64,000 nucleotides of DNA. Source: Burkholderiales bacterium (GTDB lineage: Bacteria > Pseudomonadota > Gammaproteobacteria > Burkholderiales > Casimicrobiaceae). The stretch spans positions 60,505 to 124,504 of the forward strand of contig JBDHRR010000001.1 of NCBI GenBank assembly GCA_039807685.1, in the 5' to 3' direction. Below, piece after piece: positions 1 to 64,000 of the stretch. Made by a program: the position numbers and the translations under genes. How positions within the stretch are numbered: position 1 is the first letter of the stretch; the number at the start of each line of letters is the position of its first letter. The notes below the pieces were generated by a model. The model was not told the DNA's origin, ran no database searches, and saw only the letters and a program-made list of their open reading frames with translations.

Positions 1-711
1 ATACCCCGGATCCTCGACACCGACGGTGGTGCGCGCCGTCATCAGGAGGTCGGCCAGGAGGTAGAGCGCCTGCTGGGCGCCGACGGTGACGACGATCTCG
101 TCGGGCAGCGCCCACACGCCGCGCCGTGGCAGGACGCGCGCCTGGATCTGCTGGATGAGCGAGGCGTCGTCGCTGAAGATGAGATCGGGCGCCCACTCGC
201 GGATGTCGAGCACGCTCAGCGCCTTGAGCGAGCATTCGCGCCATTCGGCGGTGGGGAAGAGCGAGGCGTCGAACTGCGCGTAGAGGAATGGGTAGGGGTA
301 CTTCTGCCAGTCGGCGCGCTTGACGATGTTGCGCTGCATCGACGGCTGGAAGCGAAAGCGCCGCCGCCAGTCCGGCGCCGGGCCGAGCAATGGCGCCTCG
401 TCGCTCGCGACATGCCCGACCCGGCCCGCGAGCGCCTCCGGATGGACGTAGAACCCGCTACGCTCGCGGGAGACGAGAAATCCCTCGTCGACGAGCTGCT
501 GGTAGGCAATGACCACGGTATTGCGCGCCACCTGCAGGTGCAAGGCGAGCTCGCGGCTCGACGGAATCGGTGCGCCGACGGGCAACTGGCCGTCGAGCAC
601 GGCGGCGACCAGCATCTGCCGGATCCGGGCCTGGAGGCTGATGCCGCCATGTGCGGAGCGGCGAAAGAGCGGCTCCCAGATGGTCGCCGAGGGCCTTGCC
701 GGCGTAGTCAT
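1..711 (-). CDS. tauR: GntR/MocR-family PLP-dependent transcriptional regulator (TauR-like); N-terminal part only, runs off the window's left edge
   Basis: Not in the ORF track. Manual translation from ATG at 711: MTTPARPSATIWEPLFRRS...SLQARIRQMLVAAVLDGQLPVGAPIPSSRELALHLQVARNTVVIAYQQLVDEGFLVSRERSGFYV (GntR wHTH), then an aminotransferase-like region (IVVTVGAQQALYLLA...VGVEDPGY). Divergent from tauABC. Confidence 0.85.
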   Translation of the reverse strand, partial: MTTPARPSATIWEPLFRRSAHGGISLQARIRQMLVAAVLDGQLPVGAPIPSSRELALHLQVARNTVVIAYQQLVDEGFLVSRERSGFYVHPEALAGRVGHVASDEAPLLGPAPDWRRRFRFQPSMQRNIVKRADWQKYPYPFLYAQFDASLFPTAEWRECSLKALSVLDIREWAPDLIFSDDASLIQQIQARVLPRRGVWALPDEIVVTVGAQQALYLLADLLMTARTTVGVEDPGY

Positions 712-731
712 TCGGACCCGGTGTCGTCAAA

Positions 732-828
732 GTGGCCATTATCACCTCGAATTGCGTACGCTTCCCGCCGTGCCGCGCGGCGGCGACCGCGACCCTTGGC
801 GCAAGCGATTGCGGCCAACTGGCACTAG
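732..828. promoter_or_regulatory. Candidate TauR-binding direct repeats in the tauR-tauA intergenic region
   Basis: GTGGCCATTA (732-741) and CTGGCACTAG (819-828) resemble the CTGGAC[T/C]TAA direct repeat described for Rhodobacter TauR; matches are imperfect. Confidence 0.35.
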
Positions 829-965
829 TCGCGTGCACGCACCCCCCGTCACACTCGTTACGGCGTATCGTGAGCAAGGTGCGGCGCCGATCCGGAACCG
901 ATTGCGTACCGGCGACGGTCGAGGTCCGGCCTTTCACCACATATTTTTCGGAGGAGGAACGAAAC

Positions 966-1979
966 ATGAAACGGATATGGAGGACGCTCGCCGTCGCGCT
1001 GGGTTTGCCGCTGCTGTTCGGCGGATTGGCGCAGGCGCAGGACAAGACGGTCACCATCGGTTACCAGACGATCGTCGGCCCGTTCCCGACGGCGATCGCC
1101 AACGGCGTGTTCGAGAAGGCCACGGGCTACAAGATCAACTGGCGGCAGTTCACCTCGGCGGGTGACATCAGCGCGGCACTTGCCTCCGGCGACGTGCCGA
1201 TCGGCGTCATCGGCTCCACCGGCATCGCGGCGGCGACCAGCAACGGCGTCGACCTCGAACTCTTCTGGATCCTCGACAACATCGGGCAATCCGAGCAACT
1301 CGTCGCTCGCAACGGGTCGGGCATCAACACGCCGCAGGATCTCGTCGGCAAGAAGGTCGCGGTGCCGTTCGTGTCGACCTCGCACTTCCACCTCCTGCTG
1401 GCGCTGGAGAAGATCTGGAAGATTCCGCCGTCCAAGGTGCAGATCCTCAACATGAAGCCGCCCGAGATCGTCGCCGCCTGGTCGCGCGGCGACATCGACG
1501 CCGCGTACGTGTGGCCGCCGGCGCTGACGACGCTCCTGAAGAACGGGAAGACGCTCATCACCTCCGAGGAAGTCGGCGCCAAGACCGTGCCGACCTTCGA
1601 CGGCCTGGTGGTGAACAAGGCGTGGGCCGGGAAGAATGCGGCGTTCATGGCGGCGTTCACCAAGGCGCTGGCCACCTCGTACGCCGACTACAACGCGAAC
1701 AAGGCGAAGTGGACCGCGGCCTCGCCCGAGGTCAAGGCGATGACCAAGCTCGTTGGCGGTGACGCTGCCGAGAACGCCGACTCGCTCAAGCTCCTCACCT
1801 TCCCCGATGCCAAGCAGCAGGCGTCGACCGAGTGGCTGGGCGGCGGCAAGTCCGGCAAGGCGCTGGGTGCGATCACGCAAAGCGCCGAGTTCCTGAAGAC
1901 GCAGCGGCAGATCAACACGCTGCTGCCCGACTACAGCGCCTACGTGACGGCGAAGTACGCCGACGCCGCGGCCAAGTAA
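966..1979 (+). CDS. tauA: Taurine ABC transporter substrate-binding protein
   Basis: Strong RBS (GGAGGAGG) before ATG 966; signal peptide MKRIWRTLAVALGLPLLFGGLAQA; VTIGYQT...INWRQFTSAGDISAALASGDV, typical of TauA. Confidence 0.9.
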   Translation: MKRIWRTLAVALGLPLLFGGLAQAQDKTVTIGYQTIVGPFPTAIANGVFEKATGYKINWRQFTSAGDISAALASGDVPIGVIGSTGIAAATSNGVDLELFWILDNIGQSEQLVARNGSGINTPQDLVGKKVAVPFVSTSHFHLLLALEKIWKIPPSKVQILNMKPPEIVAAWSRGDIDAAYVWPPALTTLLKNGKTLITSEEVGAKTVPTFDGLVVNKAWAGKNAAFMAAFTKALATSYADYNANKAKWTAASPEVKAMTKLVGGDAAENADSLKLLTFPDAKQQASTEWLGGGKSGKALGAITQSAEFLKTQRQINTLLPDYSAYVTAKYADAAAK

Positions 1980-2066
1980 TCGGCTGTCCGTCACGGCGTG
2001 CCGGGGCCGCTCGTCCGGCACGCCGCGAGGCAGCCTGCGCCCGACAGCGACGCAGCGAGGATTGCG

Positions 2067-2894
2067 ATGGGAGCCCCGAGCGAAGCGCTCAGCATCGACG
2101 GCGTCAGTGTGCTCTTCCCCGGGCGGCGGGCTGGAGAGCAGGTCCAGGCGCTCGACAACATCAACCTGACGATCAATCCGGGCGACTTCGTCGTGGCACT
2201 CGGTGCCTCGGGTTGCGGCAAGACCACGTTGCTCAATCTGATGGCGGGATTCCTGTCGCCGTCGCGAGGCGTGCTGCGCCTGGGGCAGCGCACGATCACG
2301 GGGCCCGGCCCGGATCGCGGCGTGGTGTTCCAGAAGCACGCGCTCTTGCCGTGGCTCAACGTGATCCGCAATACCGAATTCGGCCTGAGTCTGCAAGGCG
2401 TCGATTCCCGCAAGCGTCAGGAGATTGCCGCGCACAATCTGGCGCTCGTCGGGTTGCAGGATTTTCACCAGCACATGATCTACGAGCTCTCGGGCGGAAT
2501 GCAGCAGCGCGTGGGCATCGCCCGGGCGCTCACCTGCAATCCGGCGACGCTGCTCATGGACGAGCCGATGGCCGCCCTCGATGCACTGACGCGCGAGACG
2601 ATCCAGGAGCTCCTGCTCGACGTCTGGCAGAAGACCGGCAAGATGGTCTTCTTCATCACGCACAGCGTCGAGGAGGCGCTGTTTCTCGCGACCCGGGTCA
2701 TCGTGATGTCGCCGCGGCCGGGGCGCATCACCAATGCCTACGAGGTCGACTTCAATCGCCGCTTCCTCGAATGTCGCGACGCGCGCAAGGTGAAATCGAG
2801 CGCGGATTTCATCCGCATGCGCGAGACGGTGCTCGGCATCATCTACGGCGACGAGCGTGGCGAGGGTCCAGGGGTGGAGACCGCGCATGTCTAG
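2067..2894 (+). CDS. tauB: Taurine ABC transporter ATP-binding protein
   Basis: Walker A GASGCGKT, signature [15 protein letters not shown], Walker B LLMDEP; start could be 1998 or 2067. Confidence 0.88.
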
Positions 2895-3774
2895 CGCTGC
2901 GCCCGATAGTCCCCGGCCCGCCGCCGCGTCGTCGCCCGCCGCCGGCGGACGGCGGCGGTGGTTCGCGAGCCGGGCGGCGGCGCCCGGCCAGGTCTACGGC
3001 GCACCCGGCCAGGGCAAGAGCACGACGATCAGCGTGGCCACCACGATCGTGCTCTTCGCGCTGTGGTTCCTCATCACCAACATGGGATGGATCAAGCCGC
3101 TCTTCCTGCCCACCCCGCAGGCGGTATGGGACAAGTTCATCCTCGCGGCCACCGAAGGCGTGGCGAACTCGACGCTCCTCGAGCACACGACGACGAGCTT
3201 GATGCGCGTGTTCGGCGCGTTCCTGCTGTCCTGCGTCACGGCGATCCCGATCGGCATCCTGATGGGCACCAACCGCGTGATGCGCGGCGTCTTCGATCCG
3301 CCGATCGAGTTCTATCGTCCGCTGCCGCCGCTCGCCTACCTGCCGCTCATGATCATCTGGTTCGGCATCGGCGAGCTGTCGAAGATCCTGCTCATCTTTC
3401 TCGCGGTCTTCGCACCGATGGCGATCTCCGCCAGGGCAGGGGTGCGCTCGGTAGGCATCGAGCAGATCCACGCCGCGTACACGATGGGGGCGTCGAAGTT
3501 CCAGATCATCTCGCGCGTCATCCTGCCCGCAGCGACCCCCGAGATCCTCACCGGGATGCGCATCGGCATCGGCTTCGGCTGGACCACGCTGGTGGCGGCC
3601 GAAATGATCGCGGCGAACCGCGGCCTGGGCTTCATGGTGCTCAATGCCGCCCAGTACCTGCAAAGCGATACCGTGATCATGGGGATCGTGGTGATCGGGC
3701 TCTTTGCCTTCGGCTTCGACCTCCTCATGCGCCGCGTCGAGCGCGTGCTGGTGCCGTGGAAGGGGAAGGTATGA
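2887..3774 (+). CDS. tauC: Taurine ABC transporter permease
   Basis: [22 protein letters not shown] and EAA-loop-like region; overlaps the tauB stop. Confidence 0.88.
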
Positions 3775-3786
3775 GCGGCCGCGCGC

Positions 3787-4545
3787 TCACCTGAGCGTGG
3801 CGGCGATGCGCGCCGCCGCGGCACGCATCTCGTCGGCGTAGCCCAGCGCGGTGGCAAGCGACATGCGCGCGGTCGGCGCATGGACCGCGATCGCCGCGGC
3901 GATACGTCCGCGCCGGTCGCGCACCGGCACCGCAATGGCCACGAGTCCCGCCATGTACTCCTCGTCGTCGACCCCGAGGTCGCGCTTGCGCAGACGGTCG
4001 AGCTCACGGTCGAGTTCGGCGCGGTCGACGATCGTCGCCGGCGCGTGACGTTCGAGCGGCGCCGCAGCGAGCAGCGCGGCACGGCGCGCCTTCGGCATGG
4101 TGGCGAGGAAGAGCTTGCCACTCGCCGTGCAATGGATCGGAACCCGCGAACCCGGCGCGAGGTGAAGGCGCAGGGGCCACTGGCATTCGACGCGGTCGAG
4201 GTAGACCACGTGTCCCCGGTCGAGCATGGTGAGGTTGCAGGTCTCGCCGATGCGGGTGGCGAGCCCTTCGAGGATGGCGTGGCGCTCGGTCTGCGCCGAG
4301 TCGCCCAGCAGGACCTCGCGGGCGAAGGCCGCGAGTTGCGCCGACGCGCGAAAGCCGCGTGACCCCGGCTCGCGCACGACGAGACCCGCATCCGCGAGCT
4401 GCGCGAGGACGCGGTGCGCCGACGATGCCGCGAGCCCGAGCTTCGCGGCGATGGTCGCCGCCACCGGCGGCCGCGGCGACGATGCGATGAGCGAGAGCAC
4501 CGCGAAGCTGCGCTCGAGCAACCGCGACGGTGGTTGCGCATCCAC
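3787..4545 (-). CDS. IclR-family transcriptional regulator (paralog 1)
   Basis: LLERSFAVLSLIA...HTH...GETCNLTMLDRGHVVYLDRVECQWPLRLHLAPGSRVPIHCTASGKLFLA; GTG start at 4545 is inferred. Confidence 0.85.
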   Translation of the reverse strand: MDAQPPSRLLERSFAVLSLIASSPRPPVAATIAAKLGLAASSAHRVLAQLADAGLVVREPGSRGFRASAQLAAFAREVLLGDSAQTERHAILEGLATRIGETCNLTMLDRGHVVYLDRVECQWPLRLHLAPGSRVPIHCTASGKLFLATMPKARRAALLAAAPLERHAPATIVDRAELDRELDRLRKRDLGVDDEEYMAGLVAIAVPVRDRRGRIAAAIAVHAPTARMSLATALGYADEMRAAAARIAATLR

Positions 4546-4568
4546 TGCCGCCGACGCGGGGGGCCGCG

Positions 4569-5885
4569 TCAGTCGCGGAGCACGGCCGGCAGCCACAGCG
4601 CGAGCTGCGGGAAGAAGAGGACGAGGAGGAGTCCGATCACCTGCAGCACCATGAACTGCATCATGCCCTTGTAGATGTCGCCCAGCCTCCACTCGGGAAC
4701 CACGCCCTTGAGGAAGTATGCCGACAGCGCGACCGGTGGCGACAGCCAAGCCGTTTGCAGGCAGACGGCGACCAGCGTGCAGAACCACACGATGTCGATT
4801 CCCATCTTCTGCACGAGCGGCAGCAGGATCGGCACCACGATGAGCACGATCGGTACCCACTCGAGCGGCCAGCCGAGCACGAAGATGATGCCGAGGATGA
4901 GGAGCAGCATCAGCGTCGGCGGCAGGTCGAGCCCCAGCAGCGATTCGGCGATGAGCGAGGCGCTGCCCAGGCGCGAGAAGACTGCGCCGAAATAGTTCGA
5001 CGCCGCGACGAGCAGCAGGATCATGCAGCTCGTGAGCAGCGTCGAATAGACGGCGGTCCGGAAGCCCTTCCAGCTCATCCGCCGATAGACGAGCGTCAGG
5101 AGCAGCACGGCAAAGGCGCCCACGGCACCGGCGTCGGTCGGCGTGGCGATCCCGGCGAGGATCACGCCGAGCGTCGCGAAGATGATGATGACGACCGGTG
5201 CGATGCCGAAGACGAGCTCACGCACGATCTCGCCGACTGACTCCGCACGCTCGTGCATCGGGACCGGGGGCCCGAGCTTCGGGTTGATGTAGCTGCGCGC
5301 GATGGCGTAGACGATGTAGAGCGTGGCGAGCAGCAATCCCGGGATCACCGCCGCGGCAAAGAGGTCGGTCGCGGGAACGCCGACCACCGGACCCATCACG
5401 ATCAGCATCACCGAGGGCGGGATGAGGATGCCGAGCGTCCCGCCGGCGGTGATCGCCCCGGCCGACAGCTGCACGTCGTAGCCGCTGCGCTTCATGGCGG
5501 GTGCGGCCATCACGCCGAGCAGCGTGACCGACGAGCCGACGATGCCCGTGGCCGCGGCGAAGATCGTCGCGGTCAGCAGCACCGCGAGATAGAGCGAGCC
5601 GCGGATCGGCGCGAGTGCGAGCTGCACGCCGCGAAACAATCGCTCCATCAATCCCGACTGCTCGAGCAAGTACCCCATGAAGAGGAAGAACGGCACCGCC
5701 GCGAGCGTCGGGTCGCGCATCACCGAGAAGACCTGCAACGTCATGAGGTGCATGGCGAGGGGGCCGAGTGCCACCCAGCCGCCGATCGCGGCTACCGCGA
5801 TCAGCGTGAAGGCGATCGGGAAGCCGATGAAGATCGCCGCGAACAGCACGGCGAGCAGTACGAGGCCGAACCATTCGGGACTCAC
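4569..5885 (-). CDS. TRAP transporter large permease (DctM)
   Basis: Polytopic; AGGTLGILIPPSVMLIV and LSPPVALSAYFLK DctM motifs. Confidence 0.92.
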   Translation of the reverse strand: MSPEWFGLVLLAVLFAAIFIGFPIAFTLIAVAAIGGWVALGPLAMHLMTLQVFSVMRDPTLAAVPFFLFMGYLLEQSGLMERLFRGVQLALAPIRGSLYLAVLLTATIFAAATGIVGSSVTLLGVMAAPAMKRSGYDVQLSAGAITAGGTLGILIPPSVMLIVMGPVVGVPATDLFAAAVIPGLLLATLYIVYAIARSYINPKLGPPVPMHERAESVGEIVRELVFGIAPVVIIIFATLGVILAGIATPTDAGAVGAFAVLLLTLVYRRMSWKGFRTAVYSTLLTSCMILLLVAASNYFGAVFSRLGSASLIAESLLGLDLPPTLMLLLILGIIFVLGWPLEWVPIVLIVVPILLPLVQKMGIDIVWFCTLVAVCLQTAWLSPPVALSAYFLKGVVPEWRLGDIYKGMMQFMVLQVIGLLLVLFFPQLALWLPAVLRD

Positions 5886-6457
5886 AGGACCACCTCGCCT
5901 TCGCCGGCGTCCGCACGGCTGTCGTCGGCGTCACCGCGATCGGGTCCGAAGGCATGCCCCCAGCAGCGGATGCACTCGGCCACGCCCTGCAGCAGCAGGA
6001 GCGCCGCCGATAGCGGCATCGTGAACTTGAACGGCCAGACGATCGGCATCCACGGGCTCGTCACGATGCGCTCGTTCTGCTGGAACGACTTCCAGAAGTA
6101 GTCCCAGGTGAGGTCGGCGAAGACGAACATCGCCGGGAAGAAGAGGATCGCGTAGCAGACGAGGTCGACGCGCGCCTGCGTACGCTTCGACCATCGCCCG
6201 TAGTAGACGTCGGTGCGGATGTGGCCGCCGCGCTGCAGCGTCCACGCCGAGCCGACCATGAAGAACGTGCCGTAGAGCATGAACGTCATGTCGTACGCCC
6301 AGACCGTCGGTGCGTCGAAGAAGTAGCGCGCGACGACCTCCCAGACGAGCGAGAGCACCATCGGGATGATCAGCCACGCGATCGCCTTGCCGGTGAAGCG
6401 CGTGATGGCGTCGATCGCGCCGGCGAGGCGCACGGCTCCGCTCGTATCGGATGTCAT
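5882..6457 (-). CDS. TRAP transporter small permease (DctQ)
   Basis: Four TM segments; GHIRTDVYY motif; 4-nt overlap with dctM. Confidence 0.9.
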   Translation of the reverse strand: MTSDTSGAVRLAGAIDAITRFTGKAIAWLIIPMVLSLVWEVVARYFFDAPTVWAYDMTFMLYGTFFMVGSAWTLQRGGHIRTDVYYGRWSKRTQARVDLVCYAILFFPAMFVFADLTWDYFWKSFQQNERIVTSPWMPIVWPFKFTMPLSAALLLLQGVAECIRCWGHAFGPDRGDADDSRADAGEGEVVL

Positions 6458-6522
6458 GTCGGGTCCAGAGAGGTGAGGCGCGGGCGCGCGGATGACGCGG
6501 CCGCGCCGCAAACGGATGCCAC

Positions 6523-6552
6523 CCGGCCGATCCCGATGCCGGGATCGGCCGG
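6523..6552. terminator. Intercistronic 13-bp stem-loop just downstream of dctP (mRNA stabiliser or attenuator; no U-tract)
   Basis: CCGGCCGATCCCG-ATGC-CGGGATCGGCCGG perfect inverted repeat between the SBP and permease genes. Confidence 0.55.
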
Positions 6553-6560
6553 ACTGGCCG

Positions 6561-7700
6561 TCACTTCGCTGCGGGTTGCGGTGCCTGCTGTGCGGCGAGC
6601 GCCGCGTTGCCCAAGGCCGCGTACAGGTCGAGGATCTTCGTCCAGTAGGGGACGACGACCTTCGCGAAATTGCGCTGCGAGTCGAGGACCTGCCGGAAGA
6701 AGGCATCCTTCGCCGCGTAGCGATCGAGCACCACCGTCGTCGCTCGCACGAACTCGGGATAGAAGTCCTTCGGCGTGTCGTGGATCTGCACCTTGAACTC
6801 GTTGCGCAGCTTCACGATCGCCTGCGCATTGCGGTAGACGTTGAAGGTGTACGTCTCCATCATCGACGCCATGACCGCGGTGCGGAAGATCTCCTGCAGG
6901 TCCGGCGAGAGCTTGTTCCACGCCGCCTTGTTGAGGATCAGCTCACCGATGTCGGTCGACTGGTGCAAGCCCTGCAGGTAGTAGTGCTTCCACACGGTTT
7001 GCAGGCCGAGGTTGAGGTCGTCGGCCGGCCCGATCCACTCGGCGGCGTCGATGACTCCGCGCTGCGCGGCCGGTACGATTTCACCACCCGGAAGCGCGAC
7101 GGCGGCGATGCCCATTTCCTTGAAGATCTCGCCGGTGATGCCGGGTGGCGAGCGGTACTTCATCTTCTTGAAATCGGCGGTGGAATTGATCGGCGACTTG
7201 AACCAGCCGAGCGGATCCGGACCCATCGGCTGGATGAAGAACGGCTCGACGTTGACCTTCAGCACGTCGCTGTAGAGCTTGCGATAGAGGTCGTAGCCGC
7301 CGCCTTCGAAGATCCACGCCACGTGCGAGAGCTGGTCGAGGCCCACACCGGCCCCGGCCATCGGATTGCTGAACAGGCCCGCCGCCGCGTTCTTGCCGGA
7401 CCAATAGTGCGTCCACGCATAGCCGCCTTCGACGATGCCCTTGTCGACCGCATCGAGGATCTCGAATGCCGGCACGATGGCGCCGTCGGGCAGCATCTCC
7501 ATCTTGATGCGGCCTCCCGACATCTTGTCGACGCGGTCGCCGAACCGTTTCAGGAGTTCGAAGTAAATGCTGGCCGACGGCACCGCCGTCTGGATCCGCA
7601 GCTTCGCCGGTTGCTGCGCGGTCTGCGCAAACGCCGTGGTGCAGGCGAGCGCGACGGCGCCGATGGCGAGCGCCGCGCGGGCGTACGCTGAACGCTTCAT
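6561..7700 (-). CDS. TRAP transporter substrate-binding protein (DctP/TakP-like); candidate isethionate binder
   Basis: RBS AGGAGGAG; signal peptide; DAAEWIGPADDLNLG and KMKYRSPPG motifs; divergent from the GMC oxidoreductase gene. Confidence 0.88.
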   Translation of the reverse strand: MKRSAYARAALAIGAVALACTTAFAQTAQQPAKLRIQTAVPSASIYFELLKRFGDRVDKMSGGRIKMEMLPDGAIVPAFEILDAVDKGIVEGGYAWTHYWSGKNAAAGLFSNPMAGAGVGLDQLSHVAWIFEGGGYDLYRKLYSDVLKVNVEPFFIQPMGPDPLGWFKSPINSTADFKKMKYRSPPGITGEIFKEMGIAAVALPGGEIVPAAQRGVIDAAEWIGPADDLNLGLQTVWKHYYLQGLHQSTDIGELILNKAAWNKLSPDLQEIFRTAVMASMMETYTFNVYRNAQAIVKLRNEFKVQIHDTPKDFYPEFVRATTVVLDRYAAKDAFFRQVLDSQRNFAKVVVPYWTKILDLYAALGNAALAAQQAPQPAAK

Positions 7701-7887
7701 GGGTTCTCCTCCTTGTGGGCCGCAAGCGCGGCGTCGTTGACGCGCTGCCGTCTTCCGCGGAGCACGCGCCGCAGCCAATGTAGACATTTCCATCGCGAAT
7801 GGCAATACTTTCCCGTCGAATCCGGAAATTGCCGTTTCACAATCCGATAATCCGGCATCGACACCAGGGTGAATACGGGAGGAATCG

Positions 7888-9483
7888 ATGGACGCTTACG
7901 ACTACGTCATCGTCGGCGCGGGTACCGCTGGGTGCGTTCTCGCCAATCGCCTGTCGGCGGACGGTCGGCATTCGGTGCTGCTCCTCGAAGCGGGCCCCAC
8001 CGATCGGTACCTGTGGATCCACATCCCGATCGGCTACGGGAAGACGATGTTCCATCCCGCGTACAACTGGGGATTCCATACCGATCCCGACCCGGGCATG
8101 GACGGTCGGCGCATCTACTGGCCGCGGGGGCGTGGTCTGGGCGGCAGCAGCTCGATCAACGGACTCATCTACGTGCGCGGCCAGCCCGAGGACTACGATC
8201 GCTGGGCCGCCGCCGGCAATCGCGGGTGGGGCTGGCGCGACGTGCTCCCGTTCTTCATTCGCAGCGAGGGCAACGAGCGTGGCGCGTCGCAGATGCACGG
8301 CGCCGACGGGCCGCTCAAGTGCTCCGACATCGGCGAGAAGCACGAATTGATGGAGGCGCTCATTGCCGGCGCCGGCGAGCTCGGCGTGCCGCGCAACGAC
8401 GATTTCAACGGCGGCGTGCAGGAAGGCGTGGGCTACTACCAGCTCTTCACGCACCGCGGCTGGCGCTGCAGCACGGCGGTTGCGTACCTCAAGCCGGCGC
8501 GCGGGCGAACGAACCTCGCGGTCGAGACCAACGCCCAGGCCACGCGCGTGCTGCTCGAGGAGGGGCGTGCGGTCGGCGTCGAGTATCGCCGCGCGGGCGA
8601 GACGCGCACCGCCCGCGCCCGGCGCGAGGTGATCCTCGCCGCCGGTGCGCTGCAGAGCCCGCAGCTCCTGCTGCTCTCGGGGATCGGACCGGGCGCGCAG
8701 CTCGCCGAACACGGAATCGGCGTCGTCCGCGACCTGCCCGGCGTGGGCGAGAACCTGCAGGACCATCTGCAATTGCGGCTCCTCTTCCGCTGCTCGAAGC
8801 CGATCACGACCAACGACGATCTCGCCTCGTGGTGGCGGTCGCTGAAGATCGGGCTGCGCTGGCTCGTGGCGCGCAAGGGACCGCTCGCGATCGGGATCAA
8901 CCAGGGGGGGCTCTTCACGCGCGTGCTGCGCGACTCCGCAACGCCCGACATCCAGTTCCATTTCGCGACGCTGTCCGCCGACATGGCGGGCGCCAAGCCG
9001 CACCCGTTTCCCGGCTTCACGATGAGCGTGTGCCAGCTGCGGCCGACCTCGCGCGGGAGCGTGCGCCTCGCCTCATCCGATCCGCTGGCGGCGCCGTCGA
9101 TGCAGCCGCATTATCTGTCCACTGCCGACGATCGCGCCTGCGCGGTGGCCGCGCTCAAGTTCGCGCGCCGGCTCGCGGCGACGAAGGCGGTCGCGCCGTA
9201 CATCGTCGAGGAGTTGCGGCCTGGGGCGGCGTTGCAAAGCGACGACGAGCTCCTCGGCTTCGCGCGTGCGTACGGGGCGACGATCTTCCACCCTTCGGGG
9301 ACCTGCAAGATGGGCAGCGACCCGCTGGCGGTCGTCGACGACCGCTTGCGCGTGCACGGCGTGGGCGGCTTGCGGGTGGTCGACTGCTCGATCATGCCGA
9401 CCCTCGTCTCGGGCAACACCAACGCGCCGGTGGTGATGATCGCCGAGAAGGCGTCCGACATGATCCTCGAGGACGAGCGATAG
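7888..9483 (+). CDS. GMC-family FAD oxidoreductase (choline dehydrogenase-like); probable isethionate dehydrogenase IseJ
   Basis: GAGTAG Rossmann motif, RGRGLGGSSSINGLIY, FHPSGTCKMG, SGNTNAPVVMIAEK; context between TRAP, IclR and xsc suggests IseJ. Confidence 0.8.
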   Translation: MDAYDYVIVGAGTAGCVLANRLSADGRHSVLLLEAGPTDRYLWIHIPIGYGKTMFHPAYNWGFHTDPDPGMDGRRIYWPRGRGLGGSSSINGLIYVRGQPEDYDRWAAAGNRGWGWRDVLPFFIRSEGNERGASQMHGADGPLKCSDIGEKHELMEALIAGAGELGVPRNDDFNGGVQEGVGYYQLFTHRGWRCSTAVAYLKPARGRTNLAVETNAQATRVLLEEGRAVGVEYRRAGETRTARARREVILAAGALQSPQLLLLSGIGPGAQLAEHGIGVVRDLPGVGENLQDHLQLRLLFRCSKPITTNDDLASWWRSLKIGLRWLVARKGPLAIGINQGGLFTRVLRDSATPDIQFHFATLSADMAGAKPHPFPGFTMSVCQLRPTSRGSVRLASSDPLAAPSMQPHYLSTADDRACAVAALKFARRLAATKAVAPYIVEELRPGAALQSDDELLGFARAYGATIFHPSGTCKMGSDPLAVVDDRLRVHGVGGLRVVDCSIMPTLVSGNTNAPVVMIAEKASDMILEDER

Positions 9484-9595
9484 CGCGCCGGCTCGGCGCG
9501 TCCGATCGTGCGTGGCGACCCCCAATGGCCTCGCCTTCGACGAAGGAACCGACGTCGAGGCTTCGGGCCGTCCTTCCCGCGGGTCCGTGCGGGCG

Positions 9596-10369
9596 TCAGC
9601 GCTTCGCGTCGCCGAACGTGGCGCCAAGGGCCGTCGCCGCACGCTTGAGCGCCGGCACGTGCGCAACCGCGTCGGCGAGCGTCATCCGGGCCACGGGCGC
9701 GTGCACGGCGACGCAGGCGACGTTGCGCCCGGCGCCGGTCATGACCGGGACCGCGACGCACACCAGCCCGGCGAGGTACTCCTCGTTGTCGGTCGCGTAG
9801 CCATCGCGGCGAATTGCTGCAAGCTCGGCGACGAGCGCCTTGCGGGTGGCGAGCGTGTGTTCCGTGTAACGGGGCAGCGGGAGTTCGGCGACGATGCGCC
9901 GCCGGCGCGCGGCCGGGAGCAGCGCCAGGAGGAGCTTGCCGCTCGCCGTGCAGTGCAGTGGCACGTGCGAGCCCGGCTGCAACGTCATGCGCAGCGGCCA
10001 TTGCGCCTCGACGCGGTCGAGGTAGACCACTTCGCTGCCGTCGAGCATGGTGAGATTCACCGTCTCGCCGAGTTCGGTGGCAAGGCGATTCAGGATGGCA
10101 TTGCGCGGTGCACGCACCGTCGCCGCGAGTTGCACGTCGAGCGCGAAGCGCACGAGGCGCGGGCCGGCACCGATGCGCCGTCCATCGGGTTCACGGGTCA
10201 CGAGGCCCGCCGACTCGAGCATCGCGAGCATCCGGTACACGGTGGGCTTCGGCAGGCCGGCGCCAGCGGCGAGATCCTGGAGGGTGGCGGCGCCATCGGC
10301 GGCGGCGATCCGCTCGAGCAATCCGAAGGCGCGCAGCAGCGGCGGGGTACGGTCGCGCTTGTCGGGCAT
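9596..10369 (-). CDS. IclR-family transcriptional regulator (paralog 2, IseR-like), divergent from xsc
   Basis: PLLRAFGLLERIA...GLPKPTVYRML (HTH); GETVNLTMLDGSEVVYLDRVEAQWPLRMTLQPGSHVPLHCTASGKLLLA. Confidence 0.88.
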   Translation of the reverse strand: MPDKRDRTPPLLRAFGLLERIAAADGAATLQDLAAGAGLPKPTVYRMLAMLESAGLVTREPDGRRIGAGPRLVRFALDVQLAATVRAPRNAILNRLATELGETVNLTMLDGSEVVYLDRVEAQWPLRMTLQPGSHVPLHCTASGKLLLALLPAARRRRIVAELPLPRYTEHTLATRKALVAELAAIRRDGYATDNEEYLAGLVCVAVPVMTGAGRNVACVAVHAPVARMTLADAVAHVPALKRAATALGATFGDAKR

Positions 10370-10493
10370 GGTATCGAGTTTATATCGAAATCTGGAACAA
10401 GACAAACCATATTTTGAGTACATGCACTTGCCGGATGGGGTCGGTTTGTGCAACACTGACCGGCCGTTGCCGGCCACCGGCCACGCGCCACCC

Positions 10494-10528
10494 GATCCCT
10501 GATCCCTGATCTCCGATACCTGGATTCC
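10494..10528 (+). repeat. Degenerate heptamer tandem repeat in the xsc leader
   Basis: GATCCCT GATCCCT GATCTCC GATACCT GGATTCC, directly before the RBS. Confidence 0.55.
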
Positions 10529-10541
10529 CCGAGGAGCCGCC

Positions 10542-12335
10542 ATGAACAAGCCAGTGGACCTGCCCGCCGCCGTCGTCGGGCGCCAGAAGATGACCCCATC
10601 GGAAGCCTTCGTCGAGACGCTCGTCGCGCAGGGCGTGAAGTACGTCTTCGGCATCGTCGGCTCCGCGTACATGGATGCACTCGACATGTTCCCGCTGGCC
10701 GGCATCCGCTTCATCTCGGTCGCGCACGAGCAGGGCGGCGGGCACATGGCCGACGGCTACTCGCGCGTCTCCGGCCGTCACGGCGTGTGCATCGCGCAGA
10801 ACGGCCCCGGCATCACCAACTTCGTGACGTCGGTCGCCGCGGCGTACTGGGCGCATTCCCCGGTCGTGTGCATCACGCCGGAAACCGGCTCGATGACGTT
10901 GGGGTTGGGCGGCTTCCAGGAGACCGAGCAGTTGCCGATCTTCACCAAGATCACCAAGTTCCAGGCACACGTCAACAACAAGGCGCGCATGGCCGAGTTC
11001 ACCGCACGCGCCTTCGATCGCGCGCACCTCGAGCTCGGACCCACGCAGCTCAACATCCCGCGCGACTTCTTCTACGGCGACATCGAGTGCGAGATCCCGC
11101 AACCGATCGTCATCGAGCGAGGCGCCGGCGGCGAGAAGAGCCTTGCCGACGCGGCTGAACTGCTGGCGAGCGCCAAGTTCCCGGTCATCCTGGCGGGCGG
11201 CGGCGTCATCATGGCCAACGGCCAGGCCGAGGCGCTCGCGCTGGCCGAACTTCTCCAGGCGCCGGTCGCGTGCTCGTACCTGCACAACGACGCGTTCCCC
11301 GCGCAGCATCCGTTGTGGTGTGGGCCGCTCGGTTATCAGGGCAGCAAGGCGGCGATGAAGCTCATCAGCGAAGCCGACGTCGTCGTGGCGCTCGGCACGC
11401 GGCTGGGACCCTTCGGCACGCTTCCCCAATACGGGCTCGACTACTGGCCGAAGCAGGCGAAGATCATCCAGATCGACGCCGACGCCAAGATGCTGGGCCT
11501 CGTCAAGCCGATCTCGGTGGGCATCTGCGGCGACGCCAAGGCGACGGCAGCCGCGCTCGTCGCGCGCTTGAAGGGCAAGTCGCTCGCCTGTCACGCGAAC
11601 CAGGCCGCGCGGCTCGCCAAGGTCAAGGCCGAGAAGGCGGCGTGGGAGGGCGAGCTCGACACCTGGACGCACGAGAAGGATCCGTGGTCGATCGAAGTGT
11701 CGAAGGGCAGCAGCGCGATGCATCCGCGCCAGATGCTGCGTGAACTCGAGCGCGCGATGCCCGAGCACGCGATGGTATCGACCGATATCGGCAACATCTG
11801 CTCGGTGTCGAACAGCTATCTGCGCTTCGCCCAGCCGCGCTCGATGTTCGCCGCGATGAGCTTCGGCAACTGCGGCTATGCATTCCCGACAATCATCGGC
11901 GCCAAGGTCGCGGCTCCCGACCGTCCGGCGATCGCCTACGTCGGCGACGGCGCCTGGGGCATGAGCTTCGGCGAGTTGCAGACCTGCGTGCGCGAGGCGA
12001 TTCCGGTGACCGCGGTCGTCTTCAACAACGGCCAGTGGGGTGCCGAGAAGAAGAACCACGTCGACTTCTACGCCAATCGCTTCGTCGGCGTGAACCTCGA
12101 CCAGCAGCCGTCGTGGGCGACCGTGGCCAAGGCAATGGGTGCCGAAGGCCTGCGCATCGAGAAGCTCTCCGACGTCGGCCCCGCGCTGCGGGCTGCCGCC
12201 GCGGCGCAGAAGGAGGGCAAGACGACGGTGCTGGAAATGATGGTTACCCGCGAGTTGGGTGACCCGTTCCGCCGCGATGCGCTGGCGCTTCCCACGCGCC
12301 ACCTCGCCAAGTACAAGTCGACTGCCGCGACGTAG
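10542..12335 (+). CDS. xsc: Sulfoacetaldehyde acetyltransferase (ThDP-dependent)
   Basis: MTPSEAFVETLVAQGV..FGIVGSAYMDALD, HEQGGGHMADGYSR, ThDP motif GDGAWGMS...NNGQWGAEKKN, C-terminal LGDPFRRDAL. Confidence 0.93.
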   Translation: MNKPVDLPAAVVGRQKMTPSEAFVETLVAQGVKYVFGIVGSAYMDALDMFPLAGIRFISVAHEQGGGHMADGYSRVSGRHGVCIAQNGPGITNFVTSVAAAYWAHSPVVCITPETGSMTLGLGGFQETEQLPIFTKITKFQAHVNNKARMAEFTARAFDRAHLELGPTQLNIPRDFFYGDIECEIPQPIVIERGAGGEKSLADAAELLASAKFPVILAGGGVIMANGQAEALALAELLQAPVACSYLHNDAFPAQHPLWCGPLGYQGSKAAMKLISEADVVVALGTRLGPFGTLPQYGLDYWPKQAKIIQIDADAKMLGLVKPISVGICGDAKATAAALVARLKGKSLACHANQAARLAKVKAEKAAWEGELDTWTHEKDPWSIEVSKGSSAMHPRQMLRELERAMPEHAMVSTDIGNICSVSNSYLRFAQPRSMFAAMSFGNCGYAFPTIIGAKVAAPDRPAIAYVGDGAWGMSFGELQTCVREAIPVTAVVFNNGQWGAEKKNHVDFYANRFVGVNLDQQPSWATVAKAMGAEGLRIEKLSDVGPALRAAAAAQKEGKTTVLEMMVTRELGDPFRRDALALPTRHLAKYKSTAAT

Positions 12336-12532
12336 GGAAGCGACCCGGCACCGCACCACCCTCCGCGCCGTGGCTCATGGGGCCGCGGCGCGGATGCGTG
12401 GGGCACCAACTTCACCGGCACCGACGCCGCGCCCGCCGGCTGCGCCCGGCCGTCGACAGCGGGCGCGCACTGGTCTAGGCTTTGCGGTCGCCCCTGCCTG
12501 TGCCCGGCCGCGCGCCGGGCTTTCCGCCCGCC

Positions 12533-13165
12533 ATGCGCACCCAGCCGCACGTCCTGGACCATCCACTCATCCAGCACAAGCTCACGCTCCTGCGCAAGAA
12601 GGAGACGAGCACCGCGAGCTTTCGCCGGCTGCTGACCGAGATCGGCTCGCTCATGGCCTACGAGGTGGTGCGCGACGTGCCGTTGCACGACGTGACCATC
12701 GACACGCCGCTCGAGACGATGGTGGGCCGGCTCATCGACGGCAAGAAGCTCGTCTTCGCGCCGATCCTGCGGGCGGGGATGGGCCTCCTCGACGGCTTCC
12801 TCACCGTGATTCCCTCCGCGCGTGTCGGCCACATCGGCCTGTACCGCGATCCCGCGACCCTCGCCGCGGTGGAGTATTACTTCAAGATGCCGGGCGGAAT
12901 GCCCGAGCGCGATGTGGTGGTGCTCGATCCGATGCTCGCCACCGGCCATTCGGCGGTGGCGGCGATCACCCGGCTGAAGGCCACCCGCCCGCGCTCGATC
13001 CGCTTCGTGTGCATCGTCGCCGCGCCGGAAGGCATTCGTGCGCTCACCGCGGCGCACCCCGACGTGCCGATCTACACCGCGGCGGTCGACCGCGAGCTGA
13101 ACGACCACAGCTACATCCTGCCGGGGCTGGGCGACGCCGGCGATCGGATCTTCGGAACCAAATAG
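12533..13165 (+). CDS. upp: Uracil phosphoribosyltransferase
   Basis: [24 protein letters not shown]-binding [30 protein letters not shown]. Confidence 0.95.
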
Positions 13166-13183
13166 GGGTCGTAGCCCGCTCGT

Positions 13184-13792
13184 TCACGGGCGCCGCGTTT
13201 CGCTGACGCAGAAACCCGCGATCCGGGTGAGAACGCGCGCGAGCGCCGCGTTTGCCGCGGCAACGCCACCCGCGGCGTTGTCGGAAGACGAGAGTTCCGT
13301 TTCCTCGAACACGTGGGTCGCCACGACGCGGCGCGTGCGTAGATCCGTGAGCTGGGCGCGCACCACGACCTCGCTGCGGCTCGGCGTCGCACTGAAGTTC
13401 TGCACGACGCGTACGATCTCGGTGTCGAGCCGATAGTCCGCCGGCGCGGCGGCCGGCGCCTGGACCACGGCGCGGAAGCCACCCGTCTGTTCGAGAGCGC
13501 GCACGACGAGCGGCGCCAGCATGCGCGGTGGCGTGTCGACCCAGCGATTGACGGCGAAGCGGTCGAGCTCGTAACCGCCGCGCGTGTACACCATGTCCGT
13601 CGTATCGAAGCCGGGCCACGCGCGTGGCGCCGCGACCTCGATGGCGGCGTCGCTCGGCGGCGCGGCGGCGGCGATCGTCGGCGCGGCGGCGAGGACGTGC
13701 ACCGTCACGGGCTCGGGCGCCGGGGGTTGCAGCGCACTGCACGAAGCGAGCACGAAGGCGGCCAGCACGGCAAACGCGAGTTTCATCGTCAT
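13184..13792 (-). CDS. ABC-type transport auxiliary lipoprotein (PqiC-like)
   Basis: Lipobox LASC; RWVDTPPRMLAPL; last gene of the Mla/Pqi-type operon. Confidence 0.82.
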   Translation of the reverse strand: MTMKLAFAVLAAFVLASCSALQPPAPEPVTVHVLAAAPTIAAAAPPSDAAIEVAAPRAWPGFDTTDMVYTRGGYELDRFAVNRWVDTPPRMLAPLVVRALEQTGGFRAVVQAPAAAPADYRLDTEIVRVVQNFSATPSRSEVVVRAQLTDLRTRRVVATHVFEETELSSSDNAAGGVAAANAALARVLTRIAGFCVSETRRP

Positions 13793-14715
13793 TCTCCGGG
13801 TCCGCGCTTGGCGGGCTGCCGTCCCCAGACGAGCGTGCCCGGATTGCGCTCGAGCTCGCTCGTCGTGCGGCGCAGCGTGCTGGTGACCTCGCGCAGTTCG
13901 GCGATGAGCTGGCGGACCTCGGGCAGCGTCTCCCCGGTGAACTGCGCGACCTCGCCGCGGCTGCCTTCGACGAGCTGCCCCGCGCTCGTCCCGGCGCTGG
14001 CGAGGCTTTGCGTCATGCGATCGAACGCGTCGGCGCTGCGCTCGATTCGCTGCACCAGCGCCGGCAGCTCGGCGGTGAATCGCGCGGCATTGGCCGTCGT
14101 GCGACCGGCGTCGGCGAGCGCCGCGTCGACCGTCGCCGAGCGCGCGGCGAGCGTGTGCGAGACGACGCGCAGGTCGGCGAGCGTTTGCGAGATCGCGCGA
14201 CGATTCTCCTCGTCGAGCACCGCGTTGATGTTGTCGAGCGCGCGCGTCGCCTTCTCGACGAGGACCGTCACCGAAGTGTCGAGGCGCGCGAACAGCGACG
14301 GCCCCGAGCGGATCACCGGATACGAATCACCGGGCTTGGCGACGAGCGGCGGCGACTCCTTGCGTCCGCCCATGAGCTCGACGTAGGCGATGCCGGTGAG
14401 GCCTTGCGTCTGCAGCGTCGCCACCGTGTCCTGCTTGACGGGTGTGTCGCGCTGGATCGACAGCGTGAGCTGCACCTCTTCGACGTTCGCGGGGTTGAGG
14501 ACGATGCCGCGGACGAATCCGACGTCGACGCCGCGGTACTTGACGGGCGCGTTGACGTTGAGGCCCGACACCGATTCGGTCAGGTACGCGAGATAGGTGT
14601 CGTAGCTCTTGCCGTAGTAGCGGCCGCTGGTGAGCCACAGCACGCCGCCGATCAGCGCCGTGCCGAGGAGCAGGACGAAGGCGCCTACGACGGCAAAGTT
14701 GAACTTCGCTTCCAA
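13789..14715 (-). CDS. MlaD/MCE-domain substrate-binding protein with helical C-terminus
   Basis: TTG start (MEAKFNFAVVGAFV); SVSGLNVNAPVKYRGVDVG MCE motif; QGLTGIAYVEL. Confidence 0.85.
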   Translation of the reverse strand: MEAKFNFAVVGAFVLLLGTALIGGVLWLTSGRYYGKSYDTYLAYLTESVSGLNVNAPVKYRGVDVGFVRGIVLNPANVEEVQLTLSIQRDTPVKQDTVATLQTQGLTGIAYVELMGGRKESPPLVAKPGDSYPVIRSGPSLFARLDTSVTVLVEKATRALDNINAVLDEENRRAISQTLADLRVVSHTLAARSATVDAALADAGRTTANAARFTAELPALVQRIERSADAFDRMTQSLASAGTSAGQLVEGSRGEVAQFTGETLPEVRQLIAELREVTSTLRRTTSELERNPGTLVWGRQPAKRGPGE

Positions 14716-15473
14716 GCCTGTTCCCGCGCGGCGCGGCCGCGCGGTCCGTAGAAGTACTCGTGGACGAGAGGATCGTCGAGTTTGGCGAGGTCGTCCATCG
14801 AGCCGACCCCCAGGATATGCCCCCGCCCGAGGACGGCCACCCGATCCGCGGCGCGCCACAGCAGGTCGAGATCGTGCGTGACCATCATGATCGACAGGCC
14901 CAGCGTATCGCGCAGGTTGCGCACGAGCTCGTCGATGCCGCTTGCGCTGAGCGGATCGAGTCCCGCGGTCGGCTCGTCGAGGAAGAGAAGCTCGGGATCG
15001 AGCGCCAGCGCCCGCGCCAGCGCCGCCCGCTTGCGCATGCCGCCCGACAGTTCGTTGGGGTACTTGGCACCGGCGTCGGCGGGCAATCCGGTGAGGGCGA
15101 TCTTGATCGCGGCCATCTCCGCGACGAGGCGCGGCGACAGGGCGGTGTGCTCGTGCAGGACCATGCCGACATTCTCGGCGACGGTGAGCGAGCTGAACAG
15201 CGCGCCGCGCTCGAATACCACGCCGAATCGCCGGCGCAGCGGGAGCGCCTCCTCGTCGCCGAGGCCGACGACTTCGCGGCCGAAGACGCGGATCGACCCG
15301 GCGGCGGGGGCGTGCAGCAGGAGGATCTCGCGCAACAGCGTCGACTTGCCGCAGCCGCTGCCCCCGACCAGCGCAAAGATCTCGCCGCGGCGCATCGCGA
15401 GGCTCACGCCATCGTGCACGACGGAAGCGCCGAAGCGGGTGACCAGGTCGGTGATCTCGACGACGTTATCCAT
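14685..15473 (-). CDS. MlaF-like ABC ATP-binding protein
   Basis: GGSGCGKS, LSGGMRKRAALARAL, FLDEPTAGLDP; TGATG coupling to mlaE. Confidence 0.9.
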   Translation of the reverse strand: MDNVVEITDLVTRFGASVVHDGVSLAMRRGEIFALVGGSGCGKSTLLREILLLHAPAAGSIRVFGREVVGLGDEEALPLRRRFGVVFERGALFSSLTVAENVGMVLHEHTALSPRLVAEMAAIKIALTGLPADAGAKYPNELSGGMRKRAALARALALDPELLFLDEPTAGLDPLSASGIDELVRNLRDTLGLSIMMVTHDLDLLWRAADRVAVLGRGHILGVGSMDDLAKLDDPLVHEYFYGPRGRAAREQAWKRSSTLPS

Positions 15474-16624
15474 CACAGATCGAGCAGGTTGAACACGATC
15501 GAGAAGATGGCGTCGGTGACGATCACGAGGAAGATCGACTGCACGACCGAGATCGTCGTTTGCCGCCCCACGCTGTCCGCGCTCCCCGCCGTCCGGAATC
15601 CCTGATAGCAACCGACGAGCGCGATGATCGCCGCGAACACCGGGGCCTTGCAAAGGCCCGTGAGGTACGTCGACAGCACGATCGCCTCCTTGAGCCGGTC
15701 GAAGAAGACCTGGAACGTCAGGCCGAGCTGCGTGCGCGCCATCAGCATGCCGCCGAGCACGCCCGTGACGTCGGTATAGACGGTGAGCAGTGGCAGCACG
15801 ATCATCAGCGCGAGCAGCTTGGGCAGCACGAGCAGCTCCTGCGGCACGATGCCCACGGTGCGCAGCGCGTCGATCTCCTCGGTCACCTTCATGGTGCCGA
15901 TCTGCGCGGTGAAGGCGGACCCCGAGCGTCCCGCGACGATGATCGCCGTGAGCAACGGCGAGAGCTCGCGCAGCATCGCGATGCCGACGAGGTCGGCCAC
16001 GAAGATGTTCGCACCGAAGCGGCGGAGCTGGTCGGCGCCCTGGTAGGCGATGACGATGCCCATCAGGAAGGAGAGCAACCCGGTGATCGGCAGCGCGTCG
16101 AAGCCGGCGAGCTGCACGTTGTGCAGCACCGCGCGCCAGCGGATGCGCCGCGGCTGCGCGAGCGCGCGGAGCAGCACCTGGAACGATTCGCCGACGAACG
16201 ATAGAAAGCCGGCGATATTGCGCGCGTCGTCCCACGCCTTGCGCCCGATGGCTTCGAACATCCCGACCCTGGCCACCGCCGGCGCCGTGCCGATCCCGTC
16301 GCCACGCGCGGCGACGAGTTCGAGGAGCGCGCCGAGCTCGGGGCGCAGGCCGGTGAGCTGCGCATCGATGCCTCCGGCCCGCAGGCGTGTGAGCGTGCGG
16401 TGGAGCAGCCACGCGCCCGCCGTGTCGAGCGCCGAGATCTGCGTCGCGTCGACGAAGAGGCTGCCGGTCGCGGGCCATGGCTTCGCGTCGATATGCGGCT
16501 CGAGCTCGGCGATGCCGTGAATCGTCCACTGGCCCGCGCATGTCGCGCGAGCGACGCCGGCGCCCGCGGGGGGGACGACTTCCAGCACTGCCTGGGCGGT
16601 CTCGACGGCATTCACAGGCGGCAA
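15473..16624 (-). CDS. STAS-domain plus MlaE ABC permease
   Basis: N-terminal STAS (LDTAGAWLL); RELSPLLTAIIVAGRSGSAFTAQIGTMKVTEEIDAL. Confidence 0.9.
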   Translation of the reverse strand: MPPVNAVETAQAVLEVVPPAGAGVARATCAGQWTIHGIAELEPHIDAKPWPATGSLFVDATQISALDTAGAWLLHRTLTRLRAGGIDAQLTGLRPELGALLELVAARGDGIGTAPAVARVGMFEAIGRKAWDDARNIAGFLSFVGESFQVLLRALAQPRRIRWRAVLHNVQLAGFDALPITGLLSFLMGIVIAYQGADQLRRFGANIFVADLVGIAMLRELSPLLTAIIVAGRSGSAFTAQIGTMKVTEEIDALRTVGIVPQELLVLPKLLALMIVLPLLTVYTDVTGVLGGMLMARTQLGLTFQVFFDRLKEAIVLSTYLTGLCKAPVFAAIIALVGCYQGFRTAGSADSVGRQTTISVVQSIFLVIVTDAIFSIVFNLLDL

Positions 16625-16798
16625 GATCGCCTTCGCACGCCCGGCGTGCGTTGACGCAGGTCAAGCCGGTCGGCTCCGGCCTCGCGAGGGCAACGGGCGC
16701 CGCCGGCTGGGGGCGCGGCGGCGCGGGCAACGACGCCGCGCTTGACCAAATGTCGGCGCGCCGAAATACTCACCGGTTCCTCCCGCGATTGCACACCC

Positions 16799-18091
16799 AT
16801 GGCCGACCTGCGCGTCACCAATGCCACGCTGCCCGACGGCCGTACCGGCATCGACGTGCTGGTGGCTGGCGGCCGCATCGTCGAGGTGCGGCCGCAGATC
16901 GAAGTTGCGGCCGCGCGCACGCTCGACGCCGGCGGCCTGCTCCTCACGCCGCCATTCGTGGACGCGCATTTCCATCTCGATTCGACGCTTTCCTACGGAC
17001 TGCCGCGCGTCAACCGCAGCGGCACGCTGCTCGAGGGCATCGCGCTGTGGGGCGAACTGAAACCGCAACTCACGCAGGAGGCGCTCGTCGAGCGCGCGCT
17101 CGCCTACTGCGACTGGGCAGTGGGGAAGGGGCTGCTCGCGATCCGCTCGCACGTCGACGTCTGCGATCCGCGCCTCACCGCGGTCGAGGCGCTCCTGCAC
17201 GTGAAGGCGCGCGTCGCCCCGTACCTCGATCTGCAACTCGTGGCCTTTCCGCAGGATGGCCTGCTGCGCAGCCCCGGGGCGCTCGATCTCGTGAAGCGAG
17301 CGCTCGCCATGGGCGTGGACGTGGTGGGCGGCATCCCGCACTTCGAGCGCACGATGGCCGACGGTGCCGAGAGCGTGCGTCTGCTGTGCGAGATTGCCGC
17401 CGACGAGGGGCGTCTCGTCGATCTGCACTGCGACGAGTCCGACGACCCCCTCTCGCGCCACGTCGAAGCGCTGGCGGCGCAGAGCGTGCGCCTGGGCCTG
17501 CAAGGACGCGTCACCGGGTCGCATCTGACGTCGATGCACTCGATGGACAACTACTACGTCTCGAAGCTCATCCCGCTCCTGGTCGACGGCGGTGTCAACG
17601 CGATCGCCAATCCGCTCATCAACATCACGCTGCAGGGGCGCCACGACAGCTATCCCAAGCGTCGCGGCATGACGCGCGTCCCCGAGCTCATGGCGGCCGG
17701 TGTCACCGTTGCGTTCGGTCACGATTGCGTGCTCGATCCGTGGTATCCGCTCGGCAGTGCCGACCTGCTCGAGGTGGCGGCGATGGGGCTGCACGTGGCG
17801 CAGATGACGGGGCAGGAGGCGATGCGCGCCTGTTTCGACGCGGTCACGGTCAACGCCGCGAGGATCCTCCATCTCGACGGCTACGGCATCGCTCCGGGCA
17901 ACCGCGCCGACTTCGTGCTCCTGCAGGCGCGCGATCCCGTCGAGGCGATCCGCCTGCGCGCGACGCGGTTGCACGTGTTCCGCGCAGGGCGCGAGATCGC
18001 GCATGCCTCGCCGGTGCGTGCCTGCCTCGATCTTCCCGGGCGTCCGCGCGAGGTCGACTGGCGGTTGCGCGGCGCGGAGGCTTCGACATGA
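16799..18091 (+). CDS. codA: Cytosine deaminase-like amidohydrolase
   Basis: FVDAHFHLD, IRSHVD, DLHCDESDD, FGHDCVLDPWYPLG metal-binding motifs. Confidence 0.8.
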   Translation: MADLRVTNATLPDGRTGIDVLVAGGRIVEVRPQIEVAAARTLDAGGLLLTPPFVDAHFHLDSTLSYGLPRVNRSGTLLEGIALWGELKPQLTQEALVERALAYCDWAVGKGLLAIRSHVDVCDPRLTAVEALLHVKARVAPYLDLQLVAFPQDGLLRSPGALDLVKRALAMGVDVVGGIPHFERTMADGAESVRLLCEIAADEGRLVDLHCDESDDPLSRHVEALAAQSVRLGLQGRVTGSHLTSMHSMDNYYVSKLIPLLVDGGVNAIANPLINITLQGRHDSYPKRRGMTRVPELMAAGVTVAFGHDCVLDPWYPLGSADLLEVAAMGLHVAQMTGQEAMRACFDAVTVNAARILHLDGYGIAPGNRADFVLLQARDPVEAIRLRATRLHVFRAGREIAHASPVRACLDLPGRPREVDWRLRGAEAST

Positions 18092-18807
18092 GTCGCGCGT
18101 CGGCGCGTTTCGCCGGCGGCCGTGCCCGAGGGGCGCGAACGCGGGTCGCCGTCGCGAGCCGCTGGGGGTGCGCGTGGCGTAGCACTTCGTTCGTCGTCGC
18201 CCTGTCGGTGCTCGCGGGTGGCGCGCTTGCCGCCGATGTCGGCAGCGCGCCGGCGACCCCGGCGGCCTCGGCAACGACGACGCTGCCAGCGGTGCAGGCC
18301 CGCGCCCGCAAGCAGGACAGCGGCTATGTGGTGACCGCATCGTTCACGGTCGCGGCGCCGCTGGGTCTGGTGTGGAGCGTGCTCGTCGATTTCGATCACA
18401 TGGCCGACATCCTGTCGAGCGTCGACGCGAGCAAGATCGTCAATCGCCGCGGCAACGAGTTCGACGTCGACCAGCGCAGTCACGCCAGCGCGGGGCCGTT
18501 GCGTATTTCGATGGACAACGTTCGCCACGTGACGCTCACTCCCGAGACCGAGATCCGCTCGCGCCTCGTGAGCAGCGGCAACCTGAAGGCGTCGGATTTC
18601 AGCACCCGGGTGACGCCGGTGGACAAGCGCGTGCGCGTCGACGTCGAGGGGACGTTCGTTCCCACGCTGCTCGCCGGCGCCGTGCTCAACGCCGACAACG
18701 TCGCCGCTCAAGTCGGCCGGCAATACACCGAGTTGCGCGACGAGATCCTCCGCCGCCAGAGCGGGACGCCACGTCCCGCGTGCCTCGCAACCAAGGATTG
18801 CCCTTGA
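18088..18807 (+). CDS. Secreted SRPBCC/START-domain (polyketide cyclase-like) protein
   Basis: Hydrophobic signal ending ALA-ADV; VAAPLGLVWSVLVDFDHMADILSSV, typical START N-terminus; ATGA overlap with codA. Start uncertain. Confidence 0.65.
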   Translation: MSRASARFAGGRARGARTRVAVASRWGCAWRSTSFVVALSVLAGGALAADVGSAPATPAASATTTLPAVQARARKQDSGYVVTASFTVAAPLGLVWSVLVDFDHMADILSSVDASKIVNRRGNEFDVDQRSHASAGPLRISMDNVRHVTLTPETEIRSRLVSSGNLKASDFSTRVTPVDKRVRVDVEGTFVPTLLAGAVLNADNVAAQVGRQYTELRDEILRRQSGTPRPACLATKDCP

Positions 18808-19874
18808 CGGCGTCGGGGGTCGCGGCGCCGCGGCGCCTGCCGGGACGCGCCGTCCTCGTCGGACTCGCCCTTCTGCTGGTGACGGTGGTCGTCCTTGCCG
18901 TTGGCCACGGCAGCTTTCGTGTCGCCCCGCTCGACGTGCTGCGCATTCTCGCGAGCAATGCGGGCCTCGACGTCGGGAGCGTCGATCCGCGCCAGGTTGC
19001 CGTGCTCAATTCGATCCGTTTGCCGCGGGTGCTGCTCGCCGTCATCGCCGGCGCGGGACTTGCGGTGGCCGGCGCCCTGATGCAGGGGCTCTTCCGCAAT
19101 CCGCTCGCCGATCCAACGCTCATCGGGGTGTCGTCGGGCGGGGCGCTGGCGGCTGCCTTCGTGATCGTGCTCGGCGCGACGTGGCTGCCGGGGATTTCGA
19201 AGGTGCTGGGGGCCTGGACGCTGCCGCTCGCCGCCTTCCTCGGCGCGCTGGCGGTGACGCTCGTCGTCTATCGCATCGGCGCCGCGGGGGGCTTCCTCTC
19301 GCTGCCGTCGGTGCTGCTCGCCGGCATCGCGCTCAATGCACTCGCCATGGCGGGCGTGGGCCTGTTGTCGTATCTCGCGAGCGACGAGCAGTTACGCAAC
19401 CTCACCTTCTGGAGCTTCGGCTCGCTGGGTGGCGCCACCTGGTCGATGCTGACCGCCGTGGTGCCGCTCGCCCTGGTGGCCGTGGTGGCGGGCAGCCTGC
19501 TCGCGCGCCCGCTCAATGCGCTGGCGCTGGGTGAGACGCAGGCGACGCACATCGGCGTCGACGTACTGGCCGTCAAGCGGGCGACGATCGTGCTGACCGC
19601 GCTGGCCGTCGGTTCGCTGGTGGCGGCGGCCGGTGTCATCGGCTTCGTCGGCCTCGTCGCGCCGCATGCGATTCGGCTCGCCTGCGGGCCCGATCACCGC
19701 ATCGTCCTCCCGGGCGCGGCGTTGCTGGGCGCCGTGCTGCTCGTGTTCGCCGATGCGCTCGCGCGTACCGTCGTGGCTCCCGCCGAATTGCCGATCGGCA
19801 TCCTGACGGCGACCTTGGGGGGGCCCTTCTTTCTCGTGCTGCTGCTGCGCCGGCGCGGCCAGATCGGGCTTTGA
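18804..19874 (+). CDS. hmuU: Heme/iron-chelate ABC permease (FecCD/HmuU)
   Basis: IRLPRVLLAVIAGAGLAVAGALMQGLFRNPLADP, GFVGLVAPH, AELPIGILTA; TTG start overlapping the upstream stop. Confidence 0.85.
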   Translation: MTASGVAAPRRLPGRAVLVGLALLLVTVVVLAVGHGSFRVAPLDVLRILASNAGLDVGSVDPRQVAVLNSIRLPRVLLAVIAGAGLAVAGALMQGLFRNPLADPTLIGVSSGGALAAAFVIVLGATWLPGISKVLGAWTLPLAAFLGALAVTLVVYRIGAAGGFLSLPSVLLAGIALNALAMAGVGLLSYLASDEQLRNLTFWSFGSLGGATWSMLTAVVPLALVAVVAGSLLARPLNALALGETQATHIGVDVLAVKRATIVLTALAVGSLVAAAGVIGFVGLVAPHAIRLACGPDHRIVLPGAALLGAVLLVFADALARTVVAPAELPIGILTATLGGPFFLVLLLRRRGQIGL

Positions 19875-19877
19875 ACC

Positions 19878-20690
19878 GTGCTCGAAGCGCGTAGCGTCAC
19901 CGTTCGCATCGGCATGCGCAAGCTGCTCGACGACGTCTCGCTGCAGGTTGCCGCCGGCGAGATCGTGGCGGTCGTCGGCGAGAACGGGGCCGGCAAGTCG
20001 ACGCTCCTGAAGCTTCTCGCCGGCGATCGCCTGCCGGCCGCCGCGCGTGTCGACGGCAGCGTGTGGATCGCCGGGCGCGAGCTCGTCGCGTGGTCGCTTG
20101 CCGAGCGCGCCCGGCTGCGGGCGGTGCTGCCGCAGCGGCCCGAACTCGCCTTCGCCTTCACCGCCCGCGAGGTCGCGGCCTTTGGTCGCTACCCGGTATC
20201 GACCCGCTGGCACGATCGCCGCGACCGCGAGATCGTCGATGCCGCGCTCGCTCTCGCCGACGCGACGCAACTCGCGGACCGCGAAGTCACGACCCTGTCC
20301 GGCGGCGAGCAGGCGCGCGTCCATCTGGCGACGGCGTTCGCGCAACTGTGGGAGATCGAGCATCTGCAGCCGCGCTTCCTCCTGCTCGACGAGCCGACGG
20401 CAGCCCTCGATCTCGCGCATCAGCACGCGTTGCTCGTCACCGCGCGCGCCTTCGCAGCGCGACGCAACATCGGCATCCTCGCCATCCTGCACGATCTCAA
20501 TCTCGCGGCGACCTATGCCGATCGGGTCGTCGTGCTGCATCGCGGACGGATGCTCGCACAGGGGGCGCCCGGCGACGTCTTGCAGCCGGCGACGATCGCC
20601 GCCGGCTTCGGGGTCGCGGCGCAAGTCCTGCGGCATCCGCTCACCGGCGGGCTCCTCATTGCGACGGCGGCCGTCGACCCCAGCGCCTGA
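19878..20690 (+). CDS. hmuV: Heme ABC transporter ATP-binding protein
   Basis: GENGAGKS, LSGGEQARVHLATAFAQLW, LLLDEPTAALDLAHQ, LHDLNLAATYADR. Confidence 0.85.
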   Translation: MLEARSVTVRIGMRKLLDDVSLQVAAGEIVAVVGENGAGKSTLLKLLAGDRLPAAARVDGSVWIAGRELVAWSLAERARLRAVLPQRPELAFAFTAREVAAFGRYPVSTRWHDRRDREIVDAALALADATQLADREVTTLSGGEQARVHLATAFAQLWEIEHLQPRFLLLDEPTAALDLAHQHALLVTARAFAARRNIGILAILHDLNLAATYADRVVVLHRGRMLAQGAPGDVLQPATIAAGFGVAAQVLRHPLTGGLLIATAAVDPSA

Positions 20691-21000
20691 CCGAGCCGCG
20701 GACGACCGGCGCATGCCCCTGGCGGCGTGTAGGACAAAGGCTGTTCGTCCCCTGTGAGACGCTGTAGGATATGTCCGACACGGCTTTCCGCCGGGCGCCG
20801 ATGCGGACAACCCCGTGCTTTGCCTACCATGGGGGCGTTCGACAGCAGGATTCGAGCGAGCCAAGCGACATCGACGGCCCATTCCCGGAGCGAGCGCGCA
20901 AGCGCAGGCGATGCCGGGGCAGCGATGGCGCCGTCACCCCACGATCATGGAAGTTGCCACCCCCAGCGCTGCCGTCGAGACGCGCCATCATCCCGCGACC

Positions 21001-21633
21001 ATGATCCGCATCCTGATCGCCGATGATCACGCCATCGTGCGCGCCGGCCTCCGGCAGTTCATCGCCGATCAGGCGGACATGGAAGTCGCGGGTGAGGCCG
21101 CCACCGGCAGCCAGTGCATCGATCTCGTGCGCAACGGCGAGTTCGACGTGGTGCTGCTCGACATCTCGATGCCCGACAAGAACGGCATCGACACCTTGAA
21201 AGCGCTCAAGCAGATCCGGCCGAGCCTGCCGGTGCTGATGCTGTCCGGATACGCCGAGGATCAGTACGCGGTCAACCTCCTGCGGGCGGGCGCCGCCGGA
21301 TATCTCGGCAAGGAGGCGGCATCGACCCAGCTCGTCGGCGCCATCCGCACCGTCGTCCACGGGCGCAAATTCGTGAGCCCGGCGCTGGCACAGATCCTTG
21401 CCGCAGGTGTTGCCGGCGATAGCGACAAGCCGCTGCACGGCGAATTGTCGCAGCGCGAGTTCCAGATCTTCTGCAAGATTGCCGCGGGTGCGGCGGTGTC
21501 GCGCATCGCCGACGAGTTGCACCTGTCGGTGAAGACCGTCAGCACGTATCGCACCCGCGTCCTCGAGAAGATGGGCATGAAATCGAATGCCGACCTCACC
21601 TACTACGCCATCAAGAACGGGCTCATCGATTGA
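21001..21633 (+). CDS. NarL/LuxR-family response regulator
   Basis: ILIADDH, LLDISMP, LSQREFQIF...LSVKTVSTYRTRVLEKM. Confidence 0.92.
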   Translation: MIRILIADDHAIVRAGLRQFIADQADMEVAGEAATGSQCIDLVRNGEFDVVLLDISMPDKNGIDTLKALKQIRPSLPVLMLSGYAEDQYAVNLLRAGAAGYLGKEAASTQLVGAIRTVVHGRKFVSPALAQILAAGVAGDSDKPLHGELSQREFQIFCKIAAGAAVSRIADELHLSVKTVSTYRTRVLEKMGMKSNADLTYYAIKNGLID

Positions 21634-21808
21634 ACGCCGATCGAACGTTGCGCGCGGCGGTCCCTTCACGCGCGCCGATGCGTCGGCCGCGGCTCGCGCG
21701 GCTCGGTTGCGCGGCACGCGTGCGGCCCGCGCCGCGGTGGAGCGCGTGATTGCAGCGCCCACACCGCACGTGGAACTGGCCGATCTCCAACCGAGGGCGG
21801 GCGTGACG

Positions 21809-22228
21809 ATGCAGCCGGGTGCGTCGTCTGCCGAAGCCGTCTTGCGGGTGGTGATCGTCGAGGATTCGGCGCTCATTCGCGCGCGCCTGTCCGAGACGCT
21901 GGCCGAGATCCCGAATCTCGCCATCGTCGAACAGGTCGAGAACGAAGCGGCCGCGATCGCGGTGCTGCGCGATCAGCGCTGGGATGCCGTCGTGCTCGAC
22001 CTCCAGTTGAAGCAGGGCACCGGGCTCGGCGTGCTGAAGGCGCTCGCCAAGGGCACCAAACCGCAGCACGCGACGGTGATCGTCTTCACCAACTTCGCGT
22101 TTCCGCAGTACCGCGAGCGGAGTCTCGCGCTCGGCGCGGATTATTTTTTCGACAAGGCGCGCGAGTTCCACCGCGTGCGCGAAGTCCTGACCGCACTTGC
22201 CGCCGGCGGGTCGGCGGCGGCGCATTGA
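21809..22228 (+). CDS. Single-domain response regulator
   Basis: VVIVEDS, VVLDLQL, FTN, YFFDK; no output domain. Confidence 0.85.
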   Translation: MQPGASSAEAVLRVVIVEDSALIRARLSETLAEIPNLAIVEQVENEAAAIAVLRDQRWDAVVLDLQLKQGTGLGVLKALAKGTKPQHATVIVFTNFAFPQYRERSLALGADYFFDKAREFHRVREVLTALAAGGSAAAH

Positions 22229-22303
22229 TTCCCGACCTCCAACGTAACGGTTTCCATCATGACTCTAGTCGACGAAATCAAGCTCCTGCTAGAAGCCCCC
22301 ACC

Positions 22304-22771
22304 ATGAACGCGCGCGACATCCGTACGCTGCTGCGTAACGACCACGACGAGATCCTCATCCTGGCCCGCGACATGTACGAGTCCGAGAGCGGGGACGAGC
22401 GCCGCGCACTGCTGCGGCAATTGCGGCCGGCGCTCTTCCTGCACGCGCGCGCCGAGGAGCGGGACGTCTACGACGCCCTCCTCGCGCGCGACAACGACGA
22501 GCTCCGGACGCTCGCCTACGAGGGCTACGTCCGGCATGGCATCGTCGACGATCTCGTGGAGAAGCTCGTCAAGAGCCGCAAGACCGAAACCGACGAGTGG
22601 AAGGCGTATGCGAAGGTCCTCTTCGACGTCCTCGAGCAGCGCATCGAGGATGAACGCACGCACCTCCTGCCGGTGCTCGAAGAGATCTTCGACGACGACG
22701 CGCGGGAAGCGATGGGCCGCCGCTTCAATGCGACCAAGGCGCGGCTGTCGATGAAGCTCAAGGCGGCGTAA
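22304..22771 (+). CDS. Hemerythrin/HHE-domain protein (partly degenerate)
   Basis: NDHDEI, HARAEERDVY, VRHGIVD; start may be 22259. Confidence 0.72.
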   Translation: MNARDIRTLLRNDHDEILILARDMYESESGDERRALLRQLRPALFLHARAEERDVYDALLARDNDELRTLAYEGYVRHGIVDDLVEKLVKSRKTETDEWKAYAKVLFDVLEQRIEDERTHLLPVLEEIFDDDAREAMGRRFNATKARLSMKLKAA

Positions 22772-24191
22772 CGGACGCTTCCTCGGCGGGCCGCGCGTGG
22801 ATCGGCACGTTGACCTCGATCAGCGTGCCACCGTCGGGTCGCCGCGAGATCGCGAACTCACCGTGCAGCGCGCGTACGCGCTGGCGCATTCCCGCGATTC
22901 CATGTGACAGCAGGTTGCCCTGCGCATCCTCCGGGATGCCGATCCCGTCGTCCTCGATCAGCAAGATGACGTCGGTAGCCGTGGCGCCGAGGTCGACGCG
23001 CACCGTCTTCGCCCGAGCGTACTTCACGATGTTGGTGAGCGCCTCCTGCAGGATGCGGTAGAGCGCGATTGCGACGTCGGACGGGATCCGGCTATCGTCG
23101 CCCGGCGTGTCGATCGTGCACGCGAGCCCGGCGCGGTCGCAGACCTCGCGGACCTGCCAATCGAGCGCTGCGCTGAGGCCGAGGTTGTCGAGCAGCGTCG
23201 GCCGCAGGTCCTCGATGATCCGCCGCTTGATCTGCACGCCGTCGTCGAGCGCTTTCTGCGCGCGTTCGAGCTTGGCCGTGACCTGCGGCTCGTGGTGCTT
23301 GCGCAGGTAGTCTTCCACCCACGCGATGTCCATCTTCGCGCTCACCAGGATGCCGCCCAATTCGTCGTGGATGTCACGGGCGAGCTTCGACTTTTCGTCC
23401 TCCCGCACGCGTTGCAGGTAGCTCGACAGCTCGGACAGTTCTGCCGTGCGCTGCTCGACCTCGCTTTCGAGGCGTCGCTTGTCCTCGACCATCGTGCGCC
23501 GGCGCGCCTCGCGCTGCTGCGCGTCACGGCGGGCGAGGAGCCACACCACGAGCAGCAGGGCAATGGCGAAGCCGGTCATGATCTGCATGCCGAGGCGGGC
23601 GAAGGCGACGTCGGCAGACCAGCGATTCATGGCGGCCGTGAGCTGCTGCTGCTGCGCGGCGGCCATGCCGTCGACTTCCGCGCGGATGTCGTCCATGGCG
23701 CGCCGGCCGATGCCGGTATCGAGGAGCGCTTGCGCCGCCGAGTCGCCGTTTCGCTTGTACAGCGCGAGCGCCGACTCGAGTTCGGCGAGTTTCTGGCCGA
23801 CCAGGCCGTTGAGCTTGGAGAGCGCATCGCGCTCCTGCGCGGTTCCGTACGTCACCAGCATTTCGCGCAACCGGTTGAAGGTGCCGCCGATCTTCGGCAG
23901 TGCATTGTTGTACGGCGTGAGATATTCCACCTTTCCAGTGAGGAGATAGCCGCGCTGCCCGGTCTCGGCATCGACCACGAGTGCGAGCGCCTCGTGCAAC
24001 GACGCCTGCAGTTCGAGCGCCGCGGCGATCTGCCGGTTGGCCACTTCGAGTCGCCGATACCCGAGTTCGGCGTACACGGCGATGGCGATCGACGCGATCA
24101 TGCCGAGGACGAGCGGGGCGACGAGCTTCAGCGGGAGAACGTGCTTCACGGGTATGGGCAGGTGCGCGACGGCATCGTTGCCGCAGCGCAA
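22758..24191 (-). CDS. CHASE3-domain sensor histidine kinase (HisKA_3)
   Basis: DAETGQRGYLLTGKVEYLTPY (CHASE3); LARDIHDELGG (H-box); LYRILQEALTNIVKY, EDDGIG, HGIAGMRQR. Confidence 0.9.
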   Translation of the reverse strand: MRCGNDAVAHLPIPVKHVLPLKLVAPLVLGMIASIAIAVYAELGYRRLEVANRQIAAALELQASLHEALALVVDAETGQRGYLLTGKVEYLTPYNNALPKIGGTFNRLREMLVTYGTAQERDALSKLNGLVGQKLAELESALALYKRNGDSAAQALLDTGIGRRAMDDIRAEVDGMAAAQQQQLTAAMNRWSADVAFARLGMQIMTGFAIALLLVVWLLARRDAQQREARRRTMVEDKRRLESEVEQRTAELSELSSYLQRVREDEKSKLARDIHDELGGILVSAKMDIAWVEDYLRKHHEPQVTAKLERAQKALDDGVQIKRRIIEDLRPTLLDNLGLSAALDWQVREVCDRAGLACTIDTPGDDSRIPSDVAIALYRILQEALTNIVKYARAKTVRVDLGATATDVILLIEDDGIGIPEDAQGNLLSHGIAGMRQRVRALHGEFAISRRPDGGTLIEVNVPIHARPAEEASVTPP

Positions 24192-24253
24192 CGAGGCAGT
24201 CTATACCGATCGTGCGGCGATGTCGTAGCCGGCTTGCCGTCTTAGAATGCGGG

Positions 24254-24595
24254 ATGTCTTCACTACGACCATCTCCCACGCTTGCCGCACCGCTGCTCGC
24301 GGCGTTCCTCCTCGCCGGCTGCGCGAGCGCGCCAGGCAAGGATCCGCAGACGGTCGGCGAAGCCGATGCGTCCTATCTCAATCGCGAGTGCAAGCTCCTC
24401 GGTACGGTCACCAGCCGCAGTCTCTTCGGGGGTCTCTCCGACGAGGCGAAGATCCAGGGCGCGATCAAGGACGTGCGCGCGAAGGCGGCGGCGATGGGAG
24501 CGACGCACATCCTGATGCTGAAGGCCGAGATTTCGGGGGTTGCGAACCTGGGCGAGGCTACTGCCCGCGCGTATCGCTGCCCGGTCAAGCCCTGA
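24254..24595 (+). CDS. Small lipoprotein, DUF4156-like
   Basis: Lipobox LAGC; ECKLLG...AAAMGATHI...AYRC pattern. Confidence 0.7.
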   Translation: MSSLRPSPTLAAPLLAAFLLAGCASAPGKDPQTVGEADASYLNRECKLLGTVTSRSLFGGLSDEAKIQGAIKDVRAKAAAMGATHILMLKAEISGVANLGEATARAYRCPVKP

Positions 24596-24672
24596 GGGCG
24601 AAGGGCACTTGCATAGAGACGCCGGGACGCAGAGGAATCGTTCTTCTCGGCGCCTGTGCGTCTCCCGTGGAA

Positions 24673-27195
24673 TCAATCGCCGAGGGCGAGGGCGAACGCG
24701 GCTTCGAGATCCATTGCCTCGCCTTCGGCGCGCAGGCGCGCGATCTCGGCCGGCGCCATGGCCTGCGCGAGTTCTGCCGCGAGCCTTGCGTGGACGCGCA
24801 GTTCGCCACGCTGGCGCAGGATCTCCCGTGCGGCGTGTGCCGCATCGCTGCAGCCGCCGATGCGCGCGGCATCGGCGAGTCGGCCGGTGCGTGCCGCGCG
24901 CAGCGCGAGGTGGTCGAGGAGCTGAGGGGCGAGTCCGTTGTCGCGACAGGGTGGGTGCGCGTCGTGCGCCACGCGCAGCGCGGCCGCGAGGTCGCCACGC
25001 TCGACCAGCATGCCGATCCGATTGATCAGACACAGCGCCATGGCGGTACCGCCTGCCATGTCGGGCATCCCGCGCAGCGTCGTCATGACCTCGTGGTTGG
25101 CCACCAGCGCGCGGTCGAGGTCGCCCGCCAGCCACGCCATTTCGGCGACGTTGCTCTGCAGCAGCGCGGCGACGCGCGTGACGCCGGTGCTGCGGCACAG
25201 GGCGATCGCCTGCTCGCTCGTGGCCAGCGCGCCCTCGGCATCATCGCGGACCGACATCATGTAGGCGACCGCTCCGAGGTAGGCGATGCGCGAGCGCGTC
25301 TGCGTCGAGCCTTCGAGGAGGCGCGCCGCCTCGGCGAGCGCGGCGTCGGCCTCGGCGAGCCGGTTGGCGTAGACGAGCGGATAGGCGCCACTCACCAGCG
25401 CATAGGCAAGCCCTTCGCGGTCGCCGGCAGCCCGTTGGGCCGCGATCGCCTCGGCGAATGCGTCGATCACCACGGTCAGCGACGACACCTCGGCCAGCAT
25501 CGCTTGCGCCAGGGCGAGCCGCGCGCGATCGCGCGCTGAAGTCGTGTGATCCGCCCGCGCCAGCGCATGCGCGATCCACTCGCGTGCCTCGTTGCGGTCG
25601 GCGAGATTGTTGACGAAGAGCCGCACCGCGACTGCCGCGAGGGTGATGCCGAGCGCCGCATCACCACCGCCGAGCGCCCAGGCGAGGGCGGCCCGCACGT
25701 TGCCGAGTTCGGGTGTGCATGCGGCGTGCCACTCGGCGTCCGACATGCCCTGCCAGCGGTCGAATATCTCGCTGAAGAGGTCGCGATAGTGCTCCGCGTG
25801 ACGCCGCTGCACGTCGGTCGTTTCGCCTGCTTCGGCGAGCCTTTCCAGCGCGTAAGCGCGCGTCGTCTGGTGCAGGTGGTAGCGCGGCAAGCCGCTGCCG
25901 CCGCTGGCGACGACGAGCGAGCGTTTCTCGAGACGGGCGAGCACGTCGACCGCGGCATGCGCATCGATCGCCGGATCGGCAACCACGGCGGCGATCCCGG
26001 CGAGCGTCGCGCCATCGACGAAGACCGCCATGCGTCGCAGCACGCTCCGCTCGTCCTGCGCCAGGAGGTCGTAGCTCCAGTCGAGGACGGTGCGCAGCGT
26101 CTGGTGATGCCGGGTGGACGTTGCCGTGGTCCTCGTCAGCAGCCGGAAGCGGTCGTCGAGGCGCGCCGCGATCTGCTCGATCGACAGCGTTTGCATCCGG
26201 GCAGCGGCGATTTCGAGTGCCAGGGGCATGCCGTCGAGGTCGATGCACAGTTGCGCCACCAGCGGCGCGGAGGCGGTGGTCAGCGCGAAGTCCGGCTGCT
26301 GCTGGCGGGCGCGCGCGACGAACAGGCGCGCGGCGTCGCTGCGGGCGACGGTCTCGGCGTCGGCACCGGGCGCGGGCAGTGTCAGCGGGTCGAGCCGGTA
26401 CGTCCGCTCCTGGGCAAGATCGAGTGGCTCGCGGCTGGTGGCGAGGATTTTCAACCGTGGGGCGCGCTCGATGAGCGTCGCCACGAGGTCAGCGCTGGCG
26501 GCGCGCACGTGCTCGCAGTTGTCGATGACGAGGAGGGCGCAGCGCGCGGCGAGGTACCCCGCGATGGCCTCCGACAGCACCTGCGCTCCCTGGCGGCGGA
26601 TTCCCAGCACCTGGGCCACGGTGTCGGCGACGCGAGCCGGGTCGGTCACGTTCGCGAGTCCGATGAACCAGATCCCGTCGGGGTACGCATCCGCCTGCCG
26701 TGCGGCCAGTTCCACGGCGAGGCGGGTCTTGCCGCTGCCGCCGGCGCCGACGATCGTCAGGACGCGCGCCGCCCGCAGCTCCCGCGCGATCTCGTCCTGC
26801 TCGCGTTCGCGACCGATGAACGAGGTCGTGGCGGCCCTGAGGTTGGTGTGCGCCACGCGGCTCGATGCGGGCGCGGCATCCGCGGACGTCACCGGTCCCA
26901 CGAACCGGTAACCGCGCCACGGCACCGTCTCGATCCACTTCGCGGCACCCGGCACCGCCTTGAGTGCCCTGCGGATCGCGGAGATCTGTACCGCGAGGTT
27001 GCTCTCCTCGACGACAGCGTCGCGCCACGCCGCATCGAGGATATCCGCCTTGGCGACCATCTCCGGCGCGTGCCGGACGAGCATCGCCAGCACGGCAACC
27101 GCGCGCGGTCCGAGCGGAAGCGACGTCCCGGCGTGGCTCAGAAGCGCGGCGTCGACGTCGAGGCGCAGCGGTCCGAGGTCGAAAATTCGGGTCAT
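24673..27195 (-). CDS. OmpR-type winged helix plus STAND NTPase plus TPR-like regulator
   Basis: N-terminal LGPRAVAVL...VEESNLAVQISAIRRAL...IETVPWRGYRF; Walker A GAGGSGKT; Walker B LLVIDNCEH; LDGMPLALEIAAAR; helical C-terminus. Confidence 0.88.
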   Translation of the reverse strand: MTRIFDLGPLRLDVDAALLSHAGTSLPLGPRAVAVLAMLVRHAPEMVAKADILDAAWRDAVVEESNLAVQISAIRRALKAVPGAAKWIETVPWRGYRFVGPVTSADAAPASSRVAHTNLRAATTSFIGREREQDEIARELRAARVLTIVGAGGSGKTRLAVELAARQADAYPDGIWFIGLANVTDPARVADTVAQVLGIRRQGAQVLSEAIAGYLAARCALLVIDNCEHVRAASADLVATLIERAPRLKILATSREPLDLAQERTYRLDPLTLPAPGADAETVARSDAARLFVARARQQQPDFALTTASAPLVAQLCIDLDGMPLALEIAAARMQTLSIEQIAARLDDRFRLLTRTTATSTRHHQTLRTVLDWSYDLLAQDERSVLRRMAVFVDGATLAGIAAVVADPAIDAHAAVDVLARLEKRSLVVASGGSGLPRYHLHQTTRAYALERLAEAGETTDVQRRHAEHYRDLFSEIFDRWQGMSDAEWHAACTPELGNVRAALAWALGGGDAALGITLAAVAVRLFVNNLADRNEAREWIAHALARADHTTSARDRARLALAQAMLAEVSSLTVVIDAFAEAIAAQRAAGDREGLAYALVSGAYPLVYANRLAEADAALAEAARLLEGSTQTRSRIAYLGAVAYMMSVRDDAEGALATSEQAIALCRSTGVTRVAALLQSNVAEMAWLAGDLDRALVANHEVMTTLRGMPDMAGGTAMALCLINRIGMLVERGDLAAALRVAHDAHPPCRDNGLAPQLLDHLALRAARTGRLADAARIGGCSDAAHAAREILRQRGELRVHARLAAELAQAMAPAEIARLRAEGEAMDLEAAFALALGD

Positions 27196-27407
27196 GAGCA
27201 GGCAAAGGCGCGGATTCTCGGCAACGGCCGCGACCCGCGAGCGTCACCCGATCGGCGCCATCGGCGTGGCGCTCGATCAGGTCAAGCCTACCATTCTCGC
27301 CGCCGCGGGAGGTTACGGACGCGGCGACGGCCGGGCGCCGTCGTCGCGCGCTGCGCCGTGATCGCGCGGGAGAAGAATGCGGGCGGGCAGCGCCCCGCGC
27401 CGACAGG

Positions 27408-28028
27408 CTAGCCCGGCGCGATGCCGGCGTGGGATCCAGCCGATTCCACGAGCTGGATGAGTTGCGCCGGCGAGCGGGCGCCGAGCTTGCGCATCGCTCG
27501 CGAGCGGTGGACCTTCACCGTGCTCTCGGTGCACGCGAGGTCCGCCGCAATCTGCTTGTTGAGGAGTCCGCCGGCTACCCGAGTGAGAACCGCCCGCTCG
27601 CGCTGCGTGCAACGTGCCAGGAGGTCGTGCGCGCGGGCGGCGTGACGGGCATCGGCGTGACTCGTGATCGCGCGGGTCGCCGCCGCCTCGATCGCCGCGA
27701 TGAGCGTGCCGTCGTCGGTCGGCGATGGCAGCACGTCGATGACGCCGGCGCGCATCGCGCGCACCACGAAGCGCAGGTCGACTCCCCGATATACGACGAT
27801 CACGGCAGCGCCGATCGCGCACAGCCGCTGGCAGAGCTGCGTATCCACTTCGGGTGAGCTGTCGTCGACGTCGATCACCACGCACGTGGGCGTCGCCAGG
27901 GTTGCGGCGGCGCCCCAGACCGCGAGCGAGTCGACCGTGTCGATCCGATAGCGATCCGGAAGCCGGAGGGAGGCGAGGCGGGTGGTTGCGGTGGAGTCGC
28001 AGACGACGCGAATGATCGGAGGCTGCAT
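27408..28028 (-). CDS. FixJ-like LuxR regulator with atypical receiver domain
   Basis: C-terminal TQRERAVLTRVAGGLLNKQIAADLACTESTVKVHRSRAMRKL; VRAMRAGVIDVLPSP where FixJ has GAxDFxxKP. Confidence 0.75.
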   Translation of the reverse strand: MQPPIIRVVCDSTATTRLASLRLPDRYRIDTVDSLAVWGAAATLATPTCVVIDVDDSSPEVDTQLCQRLCAIGAAVIVVYRGVDLRFVVRAMRAGVIDVLPSPTDDGTLIAAIEAAATRAITSHADARHAARAHDLLARCTQRERAVLTRVAGGLLNKQIAADLACTESTVKVHRSRAMRKLGARSPAQLIQLVESAGSHAGIAPG

Positions 28029-28219
28029 GGCTGGGCCGGGACACCGCCGCGCTTGGGGCGGCGTCGGTAGTCGAGCAAACGATTGCCGGCGCCACGCGAC
28101 GTGGCCGCGGCGGCTTCGGCGATGCCCCGCACGATGCGGCAAAGCCGTCGAAAAATCCTGAAGAATTCCTGAAAATGCCGCGCAAGACGGCGAAGCGGCG
28201 GCCCGCGGCCGCCGTGCGG

Positions 28220-29260
28220 TCATCGCGGCGGCTCGGATCGCGCTGCGGTCGATCCGCGCGGCGGCCGTGTTGGCGTCGGTGCCCGCGATGCGCGGGCGCC
28301 CCCGGCGACGATTCCCAGCGTCATGACGAGGAGGGTAGCAACGACGTTGTGCAGGGTCGCCGCCACGAGCGGACGGATACCGATCGAGGTCGCGGCGCCG
28401 ATGACCACCTGCGCGGCAACGAGCACCACCAGCCACACCGCGAGTCGACGCCGCGTCGCGCGCAGGCGCCATGCCAGCAGGCCAACCGCGAGCGCAAACG
28501 CCAGCGCGACGATGCGGTGCGCAACCTGCAGTCCTTGCCGGGCGCCGGCATCCAACGCGGGCGACGCTTGCCACGGATCGAATGCCGCGACGCTCGGTCG
28601 CGCGCCGCTCATGCACAGCGGCGTGGCACAGGCGTCGATCGCGTGCCGGGCGCCGATCATCGTGCCGCTGTACGCGAGGAGGGCGACGAGCGCCAAGGCC
28701 ACGAGCGCGCTGCGGGTGATCGCGGCGCCGGCCGGCGCGCTGGCGTCGACGGCGGGCGAGCCCGCTTCCCCGCGGCGGTGCAACGCTGCCGCGACCCACC
28801 CGAGGACAGCGGTCAGGAGGAGCCCGCCGACGAGGTTGCCGAGCGTCACCAGTGGCAGGTCGTGCGGGGTATAGCGACCCAACCACGCGAGGAAGGCGGT
28901 CACGGTCACTGCCACGACGGCGGCGACGCGTCCCGAGACGGCGAGCGACGTCCAGCCGAGCACGGTCACGACGAGAACGAGAACGCCGACGGTCGTCGCG
29001 CTCACCCGGTGCAGCGCGCGGGCGCTGCGCACGCCGGGGAGATCGTCGGTCTTCGCGGTGACCGCAGCCGGCGGGTGGGACGTGGTGCCGGGAGCGGGGC
29101 TGGCGGCGATGCCCGGCGCTGCGGCGGTCGCATGCGCGGTCCGATAGCACGCCGGCCAATCGACGCAGCCCACCCCGTTCTGCGCATGACGGATGAAGGC
29201 GCTCGACGCGGTGATGCACACCGTGAGCAGCGCCGCGACGAGCGCGACGAGCCGGATCAT
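28220..29260 (-). CDS. ctaA: COX15/CtaA (heme A synthase)-family protein with altered catalytic residues
   Basis: GCVDWPAC loop, second Cys pair CATPLC, ALHR, VAHR, TLHN; the second substrate-site His appears as N (TLGNL). Confidence 0.75.
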   Translation of the reverse strand: MIRLVALVAALLTVCITASSAFIRHAQNGVGCVDWPACYRTAHATAAAPGIAASPAPGTTSHPPAAVTAKTDDLPGVRSARALHRVSATTVGVLVLVVTVLGWTSLAVSGRVAAVVAVTVTAFLAWLGRYTPHDLPLVTLGNLVGGLLLTAVLGWVAAALHRRGEAGSPAVDASAPAGAAITRSALVALALVALLAYSGTMIGARHAIDACATPLCMSGARPSVAAFDPWQASPALDAGARQGLQVAHRIVALAFALAVGLLAWRLRATRRRLAVWLVVLVAAQVVIGAATSIGIRPLVAATLHNVVATLLVMTLGIVAGGARASRAPTPTRPPRGSTAARSEPPR

Positions 29261-30693
29261 CGGGCCGGACGCGCCGCGATCACGCTCGCCAGCACCACCC
29301 ACACGAAGAGGACGCCGCCGGCGATGGCGAGCAAACCGCCCAGCCCCATCAAGCCCATGCCCGCCACCTCCTGCGTGGTGCGCAGCGTCTGCTCGGCACC
29401 CGCCACCTTGCGCTGCACGCCGTAGCCGCCGGACCACAGCAGGCCCAGGATGTGCAGCAATTGCCCACCGCCGTACAGCCACGGCTGCCAGTCGGCGAGC
29501 CGTCCGCGGACCTCACGAAAGCCCAGGCGCGGCAGGAGCGCGTACGCCAACCCCATGAGCGCCAGCGTCACGCCGACGATCGAGCCGTGGTAGTGCGCCG
29601 GAATCCGCACGTCGGAGCCCTGGATGAGGAAGCCGATCAGGCCCCCGGCCGCGAACAGCAGTAGCGAGGCAACGAGCGCCGCGCGCAGCGGTCGCGTCAC
29701 CGGGGTCGTCGCCCGCTGCCGCACCAGCGCCACCGCGAGTGCCAGCACCATCGGCAGGATGGCGAGCCCGCCGCCGAAGCGCATGAGCCAGGTCATCATC
29801 CTGCGATACTCGACCGAGACCACGGTCCAGTTGAGATAGATGAGCGGCGCGACGAATACCGAGACGAGACCGATCGCGTAGACGAGGACGACCACGCGCG
29901 GACTCAGCGGCAGCGGCGAGCCGGCAAGCGTGGCGAGCCACGCCCAGGCGACCAGCATGAGGAGCGTCCATGTGAACTGGATGACGTGCCCGGGGCCCCA
30001 GAACAGGAGTTCGTAATAGGTGAGCGCGTCGACGTCGCGCGGAACCTCGGCGAGCGACCACGCCAGCGCCAGCAGCGCAACCGCGCTCGATACCGCGGCG
30101 GCCTTGAGGCCGAAGCGCAGCGCATCGGCCCCGTCGAGGCGCAGGCTCATGCGCGCCGGCGCGACGAACGAGCGCAGGGTGAGGAGCAGGAAGCCCGCGC
30201 CCAGCACGACGAGTCCGGCGAGGAAAGTGTCATTGTCGAGGACCGGCACGTAGTTCGACATCACCGGTACGGCAGCGCCGGTGAAGGGGGCCGCCGCCAT
30301 CAGTGCGGTGCCGGCGGCGGTCACCGCGAGCGCGAGCCACCCCAGCCAGACGAAACGCGGCGACGTATCGAGTGTCCACAGCATGCCCGCCATCGACACG
30401 AACCAGACCAGCACCGACAGGTCGACGTGAACGACGAGCGCGACCCGGAAGAAATCCCCTGCCGGCACGATTCCGGCGAAGAACGGCGTGCGGGCGAGCA
30501 CCAGCAGGATCGAGAACACGCCGGCGCCGATCAGCGCCGCGACACCCAGCAGCAGCCAGCCGGTGGCGATCGAGCGCTGCGCGGTGGCGGGAATCGCGAT
30601 CTCGAAGCGGGCGTCGCGTATCCCGCGCGCGACGCCGCCGAGCACGCGCGCCGGCTCCGCCGATGAGGTGCTGCTCAGCGCGCGCTGCGGCAT
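29257..30693 (-). CDS. Divergent heme-copper-superfamily subunit I paralog lacking the His-His pair
   Basis: About 12 TM; VVHVDLSVLVW (helix II), FWGPGHVIQF (helix VI), PAHYHGSIVG (helix X); no HH in the helix VII region. Confidence 0.72.
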   Translation of the reverse strand: MPQRALSSTSSAEPARVLGGVARGIRDARFEIAIPATAQRSIATGWLLLGVAALIGAGVFSILLVLARTPFFAGIVPAGDFFRVALVVHVDLSVLVWFVSMAGMLWTLDTSPRFVWLGWLALAVTAAGTALMAAAPFTGAAVPVMSNYVPVLDNDTFLAGLVVLGAGFLLLTLRSFVAPARMSLRLDGADALRFGLKAAAVSSAVALLALAWSLAEVPRDVDALTYYELLFWGPGHVIQFTWTLLMLVAWAWLATLAGSPLPLSPRVVVLVYAIGLVSVFVAPLIYLNWTVVSVEYRRMMTWLMRFGGGLAILPMVLALAVALVRQRATTPVTRPLRAALVASLLLFAAGGLIGFLIQGSDVRIPAHYHGSIVGVTLALMGLAYALLPRLGFREVRGRLADWQPWLYGGGQLLHILGLLWSGGYGVQRKVAGAEQTLRTTQEVAGMGLMGLGGLLAIAGGVLFVWVVLASVIAARPAR

Positions 30694-30744
30694 GCTGGTG
30701 CCCTTCCCGCCGGCGGGCGCGGGGATGAATGTCGTTTCATCGTT

Positions 30745-31251
30745 TCATCGGATGACGACGCCGCCTTGATCGGGCACGAAGTCGATGAGGACGACCTGTC
30801 CGGGGGCGAGCTTGATCCGACGCTCCGCCTCGTGATTGAAGCCCTTGACGCGAACGCTGTCGTTCACCTGCACGCGCAGGAGATGCTCGCCGGCGGGAAT
30901 CGGCTGCCGGCGATAGCCGCTCGCCGCGCCGTCGCGACGCAGCCCTGCCGGCGCGAACGTCTCGTCCAGCACCAGCTTGCCGTCGAGATCGACGCGCACG
31001 TGCACCGGCGAACGCTCGCGCGGGCAGTCCATCTGCGCGCGCAGTTGTGGCGACATCTTGGCGAGCTCCTCGGGACTGCGCGGACGGCAGTCGGTGGTGA
31101 GCTGGCCGGGCGCGCGGAACGACAGCCGCAGGAGCGCCTGATCGGGCGGCAGGTGCTGGTACGCGGGCGCCGTCGAGAAATAGCCGATGAAAGCAGCGAA
31201 CAGGATGTAGAGGATCGCCTGTCCGCCGTAGCGCAACGCCGAGTTAGCCAT
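30745..31251 (-). CDS. Hypothetical membrane-anchored protein with two Cys
   Basis: Single N-terminal TM (QAILYILFAAFIGYF), TTDCRPR and MDCPRER, beta-rich C-terminus; overlaps the upstream gene's stop. Confidence 0.75.
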   Translation of the reverse strand: MANSALRYGGQAILYILFAAFIGYFSTAPAYQHLPPDQALLRLSFRAPGQLTTDCRPRSPEELAKMSPQLRAQMDCPRERSPVHVRVDLDGKLVLDETFAPAGLRRDGAASGYRRQPIPAGEHLLRVQVNDSVRVKGFNHEAERRIKLAPGQVVLIDFVPDQGGVVIR

Positions 31252-32836
31252 GGATACTGTCTCCGAGCGGGTGGCGGGTCGTCCCGCCGTCTGCCTTTCT
31301 TGTCTCGCCCGCGGGGAGCCGCGCGCGGAACGATTCGATGTCGCTGTCGAGTGCGGCGCCCTGTTCGCGGCCGGCATGGATCACCGCGAGCCGCCTCCGA
31401 TCGACGCTGCGGCGCAGCCACGGCGGACGCAGGCCGGCGATGCGCTCGAGCGTCCATCGTACCCCGAAGCGGTATTCGCAATCGCCCATCGCGCACGTTG
31501 CCACCACGACCCCGGCCGCGCCCGCGCGCAAGCCGTAGTCGACGAAGGTCGGCGGCAGCATGCCGGTACACGGCAGTCCGATGACGATCGTGCCGGGTTG
31601 CCTGGTCGGCTGCGCACCGTGGTGACAGGCGAAGACCAGGAGTGAGCCGCTCGCGTCGGGTCGGCCGAATGCAGTGTCGATCGCTGCGCGCACCGTATCC
31701 ACCGTGTAGTACGGCAGGTCGATGCCACTCACCAAGGCGGTGACCGAACGGAACGGCACCGCCGACGGGCAGGCGCCCGCGCAGATCCCGCAGGAGGCAC
31801 AGCGATCGGCGTCGACCACCGCGATCTCGCCCCTGCCGCTCGGATGCGGCGCCATGGCGATCGCGGCGTAGGGGCAATCCTCGAAGCAGCGCCGGCAGCC
31901 GTTGCAATACAGCGGGACGACCACCGCCGGCGCCGGTCGCGGCGTGCGACCGAGCCACGGCAGCACCGCGAGCAGCAGCGTCAGGCCTACGCTCGCGATC
32001 CAGACCGCCTCCGGCGAAGTGGTGTAGATGGCCGGCAACGGCGCGAGATAGAACCAGTCGATCGGCAGGTCGGTAGGGATTCGCGCGAGGTCGGCGGGCG
32101 GCCCCGACACCGCCGGTACGACGAGCGACAGCGCGACGAGCGCGGCGAGACTCGCCAGCGCCACGCGCCGCGTGGTGCCGGTCTGTGGGCGGGTGAGCCT
32201 TTGCACGTGTGCCCACATGGTAAGCAGCAGCACGAGCGGCAGCCCGATGTGCAGGAAGGCAACCAGCGAGAACAGGCGGTCGGACACCGCGCTCTCGGCG
32301 ATGAAATTGCGCACCAGCGCCGGCCCGAAGCCGGGAAGGACGCCGAACCATTCGGTGGTGGCGGTGGCGACGAACTGCGCGAGCGTGTCCCACACCATCC
32401 AGTAGCCGACCACACCGGCGGCGACCGCGAGCCAGAGCGTGGGGATGCCGCTCACCCAGCTGTACCAGCGAAAGCCGCGGAAGCGCCCGAGCAGCAATTC
32501 GCGCAGGAGATGCACGATGATCACCACCACGAAGGCGTCCGACGCGTAGCGGTGGAGGCTGCGCATCAGCCCGCCGGCCCACCGCTGGCCGTGCGTGAGT
32601 GTCTCGACCGAGGCGTACGCACCGACGACGCTGGTGTCGTAGAAGATGTACAGGTAACCGCCGGTCAACGCGATCAGCCAGAAGAGGTAGAACCCGAGTC
32701 CCCCGAGCTGGCGCAATGGATTGTCGTCGACGCCGCAGAGGCGGTCGAGGGCATGCTCGCCGGCGCGCCACGCGCGCGCCGCCGCGGCGTCGGCCGCGAC
32801 CGCGGCATCGGGAGTCGAAGACAGGTTGAACGCCAT
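31244..32836 (-). CDS. Cytochrome b - 2x[4Fe-4S] - FlpD/MvhD-type Fe-S fusion protein
   Basis: Four heme His (SLHRY, IVHLLR, FLHIG, WAHVQ); IDWFY; CNGCRRCFEDCP and CASCGICAGACP; FACHHG, LPCTGMLPP, TCAMGDCEY. Confidence 0.85.
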   Translation of the reverse strand: MAFNLSSTPDAAVAADAAAARAWRAGEHALDRLCGVDDNPLRQLGGLGFYLFWLIALTGGYLYIFYDTSVVGAYASVETLTHGQRWAGGLMRSLHRYASDAFVVVIIVHLLRELLLGRFRGFRWYSWVSGIPTLWLAVAAGVVGYWMVWDTLAQFVATATTEWFGVLPGFGPALVRNFIAESAVSDRLFSLVAFLHIGLPLVLLLTMWAHVQRLTRPQTGTTRRVALASLAALVALSLVVPAVSGPPADLARIPTDLPIDWFYLAPLPAIYTTSPEAVWIASVGLTLLLAVLPWLGRTPRPAPAVVVPLYCNGCRRCFEDCPYAAIAMAPHPSGRGEIAVVDADRCASCGICAGACPSAVPFRSVTALVSGIDLPYYTVDTVRAAIDTAFGRPDASGSLLVFACHHGAQPTRQPGTIVIGLPCTGMLPPTFVDYGLRAGAAGVVVATCAMGDCEYRFGVRWTLERIAGLRPPWLRRSVDRRRLAVIHAGREQGAALDSDIESFRARLPAGETRKADGGTTRHPLGDSIHG

Positions 32837-32879
32837 GCGCAGACGGCCGCCAGCCGGGAACCACTGCCGCTGCCGCCGC

Positions 32880-33731
32880 TCAGGCGCGGCGCGTCCGCCG
32901 CAACTCGCGCAGCGTGAACCAGGCGATTGCCCCGAGCGTGGTCAAGCCGGCGAAGATCTCGAAGAACAGCGAATAGTTGAGACGGTAGCCGCCGCCTTGC
33001 GGATCGTACACGGTACAGTACAGGATCACCTTGTCCCAGACGTTGCCCAGTGTGAGTTCGCGCGAGGCCTGCCCCGAGCGCAATTCCTTGAGCGGTTGCA
33101 CGAGCATCGGCAGGTCGAAATTCTCGCCGTAGACCTGGCGGTAGATGACGCCTTCGGCATCGACGATGGTGACCTGCGTGACGTGATCGAAGCCCTTGGC
33201 GGTGGCCTCGTAGACGAAGCCCAGGTTGGCGGTGAGTGCCTCGACCTGCGTCGGATCGGGGCTCAGGAAATGCCAGCCGGGCTCATCGATGCGGTTCTGG
33301 CGCTTGAAGGCGGCCATTGCCGCCGGCGTGTCAAAGGGTTGATTGAAGCCGATCGACACCACGGTGAAGGCGTCGTCGCCCAAGGCCCGGCGCGCCTCGC
33401 GCACGGCCTGCGCGAGGAACTGCGTGGCGACCGGACAGGCCTGGAAGCAGCCGGTGTACACGAGGCTGACCAGCAGGGGTCGTCCCTGGTAGTCGCGCAG
33501 GCGAACGTCCTTGCCGTTGCTGTCGCGCAGGCGGATGTCGGCAACCGGCCGGCCGATCGCCGCCTGGCTCGTCGTGACGGCGCGCTGGTAATCGGGCGCC
33601 CGGGGTGCCTTGGCGCTGTCTTCTGCCGTCGCCCGCGCCGGCAGCGCGACCATGCAGGCGGCGGCGCCGGCCGCGAGCGAGGTGATCAGGATGCGGGCGA
33701 GCGGTGCGCGGCGGGAGCTGCGACTCGGCAC
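32880..33731 (-). CDS. SCO-family copper chaperone with C-terminal membrane extension
   Basis: YTGCFQACP (CxxxC) and GFDHVTQ His; C-terminal TM FFEIFAGLTTLGAIAWF. Confidence 0.88.
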   Translation of the reverse strand: MPSRSSRRAPLARILITSLAAGAAACMVALPARATAEDSAKAPRAPDYQRAVTTSQAAIGRPVADIRLRDSNGKDVRLRDYQGRPLLVSLVYTGCFQACPVATQFLAQAVREARRALGDDAFTVVSIGFNQPFDTPAAMAAFKRQNRIDEPGWHFLSPDPTQVEALTANLGFVYEATAKGFDHVTQVTIVDAEGVIYRQVYGENFDLPMLVQPLKELRSGQASRELTLGNVWDKVILYCTVYDPQGGGYRLNYSLFFEIFAGLTTLGAIAWFTLRELRRTRRA

Positions 33732-33735
33732 GGCG

Positions 33736-34602
33736 TCAGGCCCCGAGCGAGGACCTCATCCAGCCGTCGGCGATGGTTCCCATGAGGAGCAGCGAGAGCT
33801 GGACGAGCGAGGCGTGGAAGCTTGCCAGCGCATTGGCCCGATTCGGCGTGCGGGCCAGCAGCCAGGCACGCCACACGAAGAGCGCACTGCCGGTCGCTGC
33901 ACATGCGAGGTAGAGCCAACCCGGGCCGAAGAATGCAAGCGCGAGCGAACAGCCGACCATGACGAGCGCGTGCCAGAAGATCGCCCAGGCCGCGAAGCGG
34001 TCGCCCTTGACCACCGGCAGCATCGGCACCCCGACGCTCGCGTAGTCGTCGCGGCAGACGATCGCGAGACTCCAGAAGTGCGGCGGCGTCCACAGGAACA
34101 GCACGAGGGCGAGGACGAGCGCCTCCGGCGAAAGCTGCGGGGAGACCGCCGCCGCGCCGGCCAGCACCGCGAAGCTGCCGGCCAGCCCTCCGATCACGAT
34201 GTTCCACGCGCTGCGACGCTTGAGCCAGACGGTGTACACGATCGCGTAGACGAAGGCGCCCAGGAACGTGTACAGCGCCGCGGCCGCGTTGGTGGCGAGC
34301 CACGCCGCCGCCACCGCGATTCCGGTCAGCGCGACGATGAGTACCAGCCAGCCGCGATGGTGCCGCATGTGCCCGCTCACGAACGGGCGGCGACGCGTCC
34401 GCGTCATCCGCGCGTCGAGATCGACCTCGTAGAACTGGTTGAAGGCACCTGCGGCCGCCGACGACAGCAGCACGGCAAGCGTCAGGACCACGCCTTGCCA
34501 GGGGGCGAGGGTGCTGCCGGGCGACACCATCAGCCCGGCGACCGCGGTGAGCGCGATCGCCACGCCGATGCGCAGCTTGAAGAGATTGAGCAGCGCCTTC
34601 AT
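33736..34602 (-). CDS. ctaB: Protoheme IX farnesyltransferase (heme o synthase)
   Basis: LFKLRIG, NQFYEVDLDARMTRTRRRP, YTVWLKRR, LWTPPHFWSLA, DYASVGVPMLP. Confidence 0.93.
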   Translation of the reverse strand: MKALLNLFKLRIGVAIALTAVAGLMVSPGSTLAPWQGVVLTLAVLLSSAAAGAFNQFYEVDLDARMTRTRRRPFVSGHMRHHRGWLVLIVALTGIAVAAAWLATNAAAALYTFLGAFVYAIVYTVWLKRRSAWNIVIGGLAGSFAVLAGAAAVSPQLSPEALVLALVLFLWTPPHFWSLAIVCRDDYASVGVPMLPVVKGDRFAAWAIFWHALVMVGCSLALAFFGPGWLYLACAATGSALFVWRAWLLARTPNRANALASFHASLVQLSLLLMGTIADGWMRSSLGA

Positions 34603-34678
34603 GCCGCGCTGCCAGCGCCGGACCGCGGAGCGCGGCCCGGCGCCGTCGACGGCTGCGAGAAGAGCAGGGCGCCCACGC

Positions 34679-36385
34679 CTAGCTCAGACCCCAGACCGTC
34701 GACAGGTACTTCCAGTTGACGAAGTAGTACAGCACGAAGGCGACCAGGAACACCATCGCGAACACGAAGGTACCCGGAACGCCCCAGCCGCCGCCGTGGC
34801 CGCCATCCTCGACGAGCGAGACCTCCACCGGCAGGCGCAGCGGCGTCACCTTGGTCGAGTAGGCACCCGAATCCAGTCGCTTGCCGAAGAGGATGGTGCC
34901 GACCGTCACGGTGATGTACATCACGCCGCCGATGACCGCGATGATGCCGCCGATCGCGAAGATGGCGATCATGAGCAGTGCCGTTCCCGGGAACTCGTAG
35001 GGGAATGCGGCGCCGGCGAAGGTGATGTCCCAGCTGCGACGCGGCACGCCGAGCGTGCCGGCGCCCATCATGGCGAGCGTGAACACACCCATGCCGAGAC
35101 CGAAGACGTACGGCTGCAGCTTCGCCCAACCCGGGAGGATCAGCTCGCGATTGAAGAGCGTGGGCAGCAGGAAGTACGTCAGCGCCATGAAGGCGAGCGT
35201 GGTACCGATCACCACCGTGGCGTGGAAGTGCCCCGGCACGTAGATCGTGTTGTGGATGATCATGTTGAGCTGCTCGGTGCCCATCATCACGCCCGAGATG
35301 CCGCCCAGGAAGCCGAAGCCGATGAGCGAGATGAACATCCCCGAGAACACCGGATTGCTCCACGGCGCCTTGCGCAGCCACTCGAAGAGCCCCTTCGTGT
35401 AACCCTTCGCCCGCTGCGCGGCTTCGATCGCGCCCGGCACGGTGAGGCCGTGCAGCATCGACGCCAGCACCGCGAGGTACATCGCGTAGCTCGTGTTGAA
35501 CACCTTCCACTCGGTGCCCACCGCCGGGTCGGCCAGGATGTGGTGCGCCGACGCGAGTTGCAGGAACAGGATGTAGAGGAGGAACGCGGAGCGGCTCACC
35601 CGCTCGGACATCGGCTTCGCGCCGAAGACGATGGCGGCGATCGCATACCACACCGCGATGTGCGCCGACACGTTGATCTGCTGCGACGAGTGACCGAACG
35701 CCCACCAGATCACGCGGTACATCGCCGGATCGATGTGGCTGATGTATCCCGCCGACCACAGGAAGGTGGGGATGAGGATGATCGCACCCGAGGCGATCGT
35801 GAAGATCGCGATGATGCAGGCGGTGATCGCGCCGAAGGTGACGAGCGGAACCGAGCCCTCGTAGGTCTTCTCGGACTTGGCGATGACGAGCGTACCCAGG
35901 AACACGAAGCAGCCGATGAGCGCGCCGACCGCGAACAGGATGAGGCCCAGGTAGAACGCCGGAATCGCCGGCAGCGGCACGTAGGACGTCATCATCACCG
36001 TCGCGTTGCCGGTGAAGATCGCGACGTTGAAGGTGATGGTGCCGATCACCATCAGCGCCCAGGCGAGCCAGGCGAGTCGCGGGGTGGCGATCCGGCAGCG
36101 CAGCAACGTCGACGAGCAGAAATAGAGGATCGCGATCTCGAAGAAGATGATCCAGACGACCAGCATGTCGAGACCGTGCGCGGTCAGGTACATGTAGAAG
36201 TTGTCGGCGTCGAGCAGGTGGATCGCCTGCCAGCGCGTGAGCGTGATCAGCAGGGCGAGAACTCCGCCGATCAGCAGCGCGACGACGGCGGCGACGGCGT
36301 TGGCCTTGATGAGCAACTCGGCCGACTTGTGGAATTGCAGCCCCGTGCGGGGGCAGATGCGGTACTGCGGGACGGCGGTGGCCAT
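34679..36385 (-). CDS. B-family-derived heme-copper subunit I; probable eNOR-type nitric oxide reductase catalytic subunit
   Basis: All six His present (LTAHG; GHSSQQ; SAHHI; GHFH). Helix VI reads H-S-S-Q-Q (35678-35692) instead of HPxxY, so there is no His-Tyr cross-link. Confidence 0.8.
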   Translation of the reverse strand: MATAVPQYRICPRTGLQFHKSAELLIKANAVAAVVALLIGGVLALLITLTRWQAIHLLDADNFYMYLTAHGLDMLVVWIIFFEIAILYFCSSTLLRCRIATPRLAWLAWALMVIGTITFNVAIFTGNATVMMTSYVPLPAIPAFYLGLILFAVGALIGCFVFLGTLVIAKSEKTYEGSVPLVTFGAITACIIAIFTIASGAIILIPTFLWSAGYISHIDPAMYRVIWWAFGHSSQQINVSAHIAVWYAIAAIVFGAKPMSERVSRSAFLLYILFLQLASAHHILADPAVGTEWKVFNTSYAMYLAVLASMLHGLTVPGAIEAAQRAKGYTKGLFEWLRKAPWSNPVFSGMFISLIGFGFLGGISGVMMGTEQLNMIIHNTIYVPGHFHATVVIGTTLAFMALTYFLLPTLFNRELILPGWAKLQPYVFGLGMGVFTLAMMGAGTLGVPRRSWDITFAGAAFPYEFPGTALLMIAIFAIGGIIAVIGGVMYITVTVGTILFGKRLDSGAYSTKVTPLRLPVEVSLVEDGGHGGGWGVPGTFVFAMVFLVAFVLYYFVNWKYLSTVWGLS

Positions 36386-36396
36386 GGTTCCCCCGA

Positions 36397-36936
36397 TTAC
36401 TTGACGTAGAGCCGCGAGACCATCTTGTGATGGCCGATGCCGCAGAATTCGTTGCAGACGATCGCGTACTGGCCCGAGCGATTGGGCGTGACCGTCACCA
36501 CGTGCTGGTAGCCGGGAAGGACCTGGATGTTGATGTTCTCAGGCTGCAGCGAGAATCCGTGCTGGTAATCCATCGAGCTCAGGTTGAGGCGATAGCTCTT
36601 GCCCTTCTCGAGTTCGAGGATCGGCCACCAGTCCCACAGGCGCGCGATGAGGTAGATGTCGCTGCCCGCGGGCGGCGCCACCACCGGCACCTTGCCCTCG
36701 CCCTCGGTGCGCACGGTGTACTTGTCGACCATGTCCTGCGCGGCCTTGGCGAAGAGTTCGGGCTTGACGCGGTACGTTTCCGATGACAGGTTCTGCTTAC
36801 CGAACACGTGCCAGTACGGCATCATGAAGAACATGATCATGCACCACACGAAGGCGATGACGATCCAGATGATCTCGATCTTGTCGACCGGTTGCTTCCA
36901 CCAGATGCGTTGCGGCGGGGGCAGTATGGCGCTCAC
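36397..36936 (-). CDS. CuA-containing subunit II (single TM, ba3-type architecture)
   Basis: DYQHGF...CNEFCGIGHHKM CuA motif; one N-terminal TM. Confidence 0.92.
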   Translation of the reverse strand: MSAILPPPQRIWWKQPVDKIEIIWIVIAFVWCMIMFFMMPYWHVFGKQNLSSETYRVKPELFAKAAQDMVDKYTVRTEGEGKVPVVAPPAGSDIYLIARLWDWWPILELEKGKSYRLNLSSMDYQHGFSLQPENINIQVLPGYQHVVTVTPNRSGQYAIVCNEFCGIGHHKMVSRLYVK

Positions 36937-36964
36937 GGCGTGTCTCCTGACGGATTGCGTTCGG

Positions 36965-37144
36965 TCACTTGGCGAGCGGCGTCACCGGCACCGTTGCGAT
37001 TTCCATGACGCCCCAGAGGATATAGAGCACGGTGGGAATCACGACGCCCAGGAACAGCAGCAGGAACGGGTTGTCGAGGATCTGCTGCATCACGGGGATG
37101 CGCTCTTCTTGGTTTTCGGGCTGCGATCGAGTATGGTCAGCCAT
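36965..37144 (-). CDS. Small single-TM subunit (subunit IIa-like), 59 aa
   Basis: MADHTRSQPENQEERIPVMQQILDNPFLLLFLGVVIPTVLYILWGVMEIATVP; RBS GAAGGGGGAG; first gene of the operon. Confidence 0.75.
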   Translation of the reverse strand: MADHTRSQPENQEERIPVMQQILDNPFLLLFLGVVIPTVLYILWGVMEIATVPVTPLAK

Positions 37145-37227
37145 GGCGGCTCCCCCTTCCTGTCGATGAAATTGGCAACGAAATCGGCAACACCGGGCAT
37201 CATGGTTGGCGGGGGCCTGCATCCGCC

Positions 37228-37241
37228 TTGACCTGCATCAA
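37228..37241. promoter_or_regulatory. FNR/DNR/NnrR-type box
   Basis: TTGAC-CTGC-ATCAA, one mismatch to TTGAT-N4-ATCAA, about 90 bp upstream of the eNOR operon start in the divergent intergenic region. Confidence 0.75.
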
Positions 37242-37452
37242 AGGTAACCCGGTTGCGCCGCCACCGCAATACGGAATCCAACACGTTGCAACGCGCGTCG
37301 AGCGCCATTCGGCCGCATCGCACGGTGCATTCTTGCAATGATGCGGTATTGCCGCTAGTTTCCACATCTTTGCCATTTCGCTCGCGACGCGATGCGTCGC
37401 CCGCGGCCGGTGCCCGCGCGGGGCCGGGCGCACGGCATCACGGAGGATCACG

Positions 37453-39372
37453 TTGCTCAAGATAGTCCAAGGCTTCCTGCAGTGGTTTTTCCTGCGGATG
37501 GAGGCGATCGGCAACCGGGTATTCGGCGATCGGCTGAACCCGATGTACTACCTGGGCGCGACGAGCTACTGGATGTTCTGGATCGTCGTCGCCAGCGGCC
37601 TGTACGTCTACGTTTTCTACGAGACCGGGGTCGACAAGACATACGCCTCGATGGAGGCGATCACGCACGGGCAGTGGTTCGCCGGCGGCATCATGCGCAG
37701 CGTGCACCGCTACGCGTCCGACGCGATGGTGCTGACCATGCTGCTGCACATGCTGCGGCATTTCGCCTTCGACCGCTATCGCAGCTTCCGCGCCTTCTCG
37801 TGGGTCACCGGCGTGATCGTGCTGTGGCTCGTCTACGCCTCGGGCGTGAACGGCTTCATGCTGCCCTGGGACAAGCTCGCGCAGTTCGTGGTGATCGGCA
37901 CCACCGAATGGCTCGATTCGCTGCCGGTGTTCAACGGCATCCTGACGCGCAATTTCATCACCCCCGACGCGATCACCGACCGGCTTTTCTCGCTCCTGTC
38001 GTTCCTGCACATCGGCATTCCGCTGGTGGTGATGCTCGCGCTGTGGATCCACACGCAGCGCGTGCCGCGCGCGTCGCAGATTCCGCCTCGCCGTCTCGCC
38101 TTCGGACTGCTCGCGATGCTGCTCGTGCTGTCGCTCGTGAAGCCGGTGGTGAGCCAGGCGCCCGCCGATTTCAACACGGTGCCGATGCGGCTCGACTTCG
38201 ACTGGTTCTATCTCACCGTCTATCCGCTCATCTACGCCTGGGATCCGCTCAAGCTGTGGATCCTCTGTGCCGGCGTCACCGTACTGCTGCTGGCGTTGCC
38301 GTGGCTGCCACCGGCGCGCAGCGGCAAGGGCCGCGCGTATCACCTGACGGCGCACCCGGGTCGCCAGGGCGCACCGGTGCGCGTCGGCGAGACGCTGCTC
38401 GACGCGGGGCTGCGCGCGGGCATCGCGCTGCCTTACGAATGCCGCTCTGGCGGCTGCGGCGTGTGCAAGGCGACGATGATCGGCGGCGAGGTCGAGATGT
38501 CGGGCTACCAGCCCTCCGCGCTCTCCGCCGAGGAGCGCAGCGCGGGTCGCATCCTGCTGTGCTGCGCCCGCGCGCTGTCCGATGTCGAGTTCGAATACGA
38601 GGCGGATGCGGCCGCCCGCGGCACGAAGATCGAGACCTACGAGACGCGCGTCGAGCGACTGGCGCCGCTCGCCCACGACGTGATGCTCGTCGCGCTGCGC
38701 CTGCCCGAGGGACGCAAGATCGAGTTCGAGGCCGGCCAGTACGTGAACGTCGTGCTCGACGGCGGCGCACGACGCAGCTACTCGTTCACGACGCCGTCGG
38801 GCGCCACCGACCTCATCGAACTGCACGTGCGGCTGATGCCTGGCGGGTTGTTCACCTCGCGCGTCTTCGAATCGATGAAGGTGGGCGATCCCATCACCAT
38901 CGAGGGCCCGGTGGGGTCGTTCGTGCTGCACGAGCCGAGCGAGAAGCCGCTCATCTTCGTCGCCGGCGCGACCGGCTTCGCGCCGGTCAAGAGTCTCCTC
39001 GAACAGGCTTTCCACATGGGGATCCAGCGGCCGCTCTACCTGTACTGGGGCGTGCGCCGTCGCCGCGATCTCTACCTCACCGAGTTGCCGGAACGCTGGG
39101 CGCGCGAGCACCCCAATTTCCACTTCGTGCCCGTGCTCTCGGAGGCGGCCCCCGAGGACGACTGGCACGGCCGCACGGGCCTCGTCCACGAGGCGATCCT
39201 CGCCGATTTCCCGAACCTGTCGGGCTTTGCGGTCTACGCCTGCGGTTCGGTGCGCATGGTCGCCGCGGCGCGGCCGGCGTTCGTCACGCAGGGCCTGCAC
39301 GAGGATGCGTGCTACTCCGACGCGTTCATCCCCGCCGGTGGCGCCGAGCCGGGAGTCGCGCCGCCCGCGTAA
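37453..39372 (+). CDS. Cytochrome b - [2Fe-2S] ferredoxin - FAD/NAD(P)H reductase fusion
   Basis: Heme His SVHRY, LLHML, FLHIG, WIHTQ; FDWFY; CRSGGCGVC...LLCC; RSYS (FAD); AGATGFAP and YACG (NAD). RBS GGAGGA before TTG. Confidence 0.88.
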   Translation: MLKIVQGFLQWFFLRMEAIGNRVFGDRLNPMYYLGATSYWMFWIVVASGLYVYVFYETGVDKTYASMEAITHGQWFAGGIMRSVHRYASDAMVLTMLLHMLRHFAFDRYRSFRAFSWVTGVIVLWLVYASGVNGFMLPWDKLAQFVVIGTTEWLDSLPVFNGILTRNFITPDAITDRLFSLLSFLHIGIPLVVMLALWIHTQRVPRASQIPPRRLAFGLLAMLLVLSLVKPVVSQAPADFNTVPMRLDFDWFYLTVYPLIYAWDPLKLWILCAGVTVLLLALPWLPPARSGKGRAYHLTAHPGRQGAPVRVGETLLDAGLRAGIALPYECRSGGCGVCKATMIGGEVEMSGYQPSALSAEERSAGRILLCCARALSDVEFEYEADAAARGTKIETYETRVERLAPLAHDVMLVALRLPEGRKIEFEAGQYVNVVLDGGARRSYSFTTPSGATDLIELHVRLMPGGLFTSRVFESMKVGDPITIEGPVGSFVLHEPSEKPLIFVAGATGFAPVKSLLEQAFHMGIQRPLYLYWGVRRRRDLYLTELPERWAREHPNFHFVPVLSEAAPEDDWHGRTGLVHEAILADFPNLSGFAVYACGSVRMVAAARPAFVTQGLHEDACYSDAFIPAGGAEPGVAPPA

Positions 39373-39382
39373 CCGGCCGCCC

Positions 39383-40117
39383 CTATCGGGGTTCGACGCT
39401 GCACAGGTACGGCATCCAGGGGTGCAGCGCCGGTATCGCGGTGACGAGCCACGGTCCGGTGAGCGTGAGCGTCGCCCCGGCGAGCAGCACGACGCCCGCA
39501 CCGCGGCGCAGCGCGGGGCGCGAACCGAGTGCCGCGAGCCGGCGCGCACCGAACGCCACGGCGAGCATCGCCGGCGCGGTGCCGAGGCCGAACATCAGCA
39601 TCGTGGCCGCGGCGCGCAGCGCGTCGAGTTGCAGCGCGGCCAGGGTCAGCACCGTGTAGACGAAGCCGCAGGGCATGAATCCCCAGACCATGCCGAAGCC
39701 GATCGCGCGCGGCAGGCTCGTCACCGGCAGGAGCTTGCGGCCGAGCGGCGCGAGCTTGGGCCAGAGGTGGCGGCCGACGAAGCCGGCGCCGACGTCGCGC
39801 AGGCGACCGAAGGCGACGAGAGCCGCGACGAGCAGTGCGAGCGCGGCAATGACCCGCAGCGTGCGGCGCACCGCCTCGGCAGCGAGCGCGTCGGCAAGCG
39901 CGCCGAGCGCACCACCCACGACGAGCGCAACGAGCGCGTAGGCGAGCACGCGGCCGACCTGGTAGCCGATGAGGAAGTCGGCGCGGGGCCGTCCATTCGC
40001 CCCGCGCGCGGTCGCGAGTCCGAGTGCTGCGGAAATCCCGCCGCACATCACGAGGCAGTGTCCGCCCGCGGCGAGCCCCAGCAGGAGTGCCGCGAGGAGC
40101 GTGATGTTGCCGGTCAT
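39383..40117 (-). CDS. cbb3-associated DsbD_2/TauE-like membrane protein
   Basis: GGHCLVMCGG, GYQVGRVLAY, WGFMPCGFVY, FGLGTAPAM; end of the cco operon. Confidence 0.82.
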   Translation of the reverse strand: MTGNITLLAALLLGLAAGGHCLVMCGGISAALGLATARGANGRPRADFLIGYQVGRVLAYALVALVVGGALGALADALAAEAVRRTLRVIAALALLVAALVAFGRLRDVGAGFVGRHLWPKLAPLGRKLLPVTSLPRAIGFGMVWGFMPCGFVYTVLTLAALQLDALRAAATMLMFGLGTAPAMLAVAFGARRLAALGSRPALRRGAGVVLLAGATLTLTGPWLVTAIPALHPWMPYLCSVEPR

Positions 40118-40317
40118 GGCGTCTCGCCCGGTGTCACCTGCCAGCGTGCCGCGGGTGGCACGGGTGGCGCCGCCAGCGGGTCGACGTCGGTGAGCGGCAG
40201 CAGGCCCGGCGTTTCCATGTCGTCGAACTGCCCGTGGTCGACCGCCCAGAAGAGGACGAAGCCGGCGCCGATGAGGACCACGATCGAGACGCCGATGAGC
40301 ACGACGAGAATGCTCAC
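40114..40317 (-). CDS. ccoS: cbb3 oxidase maturation protein CcoS/FixS
   Basis: GTG start; MSILVVLIGVSIVV...FWAVDHGQFDDMETP. Confidence 0.88.
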   Translation of the reverse strand: MSILVVLIGVSIVVLIGAGFVLFWAVDHGQFDDMETPGLLPLTDVDPLAAPPVPPAARWQVTPGETP

Positions 40318-40378
40318 CGGACGACCCTCCGCGCGATCGCGCTGCGGGGCAATCCGCCCTCGGGACGGCCCGTCGGGC

Positions 40379-42832
40379 TCATGCTGCCACCTGCGCCGGC
40401 GTTGGTGCCGGTTGCACGGTGTGGCGCCGCTCGCGTCCGATGCGCAGCGCATTGAGCACCACGATGAGCGAGCTCGCCGACATGCCGAGTGCCGCAAGCC
40501 ACGGCGGCACGAAGCCGAGCGCGGCGAGCGGGACCGCGGAAAGGTTGTAGAACAGCGCCCAGCGCTGGTTGACGAGGAGCGTCGCCAGCGTGCGCTTCGC
40601 CAGTGCGCAGGTGTCGGCGAGCGCGCGCGGATCGTCGCGGGCGAGCACGACGTCGCTTGCCGTCTGCGCGATCGCCGCTCCGGAGGCCATCGCCACCCCG
40701 ACGTCGGCGCCGGCGAGCACCGGGGCGTCGTTGATCCCATCACCCACGGCGACGACGCGCGCGCCACCTGTCCGCCGTTCGCGCAGCCAGACGAGCTTGC
40801 CGGCGGGATCGGTGCCCGCACGCCACGTCGCGATGCCGAGCGCGGCGGCGGTTGCGGCGACCTTGGACGGCGCGTCGCCACTCACCAGCGCGACCTCGAT
40901 CCCCGCTGCACGCAACCGGTCGACGGCGTCGCGCGCGCCTTCACGGAGGCGCTCGCGCACGTGCAGCACGGCGATCACTCCCGCCTCGTCGGCGAGCACG
41001 ACGGCGTCGTCGCCGTGTACTGCGGCGTCGCGCGCGGCGGGGTCGCGCAGCGCGAAGCCGGCGTGGCCGAGCCGCAGGCGGCGCGCGCCGATGCACCCCG
41101 CGACCCCGGCACCGGCCTCGGTGATGGCATCGTCGACGTGCAGCGGCGACGCGGGCACCGCGGCGGCAATCGCCCGCGATACCGGGTGCGTGCTGGTACG
41201 CGCGAGTGCTGCGGCCAGCGCCAGTGCCTCGTCACGCGCGATGCCGCCGAAGACCTCGACGCGGTCGAGTTCGAGCCACGGCTCGGTGAGCGTCCCCGTC
41301 TTGTCGAACATCACGTGGGTCGCGCCGGCGAGCGCTTCCAGCGCATCGGGCCGAACCACCAGCACGCCGCGCGCGGCGAGGACCGCGAGCGCACGCGTCA
41401 CCGCTGCCGGGGCGGCGAGCGCGAAGGCGCACGGACACGAGACGACGAGCACGGCGACGGTCGCTGCAAACGCGCGCGTCGGATCGACGATGCTCCAGCC
41501 GAGTGCGGTCAAGGCGGCGAGCGTGAGGACGCGGGCGACGAATCGCGCGGCGGCGCGTTCGCCGGCCAGCGCGATGCGCGGCCGCTCGCTTGCCGCGCGG
41601 GAGGCGAGGGCGACGATCGAGGACAGGACGGTGTCGGCACCGGTGCGCTCGACGCGCACGGTCGCCGCCACGTCGACGACCACGCTGCCCGCGCACAGCG
41701 CGTCGCCGGTGCGCTTGACGACTGGCGTCGACTCGCCGGTGAGCAGCGACTCGTCGACGCGACAGGGCGCGCTCTCCAGCATGCCGTCGGCCGGGACGAG
41801 CGTGCCGACTGCGACCAGCACGCGATCGTCGGGGACGAGTTCGAATGCTCCCACGCGGGTCGTCGTGCCGTCGGCGGCAAGACGCAGCGCGACCTGCGGC
41901 GCCGAGCGCGCCAGCGCGTCGGTGAGATCGCCGGCACGATGGCGCGCCCGCATCTCGAGATAGCGCCCGACCAGCAGGAAGAAGACGAACATGCTCACCG
42001 ATTCGAAGTACACCTCGCCGCTGCCGCGCAGCACTTCGATCACGCTGCCGGCGTAGATGAGCGCAATGGCGAGTGCGACCGGCACGTCCATGCCGAGGCG
42101 ACGCGCGCGCAGGAGGCGCAGCGCGCCGGCAAAGAACGGCGCGCCGGCGTAGATCACCACCGGCGTGGCGACCGCGAAGCCCAGCCATCGGAAAAGTTCG
42201 CGGGCCGCCGGATCGAGATCGTCGAAGGCGCCGAAGTAGAGTGCGCTTGCATACATCATCGCCTGCATGGCGCCGAAGCCGGCCACCGCCAGGCGCTTCA
42301 TGGCCGAGCGCGATTCGCGCCCGCGGGCGTCGTCGAGCGCCGCGGCGTCGAGCGGCAGCGCCCGGTAACCCAGGCGCGCGAAGGCGTCGACGATCGCCGG
42401 CAGCGCCACGCGGGCGGGATCGAAGCTGATGCGCGCGCGCCGCGCGCTGCCGTTGACGGCCACCTGCGCCACGCCCGGCAGCGTCCCCACGCCGTGCTCG
42501 ATCAACCACGAGCACGCCGCGCAGCGCAGGCCGTCGACGACGACCACGGTTTGCGCGCTGCCATCGGGCAGTGCCTGCACGAGATGGCGCGCGAGTTCGG
42601 GGCGGGCGAAGGCCTGCGCCGCACGCGCGGTCTCGTCGAGATCGGGCGCTCGCGGCGCAACGCGCTCGCGCAGGCGGTAGTAGTCGGCGAGTCCGAGTGT
42701 GCCGATCCATTCGGCGGCGGCACGACAGCCGGGACAGCACACCGCGTGCGCTTCGCCGGCGACGTGCGCGAGCGGCGGGTCGTGCGGCAGCGGTTCACCG
42801 CAGTGCCAGCAACCGTGGCGGTCGCTGCTCAT
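40379..42832 (-). CDS. ccoI: cbb3-associated copper P1B-ATPase CcoI/FixI
   Basis: N-terminal CWHC...CCPGC, CAAC HMA domain, [21 protein letters not shown]. Confidence 0.92.
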   Translation of the reverse strand: MSSDRHGCWHCGEPLPHDPPLAHVAGEAHAVCCPGCRAAAEWIGTLGLADYYRLRERVAPRAPDLDETARAAQAFARPELARHLVQALPDGSAQTVVVVDGLRCAACSWLIEHGVGTLPGVAQVAVNGSARRARISFDPARVALPAIVDAFARLGYRALPLDAAALDDARGRESRSAMKRLAVAGFGAMQAMMYASALYFGAFDDLDPAARELFRWLGFAVATPVVIYAGAPFFAGALRLLRARRLGMDVPVALAIALIYAGSVIEVLRGSGEVYFESVSMFVFFLLVGRYLEMRARHRAGDLTDALARSAPQVALRLAADGTTTRVGAFELVPDDRVLVAVGTLVPADGMLESAPCRVDESLLTGESTPVVKRTGDALCAGSVVVDVAATVRVERTGADTVLSSIVALASRAASERPRIALAGERAAARFVARVLTLAALTALGWSIVDPTRAFAATVAVLVVSCPCAFALAAPAAVTRALAVLAARGVLVVRPDALEALAGATHVMFDKTGTLTEPWLELDRVEVFGGIARDEALALAAALARTSTHPVSRAIAAAVPASPLHVDDAITEAGAGVAGCIGARRLRLGHAGFALRDPAARDAAVHGDDAVVLADEAGVIAVLHVRERLREGARDAVDRLRAAGIEVALVSGDAPSKVAATAAALGIATWRAGTDPAGKLVWLRERRTGGARVVAVGDGINDAPVLAGADVGVAMASGAAIAQTASDVVLARDDPRALADTCALAKRTLATLLVNQRWALFYNLSAVPLAALGFVPPWLAALGMSASSLIVVLNALRIGRERRHTVQPAPTPAQVAA

Positions 42833-42860
42833 CGTCGTGGCGGGCCGGCGAGCACGGCCG

Positions 42861-43103
42861 TCAGCGCGGCGTGGCGGCCCCACCTTCGGTGACGGGCGGT
42901 GCCGGCGCTCGCTCGCGGGGGACCTTGAAGACGGTGGCGCTACCTACGGCAACGTCGGTGTCGGCGTGACGGACCGCGACCACGATCAACCAGATGCAAC
43001 CGGCGAGCGAGGCGGCGAGGATCGCCGCCCCGATCCAGATCAGCGGCGGGATGTTGCGCAGGGTGCGTGCCGGCGCGACGGCGCGCTCATCGTCGCGCGG
43101 CAT
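42861..43103 (-). CDS. Short FixH/CcoH-like single-TM protein
   Basis: Position between ccoP and ccoI; PPLIWIGAAILAASLAGCIWLIVVAVRHAD resembles the FixH N-terminal TM. Confidence 0.55.
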   Translation of the reverse strand: MPRDDERAVAPARTLRNIPPLIWIGAAILAASLAGCIWLIVVAVRHADTDVAVGSATVFKVPRERAPAPPVTEGGAATPR

Positions 43104-43998
43104 CGGGATGCGAGATCGCGTACACGTAGGCCGCGATCATGCGCATGTCGTCGTCGGAAAGTCGTCCGCGCCACGCCGGCATGACGCCGCCGCGGCCACC
43201 GCGCACGGTGCGCAGCAGGTCCGCCTGCTCGCCGCCGTAGAGCCAGATGGTGTCGGTGAGGTTGGGCGCACCCATCGCCGTATTGCCCTTGCCGTCGGCG
43301 CCGTGGCACACGGCGCAATTCGCCTTGAAGACCGTCCTGCCGACTTGGGCGCGCAGGCTGTCGTGCGGTTTGCCGGCGAGGCTGCGCACGTACTGGACGA
43401 CGTCCATGATCGATGCCTCCGGGAGCACGCCCGCAAACGCCGGCATGCCGCCTTGCCGGCCGTCCTCGATCGAGGTCAGGATTGCCTTGCCGTCGCCACC
43501 GTAGAGCCAGTCGCCGTCGGTGAGGTCGGGGGCGCCGATCACCGGATTCCCGTGGCCCTCGCGCCCGTGGCACGAGGCGCAGTTGTCGATGAACATCCGC
43601 TGGCCGATGCGCACCACCTCGCGATCGGTCGCGAGCGTCTCGATCGGCGTGCTGGCGACGCGTGCGCGCACCGGCGCCTCGAGCGCCGCGTTGGCGGCGG
43701 TGTCCTGCGCGTGTTCTCCGGCCGAGGTCCAGCCGAGGGCGCCCTTGGAAGCGCCGAACCCGGGATACAGCGCGAGATAGGTGAAGCCGCTGACGAACAG
43801 CGCCGCGGAGATCACGATCCACCACGTCGGCAACCGGTGCAGGCCCTCGCGCAGCACGCCGTGCGCCCAGACGTGACCGGTGGTGCCGTCGGGCTGCGTC
43901 GGGATGTCGACGCGCGGCCCCCACAGGAAGAGGAACAGCGTGATCCCGAGGTTGAAGACGATGAGCGCGATCACCCACCCGGACCAGAAGGTTGTCAT
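43087..43998 (-). CDS. ccoP: cbb3 oxidase subunit III (diheme cytochrome c)
   Basis: TTGHVW..LREGLHRLPTWW; CASCH and CAVCH. Confidence 0.93.
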   Translation of the reverse strand: MTTFWSGWVIALIVFNLGITLFLFLWGPRVDIPTQPDGTTGHVWAHGVLREGLHRLPTWWIVISAALFVSGFTYLALYPGFGASKGALGWTSAGEHAQDTAANAALEAPVRARVASTPIETLATDREVVRIGQRMFIDNCASCHGREGHGNPVIGAPDLTDGDWLYGGDGKAILTSIEDGRQGGMPAFAGVLPEASIMDVVQYVRSLAGKPHDSLRAQVGRTVFKANCAVCHGADGKGNTAMGAPNLTDTIWLYGGEQADLLRTVRGGRGGVMPAWRGRLSDDDMRMIAAYVYAISHPDAARR

Positions 43999-44153
43999 GG
44001 CGTTTCTTCGCTCTCGTCTTCCATCGGCAACCGCGCCAGGGCATCGAACGTCGGCCGGTGATACGGCAGCCACGCCCAGATCCAGATGCCGATGAAGACG
44101 AGCATCAGGATCACGGTGATGACACCGGCCAGGTGTCCCCAGAGCGGATTCAT
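43995..44153 (-). CDS. ccoQ: cbb3 oxidase subunit IV (52 aa)
   Basis: Below the ORF-track cutoff; manual translation [52 protein letters not shown]; 4-nt overlaps on both sides. Confidence 0.88.
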
Positions 44154-44866
44154 GGCTTGCCGCCTTCCGCGGCCTTGGTGTTGCCGGCGGCGGCCGCCGC
44201 AGTGCCGGCCGGTGCAGCGCTGCCGGATGCCGGCGCGGCGCCCGGATGCGGCGTGACGTTCAGCACGCCCAGCCCCTGCAGGTAGGCGACGATCGCGTCC
44301 ATGTTGGTCTTGCCTTCGACCGCCTTGGCGGCACCGGCGATGTCTTCGTCGGTGTACGGGTCACCCAGGGTGCGCAACGTGCGCATGCGTGCGGCAACAT
44401 CAGCACCGTCGATCTTCTCGTCGACGAGCCACGGATACCCGGGCATGTTCGATTCGGGCACGAAGTGCCGGGGCGCGATCAGGTGTTGGCGCTGCCACTC
44501 GTCGGAGTATTTGCCGCCGACGCGCGCGAGGTCGGGGCCGGTGCGCTTCGAGCCCCACTGGAACGGCCGGTCGTAGACCGATTCGCTCGCCACCGAGTAC
44601 GCGCCGTAGCGCTGCGTCTCGGCGCGCAGCGAGCGGATCATCTGCGAGTGACACAGGTAGCAGCCCTCGCGCACGTAGATGTCGCGGCCGGCGAGCCGCA
44701 AGGCGTCGTAGGGTTTGACGCCCTCCGGCGCTGCCATCTTGTGCGCCTCGACGAAGATCGGCGTGATCTCCGAGAGGCCGCCCAAAGACACCATGACGAG
44801 GGTCAGCACGCCGAGGAGTGCAGCGTTCTTCTCGATCGCCTCGAAATACTTGTAACCGCGGGCCAT
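44150..44866 (-). CDS. ccoO: cbb3 oxidase subunit II (monoheme)
   Basis: [47 protein letters not shown]. Confidence 0.95.
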
Positions 44867-44876
44867 CGCTTGTTCC

Positions 44877-46352
44877 TCAGCCTTGCGCCGGCAACGGAGC
44901 CGGAACCTGATGCGGCTCAGGCTCGGGGATCGGTACCGGGATCGGATTGATGAGCCGCGCGCGGGCATCCGCGGCCGTGTGCCAGAGATTCCACGCCATC
45001 ACCACCATGCCGGTGAGGATGAGCACGCCGCCGAACCAGCGCACGACGTACAGCGGCTTGATCGCGATCAGGCTGTCGATGAACGGATAGACGAGCGAGC
45101 CGTCGGGGTGCGTGGCGCGCCACATGAGACCCTCGGTGACGCCGGCGATCCACATCGAGATCACGTAGAGCAGCGTGCCGGCCGTGTGCAGCCAGAAGTG
45201 CAGCTCCATCCCGCCGTGCGAGTGCATCGCCGGCCGGCCGAGCGCGCGCGGCGCCATCGCGTACAGCGAACCGATGGTGATCATCGCCACCCAGCCGAGC
45301 GACCCCGAGTGCACGTGCGCGATCGTCCAGTCGGTGTAGTGCGACAGCGCGTTGACCGTCTTGACCGCCATCAGCGAGCCCTCGAACGTCGACGCCGCGT
45401 AGAAGACGAGCGAGAGCACCATGAACTTGGCCGCGGGGTCGCTGCGCAGCCGGTGCCACGACCCGTTGAAGGTGAGGAGGCCGTTGGCGGCCGAACCCCA
45501 GCTCGGCATGAGGAGGACGAGCGAGAACGCCATGCCGACCGACTGCACCCAGTCGGGCAGCGCGGTGAACATGAGGTGGTGCGGCCCCGCCCACATGTAG
45601 ATCGAGATCAGCGCCCAGAAATTGACGATCGAGAAGCGGTAGCTCCAGAGCGGCTGCTGCGCCTGCCGCGGGACGAAGTAGTACATCATCCCGAGGAAGC
45701 CCGCGGTGAGGAAGAAGGCCACCGCGTTGTGGCCGTACCACCACTGCACCAGCGCGTCGACGGTGCCCGAATACACCTGGTAAGACTTGCCCATCGAGAC
45801 GGGAAGCGCGATGTTGTTGACGATGTGCAGGAGGCCCACCGCGATGATGAAGGCGCCGTAGTACCAGTTGGCGACGTAGATGTGGCGGATGCGTCGCTTG
45901 GCGAGCGTGCCGAAGAAGACAACGCCGAAGCTCACCCAGACCGCGGCGACCGCGATGTCGACGAACCACTCGGGCTCCGCGTACTCCTTGCTCTGCGTGA
46001 TGCCGAACGGCATCGTCGACATCGCCAGGATGCAGCCCAGTTGCCAGCCCCAGAAGGTGACGTTGGCGAGCGCGGTGAAGGCGAGCCGCGTGTGCGCGGT
46101 GCGCTGCACGACGTAGTAGCAGGTGCCGATCAGCGCCGACCCGCCGAAGGCGAAGATCACGCCGAACGTGTGGTTGGCGCGGATGCGGCTGAAGGTGAGC
46201 CAGGGGACGTCGAAATTGAGCGCCGGCCAAGCGAGTTCCGCCGCCGCGTAGACGCCGATCGACATGCCGACGATGCCCCACACCGCCGCGGCGAGCAGGA
46301 ACAACCGTACGATCTGGTCGTTGTAGGTTTCCTTGGGTCGCGTGACTGGCAT
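44877..46352 (-). CDS. ccoN: cbb3 oxidase subunit I
   Basis: [17 protein letters not shown] (C-family Tyr present), [15 protein letters not shown]; start 46352 or 46424. Confidence 0.95.
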
Positions 46353-46509
46353 GGCGGGCGTGGGCGTGATCGGCCGGAAGTGGGCGCGGGCCTGACACGT
46401 CGGGCCAACCAGCGGGGGCGGCACGACCGCGCGCTGCCGGCGTGAGCCCGCATTTTCACCTCATCACATGCCTTTCATCAAGCGGCGCGTGCCCGAAGCG
46501 ATCGGGAGA

Positions 46510-46523
46510 TTGATTCCGATCAA
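46510..46523. promoter_or_regulatory. FNR box upstream of ccoN
   Basis: Perfect TTGAT-TCCG-ATCAA. Confidence 0.88.
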
Positions 46524-46730
46524 GGGCGCTATCCGTCCGGATCGCATCGTCTGCGACGCGACCTCGGCACTGACGAAGGTGGAGCGATGCACGCGAGGAC
46601 TCGATCGTGGGTCGAGACCGGGTGGCGTTACGAAGTCCGACTAGCACTGTAGAATGCCCCGTGATGACCCTCGTCGGCGATGTCGGGGTCGAGGCGGCAA
46701 GTACGATCGCGAGCCGGATCGCGCCGATGT

Positions 46731-47733
46731 TATTGATCAGGAAATATTTAACTTGAAGCCCTCGGATACGCCATCATGTGGTGGTGATGGAAGCAACCGA
46801 CATGAGAACGCTGTCGCGCGACGCGCGGCACGAAAGGCGCGTGCAGGTGATTCGACTGCGCAAAGCGGGTCGAACCTACGACGAGGTCGCGGCGCAGACT
46901 GGCTTGAGCCGCACCGGCGTGTTCGACATCTGCAAGCGCCACGCGGCGGCGGGCGCGAAAGCCTTGCGAGACGCGCCCAGTGGGCGCAAGGCCGGTGAGG
47001 GCCGGCTGCTCGATGCGACGCAGGAGGCGTTGGTGCGCAAGCTCATCACCGACAAGACGCCCGACCAGTTGAAGATGCCCTACGCGCTGTGGACCCGTGC
47101 GGCGGTCTCGCAGCTGATCGAGCAGCGCTTTGGCATTGGCCTGCCGGTGCGCACCATGGGGCTGTACCTGGCGCGCTGGGGCTTTACGCCGCAAAAGCCG
47201 ATCAAGAAGGCCTACGAGCAGTCGCCCGCGGCCGCGGCTTCGCGTCGGCGGGCCGCAAGCCGCTGGTGCGGGTGAACAACAAGCGCGACGGCCTGTCGGT
47301 GATTTCCACCGTGACCAACAAGGGGCAGATGCGCTGGCGCATCTTCGATGGCGCGCTCAACGCCGACATCCTGATCGATTTCCTGCGCCGGCTGATCAAA
47401 GGCGCGGACAGGAAGCTGTTCCTGATCCTGGACAACCTGCGGGTGCATCACGCCAAGCCGGTCAAGGCCTGGCTGGCCGAGCACGCCAACGAGATCGAGG
47501 TGTTCTACCTGCCCAGCTACAGCCCCGAACTCAACCCTGACGAGATGGCCAACGCCGACATCAAGCAGGCCGTCACGAAGTTCGCTCCTGCGCGCGCCAA
47601 GCTGCAGTTGGTCAAGGCCACGGCGCGCCACCTGCGCAGCGTGCAGCGACAGCCCGAGCGCATTCGCAAGTACTTCGAGCATGATCCGGTTCGCTATGCG
47701 GCTTGATTCAAGTTCGTTGATGCCGGCTCAATA
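46731..47733 (+). mobile_element. IS630-family insertion sequence (defective)
   Basis: TA at both ends. Imperfect 27-bp terminal inverted repeats: left TATTGATCAGGAAATATTTAACTTGAA versus reverse complement of right TATTGAGCCGGCATCAACGAACTTGAA (19/27). Confidence 0.88.
46778..47706 (+). pseudogene. IS630 transposase with internal deletion and frameshift
   Basis: N-terminal HTH (WGFTPQKPIKKAYEQSPAA) joins out of frame at about 47230 to RGFASAGRKPLVRVNN...LDNLRVHH...YLPSYSPELNPDE; the usual WGDETG segment with the first catalytic Asp is absent. Confidence 0.82.
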
Positions 47734-47822
47734 GGCGCGGTGAGGCCGACGACGCTTGGCGCGCTGCAGGCGGCGAAACGGCAGACACAAGTCGAATGAT
47801 CACAGCAGGGAAGGGGAGATCG

Positions 47823-49040
47823 ATGTTGCGTCACGCTCGTCCATTCGTGTTGCTCGCGCTGCTGGCCATCCTGGCGCCAGTCGCGGTCGCCGCCGTAACG
47901 ACCACGGTTGTCGACCTACCGACGCGCCCGGGCGTCACCCAGCGGATCCTGCTGCTGCGTCCGGACGCACCGGTCGCCAATCTCCTGTTCGCGCCGGGCG
48001 GCGACGGGGCACTCAACATCAGGCAGGACGGAACGATGAGCGGGACGGGCGCGACCTGTTCGCCGATCGCACGTTACCGGCAGGCTTACGCGGACGCCGG
48101 CATCGCCGTCGCACTGGTCGACGTCCCGTCCGATGGCTACGCGTTCAACCCGATCGACGCGGTTGCGGTGGCTCGTTACATGCGATCGCTCGACGCCGTG
48201 CCGACGTGGATTGCCGGCATCAGCTCGTCGACGGCGATGGTCGTGGACACGGCGCTCGCCATCCCGCCGGACGTGCCGGCCGGATTCATCGCGATGTCGC
48301 CCGATCCCACGGCGCCGTCGGAAGTGAACAAGATCGCGCGCACGACGCTGGTCGTGTATCACCAGCAAGACGCCCTGGCGCATGCCGGCGCGCTCTACGC
48401 GGCTCTGACGTCGGCTCCGGCCAAGGAGATCGTCGGGCTCACTGGCGGCAGCAACGCTGGCCGCTGCCTCGGCTATCACACCTTCACCGACCTGGACGAG
48501 GAGCTGAAGGTCACGCTCACCGGTCTCATGGCCAAGTACGCAGGCACGGTGGCGGCGAGCCCGGCGGCGCGCGCCGTCGAGTTCTACAACCAGGGTCTCG
48601 ATCACTATTTCCTCACCCATGTCGCCGCCGAGATCGCGATCCTCGACGCCGGGACCACGATCAAGGGCTGGGTGCGCACGGGCGAGAGCTTCCCCGTCTA
48701 CGCGGCCGCGCAGGCCGGCTCGTCGCCCGTGTGCCGGTTCTACATTCCGCCGGACAAGGGCGATTCCCATTTCTACGGCCGCGGCACCGCGGAGTGCGAC
48801 GCGACCGCCGCCGCGAACCCGTCGTTCGTCAACGAGGACTCGCAGTTCTTCCACGTCGCGCTGCCGGTGGCGGGCATCTGCTCCGCAGGCACGCAGCCGG
48901 TGTACCGCGTCTTCAGTAACCGCGCCGACGCGAACCACCGCTACATGGTCAAGCGCGAGATTCGCGATCGGATGGCCGCTCGCGGCTGGGTCGTCGAGGG
49001 CGACGGCGCCGACTTCGTGGTGATGTGCGCGCCGGCTTGA
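47823..49040 (+). CDS. Secreted alpha/beta-hydrolase-like protein with a C-terminal DUF5648-like (HYFLT...GW...CRFY...HFY...NHRY) domain
   Basis: Signal peptide; DLPTRPGVTQR...LFAPGGDG, WIAGISSS, CLGYHTF; C-terminal AVEFYNQGLDHYFLT domain. Confidence 0.7.
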   Translation: MLRHARPFVLLALLAILAPVAVAAVTTTVVDLPTRPGVTQRILLLRPDAPVANLLFAPGGDGALNIRQDGTMSGTGATCSPIARYRQAYADAGIAVALVDVPSDGYAFNPIDAVAVARYMRSLDAVPTWIAGISSSTAMVVDTALAIPPDVPAGFIAMSPDPTAPSEVNKIARTTLVVYHQQDALAHAGALYAALTSAPAKEIVGLTGGSNAGRCLGYHTFTDLDEELKVTLTGLMAKYAGTVAASPAARAVEFYNQGLDHYFLTHVAAEIAILDAGTTIKGWVRTGESFPVYAAAQAGSSPVCRFYIPPDKGDSHFYGRGTAECDATAAANPSFVNEDSQFFHVALPVAGICSAGTQPVYRVFSNRADANHRYMVKREIRDRMAARGWVVEGDGADFVVMCAPA

Positions 49041-49128
49041 AGGCGCACGCGCTCCTCGAACGCCATGCCTTCGGCGGCGTGAACGTTCGCATGCCGTGAA
49101 AGCATGAACCGATCGACGTGACCGACTG

Positions 49129-50820
49129 CTAGACGAGCACGTCCTCGTCACGCGCCATGAAGCGGAACAGGACGACGATCGGCACGAGGCTCACCGCGAT
49201 CAGCACGGTGCCGACCACCGAGGCGTTGGCGAAATTGCCCTGCAGCACCTGCGCGAAGACCTCGACGGGCAAGGTGCGCGTCGCGCCGCTGTAGAGGATC
49301 ACCGTCGAATTGAATTCGCGGGCGATGGTGGCGAAGGTGAGGAGCGCGCCCGACAGGAGCGCAGGGGTCAGCATCGGCACCGTGACGCGCCAGAAGGTGC
49401 GGCCAGGCGGAACGCCGAGGTTGATCGACGCTTCCTCCACCTGTGTGCCGATCTGGCTCAGCATGCCCGAGACCGAACGGATCGAGTAGGGCAGGCGACG
49501 GATGAAGTAGACCATGACGAGGATCGCGACGGTGCCGCCGAGATAGAACGGCTTGCCGCCGAAGGCGACGGCGATGGCGATGCCCATCACCACGCCGGCC
49601 ACTGCGTAGGGCACCATCGAGAAGGCGTCGATCGCGCCGGCGAGGCGCCCGCGCTGGCGCACGACGACGTAGCCGACGAGCGCGCCGGCGGCGACGCACA
49701 GGATCGTCGACACGGTCGACAGCATCACCGTGTTGAAGAGCGCGTGCGGCAGGCGCAGCGCATTGACGTAGCCGTCGAGCGTGAACTCGCCGGTGATGAG
49801 CGGCCCCTTCGCCCGGAGGAACGACGACACGACGATGGTCACGATGGGCAGGCTCGCGGCGAGCACCACCGCGTAGACGTAGGCGGTGGCTGCGGCGCGG
49901 GCGCGCGGCGACAGACTGCGCATGGCGAGCGGGCGTACCGTCTCCTGGCCGTACGCGCGCTTCCTGACCCACGCCCGCTGCCAGAGGAGCGCGCCGACGG
50001 TGACGACCAGCAGGATGAGCGACAGCGCGCTCGCCACCGCTGGATTGCCGCCGTGCTCGTTGACGAACTCGGTATAGATCTGGCTCGCGAGCACGCGGAA
50101 ATTCTCGCCGATGATCATCGGCGTGCCGAAATCGGAGAGCGAGGTGACGAACACGAGCAGCGCGCCGGTGGCGAGCGAGGGCACGATGAGCGGCGCGATC
50201 ACCGTGAGCGCCACCGCCGCCGGCCGCTTGCCGAGGTTGACCGCCGCGTCCTCGATGCTCTGGTCGACCGTCCGCAATCCCGCGCTCACCAGCAGGAAGA
50301 CGAACGGCAGCGCCTGCAGCGTGAAGACCAGCACGACGCCGGTCACCCCGTAGATCGAGGGCAGGCGCAGCCCCAGGTCGGCGAACCAGCCGGTGATCAC
50401 GCCGTTGCGGCCGAGGAGCAGGATCCACGCATAGGCGCCGATGAACGGCGGCGACACGAAGGTGAGCACGATGAGCGCACGGATCAGGAGCTTGCCCGGG
50501 ATGTCGAAGCGCGCGACGAGGTAGGCGAGCGGCGCGCCGAGCGCCGTGGCGATCACCGTGACGAGCGCGCTCACGCCGATGCTGTGCAGCAGCGTCTCGT
50601 AGTAGTAGCGGCGCGTGAAGAACTCGACGTAGGTGCGCAGCACCACCGCGCCGCCCCCCTCGTCGCCGGTCATGCTGGCGATGAGCAGGCGCGCGAGCGG
50701 GTACACGAGCAGCACGAGGAAGACGACCAGCGCCGCGATGGTGACCACGCCCCAGAAATCGAATCGCCCCCACCCCCGCGCGCGGCGCGCGGTCGGCGCT
50801 GCGGCACGGGCAGTCGTCAC
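49129..50820 (-). CDS. FbpB/ThiP-type ABC permease (two fused modules)
   Basis: SPPFIGAYAWILLLGRNG, IEDAAVNLG, DFGTPMIIG, VEEASINLG. Confidence 0.88.
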   Translation of the reverse strand: MTTARAAAPTARRARGWGRFDFWGVVTIAALVVFLVLLVYPLARLLIASMTGDEGGGAVVLRTYVEFFTRRYYYETLLHSIGVSALVTVIATALGAPLAYLVARFDIPGKLLIRALIVLTFVSPPFIGAYAWILLLGRNGVITGWFADLGLRLPSIYGVTGVVLVFTLQALPFVFLLVSAGLRTVDQSIEDAAVNLGKRPAAVALTVIAPLIVPSLATGALLVFVTSLSDFGTPMIIGENFRVLASQIYTEFVNEHGGNPAVASALSLILLVVTVGALLWQRAWVRKRAYGQETVRPLAMRSLSPRARAAATAYVYAVVLAASLPIVTIVVSSFLRAKGPLITGEFTLDGYVNALRLPHALFNTVMLSTVSTILCVAAGALVGYVVVRQRGRLAGAIDAFSMVPYAVAGVVMGIAIAVAFGGKPFYLGGTVAILVMVYFIRRLPYSIRSVSGMLSQIGTQVEEASINLGVPPGRTFWRVTVPMLTPALLSGALLTFATIAREFNSTVILYSGATRTLPVEVFAQVLQGNFANASVVGTVLIAVSLVPIVVLFRFMARDEDVLV

Positions 50821-51926
50821 AGCTCGACGCTCGTGTCGTCACCCGGGAAGAGCATCACCTGCTCGGGTGCGACGCTCAGCACGACCGCGGTTCCCTCCGG
50901 CAGGCGGCCAGCGTCGCCGCTGGCCGCCACCTGTGCCGCCAGTGCGCGGTCGAGCCCGCAGTCGATCTCGTAGCGTACCTGCGAGCCCAGGTACGTGCGT
51001 CCGCGCACGGTGCCGGCGAGCGCGCCCGGCGGGCTCGCCCCGGCGGGCGCGACGTGCACGTCCTGCGGACGAAAGCCGATCCAGACGTCGCCACGCGGGG
51101 TGCCGCCCGCAGCGGCGACCCGAATCGTCGCGCCGTTGGCGAGCACCACGCCGTTGCCGGCCGGCTGCCCGCGCAGGAAGTTGCCTTCACCGATGAATTC
51201 GGCCACGCGCAGCGCGGCGGGCCGCACGTAGACGTCCTCGGGCGTCCCCACCTGGAAGATCTCGCCGCCGCTCATGACGGCGATGCGATCGGACAGGCTC
51301 AGCGCCTCCTCCTGGTCGTGCGTGACGTACACCGTGGTGATGCCGAGGCGCCGCTGCAGGCGCTTCAGATCGTTGCGCAGCCGCACGCGCAGCTTCGCAT
51401 CGAGGTTGGCGAGCGGCTCGTCCATGAGTAGGACCCGCGGGCGCACGGCGAGCGCGCGGGCGATCACCACGCGCTGCTGCTGCCCGCCGGAGAGCTGCTT
51501 GGGCATGCGCTTCTCGAGGCCGGTGAGGTCGACCATGGCGAGCGTTTCGGCCACGCGCTGCGCCGCGTCGGTGCCGGTCACGCGCCGGTTGGCGAGGCCG
51601 TAGGCGACGTTGTGCCACACGTCGAGGTGCGGAAAGATCGCGTAGTTCTGGAACACCATCCCGGTGTCGCGATGCCACGCGGGGATGTCGTCGACGACGG
51701 TGCCGGCGATGCGGATCGTCCCCTCGGTCTGCCGATTGAAGCCGGCAATCGCGCGCAGGAGCGTCGTCTTGCCGCAGCCCGACGGCCCCAGGAGCGTGAA
51801 GAACTCGCCACCCGCGATGTCGAGCGTCGCGCTGCGGACCGCGACGACCTCGTCGAAGCGGATGCTGACGCCGGCGAGTTCGACACCGGCGGCCGTCGCG
51901 GGGGGCTTTGCCATCGCCGCCGTCAC
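50817..51926 (-). CDS. PotA/FbpC-type ABC ATP-binding protein
   Basis: GPSGCGKT, LSGGQQQRVVIARAL, YVTHDQEEAL, C-terminal TOBE region. Confidence 0.92.
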   Translation of the reverse strand: MTAAMAKPPATAAGVELAGVSIRFDEVVAVRSATLDIAGGEFFTLLGPSGCGKTTLLRAIAGFNRQTEGTIRIAGTVVDDIPAWHRDTGMVFQNYAIFPHLDVWHNVAYGLANRRVTGTDAAQRVAETLAMVDLTGLEKRMPKQLSGGQQQRVVIARALAVRPRVLLMDEPLANLDAKLRVRLRNDLKRLQRRLGITTVYVTHDQEEALSLSDRIAVMSGGEIFQVGTPEDVYVRPAALRVAEFIGEGNFLRGQPAGNGVVLANGATIRVAAAGGTPRGDVWIGFRPQDVHVAPAGASPPGALAGTVRGRTYLGSQVRYEIDCGLDRALAAQVAASGDAGRLPEGTAVVLSVAPEQVMLFPGDDTSVEL

Positions 51927-51930
51927 GCCG

Positions 51931-52971
51931 TCAGCGGGTGCCGATCATGATTTCCTTCCACTTGGCGAGCCACTCCTTCTGCTGCGCCTTGGCTTCGTCG
52001 GTGGGATAAGGGAGCACCTTGAGGTCCGCTGCGGCCGGCATCCCTGCCGGGAACTTGACCGTGGTGTTCGCCGGTCGCCGCCCCACGAAGTTGTCGACCA
52101 GCGCCTGCTCCTGCGGGGTGGACAGCACGAAGTCGGCGAACTTCTTCGCGTTGACGGGATTCGGGCCGCCCTTGATGAGGAAGAGCCCGCCCGGCAGCAG
52201 GGTGACGCCGTCGGCGGGATAGACGATGCCCACCTTGCCGGTCTTCTGCACGCGGTACGCGCCTTCCTCGTAGGCGACGCCGAGCGGCGCCTCGCCCTGC
52301 GCCACCGCGGTGAACGGTGCGCTGGAGCTCTCGTCGATGATCATGTTCTTCGCGAGCTTCTCGACGAGCGGCCAGTCGCCGATGAGCTTCCAGTTGACGA
52401 GTGCTGCGTACGAGGAACTCGACGACGTCGGATTGGCGAAGCGGATCTTGCCCTTCCACTTGGGATCGGCCAGGTCGGCCCAGGTCTTCGGCACCTCGGC
52501 CGCCGGCACGAGATCCTTGTTGTAGACGATGACCATCGCGAATGCGTCGAAGGGCGCGTTGTACCCCGCCGGATCCTGCAATTCCTTGCTGATGTCCTTC
52601 AGGACTGGCGCGTCGTACTTCACGAAGAGATCCGGCGCGCTGCCGCCCGTCGTCGAGCTGCCGCCCCAGAGGAGGTCGCCCTGCGGCCGATCCTTCTCCG
52701 CCTTGACGCGGCCGAGGAGATCACCCGTGCCGCCGGTGATGAGTTCGACCTTGACGCCGGGATTCTCCTTCTCGAACGCCTTGATGAAGAAGTCGACCAT
52801 CTCCGTCGGGTGCGAGGCGTAGAGCACCAGCGCCTTGGTGGCGGCAGGCGGCGTCGCGGGCGCGGGCGTCGTCGACTGCGCGGTCTGCGCGGGCTTGCCG
52901 CTGTCCGAGCAGGCGGCGAGGATGGCGGCGGCGGCAATGGCGGTGACCATCGAGCAGGCACGGCGAATCAT
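51931..52971 (-). CDS. ABC substrate-binding lipoprotein (AfuA/PhnS-like)
   Basis: Lipobox LAAC; GGTGDLLGRVKAEKDRPQGDLLWGG; ANPTSSSSSY. Confidence 0.82.
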   Translation of the reverse strand: MIRRACSMVTAIAAAAILAACSDSGKPAQTAQSTTPAPATPPAATKALVLYASHPTEMVDFFIKAFEKENPGVKVELITGGTGDLLGRVKAEKDRPQGDLLWGGSSTTGGSAPDLFVKYDAPVLKDISKELQDPAGYNAPFDAFAMVIVYNKDLVPAAEVPKTWADLADPKWKGKIRFANPTSSSSSYAALVNWKLIGDWPLVEKLAKNMIIDESSSAPFTAVAQGEAPLGVAYEEGAYRVQKTGKVGIVYPADGVTLLPGGLFLIKGGPNPVNAKKFADFVLSTPQEQALVDNFVGRRPANTTVKFPAGMPAAADLKVLPYPTDEAKAQQKEWLAKWKEIMIGTR

Positions 52972-53174
52972 GACGTTCTCCACCGGGGATGCAAAACGGG
53001 ATCGGCGGCGGTGCCTCCCCTTGGCAGCCGTCGCGCGGGCGAGGTGCCGGGAATCCGGCGCCGCCTTGGACGCAGGGATTATGACACCGCGCGCAAAAGT
53101 TGCGCCGTCCGCGCTTTTGCGCACCCGCCACGATCTCCCCGGCGAGGCCGGCGGCACCTCGCAAGATGCGGTGC

Positions 53175-54089
53175 TCACCACGCGAACGATGCGATGAGAT
53201 ATTCGGGCACGACCTTCGATCCGGCAAGAAAGGCAGTCCAGTGCGCCGCATCCGGAAGCTGGCCGGGCGTCACGCCGAGCGCGTCGCGGTGGATGCCGCC
53301 GGCGACGAGCGCGCAGGCGAGTCCGGCTCCGTGCGCGCCGGCGACGTCGTTGGGCAGCGAGTCGCCAACGGCGATCGTGCGCGCTGCAGCGATGCCGAAC
53401 CGGGCGAGCGCCGCGAGCGCGAGAGCGTAGACGCCGCGATCGGGCTTGCCGTGGTAGCGCACACGCCCGCCCAGTGCCTCGTAGCGCCGGGCGATGGCGC
53501 CGGGGCCGTCGATCACCTCGCCGTGCGAGACGACGGTCACGTCGGGGTTGGCGCAGACCATCGGCAGGTCGCGCTCCCGCGCCGCGACAAGCTGCGCTTC
53601 GCTCTCGCGCGCGGTCCGGCCGTCGGCCTCGACACTCAGCACCAGCACGAGATCCGCGATCGCGACGTCGGTGGCGACGAGGCCGAAATCGGCGACCTGC
53701 TCCGCGTCTCCGTCGCGCGCGATCACCAGCGCGCGCCGGCCGAGCGCACGGTGGAAGGGATCGGTGCGGGCGCGGAAAGCCTCGCGCGCATCGTCGCCGG
53801 CGGTGACCACCGCGTCGTGGAGCGCCGGGGTGATGCCGAAGCGTCGCATCGCCTGCGCGTTCTCGGCGCCGCTGCGTCCGGAGTTGGACAGGATCAGCAC
53901 GCGCTTGTGGGCGGCGCGAAGTTCGGCGAGACAGGCGAGCGCCCCCGGCAGCGCGTGCGCGCCGTCGTGCAGGACGCCCCACTGGTCGACCAGGAAGGCG
54001 TCGTAGCGCGCGGCGAGTTCACGCACGCCGGATAGCGGCACGCAACGCGCGGTCACATCGAGCGTGGCGTTGTTCCCCGCGCTTGCCAT
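53175..54089 (-). CDS. HAD-superfamily hydrolase, class IIA (TIGR01459-like)
   Basis: FLVDQWGVLHDG, ILSNSG, CANPD, YHGKP, AVGDSLPNDVAGA; coupled to the upstream phnE stop. Confidence 0.88.
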   Translation of the reverse strand: MASAGNNATLDVTARCVPLSGVRELAARYDAFLVDQWGVLHDGAHALPGALACLAELRAAHKRVLILSNSGRSGAENAQAMRRFGITPALHDAVVTAGDDAREAFRARTDPFHRALGRRALVIARDGDAEQVADFGLVATDVAIADLVLVLSVEADGRTARESEAQLVAARERDLPMVCANPDVTVVSHGEVIDGPGAIARRYEALGGRVRYHGKPDRGVYALALAALARFGIAAARTIAVGDSLPNDVAGAHGAGLACALVAGGIHRDALGVTPGQLPDAAHWTAFLAGSKVVPEYLIASFAW

Positions 54090-54910
54090 CAGGAGATGCG
54101 CGAGCGCACGAACGCGGAGAGCGCTTCGCTCGCGAGGACGATCACGGAGGTTGCGATCAGGATCACCGTCACCTGCTGCCACGCGAACTGGTTGATCGAG
54201 GCGTAGAGGTACAGGCCGATGCCGCCGGCGCCGACGAAGCCCAGCACGCTCGATTCGCGCACGTTGATGTCCCAGCGGTAGACCGCGGTGCCGACGAGAA
54301 CGGGCAGGACCTGCGGCAGGATCGCCATCGTCCACACCTGCGAGGTGCGCGCGCCGGTCGCCGCGATCGCCTCGACCTGCCCCACCTGGACCTCCTCGAT
54401 CGCCTCGGCGACGAGCTTGGCGAGAAAGCCGACCGAGCGCGCCGCGACGGCGCAGATCCCGGCCACCGGCCCCGGGCCGAAGACCGCGACGAAGACGAGC
54501 CCCCAGATCACCGTGTTGACCGAGCGCGACACGACGAGGATGCCGCGGCCGACGAGCCAGGTCGTGCGATTGGCGGTCGTGTTGCGGGCGGCGAGGAAGG
54601 CGACCGGCAGCGAGAAGACGACCGCGATGGCGGTGCCGAGGGTGGCGATGTGGATGGTCTCGACGAGCGGCTTCACGATCTGCGGCAGGTACGCCCAGCG
54701 CGGCGGCCACATGCGGCCGAGGAGGTCGGCGGCCTGCGCGTGCGCATCGGCGAAGAATGCCCACTCGATGTCGAGCGCGGACACCGACCACGCGGTGACG
54801 AAGGCGGCAGCGGCGAAGGCGAGCCACGCGCGCAGCGCCGCGCCGCGCGAGCGCCGCTGCCAGGTGCGTCGCTCGCGAGTGGCGGCTGCGGGTGGCGTGA
54901 CTCCGCTCAT
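54089..54910 (-). CDS. phnE: Phosphonate-type ABC permease
   Basis: RSVNTVIWGLVFV, KLVAEAIEE, RWDINVRESSVLGFVGAGGIG. Confidence 0.85.
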   Translation of the reverse strand: MSGVTPPAAATRERRTWQRRSRGAALRAWLAFAAAAFVTAWSVSALDIEWAFFADAHAQAADLLGRMWPPRWAYLPQIVKPLVETIHIATLGTAIAVVFSLPVAFLAARNTTANRTTWLVGRGILVVSRSVNTVIWGLVFVAVFGPGPVAGICAVAARSVGFLAKLVAEAIEEVQVGQVEAIAATGARTSQVWTMAILPQVLPVLVGTAVYRWDINVRESSVLGFVGAGGIGLYLYASINQFAWQQVTVILIATSVIVLASEALSAFVRSRIS

Positions 54911-55710
54911 CGCAGTCGCCGGCGCACCCAGTCGCTGAACCATTCGCCGAGCGCCACCAGCGCCGCGATGCACAGCAGGATCGCCGCGCTGAAATCGTAG
55001 TCGTAGCGCGTGAAGGACGCCGCGAGGGTTTGCCCGATGCCGCCGGCGCCGACGATGCCGATCACCGTCGAGTGGCGCAGGTTGGCGTCGATGCGATAGA
55101 TGAAGACGCCGAGCGCGCGCACGACCACCTGCGGCACGATGGCGAAGACGACCACCTGGCCGAAGCGCGCGCCGGTGGCGCGGATCGCCTCGACCGGGCC
55201 GGGTCGCACGTTCTCGATGTCCTCGGCGATCATCTTGGCGAGGAAGATCGCCGACGAAAAGGCGAGCGTCAGCATGCCCGCGACCGCGCCGAAGCCGAAG
55301 AGCTTCACGAAGAGGATCGCCACGATCACCTCGTGGAACGTGCGGCCGACCACGATGAGCGCCCGCGCAGCGAGGTAGAGGGGGGTGGGCGCGAGGTTGC
55401 GTGCGGCACACAGCGCTAGCGGTATGCACAGCAGCGCACCGGCGACACTTGCCGCGATCGCCATCTGGATGCTCTCGAGCATGCCCTTGCCGAGGATCTG
55501 CCAGCGGCTGAAGTCGGGAGGCCACATGCGCGCGAGCATGTCGGCGGCGCGGCCGAAACCGCGCCACACCCGCGGGTAGTCGATCGGCAGGTCGCGCACC
55601 GACCACACGCAATACGCGGCGAAGATGAGGAGCAGCGTGCGTCGTTGCCACGGCCCGCCGAACATCGACGAGCGCCGCCAGCTGCGCGGTGCGGCGAGCG
55701 CGGTGCTCAT
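54907..55710 (-). CDS. phnE: Phosphonate-type ABC permease
   Basis: RTFHEVIVAILFV, KMIAEDIEN, RIDANLRHSTVIGIVGAGGIG. Confidence 0.85.
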   Translation of the reverse strand: MSTALAAPRSWRRSSMFGGPWQRRTLLLIFAAYCVWSVRDLPIDYPRVWRGFGRAADMLARMWPPDFSRWQILGKGMLESIQMAIAASVAGALLCIPLALCAARNLAPTPLYLAARALIVVGRTFHEVIVAILFVKLFGFGAVAGMLTLAFSSAIFLAKMIAEDIENVRPGPVEAIRATGARFGQVVVFAIVPQVVVRALGVFIYRIDANLRHSTVIGIVGAGGIGQTLAASFTRYDYDFSAAILLCIAALVALGEWFSDWVRRRLR

Positions 55711-55774
55711 CGCGACGTGTCGCGAGTCCGCCGGAAGGCTGCCGCGCCACGGCCGAAGCGCCGCGCGTCGTCGC

Positions 55775-56659
55775 TCACCCGGCTACCCCGGTGTCGTCAC
55801 CCAAGGCGAGTCCGCGCGTTGCCGCCGATGGCGCTGATGGCGCGTCGTCGTCCGGCGCGGCGTTCCACGCCTCGCCGCCGTAGATGCGATCGAGCGTGGC
55901 GTCGTCGAGAGCGGTCGGGGCGTCGTCGAAGACGATGCGCCCGGCGCTGAATGCCACCACGCGATCGGCGAATTCGCGGGCCAGCGCGACGTCGTGCAGA
56001 TTCACGATCGCCGGGGTGGCGCGCTCGACCGCGAGTTCGCGCACGAGGCGCATGATCTGGCGCGCCGTGCGCGGATCGAGGCTCGCCGTCGGCTCATCGA
56101 CGAGCAGGAGGTCGGGGCGCTGGATGAGCGCGCGGGCGATGCCCACGCGCTGGCGCTGTCCGCCCGAGAGCGCGTCGGCGCGCCGGTCATGGAAGCCTTC
56201 GAGCCCGACGCGGGCGAGGAGCTCGAAGGCGGCGTCGACGTCCTCGGGAGCGAAACGGCGCCGCAGCGTGTCGAGGAGGCCGACGTGGCCGAGCCGGCCG
56301 GCGAGCACGTTCTCCATCACGGTGAGCCGCTCGACCAGGTTGAATTCCTGGAAGATCATGCCGATGCGCCGGCGCGCGGTGCGCAGTCCCGCGCGATCGA
56401 GGCGAACGAGATCGACCCCGTCGAGCAGGATCGCCCCGGACGTTGGCTCGACCAGCCGGTTGATGCAACGAATGAAGGTGCTCTTGCCCGCGCCCGACGA
56501 GCCGATCACCGCAATGACCCCCGGCGTGCGGATGACGAGGTCGACGGCGTCGAGTGCCCGCTTGCCGGTGGCGTAGACCTTGGTGAGGCCGACGACGCGC
56601 AGGCGCTCGCGCTCGCCGGCGGCGCCTTCCGCTGGCGCCGTCATGTCCGCGCGCGTCAC
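55775..56659 (-). CDS. phnC: Phosphonate-type ABC ATP-binding protein
   Basis: [48 protein letters not shown]. Confidence 0.9.
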
Positions 56660-56660
56660 C

Positions 56661-57659
56661 CTATTCCTTGTTGCCGAGCTTCGAGAGGCTTTCTGGCGTG
56701 TAGTGGATGCCCGACTGCGACTGGATGAGGCGGATGTCCTTCCAGCCGCTCGCGTAGTCGACCGCCTTGAAGCCCGACACGTCCTTGAACTCCTTGGCGA
56801 GCGCCGAGTTCTTGAAGTCGAAGGTCAGGAATGCCTCCTTGATCTTCGCCTGCAGCTCGGGCTTGAGGTTGTACGCGACGCCGTAGGCGGTGCGCGGGAA
56901 GGGCTGCGACTCGTACACCACGCGCAGCGCGTCGGGCTTGAACATTCCGCGCGCCTGCATCCGGTCCTTGACCGACGAGGCGATCGGCGCCGCGTCGTAG
57001 TCGCCGTTGACCACCCCCATCACCGAGTTGTCGTGCTTGCCGGAGAAGACGACCTCGTAGTCCTTGCCGGGCTCGATGCCGAACTGCTTGAACAGCACGC
57101 GCGGGGCGGTGTCACCGGAGTTCGACGACGGCGACACGTGCGCCACCCGCTTGCCCTTGAGGTCGGCGACCTTGGTGATCGGACTGTCCTTGCGCACGAT
57201 GAGCTGCAGCGTGTAGCCGATCGTGCCGTCGGCGTGCTGCATGGCGACGAGCGGTACGAAGCCCGCGAGGTTGACCGCGTACGGCGTCGGACCCGCGGCC
57301 ACGCCGGCGATGTGCAGGCGTCCCGAGCGCATCGCCTCGACCTGCGCCGCGTACGATTCGGCCGGGAACCACTTCACGCGCTTGCCGGTGAGCTTGGCGA
57401 TGTGCTGCATGAGCCCGTCGAACACGTTCTCGTAGACCGACGGATCCTCCACCGGCGTGTACGAGAAGACGAGCGTGGCCGGATCCTGCCAGTCCTTGGG
57501 GTTCTTCGGCGTGTCGGCGACGAGATCGCGATTCTCGTCGCAATAGCGGGCGTCGAGGTCGCCACGATTGCTGCAGGTCTGCGCCGCTGCGGGCAGGCAG
57601 AACGCGAACGCGAGAACGGCGAGCGCTGCCGCGCGCGTGGGGATCGAACGGATCGACAT
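56661..57659 (-). CDS. phnD: Phosphate/phosphite/phosphonate ABC substrate-binding protein (PhnD-like)
   Basis: Signal peptide; [44 protein letters not shown]. Confidence 0.85.
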
Positions 57660-57747
57660 GGAACTCTCCTCCTGGTGCCGGACGTATGTTCGTCCGGTCG
57701 ATGGCGAGCGTGATTCTAGTCCCGATCGCCGGTGGCGCGCCAATCGC

Positions 57748-58941
57748 TCAGCGATCGGCGGACGCGCCCGCGCGTCGCCGCGCGCCGAGCCACAGGATCG
57801 CCACCGCTGCCGCGACGAGCCACGGCAGCAGCACGAGGTTCATCCGCACCCACCCGAGACTCTCCAGCAATCCGCCGGCGGCAAACGACGAAGTCACCCC
57901 GACGGCAAAGATCGTGAGGTCGTTGATCGCCTGCGCGCGGGCCCGTTCCGCCGGCGTGTACGTTCCGGTGAGCAGCGTCGTGCCGCCGATGTAGAGGAAA
58001 TTCCAGCCTACGCCGAGGAGCACGAGCGCGGCTGCGAACGAGCCGAATCCGGTGCCGGTCAACGTCATGACGATGTGCCCGGCGAGGATCACGGCGCCGG
58101 TGAACATGATGCGCAGGACGCCGAAGCGCGCGATGAGCGAGCCGGTGACGAAAGAGGGGAGGAACATGCCGAGGACGTGGAGCTGGATCACCATCGCCGC
58201 AGCTCCGAGATCGTGCTCGTGGTGGAGCATGGCGATCGGCGTGGCGGTCATGGCGAGGATCATGATGCCGTAGCCGGTCGCGGCGCCGAAGAGCGCGACG
58301 AGATACGCGGGTTGTCCGACCACGGTGCGCCATGGCCGCGCCTTGGCGGCATCGGCGTGGCCCGCGTGCTCGCGCGGCATGCGCAATCCCGTCAGCAGAC
58401 CCGTGGCGAGCAGCGCCACCACGACGAGCAGGACGAATGACCCCAGGTACTCCGGCTTCAGCAGCGGGCCGCCGATGCGCGCGAGCCAGGGCCCGAGGAT
58501 CGCCGCGACGACGCCGCCCGCCATCACCCACGAGATCGCGCGCGGCCGGAATGCGGCGTCGGCGATCTCGCTCGCGGCGAAGCGGTAGAACTGTGCAAAC
58601 GCCTGGTAGGCGCCGACGAGGAACGTCCCGAACGACAGCAGCGCGAGCGATCCGATCGCGATCCCGGCGGCCGCGACGACGCCGCCCGCGGCACCGAGCA
58701 GCGTGCCCGCGAGAAAGCCCGCCCGGCGCCCGACCCGCGCCATCCACATCGACGCCGGGAACATCGCGCACGCGGTGCCGAGGAACATCGTGGCGATCGG
58801 CAGCGTCGCCCAGCGCGGCGACGGCGCGATCTGCGCACCGGCGAGTCCGCCGATCGTCATCACCATCACGGATGCAATCTGGAAGAGCGCCTGGGCGCCG
58901 GCGAGGAGCAGCACCTGCCGGTGCATCGATTCGAGCGGCAT
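57748..58941 (-). CDS. MFS transporter (RfnT-like)
   Basis: 12 TM; RVGRRAGF loop; YRFAASE, GWNFLYIGGTTLL. Confidence 0.85.
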   Translation of the reverse strand: MPLESMHRQVLLLAGAQALFQIASVMVMTIGGLAGAQIAPSPRWATLPIATMFLGTACAMFPASMWMARVGRRAGFLAGTLLGAAGGVVAAAGIAIGSLALLSFGTFLVGAYQAFAQFYRFAASEIADAAFRPRAISWVMAGGVVAAILGPWLARIGGPLLKPEYLGSFVLLVVVALLATGLLTGLRMPREHAGHADAAKARPWRTVVGQPAYLVALFGAATGYGIMILAMTATPIAMLHHEHDLGAAAMVIQLHVLGMFLPSFVTGSLIARFGVLRIMFTGAVILAGHIVMTLTGTGFGSFAAALVLLGVGWNFLYIGGTTLLTGTYTPAERARAQAINDLTIFAVGVTSSFAAGGLLESLGWVRMNLVLLPWLVAAAVAILWLGARRRAGASADR

Positions 58942-58980
58942 CGGGTTGCGCGGAACGGATGAGGAAACGGTGCGGCGGCC

Positions 58981-60333
58981 TCAGCGCGCTTTGTCGCCGG
59001 TGAGGCGGGCGGCGATCAGCGTCGCGTCCCACACCGGCGAGAACGGCGGCGCATAGCCCAGGTCGAGTTGCGAGAATTCGTCGGCGGTCATCCCGTTCCA
59101 TACGGCCACCGCCAGCGCATCGATGCGCTTCGCGGACTCGGGTCCGCCGACGATCTGCGCGCCCAGCAGGCGGCCGCTGCCCCGCTCGGCCACGAGCTTC
59201 ACCGCGATCTTCGCGGCGTCGGGATAGTAGTGCGCCCGCGTGACGCCTTCGATCGACTGCGCGACGGCGTCGAAACCGGCCGCCTGTGCGGCACGCTCGT
59301 TGAGGCCCGTGAGGCCGATCTCGGTTGCGCCCACTCTCGTCACGGCGGTGCCGATCACGCCCGGAAATCGCGCGTGGGTGCCGCTCACGTTCGAGCCGAC
59401 CACGCGACCCTGCTTGTTGGCATGCGTGCCCAAGGCGATCCACGTCGGTCGCCCGCTCACCCGATGGAAGCTCTCCGCGCAATCACCCGCTGCCCAGATG
59501 CGCTCCACCGCGGTCGCCATGCGCGCATCGGTGGCGATGGCGCCCGTCGCGCCGAGCGCGATGCCCGCATCCTTCGCGAGCGCGACGTTGGGGCGAACGC
59601 CCAGTCCCAACACCACGAGATCCGCCGCGACGGCGCCGGAACTCGTGGCAACCGCGCGCACCCACCCGTCGGCGCCCATCTCGAAGCCCTCGACGCCGAC
59701 GCCGAGTTGCAGCTCCACGCCCATCGCGCGCATCGCGGCGGCGACACGCTCGCCCATGTCGGGGTCGAGGGTCGCCATCGGAACGTCGAGCTTCTCGATC
59801 ACCGTGACCTCGAGGCCACGGTTCACCAGCGCTTCGACCACCTCGATGCCGATGTATCCGGCGCCGACAACCACGGCGCGCCTTGGCTTGCGGCTGCGGA
59901 TCGCCTCGTCGATGGCGGTCGCGTTCGGGATCGTGTGGATGACGTGGACGCCCTTCGCGTCGATATTCGCGAACGGCGGGCGGATCGGCGAGGCGCCGGT
60001 GGCGATCACCAGGTGATCGAAGGGCTCGGTGGATTCGCGGCCGTCGGCAAGCGCGCGCACCTGCACGCGGCGCGCCGCGGTGTCGATGGACAGTACCTCG
60101 TGCCCGGTGCGCACGTCGATACCGTTCGCGCGGTGCTGCTCAGGCGAGCGGGCGACGAGTCGTGCCGCATCGGGCACCTGTCCGCCGACGAAGTACGGCA
60201 GGCCGCAGGCCGCGAACGAGGTGTACTCGCCACGCTCGAATACGACGAGTTCCACCGGTTGCGCACCCCGGCTCGCCACGGCCGCCGCCGACATGCCCGC
60301 AGCATCACCCCCAATGACAACGACTTTGGACAT
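58981..60333 (-). CDS. CoA-disulfide reductase / NADH oxidase-family flavoprotein
   Basis: GGDAAGMSAA, SFAACGLPY (single redox Cys), GAGYIG, WAAGDC, LDLGYAPPFS. Confidence 0.88.
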   Translation of the reverse strand: MSKVVVIGGDAAGMSAAAVASRGAQPVELVVFERGEYTSFAACGLPYFVGGQVPDAARLVARSPEQHRANGIDVRTGHEVLSIDTAARRVQVRALADGRESTEPFDHLVIATGASPIRPPFANIDAKGVHVIHTIPNATAIDEAIRSRKPRRAVVVGAGYIGIEVVEALVNRGLEVTVIEKLDVPMATLDPDMGERVAAAMRAMGVELQLGVGVEGFEMGADGWVRAVATSSGAVAADLVVLGLGVRPNVALAKDAGIALGATGAIATDARMATAVERIWAAGDCAESFHRVSGRPTWIALGTHANKQGRVVGSNVSGTHARFPGVIGTAVTRVGATEIGLTGLNERAAQAAGFDAVAQSIEGVTRAHYYPDAAKIAVKLVAERGSGRLLGAQIVGGPESAKRIDALAVAVWNGMTADEFSQLDLGYAPPFSPVWDATLIAARLTGDKAR

Positions 60334-60630
60334 CGAGCCTCCGCAGCGAACGAGATTGTCACGACAAGCATACCGCAGGAGATTTGCGCTCGGTTCGTGC
60401 CACTGCCCATGCGCGCGCTGCTCGGCCATCTGCAAGCGCACTCAGATGCCGATCAGTGCCGCGACGGCGTACGACGACGTGAAGGTATCCGGCCCTCGGA
60501 TTAGCGGGAGCCCCGCGCCGAGAATCTTTGCCACCGATAAATGGGCGTCGACGCGTGTGGTTCGGCGGCAACGCAGCGCGAGGATCAAGGGGGTGAGGTT
60601 GATGCCGTAGCCGACCAAGCCGACGAGTTT

Positions 60631-60795
60631 CTGCTCGGTGAGTCCAATTGTGTCGGCCGCTGGCTGCTTCTGAATGGCGAGGAGGACGGCGGGGCCTCCG
60701 AAGTAGCCGGCGTCGCCTCGCTTGATGGCGGGAGCGAACGTCACGTCGGCGACGCCGCTGAACAGGATCGGCTGCCCATGCTTGACGTCGATCGT
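60631..60795 (-). pseudogene. Internal fragment of a CusA/CzcA-type RND efflux permease
   Basis: TIDVKHGQPILFSGVADVTFAPAIKRGDAGYFGGPAVLLAIQKQPAADTIGLTEQ embedded in otherwise non-protein-like sequence. Confidence 0.65.
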
Positions 60796-61061
60796 TGGCC
60801 GCCCCACGTGCGAGCGCTGCGACGTACGTCCGAAGTCGACCATGTTGCACGAAACTGCCATGAAGATGACAACAACGTAATCTTCGGAACAGCTGGGTGA
60901 AAGCATGGCCCCCCCAGAATCTCCCCATCGTGAGATTTGGGGTTCATCAAGCGGTCGCCCGAGATACGCCAGCGCCACAATGAGCTCAATGCTCAGTACC
61001 GCAAGTTCTCGCCCCGATAGTCGGTCGGGCGCACGCTGGGTGTGTCCGCCGGGAATGCCGG

Positions 61062-61092
61062 TTGACGATTCCATGATGGCAAGGTTGAGAGT
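61062..61092 (+). promoter_or_regulatory. CueR (MerR-type) promoter for copA
   Basis: -35 TTGACG, 19-bp spacer ATTCCATGATGGCAAGGTT (compare E. coli copA TTCCCCTTGCTGGAAGGTT), weak -10 GAGAGT, 25 bp before the start codon. Confidence 0.75.
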
Positions 61093-61116
61093 GGAGTCAA
61101 CTCCCAAACAAAAGGC

Positions 61117-63267
61117 ATGGACATGAATCGTCACTCGCATTACGACGGCCACGCGGGCGGCGAACAGGCTCCAGTGGGAACCATTTACACCTGCCCCATG
61201 CACCCCGAGGTGCAGCAGGATCATCCCGGCAGTTGTCCCAAATGCGGCATGACGCTGGAGCCCATCGTTCCGCTCGACGCGGACGACAACCACGAGCTCA
61301 AGGACTTCCAGCGTCGCTTCTGGTGGACGCTGCCGCTCACGGTCATCGTCACGGTGCTGGCGATGTTCGGCCACCGCTTGGGCTGGTTCGCCATGGCGAC
61401 GCAGAGCTGGATCGAGCTGGTGCTGTCACTGCCCGTGGTGCTGTGGGCCGGCTGGCCCTTCTTCGTGCGTGGCTGGCGCTCCATCGTGCGGCGCAGCCCC
61501 AACATGTGGACCCTGATCGCCCTGGGCACCGGGGCGGCATTCGTCTACAGCGTCGTCGCTACGCTGGCGCCGCAGGTGTTCCCCGCCTCGTTCGTGGCCA
61601 TGGGCCGCGTGGCCGTGTACTTCGAGGCGGCCGTGGTCATCATCTCGTTGACCATGCTCGGGCAGATCCTGGAACTGAAGGCGCGCTCGCAGACCTCGGC
61701 CGCGCTCAAGTCCCTGCTGGGCCTGGCGCCCAAGACCGCGCGCCGCATCAACGCCGATGGCAGCGAGGAGGACGTGCCGCTCGCCCACGTGCACGTCGGC
61801 GACCTGCTGCGCGTGCGCCCCGGCGAGAAGGTGCCCGTCGATGGCGTCGTGACCGAGGGGCGCAGCGCGGTCGATGAATCCATGCTGACCGGCGAGCCCG
61901 TACCCGTGACCAAGCGCGTCGGCGACGCGCTGATCGGCGCCACGCTCAACACCAGCGGGGCGCTGGTCATGCGCTCCGAGAAGGTCGGCGCGGCCACCAT
62001 GCTGGCGCAGATCGTGCAGATGGTGGCCGCAGCCCAGCGCTCCAAGGCGCCCATGCAGCGCATGGCCGACGTGGTGGCGGGCACGTTCGTCCTGGTGGTG
62101 GTGGCAATCGCGGTCGCCACCTTCTTCGTCTGGGGCCTGTTCGGCCCCGAGCCCAGTTGGGTGTTCGGCCTGATCAACGCGGTGGCGGTGCTGATCATCG
62201 CCTGCCCTTGCGCGCTGGGCTTGGCCACGCCCATGTCGGTGATGGTGGCCACGGGACGCGCGGCCACGCAGGGCGTGCTGTTCCGCGATGCCGCAGCCAT
62301 CGAGAAGATGCGCGAGGTGGATACGCTGATCGTGGATAAGACCGGCACGCTCACGGAAGGCCGGCCCGCGTTCGAGACGGCTATTGCCACTCCTGGGTTC
62401 ACGCCCGCCGAAGTGCTGCGCCTGGCGGCCAGCCTGGACCAGGGTAGCGAACACCCGTTGGCCGATGCCATCGTCAGTGCGGCGCGCGAGCAGGGCCTGC
62501 CATTGGCCAAGCCGGCCGACTTCGAGTCGGGCAGCGGCATCGGCGTGCGCGGCATGGTCGAGGGGCGGCGGCTGGCGCTGGGCAATACCACGCTCATGGA
62601 GCAGGAGGGCGTCGACGTGGCGGCGTTGAGGACCGATGCCGAGCGCCTGCGCGGCGAGGGCGCCAGCGTCATGCACCTGGCGGTCGATGGCCGTCTCGCT
62701 GGCCTGCTGGCCGTGACCGACCCCGTCAAGTCCAGCACGCCCGAGGCCATCCGCACCCTGCACGCCAGCGGCCTGCGCATCGTCATGGCCACAGGCGACG
62801 GCCTGACCACCGCCCGCGCCGTGGGTGCCCGGCTGGCAATTGACGAGGTACATGGCGAGGTCAAGCCCGCCGACAAGCTGGCCCTGGTCGAGAAACTGCA
62901 GCAGGAGGGTCGTGTGGTCGCCATGGCCGGCGACGGTATCAACGATGCGCCGGCGCTGGCCAAGGCCGACGTGGGCGTTGCCATGGGCACCGGCACCGAC
63001 GTGGCGATGAACAGCGGCCAGGTCACCTTGGTCAAGGGCGACCTGCGCGGCATCGCGGCGGCGCGCGAAATCTCGACCGACACCGTGCGCAACATGCGGC
63101 AGAACCTGCTGTTCGCCTTCGTCTACAACGGCATCGGCGTGCCGATCGCTGCCGGCCTCCTGTATCCGTTCACGGGCTGGCTGCTGTCGCCGTTGATCGC
63201 CGCGCTGGCGATGAGCCTGAGCTCGGCCTCCGTCATCTTCAACGCGCTGCGGCTGCGGCGCGCATAG
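61117..63267 (+). CDS. copA: Cu(I)-exporting P1B-ATPase with N-terminal heavy-metal-binding domain
   Basis: IYTCPMHP...[31 protein letters not shown] and MSLSS. Confidence 0.93.
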
Positions 63268-63311
63268 GGCGAGCCATTGACCTCGAAACCTTCAAACATA
63301 GGGGATGCATC

Positions 63312-63572
63312 ATGATGTATGGATGGGCTAACGGCGATATAGCCTGGTGGTTGGGTGCCCACTGGTTCACGATGCTACTGGGCGCGGTGATGATCGTGCT
63401 GCCGTTCTGGAGGATCTTTGCCAAGGCGGGGTTTTCCGGCTGGCTCAGCCTGCTGATGATCGTCCCCATGGTCAACCTGATTGCGTTGTATGTGCTGGCG
63501 TTCTCGGACTGGCCGATTGCGAGGCGCGGGAGCGCGCGGGATACCGGTTCCGCGGGGCCAGATCTGCGGTGA
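63312..63572 (+). CDS. Small membrane protein of unknown function
   Basis: RBS AGGGG; FWRIFAKAGFSGWLSLLMIVPMVNLIALYVLAFSDWP. Confidence 0.7.
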   Translation: MMYGWANGDIAWWLGAHWFTMLLGAVMIVLPFWRIFAKAGFSGWLSLLMIVPMVNLIALYVLAFSDWPIARRGSARDTGSAGPDLR

Positions 63573-63613
63573 CTTGCATGCCCGCAGAGAAGCCGTTGCA
63601 GTCGGTTGGAACT

Positions 63614-64000
63614 TCAGGTTGAACGAGATACGTCGGTTGGCCTACTCGCCGGTGGCGGAAACCGGATTTCGAAGCGCGTTCGCCCACCCGCCGATTGCAC
63701 GTGCACCGACCCGCGGTGCGCGGCCAGGATCGCTTTGGTGATTGCCAATCCAAGACCGGCGCCTTCGGTCGAACGTTTACGCGACGGGTCGACTCGGTAA
63801 AAGCGATCGAAGACTCGCTCAAGATGCTCGGGTGCAATTCCCGCACCCGGGTTTTCCACGGAAAGCGCAACCTCCCCCTCGCCCGCCGGCTCGATCAGCA
63901 CGACGATGATGCCGCTCCTCGGTGTCTGAATGATCGCATTCGACAACAGGTTGCCCACGGCGCGGCGAATCATGAGGCGTTCGCCCGCGACAATACCCTC
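63614..64000 (-). CDS. Heavy-metal sensor histidine kinase (CusS/CopS-like), C-terminal part; runs off the right edge
   Basis: RRAVGNLLSNAI, VENPGAGI, VFDRFYRVDPSR, GAGLGLAI HATPase boxes. Confidence 0.85.
   Translation of the reverse strand, partial: EGIVAGERLMIRRAVGNLLSNAIIQTPRSGIIVVLIEPAGEGEVALSVENPGAGIAPEHLERVFDRFYRVDPSRKRSTEGAGLGLAITKAILAAHRGSVHVQSAGGRTRFEIRFPPPASRPTDVSRST

Follow-up and report, generated by a model that had tools for sequence, protein, structure and literature searches.

eNOR is among the commonest nitric oxide reductases in the environment and a direct source of N2O; its hosts include wastewater Accumulibacter, Fe(II)-oxidising Gallionellaceae and Zetaproteobacteria, and magnetotactic bacteria. 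In the enzyme of Rhodothermus marinus, a B-family-derived subunit I carries an active-site glutamine in place of the cross-linked tyrosine, a replacement diagnostic of eNOR (PMC8756737), and is accompanied by a CuA subunit II and by heme A biosynthesis genes within the operon. This enzyme was purified as two subunits only and shows activity with ascorbate/TMPD (Murali et al. 2024, PMC11214002). The text consulted on R. marinus eNOR makes no mention of the accessory cytochromes b, g168 or cox1b considered below (PMC11214002; Hemp & Gennis 2008).

A closer precedent is the eNOR operon of Ferrigenium straubiae KS, reported in a 2026 preprint (bioRxiv 10.64898/2026.01.22.701106). Genes in common with the locus studied here are those for eNOR II, eNOR I, heme O synthase, Sco1, a hypothetical protein and a subunit-I paralog, named 'eNOR scaffold protein' in the preprint. 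The Ferrigenium 'Cytbc1CCC-like 1' (cyt b-FeS-FAD-NAD) and 'Cytbc1CCC-like 2' (cyt b-Fe-S/FlpD) match our two cytochrome b fusions, and the preprint proposes a quinol:NAD+ oxidoreductase function for these proteins. The earlier note on this DNA knew of no functional description of the gene set; the set is already described in the preprint, with a proposed role, and the locus in the window (the whole stretch of 64,000 nucleotides analysed here, from a Burkholderiales bacterium) is a further example of the operon type described in Ferrigenium. Unlike in Ferrigenium, the FNR fusion is divergent across an FNR-type box, ctaA is part of the operon and the PerM gene is absent.

Gene content and the predicted eNOR

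The cluster was confirmed to comprise the ten genes predicted by the earlier note, nine of them close-set on the minus strand and one, cytbFNR, divergent from these:

36965-37144, minus: small subunit (59 aa, single TM), an ORF with a ribosome-binding site (GGAAGGGGGAG) and one hydrophobic helix
36397-36936, minus: CuA subunit II, with a TM helix and a cupredoxin domain (PF00116 and TIGR02866 matches)
34679-36385, minus: predicted eNOR subunit I (568 aa; PF00115, 220 bits; FGHSSQQ)
33736-34602, minus: ctaB, CtaB/CyoE heme O synthase (TIGR01473, 263.5 bits, cut-off 210)
32880-33731, minus: SCO, SCO1/SenC-type copper chaperone (PF02630, 42 bits; CxxxC as CFQAC)
31244-32836, minus: cytbFeS, cytochrome b with 2x[4Fe-4S] and FlpD/MvhD domains (Pfam and NCBIfam matches)
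30745-31251, minus: g168, an anchored protein of 168 aa, without a Pfam or NCBIfam match
29257-30693, minus: cox1b, a subunit-I paralog (PF00115, 55.7 bits)
28220-29260, minus: ctaA, heme A synthase of the CtaA/COX15 family (PF02628, 81.7 bits)
37228-37241, divergent intergenic region: FNR-type box (CRP/FNR family), TTGACCTGCATCAA
37453-39372, plus: cytbFNR, cytochrome b with Fer2, FAD_binding_6 and NAD_binding_1 domains (Pfam and NCBIfam matches)

The nine minus-strand genes are separated by gaps of -8 to 76 nt. Overlapping stop and start codons, which the earlier note had counted as several, are real but number two pairs: the cox1b stop and ctaA start share 4 nt (ATGA), and the cytbFeS and g168 reading frames overlap by 8 nt. 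The reported lack of c-type cytochrome, Rieske and norQ/norD genes was borne out, as none of the ten proteins contains CxxCH, a Rieske domain or, by Pfam and NCBIfam profiles, NorQ/NorD-like AAA+ (MoxR-type) or VWA domains. A cbb3 operon with genes for c-type cytochromes (ccoP, ccoO) begins 3.7 kb rightward, at 43087, and the window genome carries nirS.

All sequence criteria tested for subunit I point to an eNOR-type nitric oxide reductase that contains CuA and derives from the B family, as originally proposed. Subunit I has the six canonical heme and metal histidines (H70, H232, H281, H282, H386 and H388); position 232 is His in 97/98 homologs, and the other five are invariant. H-S-S-Q-Q stands where oxygen reductases have H-P-x-x-Y, the Gln aligns to Tyr237 of Thermus thermophilus ba3 in comparison with solved structures, and the motif HS(S/T)QQIN occurs in 97 of the 98 homologs. 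The nearest solved structures are ba3 oxidases of the B family (E 1e-48; A family, E 1e-6). Subunit II, encoded beside subunit I, has an intact CuA motif (H-x34-C-x-E-x-C-x3-H-x2-M). The small-subunit gene immediately precedes that of subunit II at nearly every homologous locus (41-100% identity), and the small subunit resembles subunit IIa of ba3 oxidase in position and topology. The SCO protein is predicted to have an N-terminal anchor and an additional C-terminal TM helix.

Distribution and expression of the accessory genes

The four accessory genes (cytbFeS, cytbFNR, g168 and cox1b) clearly belong with eNOR, as judged from gene content, because they accompany it in nearly every sampled proteobacterial genome. 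Co-occurrence counts with eNOR are 48:1:1:351 for full-length cytbFNR (401 Burkholderiales genomes) and 49:1:4:347 for cytbFeS (401 Pseudomonadota genomes), with Fisher p values of ~1e-57 to 1e-60 for both, although the counts are inflated by common ancestry. The distribution is nevertheless patchy (32/167 genera are positive, and only 2/6 species in the genus to which the window belongs), which speaks for genes gained or lost together more than once. Among 53 positive genomes, g168 was identified in 52 and cox1b in 51, and both persist even when 0.2-0.9 Mb distant from eNOR. In the 80 species loci with sufficient flank for a synteny comparison, cytbFNR adjoins eNOR, ctaB, sco, cytbFeS, g168 and cox1b in essentially all. 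Co-occurrence and synteny with HSSQQ-type subunit I are thus strongly positive, decisively against an occurrence of the accessory genes mainly away from eNOR, and support the functional tie that the earlier note had suggested.

The preprint treats the cytochrome b genes as unusual markers of Ferrigenium, whereas we identified such fusion genes in at least 594 species genomes, and in four proteobacterial classes. The universal member of the module is cytbFeS, and most clades have only the Fe-S type. We saw cytbFNR in Burkholderiales and a small number of Gammaproteobacteria; the examined loci of Magnetococcales, Mariprofundaceae and Alphaproteobacteria lack it. Two alphaproteobacterial loci have cytbFeS-g168 beside eNOR, with no cox1b within the stretch examined, and Mariprofundaceae carry a second cox1b paralog. 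The module does not extend to eNOR in general: the Thermus and Thermomicrobium loci have neither the module nor SCO within 10 kb, and neither cytbFeS nor cox1b elsewhere on the same megaplasmid. The module therefore cannot be something that every eNOR needs for its maturation. Of 79 eNOR-positive genomes, 76 keep a canonical bc1 cytochrome b.

Transcript levels in Ferrigenium (TPM) are ~13000 for eNOR II, ~630 for ctaB and 350 for sco, and 620 for cytbFNR, 430 for the g168 homolog, 300 for cox1b and 50-100 for cytbFeS (bioRxiv 10.64898/2026.01.22.701106). Accessory transcripts are thus at about the ctaB/sco level and at least 20-fold under the structural genes. All four accessory proteins were detected in the proteome under denitrifying conditions, at levels 12- to 200-fold below eNOR, with cox1b the most abundant of them (bioRxiv 10.64898/2026.01.22.701106).

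The accessory proteins and what they could do

Both fusions begin with a six-TM di-heme cytochrome b, and the predicted topology places their tails in the cytoplasm. In cytbFeS, helices A-F include an IDWFY 'PEWY-like' loop and are followed by 2x[4Fe-4S] and a 4-Cys MvhD/FlpD-like domain; PDB matches are to cytochrome b6, HdrA and MvhD. Four His and 12 Cys are invariant among 84 homologs, the histidines forming H-x13-H pairs in helices B and D (H95/H109 and H196/H210). The FlpD fold is matched by PF02662 at 44 bits, and C404, C423, C448 and C453 are kept in at least 82 of the 84 homologs. The corresponding invariant pairs of cytbFNR are H85/H99 and H186/H200, and its tail consists of a plant-type [2Fe-2S] ferredoxin (Fer2, PF00111) and a BenC-type FAD/NAD(P)H reductase (FAD_binding_6, PF00970, then NAD_binding_1, PF00175). 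NCBIfam matches to BenC/AntC/MmoC-like proteins reach 190-197 bits; the best (NF040810, 197 bits) is under the equivalog cut-off, so the tail is a relative of BenC rather than BenC itself. The two cytochrome b domains are paralogous (49% identical), and the twin genes have two independent origins.

The fusions resemble bc1/b6f cytochrome b in their four-His di-heme helices A-D, in helices E-F with a PEWY-like loop (DWFY here) and in a common, dimer-forming ancestry (E ~1e-14 to cytochrome b6). They differ in lacking a Rieske protein, a c1/f partner and the PF00032 C-terminal domain, and in carrying cytoplasmic Fe-S or ferredoxin-reductase domains after helix F. A bc1/b6f complex was rejected because the cluster has no Rieske or CxxCH partner and neither fusion matches PF00032. 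A canonical cytochrome b is encoded elsewhere in the genome (on C62), and the branch joining the fusions to this bc1 protein is very long. As in the NarI, QmoC, HdrE-HdrC and DsrMK modules, two b hemes would join a periplasmic-side site to cytoplasmic Fe-S centers, and the MvhD-like [2Fe-2S] domain of cytbFeS is also found in QmoB and HdrA2. However, the cytochrome b fold family is of bc1 type, unrelated to NarI and HdrE, and unlike in those modules no catalytic cytoplasmic partner is encoded; neither the cluster nor the homologous loci that we inspected contain Hdr or hydrogenase genes. The logic of cytbFNR (NAD(P)H to flavin, to two stacked b hemes, to a non-cytoplasmic acceptor) is that of NOX, FRE, STEAP and MsrQ-Fre. 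This likeness is functional only, as cytbFNR lacks the ferric-reductase domain (PF01794) and has an additional [2Fe-2S] center.

One possible, if doubtful, role is a dedicated bc1-independent supply branch, in which NAD(P)H (via the FNR tail) or reduced ferredoxin (via the Fe-S tail) would reduce the b hemes and these in turn eNOR, at CuA or the low-spin heme, directly or via g168. Together they would make up a membrane NAD(P)H:NO oxidoreductase supercomplex that operates in the manner of NOX, FRE and MsrQ-Fre type conduits. The NAD-FAD-[2Fe-2S]-two hemes b domain order with cytoplasmic tails, the lack of a cytochrome c or Rieske gene in the cluster, the strict co-occurrence with a CuA enzyme, the common FNR-type box and the detection of all four proteins in denitrifying Ferrigenium are consistent with this, and the conserved DWFY loop suggests a working periplasmic-side site. 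However, the retained bc1 and the nearby cbb3 c-type cytochromes indicate that an ordinary donor route exists, and the universal member, cytbFeS, has no nucleotide-binding domain, while cytbFNR is missing from the loci of the three groups named above. The 20- to 200-fold lower expression relative to eNOR and the purification of eNOR as two subunits also weigh against a supply branch, which moreover leaves cox1b without a role.

Electron flow in the opposite direction, with the fusions acting as a quinol:NAD+ (or quinol:ferredoxin) oxidoreductase energised by supercomplex coupling to NO reduction, has been proposed for Ferrigenium (bioRxiv 10.64898/2026.01.22.701106) but seems very improbable. 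In its favor, autotrophs that oxidise Fe(II) or are magnetotactic (Mariprofundaceae, Magnetococcales, Gallionellaceae) are overrepresented among carriers, and the DWFY motif is Qo-like and conserved. Yet moving electrons inward from quinol (~+0.1 V) to NAD+ (-0.32 V) against the membrane potential would be steeply uphill, a cost that the immediate high-potential acceptor (CuA or heme a, ~+0.25 V) would not cover. Many carriers are also ordinary heterotrophic Burkholderiales, and most clades have only the Fe-S type.

The g168 protein belongs to a family of ~1500 clusters at 50% identity for which there is no Pfam model. It is predicted to consist of an N-terminal TM helix and a periplasmic beta-sandwich (AF2, pLDDT 94). 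Foldseek matched it to no PDB fold with E<0.01, and the weaker matches listed include TssJ, CARDB and CBM-type beta-sandwiches. Assignment as a cupredoxin or subunit II was rejected (hhalign probability against subunit II of 0.1%, and no Foldseek match at E<0.01), and the ligands fit neither a cupredoxin nor a Rieske protein, with one invariant His and only two Cys, lost jointly in 6/79 homologs. The gene adjoins cytbFeS in 52/53 genomes, and because natural cytbFeS-g168 fusion proteins exist, the two proteins probably form one complex with g168 as a subunit.

The cox1b gene encodes a 12-TM paralog of eNOR subunit I (25% identity, E 2e-14), whose AF2 model (pLDDT 87) matches HCO subunit I with TM ~0.7. 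Invariant in 64 homologs are H89, H236, Q239, H367, H369, H414, R428 and K429, so that both heme sites are retained along with one metal-site His plus Gln. A catalytic HCO subunit I was rejected, as only H236 is left of the three metal histidines; in place of the helix VII His-His pair is T-W-L-M-R-F-G-G-G, which is His-free in the 64 homologs.

A separate enzyme is an unlikely explanation, in which cytbFeS (with or without cytbFNR), g168 and cox1b would form their own complex and the b hemes would feed both cox1b hemes. Its heme-only HCO site (His236, Gln239, His414) would perform chemistry tied to the substrate or product of eNOR (e.g., binding or turning over NO, or providing O2 for the synthesis of heme A). 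The strong purifying selection on the two heme sites of cox1b, with His414 and Gln239 as further invariant residues, fits such an enzyme, as do the persistence of the cytbFeS-g168-cox1b trio when unlinked from eNOR, the abundance of cox1b in Ferrigenium and its second paralog in Mariprofundaceae. Against it, a partner resembling subunit II is missing (g168 is unlike a cupredoxin and tracks cytbFeS rather than cox1b), the two alphaproteobacterial loci have cytbFeS-g168 beside eNOR and no cox1b within the stretch examined, and no precedent was found for a catalytic HCO without a non-heme metal.

A broader proposal, which we consider rather improbable, is that both fusions, g168 and cox1b constitute a previously unrecognised Rieske-less 'half-bc' complex that passes electrons of cytoplasmic NAD(P)H or Fe-S centers outward and docks onto eNOR or cox1b. 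If so, Pseudomonadota would possess either an NAD(P)H:NO oxidoreductase supercomplex that works independently of bc1 and cytochrome c, or a heme-only HCO with a chemistry of its own.

A possible role in eNOR biogenesis

We tentatively favor, at somewhat below an even chance, a dedicated transmembrane electron module that serves the biogenesis of eNOR, over a bc1-independent NAD(P)H-to-eNOR supply branch. The cluster would then combine eNOR, its cofactor genes (ctaB, ctaA and SCO) and an eNOR-dedicated membrane redox module of four proteins. From their architecture, the two paralogous Rieske-less cytochromes b may dimerise, here as a cytbFNR-cytbFeS heterodimer, with g168 as a putative periplasmic anchored subunit. 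The cytoplasmic tails would be reduced by NAD(P)H (FAD to [2Fe-2S]) or by Fe-S partners (2x[4Fe-4S], [2Fe-2S]), and the two b hemes would pass the electrons over the membrane to the periplasmic side, for building eNOR and not for its turnover. There they could supply heme O/A synthesis (CtaB, CtaA) or keep Fe and Cu centers reduced, and cox1b, with both heme sites and no FeB site, may be a heme-holding assembly scaffold.

We lean to biogenesis because the accessory genes sit amid assembly genes (between sco and ctaA), because their expression in Ferrigenium is close to that of ctaB and sco and far under that of eNOR, because bc1 cytochrome b is so widely kept and because eNOR of R. marinus is purified as an active two-subunit enzyme. 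Heme O synthase works with ferrous heme, and yeast Cox15 requires ferredoxin and ferredoxin reductase. Ferredoxin-dependent heme A synthesis (Yah1/Arh1-Cox15) and FeB insertion into cNOR (NorQ/NorD) are known needs of the kind that the module could cover. In contrast to Yah1/Arh1, cytbFNR combines its ferredoxin and reductase with a membrane cytochrome b in one protein, and the link to CtaA is putative; unlike NorQ/NorD, the module has no AAA+/VWA homology. Counting against biogenesis, low expression is also compatible with a catalytic donor and does not exclude one, and many aa3-bearing Burkholderiales without eNOR make heme A without the module. In addition, ctaA is in the cluster at only 18/80 loci, and the Thermus and Thermomicrobium eNOR genes occur without the module.

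If the accessory genes are needed to build or feed eNOR, they would mark functional eNOR in genomes better than subunit I does by itself and would explain how heme As and Fe are loaded into a B-type scaffold without NorQD. They may also reveal the electron donor for heme A synthesis that has long been missing in bacteria or, alternatively, a new path by which NAD(P)H feeds a respiratory NOR.

The intergenic region between cytbFNR and the eNOR genes contains the FNR-type box that had been noted earlier, with its center ~90 bp upstream of the small-subunit gene ATG. A regulator of the FNR/DNR type would be expected to turn on the whole unit at low O2 or with NO present. The pattern TTGA-N6-TCAA is kept in 28/33 homologous divergent intergenic regions and at 16/28 co-directional loci.

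Gene content and regulation of the cluster

The source genome is a metagenome-assembled genome (MAG) of 3.8 Mb with ~69% G+C, and its nearest named relatives are Burkholderiales (Zeimonas, Lautropia and 'Burkholderiaceae bacterium'). The window, located on contig C128, encodes a cluster of ten genes at 28220-39372. The gene content that an earlier note gave for this interval was confirmed for all ten genes by third-position GC, Pfam and NCBIfam.

Genes of the cluster and of the region to its right (window coordinates)
36965-37144, minus strand: small subunit, 59 aa, single helix; first in transcription order
36397-36936, minus strand: CuA subunit II
34679-36385, minus strand: heme-copper oxidase (HCO) subunit I
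33736-34602, minus strand: ctaB, heme O synthase
32880-33731, minus strand: SCO copper chaperone
31244-32836, minus strand: cytbFeS, cytochrome b with two [4Fe-4S] motifs and a FlpD/MvhD-like domain
30745-31251, minus strand: g168, 168-aa anchored protein without a family match
29257-30693, minus strand: cox1b, second, divergent subunit-I homolog
28220-29260, minus strand: ctaA, heme A synthase; last in transcription order
37453-39372, plus strand: cytbFNR, paralogous cytochrome b with plant-type [2Fe-2S] ferredoxin and FAD/NAD(P)H reductase
39383-40117: DsbD_2-like protein, right flank
Between the DsbD_2-like gene and ccoI: ccoS
40379-42883: ccoI
43087-46460: ccoP, ccoO and ccoN, in the cbb3 oxidase island right of the cluster (39383-46523)
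46510-46523: perfect FNR box TTGATTCCGATCAA, beside the cbb3 genes

Adjacent minus-strand genes are separated by -8 to 76 nt, with two true overlaps, and cytbFNR lies 308 nt from the small-subunit gene. Neither flank is related to the module; the left one encodes a SARP/STAND regulator.

Subunit I is closest to the Thermus ba3 oxidases (B family, E ~1e-48), and a Gln of its FGH-S-S-Q-Q motif aligns with the cross-linked Tyr237 of ba3. Almost no variation occurs in the H-S-(S/T)-Q-Q-I-N motif or in the six His among 98 subunit-I homologs from three proteobacterial classes, and the CuA motif of subunit II is complete. Judged by sequence, the enzyme is an eNOR. The genome encodes nirS, and nirK was not found in it, which calls for a NO reductase. 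The divergent promoter region of the cluster contains a TTGA-N6-TCAA box that is kept in 28 of 33 homologous loci with the divergent layout and in 16 of 28 with the co-directional one, consistent with FNR/DNR-type control. Matches to intrinsic terminators and sigma-70 promoters within 27800-39700 were no more frequent than in shuffled sequence.

Outside the window, the genome encodes a further atypical HCO subunit I (C1:9106-10800, minus strand; 562 aa, PF00115 168 bits) with the NorB-like motifs HYWVEGVWE, GNAHHYFW and SHAHLALFG and no NorB match in NCBIfam. It may belong to another of the NOR families newly described by Murali et al. (nNOR or cNOR-related), in which case the genome may encode two NORs. 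The cluster CtaA is very divergent (31-69% identity among orthologs) and has no match at E<=1 among PDB sequences. The genome has a second CtaA-like gene (C128:15175-15804), and contig C118 carries aa3 oxidase genes accompanied by a ctaB of their own.

Association of the accessory genes with eNOR

A pattern scan built from the cytbFNR alignment, with one genome per GTDB species, recovered relatives in at least 594 genomes. Among the best 80 loci, all sufficiently flanked contigs encode eNOR subunits I and II and the small subunit, with sco, cytbFeS, g168 and cox1b all beside cytbFNR and, mostly, ctaB. Two layouts occur in these 80 loci, one divergent as in the window and one co-directional (small-II-I-ctaB-sco-cytbFNR-g168-cytbFeS-cox1b(-ctaA)).

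A threshold of E<=1e-60 was unusable for cytbFNR because ordinary Fer2-FAD-NAD reductases match its tail; co-occurrence was counted from full-length matches only (query residues about 1 to 625). In a sample of 401 genomes from the window's order, eNOR is encoded by 49, full-length cytbFNR by 49 and the pair by 48, with one genome per exception (Fisher p 6e-60). The positives are spread over 17 families and 32 of 167 genera, and in the window's own genus only two of six species carry the pair. This scattered distribution indicates joint gain and loss of eNOR and cytbFNR, so that shared ancestry is less of a problem for such counts.

In 401 genomes sampled across the phylum, eNOR was identified in 50, cytbFeS in 53 and both in 49, the positives being Magnetococcales and Mariprofundaceae. 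The four genomes with cytbFeS only comprise three incomplete MAGs (77-89% complete) and one highly fragmented MAG (96% complete, ~730 contigs), all from genera that bear eNOR. Of the 53 cytbFeS-positive genomes, 52 encode g168, always directly adjoining cytbFeS, and 51 encode cox1b. This retention holds even where the genes are scattered, as on one 2.3-Mb contig with eNOR at 0.12 Mb, cox1b at 0.88 Mb and cytbFeS-g168 at 1.05 Mb. In one Magnetococcales genome, the genes next to unlinked cox1b and cytbFeS-g168 (fabG, fabF, and genes for a methyltransferase, a B12-radical SAM enzyme and an aminotransferase) offer no clue to function. In Alphaproteobacteria, related orders occur in a Rhodospirillales MAG (small-II-I-sco-cytbFeS-g168, then hemerythrin, ApbE, NosR and nirS) and on a Defluviimonas plasmid (small-II-I-cyoE-SCO-cytbFeS-g168-hemerythrin). 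Cultured carriers include Defluviimonas sp. SAOS-178_SWC, with the cluster on plasmid NZ_CP156080, Zeimonas arvi CC-CFT501, Pelomicrobium sp. G1 and Ferrigenium straubiae. Synteny and both 401-genome samples tie the accessory genes to eNOR, as the earlier note had proposed, and clearly do not place them mainly away from it. On this comparative evidence, the four clearly belong to eNOR, and the cluster forms a functional unit.

The module is itself modular, with a make-up that differs between clades. In our searches, cytbFNR turned up in Burkholderiales and a few Gammaproteobacteria only; Magnetococcales carry a single cytbFeS, and Mariprofundaceae two tandem cytbFeS paralogs from a duplication of their own. 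Most Mariprofundaceae also encode, besides the eNOR-cluster copy, a second, unlinked cox1b paralog with 38-44% identity to the query (e.g., G069:C26:16957-18285 and G225:C109:3557-4882). Clear eNOR relatives (H-G-A-Q-Q) are encoded on megaplasmids of Thermus thermophilus and Thermomicrobium roseum. On the megaplasmids examined, none of cytbFeS, g168, cox1b or SCO lies within 10 kb of eNOR, and neither cytbFeS nor cox1b was found anywhere in these plasmid records; SCO, ctaB and a cytochrome b module are likewise missing near eNOR on the Thermus SNM6-6 megaplasmid. Thus, the module characterizes the proteobacterial HSSQQ clade, and is not demonstrably common to every eNOR. The T. thermophilus SNM6-6 enzyme (L157:9998-11683; H-G-A-Q-Q in helix VI, H-F-K in helix X) has Lys in place of a low-spin heme His, a variant mentioned by Murali et al. 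(2024; PMC11214002). Its gene neighbours encode Rrf2-type and MarR-type regulators, a multicopper oxidase, cytochrome P460 and a cytochrome c.

Cytochromes b, g168 and cox1b

Both cytbFNR and cytbFeS retain the four heme-ligating His, and their helices E-F carry a PEWY-like (I/F)DWFY loop. Each has six predicted transmembrane segments, so that the fused domains come to lie in the cytoplasm, the compartment that Fe-S and flavin domains require. Across 84 cytbFeS sequences, the eight Cys for two [4Fe-4S] clusters are invariant, as are the four in the MvhD-like domain. We rejected selenocysteine in cytbFeS, as the in-frame TGA of some Magnetococcales matches is the natural stop of a shorter protein. 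The two cytochrome b domains share 49% identity and are only remotely related to the bc1 cytochrome b of this genome. Given that bc1-type cytochrome b functions as a dimer and that twin genes evolved at least twice, independently, a cytbFNR-cytbFeS heterodimer is a reasonable inference.

The g168 model (AF2, pLDDT 94) comprises one transmembrane helix and a beta-sandwich without a significant fold neighbour in the PDB. Of 79 homologs, 6 lack both of its two Cys, a joint loss consistent with a disulfide, and one His is invariant. The family comprises about 1500 clusters at 50% identity and has no Pfam model. In several independent members, the g168 part follows cytbFeS in frame within one fused protein (~690 aa) or follows a cytochrome b minus the Fe-S tail (453-465 aa, e.g., Rubrivivax). 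These fusions, the invariable adjacency and the 8-nt overlap with cytbFeS identify g168 as a predicted subunit of the cytochrome b complex; the same evidence also places its N-terminus inside and its beta-sandwich on the periplasmic side. A reading of g168 as a cupredoxin/subunit II that has degenerated, or as a Rieske protein, found no profile or fold support and was rejected. The fusions without the Fe-S/MvhD tail are found in Rubrivivax MAGs (L035 and L046; proteins P0274 and P0311), in lineages that also carry cytbFNR, which suggests that one cytoplasmic redox tail per cytochrome b dimer may be sufficient.

The closest paralog of cox1b in the genome is eNOR subunit I. Its AF2 model (pLDDT 87) has the 12-helix HCO fold, with TM ~0.7 to ba3, aa3 and cbb3; a profile search found no matches among PDB sequences. 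Across 64 cox1b sequences, both low-spin heme axial His, the high-spin heme proximal His, the propionate-binding R-K pair and the helix VI His are kept, along with the Gln at +3 of the latter that is common to eNOR. The helix VII His-His pair is absent from all 64, and an invariant His414 was gained. We conclude from this conservation that cox1b is a probable heme protein without an FeB site, and not a decaying copy. A separate enzyme formed by cytochrome b and cox1b seems improbable. Both labels carried by cox1b (29257-30693) and its homologs are misleading for surveys of respiratory genes.

Prior description and possible role

The eNOR family is known, and its operons are known to include ctaA and ctaB. 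A 2026 preprint on Ferrigenium straubiae already lists this accessory set, reports its proteomic detection, offers a speculative role and regards the cytochrome b genes as peculiar to that genus (bioRxiv 10.64898/2026.01.22.701106). Thus, the cluster, which the earlier note considered a candidate for an undescribed system, is a further case of a described operon type. No functional description of cytbFNR, cytbFeS, g168 or cox1b was found in the literature searched. The present analysis shows that the association spans four classes and that co-occurrence is near-perfect even between unlinked genes. Also new are the fusions of cytbFeS with g168, the finding that twin cytochromes b arose independently, the conservation of cofactor ligands in cox1b, and a module that appears to be missing from eNOR loci outside the Proteobacteria (Thermus and Thermomicrobium plasmids). 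The cluster turns the building or feeding of B-type NORs into a concrete, testable question.

The gene comparisons establish an eNOR-linked redox set that combines predicted cytoplasmic electron-input domains with predicted transmembrane heme pairs. Heme O synthase requires ferrous heme, and heme A synthase requires electrons, supplied in yeast by ferredoxin and ferredoxin reductase. We tentatively lean towards a role in eNOR biogenesis, in which electrons from NAD(P)H or Fe-S would pass outward to the periplasmic face of the membrane and could plausibly serve heme O synthase, heme A synthase and Fe(II)/Cu(I) delivery. The opposite direction, quinol to NAD+ inward as proposed for Ferrigenium (bioRxiv 10.64898/2026.01.22.701106), would be uphill by about 0.4 V plus the membrane potential, and is therefore highly unlikely.

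We lean towards biogenesis because the accessory genes follow the structural genes, embedded between sco and ctaA, and because of their expression in Ferrigenium, which matches that of ctaB and sco (hundreds of TPM) and is far below eNOR I and II (~10^4 TPM), the accessory proteins being 12- to 200-fold less abundant than eNOR (bioRxiv 10.64898/2026.01.22.701106). The active R. marinus eNOR purifies with two subunits only (PMC11214002), and a heme-binding, FeB-less cox1b would be easier to place as a scaffold than in a donor chain; both further favour biogenesis. Low expression is also compatible with a catalytic donor, which weighs against biogenesis. We consider a dedicated branch carrying electrons from NAD(P)H or Fe-S to eNOR rather unlikely, since canonical bc1 is kept in 76 of 79 carriers and cbb3 and c-type cytochromes adjoin the cluster in this genome, so that the usual donor path to CuA exists; this path is a further reason to lean towards biogenesis. 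Weighing against biogenesis as well are aa3-bearing relatives that make heme A without the module, and the apparent lack of the module at the Thermus and Thermomicrobium plasmid loci.

A hemerythrin-family gene comes immediately after g168 in both alphaproteobacterial eNOR clusters, those of Rhodospirillales and Defluviimonas (L155:10776-11177 and L159:15535-15939); its product could be a NO/O2-sensing or iron-handling partner. The window also encodes a hemerythrin-family protein (22229-22771, plus strand), 5.4 kb left of the cluster, adjoining genes for a CHASE3 histidine kinase and two response regulators.

What the first reader, a model, noticed from the sequence alone, without database searches (positions are those of the whole stretch)
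29257..30693. Second subunit-I paralog that keeps the heme ligands but has lost the His-His non-heme metal pair
Seen: helix II His (VVHVDL), helix VI GH-V-I-Q (29977-29988, with Gln at +3 as in the catalytic paralog's HSSQ) and helix X HYH (29587-29595) are retained. The helix VII region (VEYRRMMTWLMRFGGG) has no HH, and it is about 90 aa shorter than the catalytic copy. Inference: it could bind two hemes but not a normal FeB/CuB site. Possible roles are a heme-loading scaffold, a transmembrane electron wire from the cyt b fusions to CuA, an NO sensor or buffer, or a pseudo-enzyme partner in a heterodimer. It is translationally coupled to ctaA (4-nt overlap), which hints at heme handling.
Basis: partly seen in the sequence, partly recalled or inferred. 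Interest (0 to 1): 0.82.

Follow-up and report, generated by a model that had tools for sequence, protein, structure and literature searches.

The report
Copper-less oxidase paralogue, likely haem helper
This gene encodes a look-alike of the main subunit of respiratory oxidases that keeps its two haem sites but has lost the copper/iron site and the proton channel. It belongs to a large, untested protein family whose genes travel with haem-processing genes, so it is probably a helper in building haem enzymes and not an enzyme itself.

Summary
Window 29257-30693(-) encodes a 478-aa, 12-helix member of the haem-copper oxidase (HCO) subunit I superfamily. It keeps the haem ligands (H89, H367, H369), the propionate pair R428/K429 and one metal-site His (H236, in H-x-x-Q). 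The K-type proton path is also lost. The 4-nt overlap with ctaA is real.

The gene is one member of a large, old family: at least 625 clusters at 50% identity, and 13 of 201 sampled families of its class. The family is monophyletic and sister to eNOR-type subunit I. A 2026 preprint already calls the Ferrigenium counterpart an "eNOR scaffold protein of unknown function".

That name is too narrow. Family members also lie between ctaA and ctaB in aa3-type oxidase clusters, pair with ctaA alone, or are fused to a TPR domain downstream of ccsA/resB cytochrome c maturation genes. One complete eNOR cluster lacks the gene.

The best reading is a non-catalytic, haem-binding accessory protein of haem handling and insertion. 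Here it would serve eNOR together with a dedicated CtaB and CtaA. The function is untested. It is a new member of a known but uncharacterised kind.

The parts
29257..30693 (-). The finding: a CuB/FeB-site-less HCO subunit I paralogue (478 aa, 12 TM helices)
   Evidence: Translation; Pfam COX1, E 5.2e-15; AF2 pLDDT 90.5, pTM 0.91; Foldseek best match ba3 subunit I, TM 0.75
30427..30429 (-). H89, helix II, predicted low-spin haem ligand (ba3 H72)
   Evidence: Kept in 131 of 132 family representatives; aligned to ba3 H72
30010..30012 (-). E228, a family-specific acidic residue where ba3 and eNOR have Arg (ba3 R225)
   Evidence: E121/D6/N5 in the family; R in 15 of 15 eNOR-like subunits
29977..29988 (-). 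H236-V-I-Q239: the only metal-site His retained (ba3 H233), plus the invariant Gln at the ba3 V236 position
   Evidence: H in 132 of 132, Q in 131 of 132; the eNOR neighbour has HSSQQ
29836..29841 (-). I285-Y286: positions of the lost helix VII His-His pair (ba3 H282/H283)
   Evidence: Profile alignment to ba3; family composition I/L/A and Y/F/H
29782..29796 (-). M300-T301-W-L-M304: family-specific F-T-x-x-M motif at the outer end of helix VIII, role unknown
   Evidence: T in 120 of 132 and M in 128 of 132; absent from eNOR-like subunits
29587..29595 (-). H367-Y-H369, helix X: predicted proximal ligand of the high-spin haem and second ligand of the low-spin haem (ba3 H384/H386)
   Evidence: H367 in 130 of 132, H369 in 129 of 132; alignment
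29407..29412 (-). R428-K429: counterpart of the haem-propionate Arg pair (ba3 R449/R450)
   Evidence: R in 126 of 132, K in 127 of 132
28220..29260 (-). Divergent ctaA (haem A synthase family); its ATG overlaps the paralogue's TGA (ATGA)
   Evidence: Pfam COX15-CtaA, E 6.4e-23; overlap; a second, canonical ctaA lies elsewhere in the genome (387 against 82 bits)
30745..31251 (-). 168-aa anchored protein: one TM helix plus an Ig-like beta sandwich with two invariant Cys. A conserved upstream neighbour of the paralogue.
   Evidence: Synteny; alignment; AF2 pLDDT 95.4; no significant PDB fold match
31244..32836 (-). Cytochrome b fused to a 2x[4Fe-4S] domain and an FlpD/MvhD-like domain
   Evidence: Pfam; synteny
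32880..33731 (-). SCO1/SenC-type copper chaperone
   Evidence: Pfam
33736..34602 (-). ctaB (haem O synthase)
   Evidence: NCBIfam TIGR01473, 263.5 bits, above its cut-off
34679..36385 (-). eNOR-type catalytic subunit I (HSSQQ; all six His; K-path residues kept)
   Evidence: Pfam COX1, E 4.6e-65; residue table; tree
36397..36936 (-). CuA-type subunit II
   Evidence: Pfam COX2 and NCBIfam CoxB/NosZ C-terminal matches
37453..39372 (+). Divergently transcribed cytochrome b fused to a [2Fe-2S] ferredoxin and an FNR-type reductase
   Evidence: Pfam; conserved in the cluster, in variable positions

Best explanation
The gene encodes a membrane protein with the 12-helix fold of HCO subunit I.

Inferred from conserved residues:
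- It binds two haems as the enzymes do. The low-spin haem sits between H89 and H369, the high-spin haem on H367, and the propionates on R428/K429.
- It has lost two of the three His of the CuB/FeB site, the cross-link Tyr, the K-type proton path and the exit-side residues.
- It therefore cannot carry out proton-coupled NO or O2 reduction.

Shown by comparative genomics: the family is an accessory of haem-processing machinery, not of one particular oxidase.

Proposed mechanism, not tested: in this operon the protein works with the dedicated CtaB and the divergent CtaA. It takes up newly made haem O/A in subunit-I-like pockets. It then holds or presents the haem for insertion into apo-eNOR subunit I. 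This would resemble the way NifEN, a catalytically dead paralogue, serves as a cofactor scaffold for nitrogenase.
For: Identity and anatomy:
- Pfam COX1 over the full length; AF2 pLDDT 90.5 with 12 TM helices; best PDB fold match ba3 subunit I; best PDB sequence-profile match ba3, E 1.9e-14.
- Near-invariant haem ligands and the R/K pair across 132 clusters.
- Loss of H282/H283, Y237, Y248, S261, S309, T312, T315 and H376 (ba3 numbering), all of which the eNOR-like neighbours keep.
- The family is monophyletic (SH-aLRT 100) and sister to eNOR-like subunits (92).

Association with haem genes:
- All 48 close loci with at least 5 kb of flank on both sides have ctaA or ctaB within 6 kb. ctaA is directly adjacent in 21 of them.
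- Of 23 distant metagenome loci, 18 have ctaA or ctaB within 6 kb.
- The paralogue lies between ctaA and ctaB in two A-type (HPEVY) cox clusters (L169, L170).
- It follows ctaB in a caa3 cluster of a Nitrospirae MAG.
- It forms divergent ctaA-paralogue pairs with no oxidase genes within 9 kb.
- TPR-fused members lie directly downstream of ccsA-like genes (resB also present in two) in 3 of 4 contexts. They carry an extra 13th TM segment that would put the TPR domain in the periplasm.

Accessory, not core:
- A complete eNOR cluster exists without the gene in a 99%-complete genome (L168).
- In F. straubiae the counterpart's transcripts are about 7-fold below eNOR I and about 40-fold below eNOR II, and the protein was detected.
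- This genome has a second, canonical ctaA, and a surf1 in its A-type operon. The eNOR operon therefore carries its own haem kit.
Against: - No biochemical data exist for any family member.
- Both haem sites and the distal pocket (W232, H236, Q239) are strictly conserved. That looks more like permanently bound, working cofactors than a transfer site, and no release mechanism is evident.
- ctaA and ctaB are themselves usual residents of oxidase clusters, so part of the association could be indirect. Only some loci separate the two.
- Some members stand alone (L171, L084).
- The single paralogue-CtaB fusion is a singleton in 5.8 billion proteins and may be an artefact.
- Identity with the F. straubiae "scaffold protein" rests on synteny and annotation, not on a sequence comparison.
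Confidence: 0.45

Rival explanations
1. Redox partner of haem-handling enzymes. The two permanently bound haems would form a transmembrane or lateral electron path. This path would supply or remove electrons, or deliver an O2-derived oxidant, for CtaA. In the TPR-fused clade it would keep trafficked haem reduced for CcsBA, as the b-haem of CcmF is thought to do.
For: - The same gene neighbourhoods as the main reading.
- Strict conservation of both haem sites and of a His/Gln/Trp distal pocket fits working cofactors.
- The operon also encodes NAD(P)H-type reductase, ferredoxin and cytochrome b fusions. From general knowledge, eukaryotic Cox15 needs ferredoxin and ferredoxin reductase, and the bacterial electron partner of CtaA is not known.
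- One cytochrome b-paralogue fusion exists (P0122).
Against: - The cytochrome b fusions are absent from the A-type and stand-alone contexts.
- The cytochrome b fusion is a single partial contig.
- No docking site or partner contact has been shown.
- Many bacteria make haem A without this family: 188 of 201 sampled families lack it.
Confidence: 0.2
2. Permanent pseudo-subunit or electron wire of an eNOR-cytochrome b supercomplex. The paralogue would dimerise with, or dock on, eNOR subunit I and relay electrons from the cytochrome b fusions.
For: - Very tight synteny in Burkholderiales and other Proteobacteria: subunit II, subunit I, ctaB, SCO, cytochrome b fusion, small TM protein, paralogue.
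- The protein and both cytochrome b fusions were detected in the F. straubiae proteome.
Against: - Family members occur with A-type oxidases, with ctaA alone, with ccsA/resB, and in genomes without any eNOR-like gene.
- An eNOR cluster with the cytochrome b fusion and the small TM protein lacks the paralogue (L168).
- eNOR is described as a two-subunit enzyme, and the purified R. marinus eNOR is active (PMC11214002).
- Transcript and protein levels are below those of eNOR I/II.
Confidence: 0.12
3. Independent haem-only enzyme or gas sensor. The high-spin haem with a distal His/Gln pocket would bind or convert NO, O2 or peroxide without a second metal.
For: - H236, Q239 and W232 are invariant around the former binuclear site.
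- Q239 occupies the ba3 V236 position. PDB entries of V236 point mutants appear. From memory, V236 lines the ligand channel.
Against: - The proton pathway is lost.
- No signalling domain is present.
- No link to regulators was seen in most contexts.
- The neighbouring genes are biosynthetic, not regulatory or catabolic.
Confidence: 0.08

Closest known systems
"eNOR scaffold protein" of the Ferrigenium straubiae eNOR operon (IMG gene 2878407321; bioRxiv 10.64898/2026.01.22.701106)
   Same: - Both are COX1-like (KEGG coxA) hypothetical proteins encoded after sco1, a cytochrome b fusion and a small hypothetical gene in an eNOR operon.
- The gene order matches the loci seen here.
- Function is stated to be unknown, and the protein was detected in the proteome.
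   Different: - The Ferrigenium sequence was not on hand, so identity of the family rests on synteny and annotation.
- The name ties the protein to eNOR, whereas this family also occurs with A-type oxidases, with ctaA alone and with ccsA/resB.
eNOR subunit I (B-family-derived NO reductase; Rhodothermus marinus enzyme; Murali et al. 2024, PMC11214002), here window 34679-36385
   Same: - The same fold and the same haem ligands.
- An H-x-x-Q motif after the helix VI His.
- Sister group in the tree.
   Different: - The paralogue lacks two of three metal His, the second Gln, the K-path residues and H376.
- It has E where eNOR has R225.
- It is 90 aa shorter, and identity is only 26%.
Thermus thermophilus cytochrome ba3 subunit I (PDB 1EHK, 1XME)
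   Same: Best solved-structure match by sequence profile (E about 2e-14) and by fold (TM 0.75).
   Different: - 20% identity.
- No CuB His pair, no cross-link Tyr, no K-path analogue, and 12 instead of 13 helices.
Surf1/Shy1 and CtaM (DUF420), known or suspected helpers of haem a insertion
   Same: - Genes co-localise with oxidase and haem A genes.
- The proposed role lies between CtaA and subunit I. A review (PMC9145763) says how haem A is inserted into subunit I is still not known.
   Different: - No sequence or fold relationship.
- Surf1 is present separately in this genome's A-type operon.
NifEN, the scaffold paralogue of nitrogenase NifDK (analogy from general knowledge)
   Same: A catalytically dead paralogue of the client enzyme that keeps cofactor pockets and is encoded with cofactor biosynthesis genes.
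   Different: An unrelated protein family. The analogy is conceptual only and was not tested.
CcmI/CcmH-type TPR apocytochrome chaperones of cytochrome c maturation
   Same: The TPR-fused clade has a membrane part plus a probably periplasmic TPR domain. It sits in ccsA/resB operons, and one member gives a weak Pfam TPR_CcmH_CycH match.
   Different: The membrane part is an HCO fold. The window's protein has no TPR domain.

Membership tests
Haem-copper oxidoreductase superfamily, subunit I (Pfam PF00115) | 12-helix core fold and a significant match to the family profile | tested here: met
   PF00115: 55.7 bits against a cut-off of 34.8, over the full length. AF2 gives 12 TM helices. Foldseek gives ba3 and aa3 subunit I with probability 1.00.
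Haem-copper oxidoreductase superfamily, subunit I (Pfam PF00115) | Three His ligands of the two haems (helix II, and helix X twice) | tested here: met
   H89, H367 and H369 are present and kept in 131, 130 and 129 of 132 representatives. Actual haem binding was not tested.
Haem-copper oxidoreductase superfamily, subunit I (Pfam PF00115) | Three His ligands of CuB/FeB (helix VI His plus the helix VII His-His pair) | tested here: not met
   Only H236 is present. ba3 H282/H283 correspond to I285/Y286, and the family has I/L/A and Y/F/H there.
Haem-copper oxidoreductase superfamily, subunit I (Pfam PF00115) | A conserved proton input channel (K-type in the B family and eNOR) | tested here: not met
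   The Y248, S261, S309, T312 and T315 positions are hydrophobic and variable in the family. They are kept in 14-15 of 15 eNOR-like subunits, with His at the T312 position.
eNOR family (Murali et al. 2024) | Complete three-His metal site with the eNOR active-site motif (HSSQQ in the neighbours here), and a CuA subunit II partner | tested here: not met
   The motif is H-V-I-Q-F and there is no His-His pair. In the tree the protein lies outside the eNOR-like clade, as its sister.
eNOR family (Murali et al. 2024) | NO reductase activity | not testable with these tools
   This needs purified protein.
"eNOR scaffold protein" (Becker et al. preprint 2026) | A COX1-like hypothetical gene in the tail of an eNOR operon, after sco1, a cytochrome b fusion and a small hypothetical gene | tested here: met
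   The window gene order and 80 genome loci show this arrangement. The preprint describes the same arrangement.
"eNOR scaffold protein" (Becker et al. preprint 2026) | Sequence homology to F. straubiae gene 2878407321 | not tested
   The sequence is not held by any tool used. Only the KEGG coxA-like annotation and the synteny are known.
Surf1 / CtaM haem a insertion helpers | Homology to PF02104 or PF04238 | tested here: not met
   The only Pfam hit is PF00115. Any resemblance is functional only.

The most novel reading that the evidence does not exclude
The family may be the missing partner of bacterial haem-modifying and haem-trafficking enzymes. It would be a copper-less, two-haem HCO-fold protein with one of two roles:
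- It supplies the redox or O2-handling step for haem A synthase, which could explain how haem A enzymes such as eNOR are matured at very low O2.
- It is the first acceptor of haem O/A before insertion into subunit I.

The same module would have been reused by system II cytochrome c maturation.
Probability: 0.18. Interest if true: 0.85.

Novelty: new member of a known kind. Interest (0 to 1): 0.52.

Why it matters
[quoted passage not shown] From general knowledge, what supplies or removes electrons for bacterial CtaA is also unsettled.

A widespread, strongly conserved, haem-binding but copper-less copy of subunit I sits between ctaA and ctaB, or is translationally coupled to ctaA. That makes it a concrete, testable candidate for this missing step.

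Genome pipelines name it "cbb3-type cytochrome c oxidase subunit I". Counting it as a terminal oxidase or NO reductase therefore inflates predictions of respiratory and N2O-producing capacity.

The result also widens the "eNOR scaffold" label. The family serves, or at least accompanies, A-type oxidases and cytochrome c maturation as well.

Tried and rejected
1. **Small TM protein as a degenerate subunit II.** I tested whether the conserved 168-aa upstream neighbour (30745-31251) is a degenerate subunit II, which would make the pair a pseudo-oxidase. Its confident model is one TM helix plus an Ig-like sandwich. It has no PDB match at E <= 0.001 and no cupredoxin among the hits. Rejected.

2. 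**Paralogue-CtaB fusion (P0248) as strong evidence.** It is the only protein in the 5.8-billion set with both domains, on a single contig. I kept it only as an adjacency.

3. **Single-sequence phmmer against PDB.** It found nothing relevant. The family profile was needed.

4. **First neighbourhood count.** It used a greedy ORF caller that failed on high-GC loci. I replaced it with six-frame HMM annotation. The HMMs were built here and are not curated, but they agree with the precomputed Pfam hits.

5. **A new metal site from His in helices VII/VIII.** Scattered HH pairs occur at positions 296/297 or 302/303 in some members but are not conserved. One basal member (P0254) keeps the canonical HH and lies next to a DUF420 gene.

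8. **Decaying pseudogene.** Rejected, given the open frame and family-wide purifying conservation.
Full report
**Observation**

The ORF at 29257-30693 on the minus strand gives a 478-aa protein. It matches Pfam COX1 over its whole length (E 5.2e-15, 55.7 bits, cut-off 34.8). No NCBIfam model matches it.

It is 26% identical (E 1e-18) to the 568-aa catalytic subunit I at 34679-36385. That alignment pairs several residues and puts the catalytic His-His pair opposite a gap and a Ser:
- H89 with the helix II His.
- G-H236 with the helix VI G-H.
- H367-Y-H369 with H-F-H of helix X.
- R428-K429 with the R-R pair.

The protein has only five His residues. The stop codon overlaps the ATG of ctaA in ATGA.

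One detail was wrong. VEYRRMMTWLMRFGGG is the start of helix VIII in the model. The positions of the lost His pair are I285/Y286, at 29836-29841.

**Fold and residues**

An AlphaFold model built on 40 family members is confident (pLDDT 90.5, pTM 0.91) and has 12 transmembrane helices. Its best PDB matches are T. thermophilus ba3 subunit I (TM 0.75, 20% identity), followed by aa3, bo3 and cbb3 subunits. A family profile also finds ba3 first (E 1.9e-14).

Among 132 representatives that are 33-62% identical to the query, the following are invariant or nearly so:
- H89, W232, G235, H236, Q239.
- H367, Y368, H369.
- R428, K429.

I then compared positions in ba3 numbering between this family and 15 eNOR-like catalytic subunits taken from the same loci.
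- The eNOR-like subunits keep H282, H283, R225, Y248, S261, S309, T315, H376 and His at position 312.
- The paralogue family has hydrophobic or variable residues at all of these. It has Phe at the Tyr237 position, Gly at H376 and Glu at R225.
- Family-specific conserved residues also appear: N147, E228, F/Y300, T301 and M304. Their role is not explained.

The sequence therefore predicts two haems held as in the enzymes, but no second metal and no K-type proton path. Haem binding itself is inferred, not shown.

**Size and age of the family**

The word-indexed search gave 6826 proteins at E <= 0.001 among 8000 scored candidates. Where a source named them, the name was mostly "cbb3-type cytochrome c oxidase subunit I". 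The exhaustive search of 50%-identity representatives gave 1490 hits at E <= 0.001, 1111 at 1e-10 and 625 at 1e-30.

In a sample of one genome from each of 201 families of the window's class, 13 genomes carry a clear member (E < 1e-100).

In a quick maximum-likelihood tree the family is one clade (SH-aLRT 100) on a long stem. It is sister to the eNOR-like subunits (92), with ba3 outside, then A-type subunits, rooted on the window's ccoN. A basal member, P0254, still has His-His at the canonical place. So the pair was lost after the duplication. The tree is a short search and has long branches, so I treat the sister relation as likely, not settled.

**Genomic context**

In the 80 closest genome loci the gene order is almost fixed: subunit II, eNOR-type subunit I, ctaB, SCO, a cytochrome b fusion, the 168-aa anchored protein, sometimes the second cytochrome b fusion, then the paralogue. 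After the paralogue comes ctaA or the cytochrome b-ferredoxin-reductase fusion.

With six-frame HMM annotation:
- All 48 close loci with at least 5 kb on both sides have ctaA or ctaB within 6 kb. ctaA is directly adjacent in 21 of them.
- Among 23 distant metagenome loci (33-41% identity to a distant member), 18 have ctaA or ctaB within 6 kb and 18 have COX1 or COX2.
- Of those 23, 15 have both, 3 have only the haem genes, 3 have only oxidase genes, and 2 have neither.

The oxidase neighbours are of two kinds: 39 eNOR-type (H-x-x-Q plus HH) and 9 with the Tyr of O2 reductases.

Individual cases make the point more sharply.
- In a Nitrospirae MAG the paralogue follows COX3, SCO, a cytochrome c-fused COX2, an HPAVY-type COX1 and ctaB.
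- In two genomes of the class sample it lies between ctaA and ctaB beside an HPEVY-type cox cluster, while their eNOR-like genes are on other contigs (L169, L170).
- Two distant members form divergent pairs with ctaA and have no oxidase gene within 9 kb.
- One genome has the paralogue but no eNOR-like gene (G117).
- A 99%-complete genome has a full eNOR cluster, including the cytochrome b fusion, the small TM protein and ctaA, but no paralogue (L168).

**Fusions**

Five 50%-identity clusters carry a C-terminal TPR domain.
- A hydrophobic 13th segment precedes the TPR domain in four of the five and is weaker in P0234. That would place the TPR domain in the periplasm.
- Three of four TPR-fused members looked up (the fifth, P0130, sits on a contig too short to show neighbours) lie directly downstream of a ccsA-like gene (PF01578). 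Two of those also have resB, and one is followed by a thioredoxin-like gene. That is a system II cytochrome c maturation setting.

A paralogue-CtaB fusion exists but is unique in the database. A cytochrome b-paralogue fusion is known from one partial contig. I give these two little weight.

**This genome**

The assembly has five full-length COX1-family genes:
- an A-type subunit;
- ccoN;
- the eNOR-type subunit;
- one further subunit on contig 1;
- the paralogue.

It has two ctaA genes. One is canonical (387 bits), 75 kb away on the same contig. The other is the divergent copy (82 bits) coupled to the paralogue. The only surf1 lies in the A-type operon. So the eNOR operon carries its own ctaB, its own unusual ctaA, and the paralogue.

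**Literature**

Murali et al. 2024 (PMC11214002) define eNOR. They note that many eNOR operons hold ctaA, and they state that gNOR is the first HCO family to have replaced an active-site His. They do not treat this family.

[quoted passage not shown] The gene is a KEGG coxA-like hypothetical protein in the same operon position.
- Its transcripts are 294-334 TPM at 28 °C under denitrifying conditions.
- eNOR I is at 2078-2494 TPM and eNOR II at 10813-15062 TPM.
- Its proteome value is 28.0, against 31.6 for eNOR I/II and 24.7 for Sco1.

A review of oxidase assembly does not mention such a protein. It states that how haem A is inserted after synthesis on CtaA is not known.

Earlier notes of this scan reached the same general reading for relatives in other genomes. 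I saw those notes only after my own residue and synteny analysis, and I do not count them as evidence.

**Interpretation**

Shown:
- Membership of the HCO fold.
- Family-wide retention of the haem-site residues.
- Loss of the metal pair and of the proton path.
- Recurrent linkage to ctaA/ctaB, and in one clade to ccsA/resB.
- Dispensability for at least one eNOR cluster.

Inferred: the protein binds two haems and acts in haem handling.

I favour a scaffold or holding role between CtaB/CtaA and apo-subunit I (0.45). A redox-partner role for the haem-handling enzymes is the main rival (0.20). It explains the strict conservation of both haem sites and of the distal His/Gln/Trp pocket better, but it explains the absence of any conserved donor or acceptor less well. 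A permanent eNOR-cytochrome b supercomplex subunit (0.12) and a stand-alone haem enzyme or sensor (0.08) fit the wider distribution poorly.

**Verdict**

The finding is real and correctly described apart from the helix label. It is a new member of a family that is already noted but not characterised. The "eNOR scaffold" name is too narrow for that family. Its interest lies in a testable link to the open question of haem A delivery. It is not a new enzyme chemistry.

**Limits**

- The context HMMs were built here.
- The Ferrigenium sequence was not compared directly.

Noticed in passing
window 28220-29260 (-), and G000:C128:14764-15732: The ctaA coupled to the paralogue is a divergent copy (PF02628, 82 bits). 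A canonical ctaA (387 bits) lies 75 kb away on the same contig. Several relatives have two ctaA genes beside the eNOR cluster (G113, G196).
   Followed up: partly
L168 (G032:C22:40000-56000): A complete eNOR-type cluster has COX2, COX1 with HSSQQ, SCO, a cytochrome b fusion, the small TM protein and ctaA, but no paralogue. The genome is 99% complete.
   Followed up: partly
L172 2686-4653; L174 4233-6239; L175 8001-10079: TPR-fused members of the family, with an extra 13th hydrophobic segment, lie directly downstream of ccsA-like genes. resB is also present in L172 and L174, and L172 has a thioredoxin-like gene after it. This is a system II cytochrome c maturation setting.
   Followed up: partly
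P0254 (NCBI assembly GCA_041442895.1; no DNA fetched): A basal family member keeps His-His at the canonical helix VII place but has the H-x-x-Q motif. It is encoded directly after a DUF420 (CtaM-like) gene, with no oxidase genes among the genes called in the 12.7-kb locus. It may be an intermediate form.
   Followed up: partly
window 30745-31251 (-): The 168-aa anchored protein is always near the paralogue in eNOR-type clusters. It has two invariant Cys (C55, C76) and a CP-RER motif. It folds confidently as one TM helix plus a beta sandwich, with no significant PDB match. Function unknown.
   Followed up: partly
window 31244-32836 (-) and 37453-39372 (+): There are two paralogous cytochrome b fusions, one to 2x[4Fe-4S] plus an FlpD/MvhD-like domain and one to a [2Fe-2S] ferredoxin plus an FNR-type reductase. 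Both are conserved in the cluster, but their order and orientation vary between genomes.
   Followed up: partly
L053 11451-11927: In the Nitrospirae MAG, the paralogue at the end of a caa3-type cluster is followed by a 158-aa ORF that looks like an Rrf2-type regulator by eye (not checked against Pfam). After that come two large membrane proteins, one with a CxxCH motif.
   Followed up: no
L083 2-2287 (P0122): A single, 5'-truncated metagenome ORF fuses a cytochrome b domain directly to the paralogue. The paralogue domain is 62% identical to the window protein.
   Followed up: no
window 29782-29796 and 30010-30012 (-): Family-specific conserved residues are unexplained: F/Y300-T301-x-x-M304 at the outer end of helix VIII, E228 replacing the Arg of ba3 and eNOR, and N147 before the conserved Y148. 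They may form a new site near the former binuclear centre.
   Followed up: no

Follow-up and report, generated by a model that had tools for sequence, protein, structure and literature searches.

A clade of heme A synthase paralogs with substituted substrate-side residues in eNOR gene clusters: possible partners in heme a hand-off

The paralog and its gene cluster

We analysed a window of 64,000 nucleotides from a Burkholderiales bacterium (Casimicrobiaceae; assembly GCA_039807685.1, contig JBDHRR010000001.1, positions 60,505-124,504 of the forward strand). Within it, a gene for a CtaA/COX15-fold protein lies in a cluster for eNOR, an N2O-producing NO reductase. In window coordinates, the features of this gene (first seven lines) and its neighbors are as follows.

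28220..29260, minus strand: CtaA/COX15-fold paralog of the R/N clade, 346 aa (P0001; PF02628 and AF2/Foldseek)
29147..29167, minus strand: ECL1 Cys pair C32/C38, kept (alignments, clade conservation)
29006..29020, minus strand: TM2 motif R81-A-L-H84-R85, canonically E-x-x-H-R (alignments, clade conservation)
28889..28891, minus strand: L124 in TM3, an invariant Gln in canonical beta-type and type-2 CtaA (alignments)
28835..28837, minus strand: N142 at the TM4 substrate-heme His position, B. subtilis H123 (alignments, 100% Asn in the clade)
28613..28630, minus strand: ECL3 Cys pair C211/C216, kept (alignments, clade conservation)
28349..28519, minus strand: C-terminal bundle with H248-R249 (TM6) and H304-N305 (TM8), unchanged (alignments)
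29257..30693, minus strand: subunit-I-like paralog X1, 478 aa, weak COX1 Pfam match (55.7 bits), translationally coupled to the R/N paralog
30745..31251, minus strand: small membrane-anchored protein with no family match, its position conserved in eNOR clusters
31244..32836, minus strand: fusion of cytochrome b, 2x[4Fe-4S] and an FlpD-type domain
32880..33731, minus strand: SCO1/SenC-type copper chaperone
33736..34602, minus strand: heme o synthase CtaB/CyoE, the cluster's own copy (TIGR01473, 263.5 bits)
34679..36385, minus strand: HCO subunit I, assigned to eNOR (COX1, 220.6 bits)
36397..36936, minus strand: eNOR subunit II, CuA type
37453..39372, plus strand: divergent fusion of cytochrome b, a 2Fe-2S ferredoxin and an FAD/NAD(P)H reductase

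The reading frame of the R/N paralog runs from an ATG at 29260 to a TGA at 28220, and its start is fixed by an M-I-R N-terminus conserved in the family. The start overlaps the stop codon of the upstream COX1-like frame, X1, in an ATGA that is also found in the closest relatives of the window. The protein matched PF02628 (COX15-CtaA) with 82.4 bits against a cut-off of 29.9, over profile positions 3-320 of 322, which places it in the COX15/CtaA superfamily; no NCBIfam model matched it. As a single sequence it gave only a marginal match in the PDB, and a family profile was used instead. The AF2 model (pLDDT 87.9, pTM 0.86) contains eight long helices, predicted to cross the membrane as two pseudo-symmetric four-helix bundles, and the internal repeat of the two halves is visible in the alignment. 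The top Foldseek matches of the model, 6a2j and 8aw5, are both solved heme A synthases.

We took the eNOR identity of the HCO subunit I from the operon layout in bioRxiv 10.64898/2026.01.22.701106; the subunit shares 70-92% identity with those of 80 loci of like layout. The paralog sits within the order eNOR II - eNOR I - ctaB - sco - cytochrome b/Fe-S - anchor - X1, which recurs in our loci L023-L033 and in most of L043-L122. X1 itself is a subunit-I paralog without the CuB/FeB site. Subunit I of eNOR needs heme a in both heme sites: these contain heme As, the only heme found, and expression of the enzyme needed micro-oxic conditions (PMC11214002).

Substituted and retained residues in the R/N clade

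In B. subtilis CtaA, H60 and H123 are the proposed heme o ligands, while H216 and H278 bind heme b (PMC12808453). All four His are essential, as is the Glu, shown for yeast Cox15 and proposed to stabilise a carbocation (PMC13213658); a 2026 survey terms this Glu of heme A synthases "strictly conserved" (PMC12808453). In the paralog, the column of the catalytic Glu (B. subtilis E57, yeast E166) is occupied by Arg81. The first substrate-heme His is kept as H84, and the H123 position holds Asn142, leaving one of the two His of the N-terminal bundle. The N-terminal, or substrate, bundle shows the further clade-specific changes G20S and Q124L.

Working by eye, the earlier note had read RALHR in place of ExxHR and Asn at the H123 position, and four independent alignments place R81 and N142 exactly there. 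An hmmalign alignment of ~100 CtaA homologs showed E/H in all canonical types and R/N in the R/N type, and a family profile compared with A. aeolicus HAS set "vARalHR" opposite "WIEQTHR". The ungapped alignment to the sister clade set PAVVTAHLIGG opposite PAVTLGNLLGG, and hhalign of the R/N clade against the canonical group (probability 99.94%) paired R81 with Glu, N142 with His and L124 with Gln. The comparison with type 1 and type 2 CtaA that the note had proposed as a check yielded no Glu at the E57 position and no His at the H123 position. Two details of the procedure define these assignments. TM4 was mapped via the sister clade and hhalign, since hmmalign, misled by the internal repeat, matched the TM2-TM4 fragment of B. 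subtilis to the model's C-terminal half, and type-2 sequences were read from the HMM alignment only, as MAFFT --auto misaligned them at columns 81 and 142.

Both Cys loops, recognised already from the bare sequence, are retained. The ECL1 pair C32/C38 is 99% conserved in the clade and is accompanied by C211/C216 in ECL3. In type-1 heme A synthases the ECL1 pair is needed for activity. In the C-terminal bundle, H248 and H304 align with the cofactor heme b ligands H216 and H278, and position 245 is Gln here and His in most relatives. The earlier count of three His was too low: more than that are conserved in the narrow subclade, where H25 and H133 are kept as well.

The substitutions define a large group of proteins. 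Among 175 clade members, N142 and L124 were conserved in 100%, S20 in 99%, R81 in 94%, and H84, H248 and H304 in 99% each, and ~16 of the ~23 most conserved positions fall in the N-terminal half. The combination R-H-N was found in 223 of 239 homologs and representatives, and no N142 protein among them had an acidic residue (Glu or Asp) at position 81. A search with 306 matches below 1e-30 gave x-H-N in every one of the best 150 representatives at 50% identity. About 6% of the clade have G, T, S, N, Q or A at position 81, and the second-phylum members have D or G there; Glu was seen in none of the proteobacterial clade members examined. Judged by sequence conservation, the N-terminal site is under selection and not decaying, because both the changed residues and the N-terminal half as a whole are so conserved across the clade.

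In the tree, the R/N clade was monophyletic (SH-aLRT 100), had long branches and was nested within the aa3-linked betaproteobacterial E/H CtaA group; the phylogeny indicates that the clade has a single origin and derives from aa3-linked betaproteobacterial type-1.1 CtaA. Basal clade members in which position 81 is T or G adjoin eNOR II and/or type-2 CtaA, and the synteny is kept in Beta- and Gammaproteobacteria as well as in a second phylum.

Genomic association with X1 and canonical CtaA

As BLAST of the longest ORFs under-detected divergent paralogs, we replaced it by hmmsearch and hmmalign with a home-built profile. From the order survey, 11 R/N loci were checked, and every one of them was in an eNOR cluster. 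The E/H sister genes examined lay in aa3 clusters (SURF1-CtaA-CtaB-SCO), the exception being L040, which has no aa3 genes within its 20 kb. A Surf1 gene was present in the aa3 clusters and in none of the eNOR clusters examined. The R/N paralog was carried by 56 of 80 eNOR loci overall and by 33 of the 38 that were fully flanked. Its cultured carriers include Piscinibacter caeni MQ-18 (L077), Simplicispira hankyongi NY-02 (L116), Curvibacter sp. PAE-UM (L081) and Noviherbaspirillum sp. ST 5-3 (L073). Across the fully flanked loci and the second-phylum sample, 35 had both the R/N paralog and X1, none the variant only, 3 X1 only and 19 neither (Fisher p = 2e-12, a value that ignores shared ancestry). 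This synteny lends strong support to the idea in the earlier note that the protein works with its neighboring subunit-I paralog. Two apparent X1-CtaA fusions (P0097 and P0059) turned out to be out-of-frame artefacts of ORF calling and not Rosetta-stone fusions.

The R/N gene occurs together with a canonical enzyme. The window's own genome and 11 of 11 others had exactly one R/N gene and one canonical E/H CtaA each. In the former, the canonical gene is of type 2 (contig C128:14764-15732; 387 bits on Pfam), lies 46 kb from the R/N paralog and gave only spurious methyltransferase matches in a phmmer search against the PDB. At 12 loci a type-2 E/H CtaA is directly beside the R/N paralog, in some cases ~5 bp apart or overlapping. 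We considered the R/N paralog as the only or main heme A synthase of the cell and rejected this, a canonical copy being present in 12 of 12 genomes.

In the second-phylum sample, 17 of 19 eNOR genomes had type-2 CtaA only, and both carriers of x-H-N are among the three genomes whose cluster includes X1. A general requirement of eNOR for the R/N paralog was thereby rejected, and any role in eNOR hemylation must be dispensable or lineage-specific because most second-phylum eNOR genomes are without the protein.

Possible roles and relation to known systems

Since the genomes tested also carry a canonical heme A synthase, the R/N paralog probably serves to handle heme a and not to synthesise it, and heme A synthase activity of its own appears unlikely from the residues it has lost. 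We tentatively favor the reading that the gene encodes a neofunctionalised heme A synthase paralog, a non-catalytic heme a receiver or hand-off partner of X1 that serves eNOR. The suggestion of a heme b-containing chaperone in the earlier note fits in so far as the protein combines an unaltered cofactor site with a changed substrate site and all 12 genomes tested have a canonical CtaA; the role as such is our interpretation. The protein would no longer oxidise heme o; with Arg in place of the carbocation-stabilising Glu, the canonical mechanism would be disfavored. Its N-terminal bundle would bind the product heme a (heme As in eNOR) via H84 alone, with R81 and N142 contacting the C8 formyl or other polar groups. 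Heme a would be taken from canonical CtaA and passed, together with X1, to eNOR subunit I, and a single-His, five-coordinate site would favor its release. In cytochrome c oxidase the heme a formyl is H-bonded by a conserved Arg. We infer heme a binding, the R81-formyl contact and the hand-off, and the specific Arg-formyl role is weakened because position 81 is not strictly Arg. Retention of the heme b cofactor site and of the ECL1 and ECL3 Cys is equally expected of an active enzyme and counts against a carrier, as does the lack of an obvious need for a redox cofactor in a pure carrier.

These last features belong as readily to a protein that still modifies heme, converting heme o (Os) to heme a (As) or an intermediate by means of another oxidant or electron route; it could, for instance, act at very low O2, the cluster cytochrome b/Fe-S proteins and X1 serving as redox partners. 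HAS activity requires the heme b site and both Cys pairs, all of which are kept, the strongly selected N-terminal pocket with its invariant Asn and near-invariant Arg resembles a distal pocket over a five-coordinate heme, and the cluster encodes a CtaB of its own as well as two fusions of cytochrome b and Fe-S domains for electron transfer; the source of heme a for eNOR in anoxic growth is, moreover, a stated puzzle (bioRxiv 10.64898/2026.01.22.701106). We nevertheless consider continued catalysis unlikely. A canonical E/H CtaA is always alongside in the 12 genomes tested, often adjacent, and type-2 CtaA alone suffices in 17 of 19 second-phylum eNOR genomes; the essential Glu is proposed to stabilise a cationic intermediate, on which Arg would have the opposite effect, and eNOR expressed under micro-oxic conditions was purified with heme As only (PMC11214002). 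The same analysis, having found only heme As, speaks somewhat against the earlier suggestion that the protein may make a non-standard heme, for example by stopping at the hydroxymethyl stage, and Arg at the Glu position argues against the canonical chemistry even starting. It is more doubtful still that the R/N paralog acts with X1 and the cytochrome b/Fe-S proteins as a separate system making or supplying heme a when the canonical synthase would lack sufficient O2, an idea to which we give little weight; such a system could employ another oxidant, for instance, or a five-coordinate heme facing a distal pocket of Arg and Asn. If true, it would explain the supply of heme a to eNOR in near-anoxic denitrifiers.

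Other readings dispense with heme a synthesis by the protein. As a redox subunit built permanently into an X1-centred membrane complex, either di-heme or heme b-only, and serving electron transfer or NO/O2 binding, the R/N paralog would account for the strict co-occurrence and translational coupling with X1, for the intact bis-His heme b site and for the cytochrome b/Fe-S partners in the operon, and one His with polar Arg and Asn could hold an open-faced five-coordinate heme. This we judge slightly less probable than continued catalysis. In B. subtilis the Cys loops gate the entry and exit of heme, and their conservation would be superfluous in a fixed cytochrome; the frequent adjacency of canonical CtaA (12 loci) points to heme a metabolism, and we know of no precedent for a respiratory subunit with the HAS fold. 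The tandem pairs with type-2 CtaA at the same loci would suit a non-catalytic regulatory or stabilising subunit that forms a hetero-oligomer with canonical CtaA and steers its output to eNOR. HAS oligomers are conserved, and the trimer interface in A. aeolicus is the C-terminal bundle, TM5/6 (PMC7327177), the half that is unchanged here. However, the partner gene in the window and its closest relatives is X1, the canonical CtaA of this genome is far away from the paralog, and the strong conservation of the remodelled pocket would be left unexplained if the interface alone mattered; we regard this role as improbable. A functionless ctaA duplicate in decay could explain the absence of two residues regarded as essential and the long clade branches. 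We rejected it on conservation and consider its probability close to negligible: the frame is intact with its start coupled to the upstream gene, the clade comprises >140 clusters at 50% identity, the substituted residues are 94-100% conserved and the synteny spans two phyla.

The path of heme a into subunit I has yet to be explained (PMC9145763), and its transfer from the synthase is a long-standing question for all heme-copper enzymes, including in human COX15/SURF1 disease. The R/N proteins are a large, selected clade that breaks two "invariant" rules, the Glu and one of the four His, while keeping everything else, and they are tied to X1, itself without a catalytic metal site, in clusters for an N2O-producing NO reductase. 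A pair of pseudo-enzymes retaining only heme sites would be a tractable handle on the transfer step. The R/N clade also corrects the published view of the CtaA homolog in the eNOR operon as simply an O2-dependent heme A synthase, which had underpinned the argument that eNOR denitrifiers are obligately aerobic. CtaA homologs also stand in the eNOR operons of Rhodothermus marinus DSM 4252 and Magnetospirillum magnetotacticum MS-1.

The pair of substitutions has been recorded before. Table 1 of Degli Esposti 2021 lists a CtaA "class B, type 1.1, E57K and H123N" from Ca. Accumulibacter and Sulfurifustis (PMC8239418). The R/N clade shares with it the two Cys pairs (here C32/C38 and C211/C216), a basic residue at E57 (R81, with Arg for the listed Lys), Asn at H123 (N142) and the occurrence in Beta- and Gammaproteobacteria, and almost certainly is the same subtype, although the clade has Arg (94%) and not Lys, plus G20S and Q124L. 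The pair stands there in one table row, listed with no function and no link to eNOR, a subunit-I paralog or a co-existing canonical CtaA (PMC8239418). The same classification has a type 1.0 CtaA group of CFB and Verrucomicrobia that is often E57N. Three points go beyond the earlier note: the clade is large and of single origin, the genome has a second CtaA that is canonical, and the two substitutions are already on record in this table.

The aa3-linked type 1.1 E/H CtaA form the sister or parent group, of equal length and ~30% identical over the full length. They share the Cys pairs and, in most members, the TM6 H-x-x-H-R but differ in having E-x-x-H-R, the TM4 His, the TM3 Gln and the TM1 Gly, and in belonging to aa3 and not eNOR clusters. 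B. subtilis CtaA (6A2J) and A. aeolicus HAS (8AW5) match with Foldseek probability 1.0 and TM-scores of 0.58-0.65 at 12-14% identity. Like the R/N paralog, they have a bis-His heme b site in the C-terminal bundle and a Cys pair in ECL1, whereas E57 and H123 are missing in the R/N paralog. Type-2 CtaA/Cox15, of the same superfamily and frequently encoded beside the R/N paralog, differs in being without the Cys pairs, in its long ECL1 and in having all five canonical residues (387 vs 82 bits). Surf1/Shy1, a heme a-binding assembly factor of aa3 oxidases, is unrelated to the R/N paralog in fold and sequence, and the like role proposed here, between heme A synthase and subunit I, would be a purely functional analogy.

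Residues at the substrate site

P0001, the CtaA/COX15-like protein encoded directly downstream of X1 (a COX1-like subunit I paralog lacking CuB/FeB), comprises 346 aa on the minus strand from 29260 to 28220, and its ATG shares an ATGA overlap with the TGA of the upstream ORF. A 420-aa reading from a GTG start was disfavored, as approximately 100 homologs begin at a conserved M-I-R. The protein matched nearly the full Pfam COX15-CtaA profile (82.4 bits against a cut-off of 29.9) and no NCBIfam model. Its AlphaFold2 model, computed from a 46-sequence alignment (A1), shows eight long helices (pLDDT 87.9, pTM 0.86), and the sole significant Foldseek matches in the PDB were 6a2j of B. subtilis and 8aw5 of A. 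aeolicus (probability 1.0, TM-score 0.58–0.65), the two heme A synthases with solved structures.

The earlier note had claimed that the Glu of the ExxHR motif and the His equivalent to B. subtilis H123 are replaced, and profile, HMM, ungapped and hhalign alignments all bore this out: in a multiple alignment with type-1 and type-2 CtaA, no Glu or His was recovered at the canonical columns, which hold R81 and N142. The family profile places "vARalHR" opposite "WIEQTHR" of A. aeolicus. We built an HMM from sequences with the Arg81/Asn142 signature (R/N), from aa3-linked betaproteobacterial type-1.1 CtaA (beta type) and from type-2 CtaA; among more than 100 homologs from fetched loci aligned to it, the R81 column is Glu and the N142 column His in every canonical protein. 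The TM4 region aligns without gaps to the nearest canonical relatives (PAVVTAHLIGG vs. PAVTLGNLLGG in R/N), and an hhalign comparison of A1 with eight aligned canonical sister proteins (A2; probability 99.94%, E = 1e-36) matched R81 to E, N142 to H, L124 to Q, and both H248 and H304 to H. The two Cys loops and three His that the note had listed as kept were found as C32/C38 and C211/C216 and as H84, H248 and H304.

The substrate heme o is held to be ligated by H60 and H123, and the cofactor heme b by H216 and H278 (PMC12808453). Yeast Cox15 cannot function without the Glu, which is proposed to stabilize the carbocation on the methyl group undergoing oxidation, and all four His are essential (PMC13213658). 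P0001 has kept its heme b site and gating loops intact, and its substrate pocket is remodeled and under selection.

Some positions vary within the family. The narrow subclade containing P0001 conserves H25 (29186–29188; end of TM1), H133 (28862–28864; motif T-P-H of the TM3–TM4 loop) and the TM1 Cys C15 (29216–29218). All three sit where the N-terminal bundle faces the periplasm and might provide an alternative sixth ligand or a metal site; in the wider R/N clade, position 25 is Leu and position 133 is Ala or Ser. Three residues ahead of the TM6 heme b His, P0001 has Gln (Q245, 28526–28528), as in type-2 enzymes; the residue there is His in the majority of R/N and beta-type CtaA (H-x-x-H-R).

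A single clade accompanied by canonical CtaA

A search of 5.8 billion proteins found approximately 96 close relatives of P0001, all with an identical signature. Among 1.84 billion cluster representatives there were 3820 profile matches (306 below 1e-30), and the best 150 of them all carried x-H-N at positions 81, 84 and 142. R-H-N was present in 223 of the 239 sequences collected, and none of the Asn142 proteins in that set had Glu or Asp at position 81. Across 175 clade members, N142 and L124 are conserved in 100%, S20 in 99%, R81 in 94%, and H84, H248 and H304 in 99% each. Five changes separate the clade from its sister group (G20S, E81R, Q124L, G125A and H142N); all five map to the N-terminal bundle, that of the substrate, and the C-terminal cofactor bundle has none. 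In a maximum likelihood tree of 102 sequences, all 66 R/N proteins formed a single branch (SH-aLRT 100) nested within aa3-linked betaproteobacterial CtaA having the canonical Glu and His (E/H); type-2 CtaA grouped separately. By this monophyly and nesting, an ordinary type-1.1 CtaA was duplicated once, and the substrate pocket of the copy was then remodeled while selection persisted.

Canonical CtaA is encoded only once in the source genome, by a fully canonical type-2 gene at a distance of 46 kb on the contig of P0001 (C128:14764–15732; 387 bits; motifs WWEYFHR, TAHLLL, QFDHR and ALHQ), and the aa3 cluster, on another contig, has its own ctaB and no CtaA. Each of 11 other R/N genomes had exactly one R/N gene and one canonical CtaA (type 2 or beta type), and 10 of these had a close aa3 subunit I; in 12 loci, type-2 CtaA immediately adjoins the R/N gene. 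The R/N paralog does not serve as the heme A synthase (HAS) of the cell.

A putative PCuAC-like copper chaperone, judged from its sequence, neighbors the type-2 gene. The aa3 cluster (C118:6526–8897) reads SURF1, a gap of ~600 bp, ctaB and SCO, and lacks CtaA at the spot where related genomes have the beta-type E/H form.

Association with X1 in eNOR clusters

P0001 ends a minus-strand series of subunit II, subunit I, ctaB, SCO, a cytochrome b/Fe-S/FlpD fusion, a small anchored protein, X1 and P0001. The layout matches the F. straubiae eNOR operon (bioRxiv 10.64898/2026.01.22.701106), and by this match subunit I would belong to the nitric oxide reductase family eNOR, which has heme As in both heme sites (PMC11214002).

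Other features of the region
22758–24191, minus: CHASE3 histidine kinase
24673–27195, minus: winged-helix and STAND/NB-ARC ATPase regulator
27408–28085, minus: LuxR/GerE-type regulator, directly downstream of P0001 on the same strand
37453–39372, plus: divergent fusion of cytochrome b, 2Fe-2S ferredoxin and FAD/NAD(P)H reductase

All three regulatory genes follow P0001 directly on its strand. The N-terminal 150 aa of the LuxR/GerE-type regulator gave no receiver-domain match. The sole terminator-like hairpin (27395–27381) comes after this gene, so it may be co-transcribed with the eNOR cluster. As the electron donors of eukaryotic Cox15 are ferredoxin and ferredoxin reductase (PMC13213658), the plus-strand fusion could feed HAS, instead of or besides eNOR.

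The best CtaA-like matches in a survey of 201 genomes from this order fell into two classes. R/N genes lay in eNOR clusters in 11 of 11 cases, and the canonical sister genes examined lay in SURF1-CtaA-CtaB-SCO aa3 clusters, except at one locus (L040) with no aa3 genes within its 20 kb. An x-H-N paralog was present in 56 of 80 further eNOR loci from Burkholderiales, Rhodocyclales, Hydrogenophilales, Lysobacterales and others, and in 33 of the 38 with full flanks. Basal clade members in which residue 81 is T or G adjoin eNOR subunit II and/or type-2 CtaA. Six loci (L095, L099, L100, L103, L107 and L110) have, ~19 kb into each and after X1, more divergent CtaA-like ORFs that match the profile over the N-terminal half only and read R-H-R ... 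Y ... N at the key columns; they could be versions of half size or ones that have diverged strongly.

We sampled a second phylum around the genome of locus L057, a record titled Gemmatimonadota bacterium. The L057 eNOR subunit I is 80% identical to that of the window, vs. 52–69% in other genomes of the sample, which may reflect mis-binning of the contig or a recent transfer. Subunit I at 52–69% identity occurred in 29 of 151 genomes. Among 19 clusters examined, 16 had neither X1 nor a nearby CtaA homolog, one had X1 with type-2 CtaA, and two had X1 followed by an x-H-N paralog (L172:17144–18142 and L173:17414–18409); genome-wide, 17 of the 19 had type-2 CtaA only, the exceptions being the latter two. 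Their paralogs have S20, L124 and N142, D or G at position 81, and no ECL1 Cys pair, which makes the H123N, Q-to-L and G-to-S changes more general than Arg81.

Pooling fully flanked loci, we counted 35 with paralog and X1, none with the paralog without X1, 3 with X1 alone and 19 with neither (Fisher P = 2e-12, uncorrected for the phylogeny of loci that share ancestry). The paralog is thus dispensable to eNOR as such, and in these loci it was never seen without X1; judged by synteny, its real partner is X1. Its co-occurrence with X1, and at the genome level with a canonical CtaA, is obligatory.

Possible role and relation to known systems

Beyond sequence, fold and synteny, what we say of function is what we infer. 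A guanidinium in place of the carbocation-stabilizing carboxylate, together with the loss of one axial His, would abolish canonical heme o oxidation, and a single-His pocket with Arg and Asn in its lining would suit holding the product heme a. Oxidases hydrogen-bond the heme a formyl with an Arg. On these grounds, we tentatively favor a heme a receiver that would hand heme a from the canonical synthase to X1/eNOR subunit I.

Altered catalysis by the paralog, a low-O2 route included, seems unlikely; the F. straubiae preprint asks how heme a, whose synthesis depends on O2, could be made under anoxia (bioRxiv 10.64898/2026.01.22.701106). A role as a fixed cytochrome subunit, redox or ligand-binding, in a complex with X1, to which the kept heme b ligands and the constant presence of X1 would be suited, is slightly less probable again, and a regulatory subunit of an oligomer of the accompanying canonical HAS is more doubtful than either. 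That the gene is decaying is highly improbable and is rejected on the conservation of the clade.

One row (class B/type 1.1) of the CtaA classification table of Degli Esposti et al. 2021 (PMC8239418) reads "Substitution E57K and H123N" and gives as carriers betaproteobacteria (e.g., Ca. Accumulibacter) and Acidiferrobacteraceae; we found no other mention of these substitutions in the literature searched, and a survey published in 2026 describes the Glu as strictly conserved (PMC12808453). As far as that literature shows, it is new that the CtaA homolog of eNOR operons is the E/H-less form, that this form is a single large clade with extra pocket changes, that a canonical CtaA always accompanies it, and that it tracks X1, not eNOR. 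X1 and the R/N paralog mirror the normal pair of subunit I and CtaA: both have lost the catalytic residues and kept the heme ligands.
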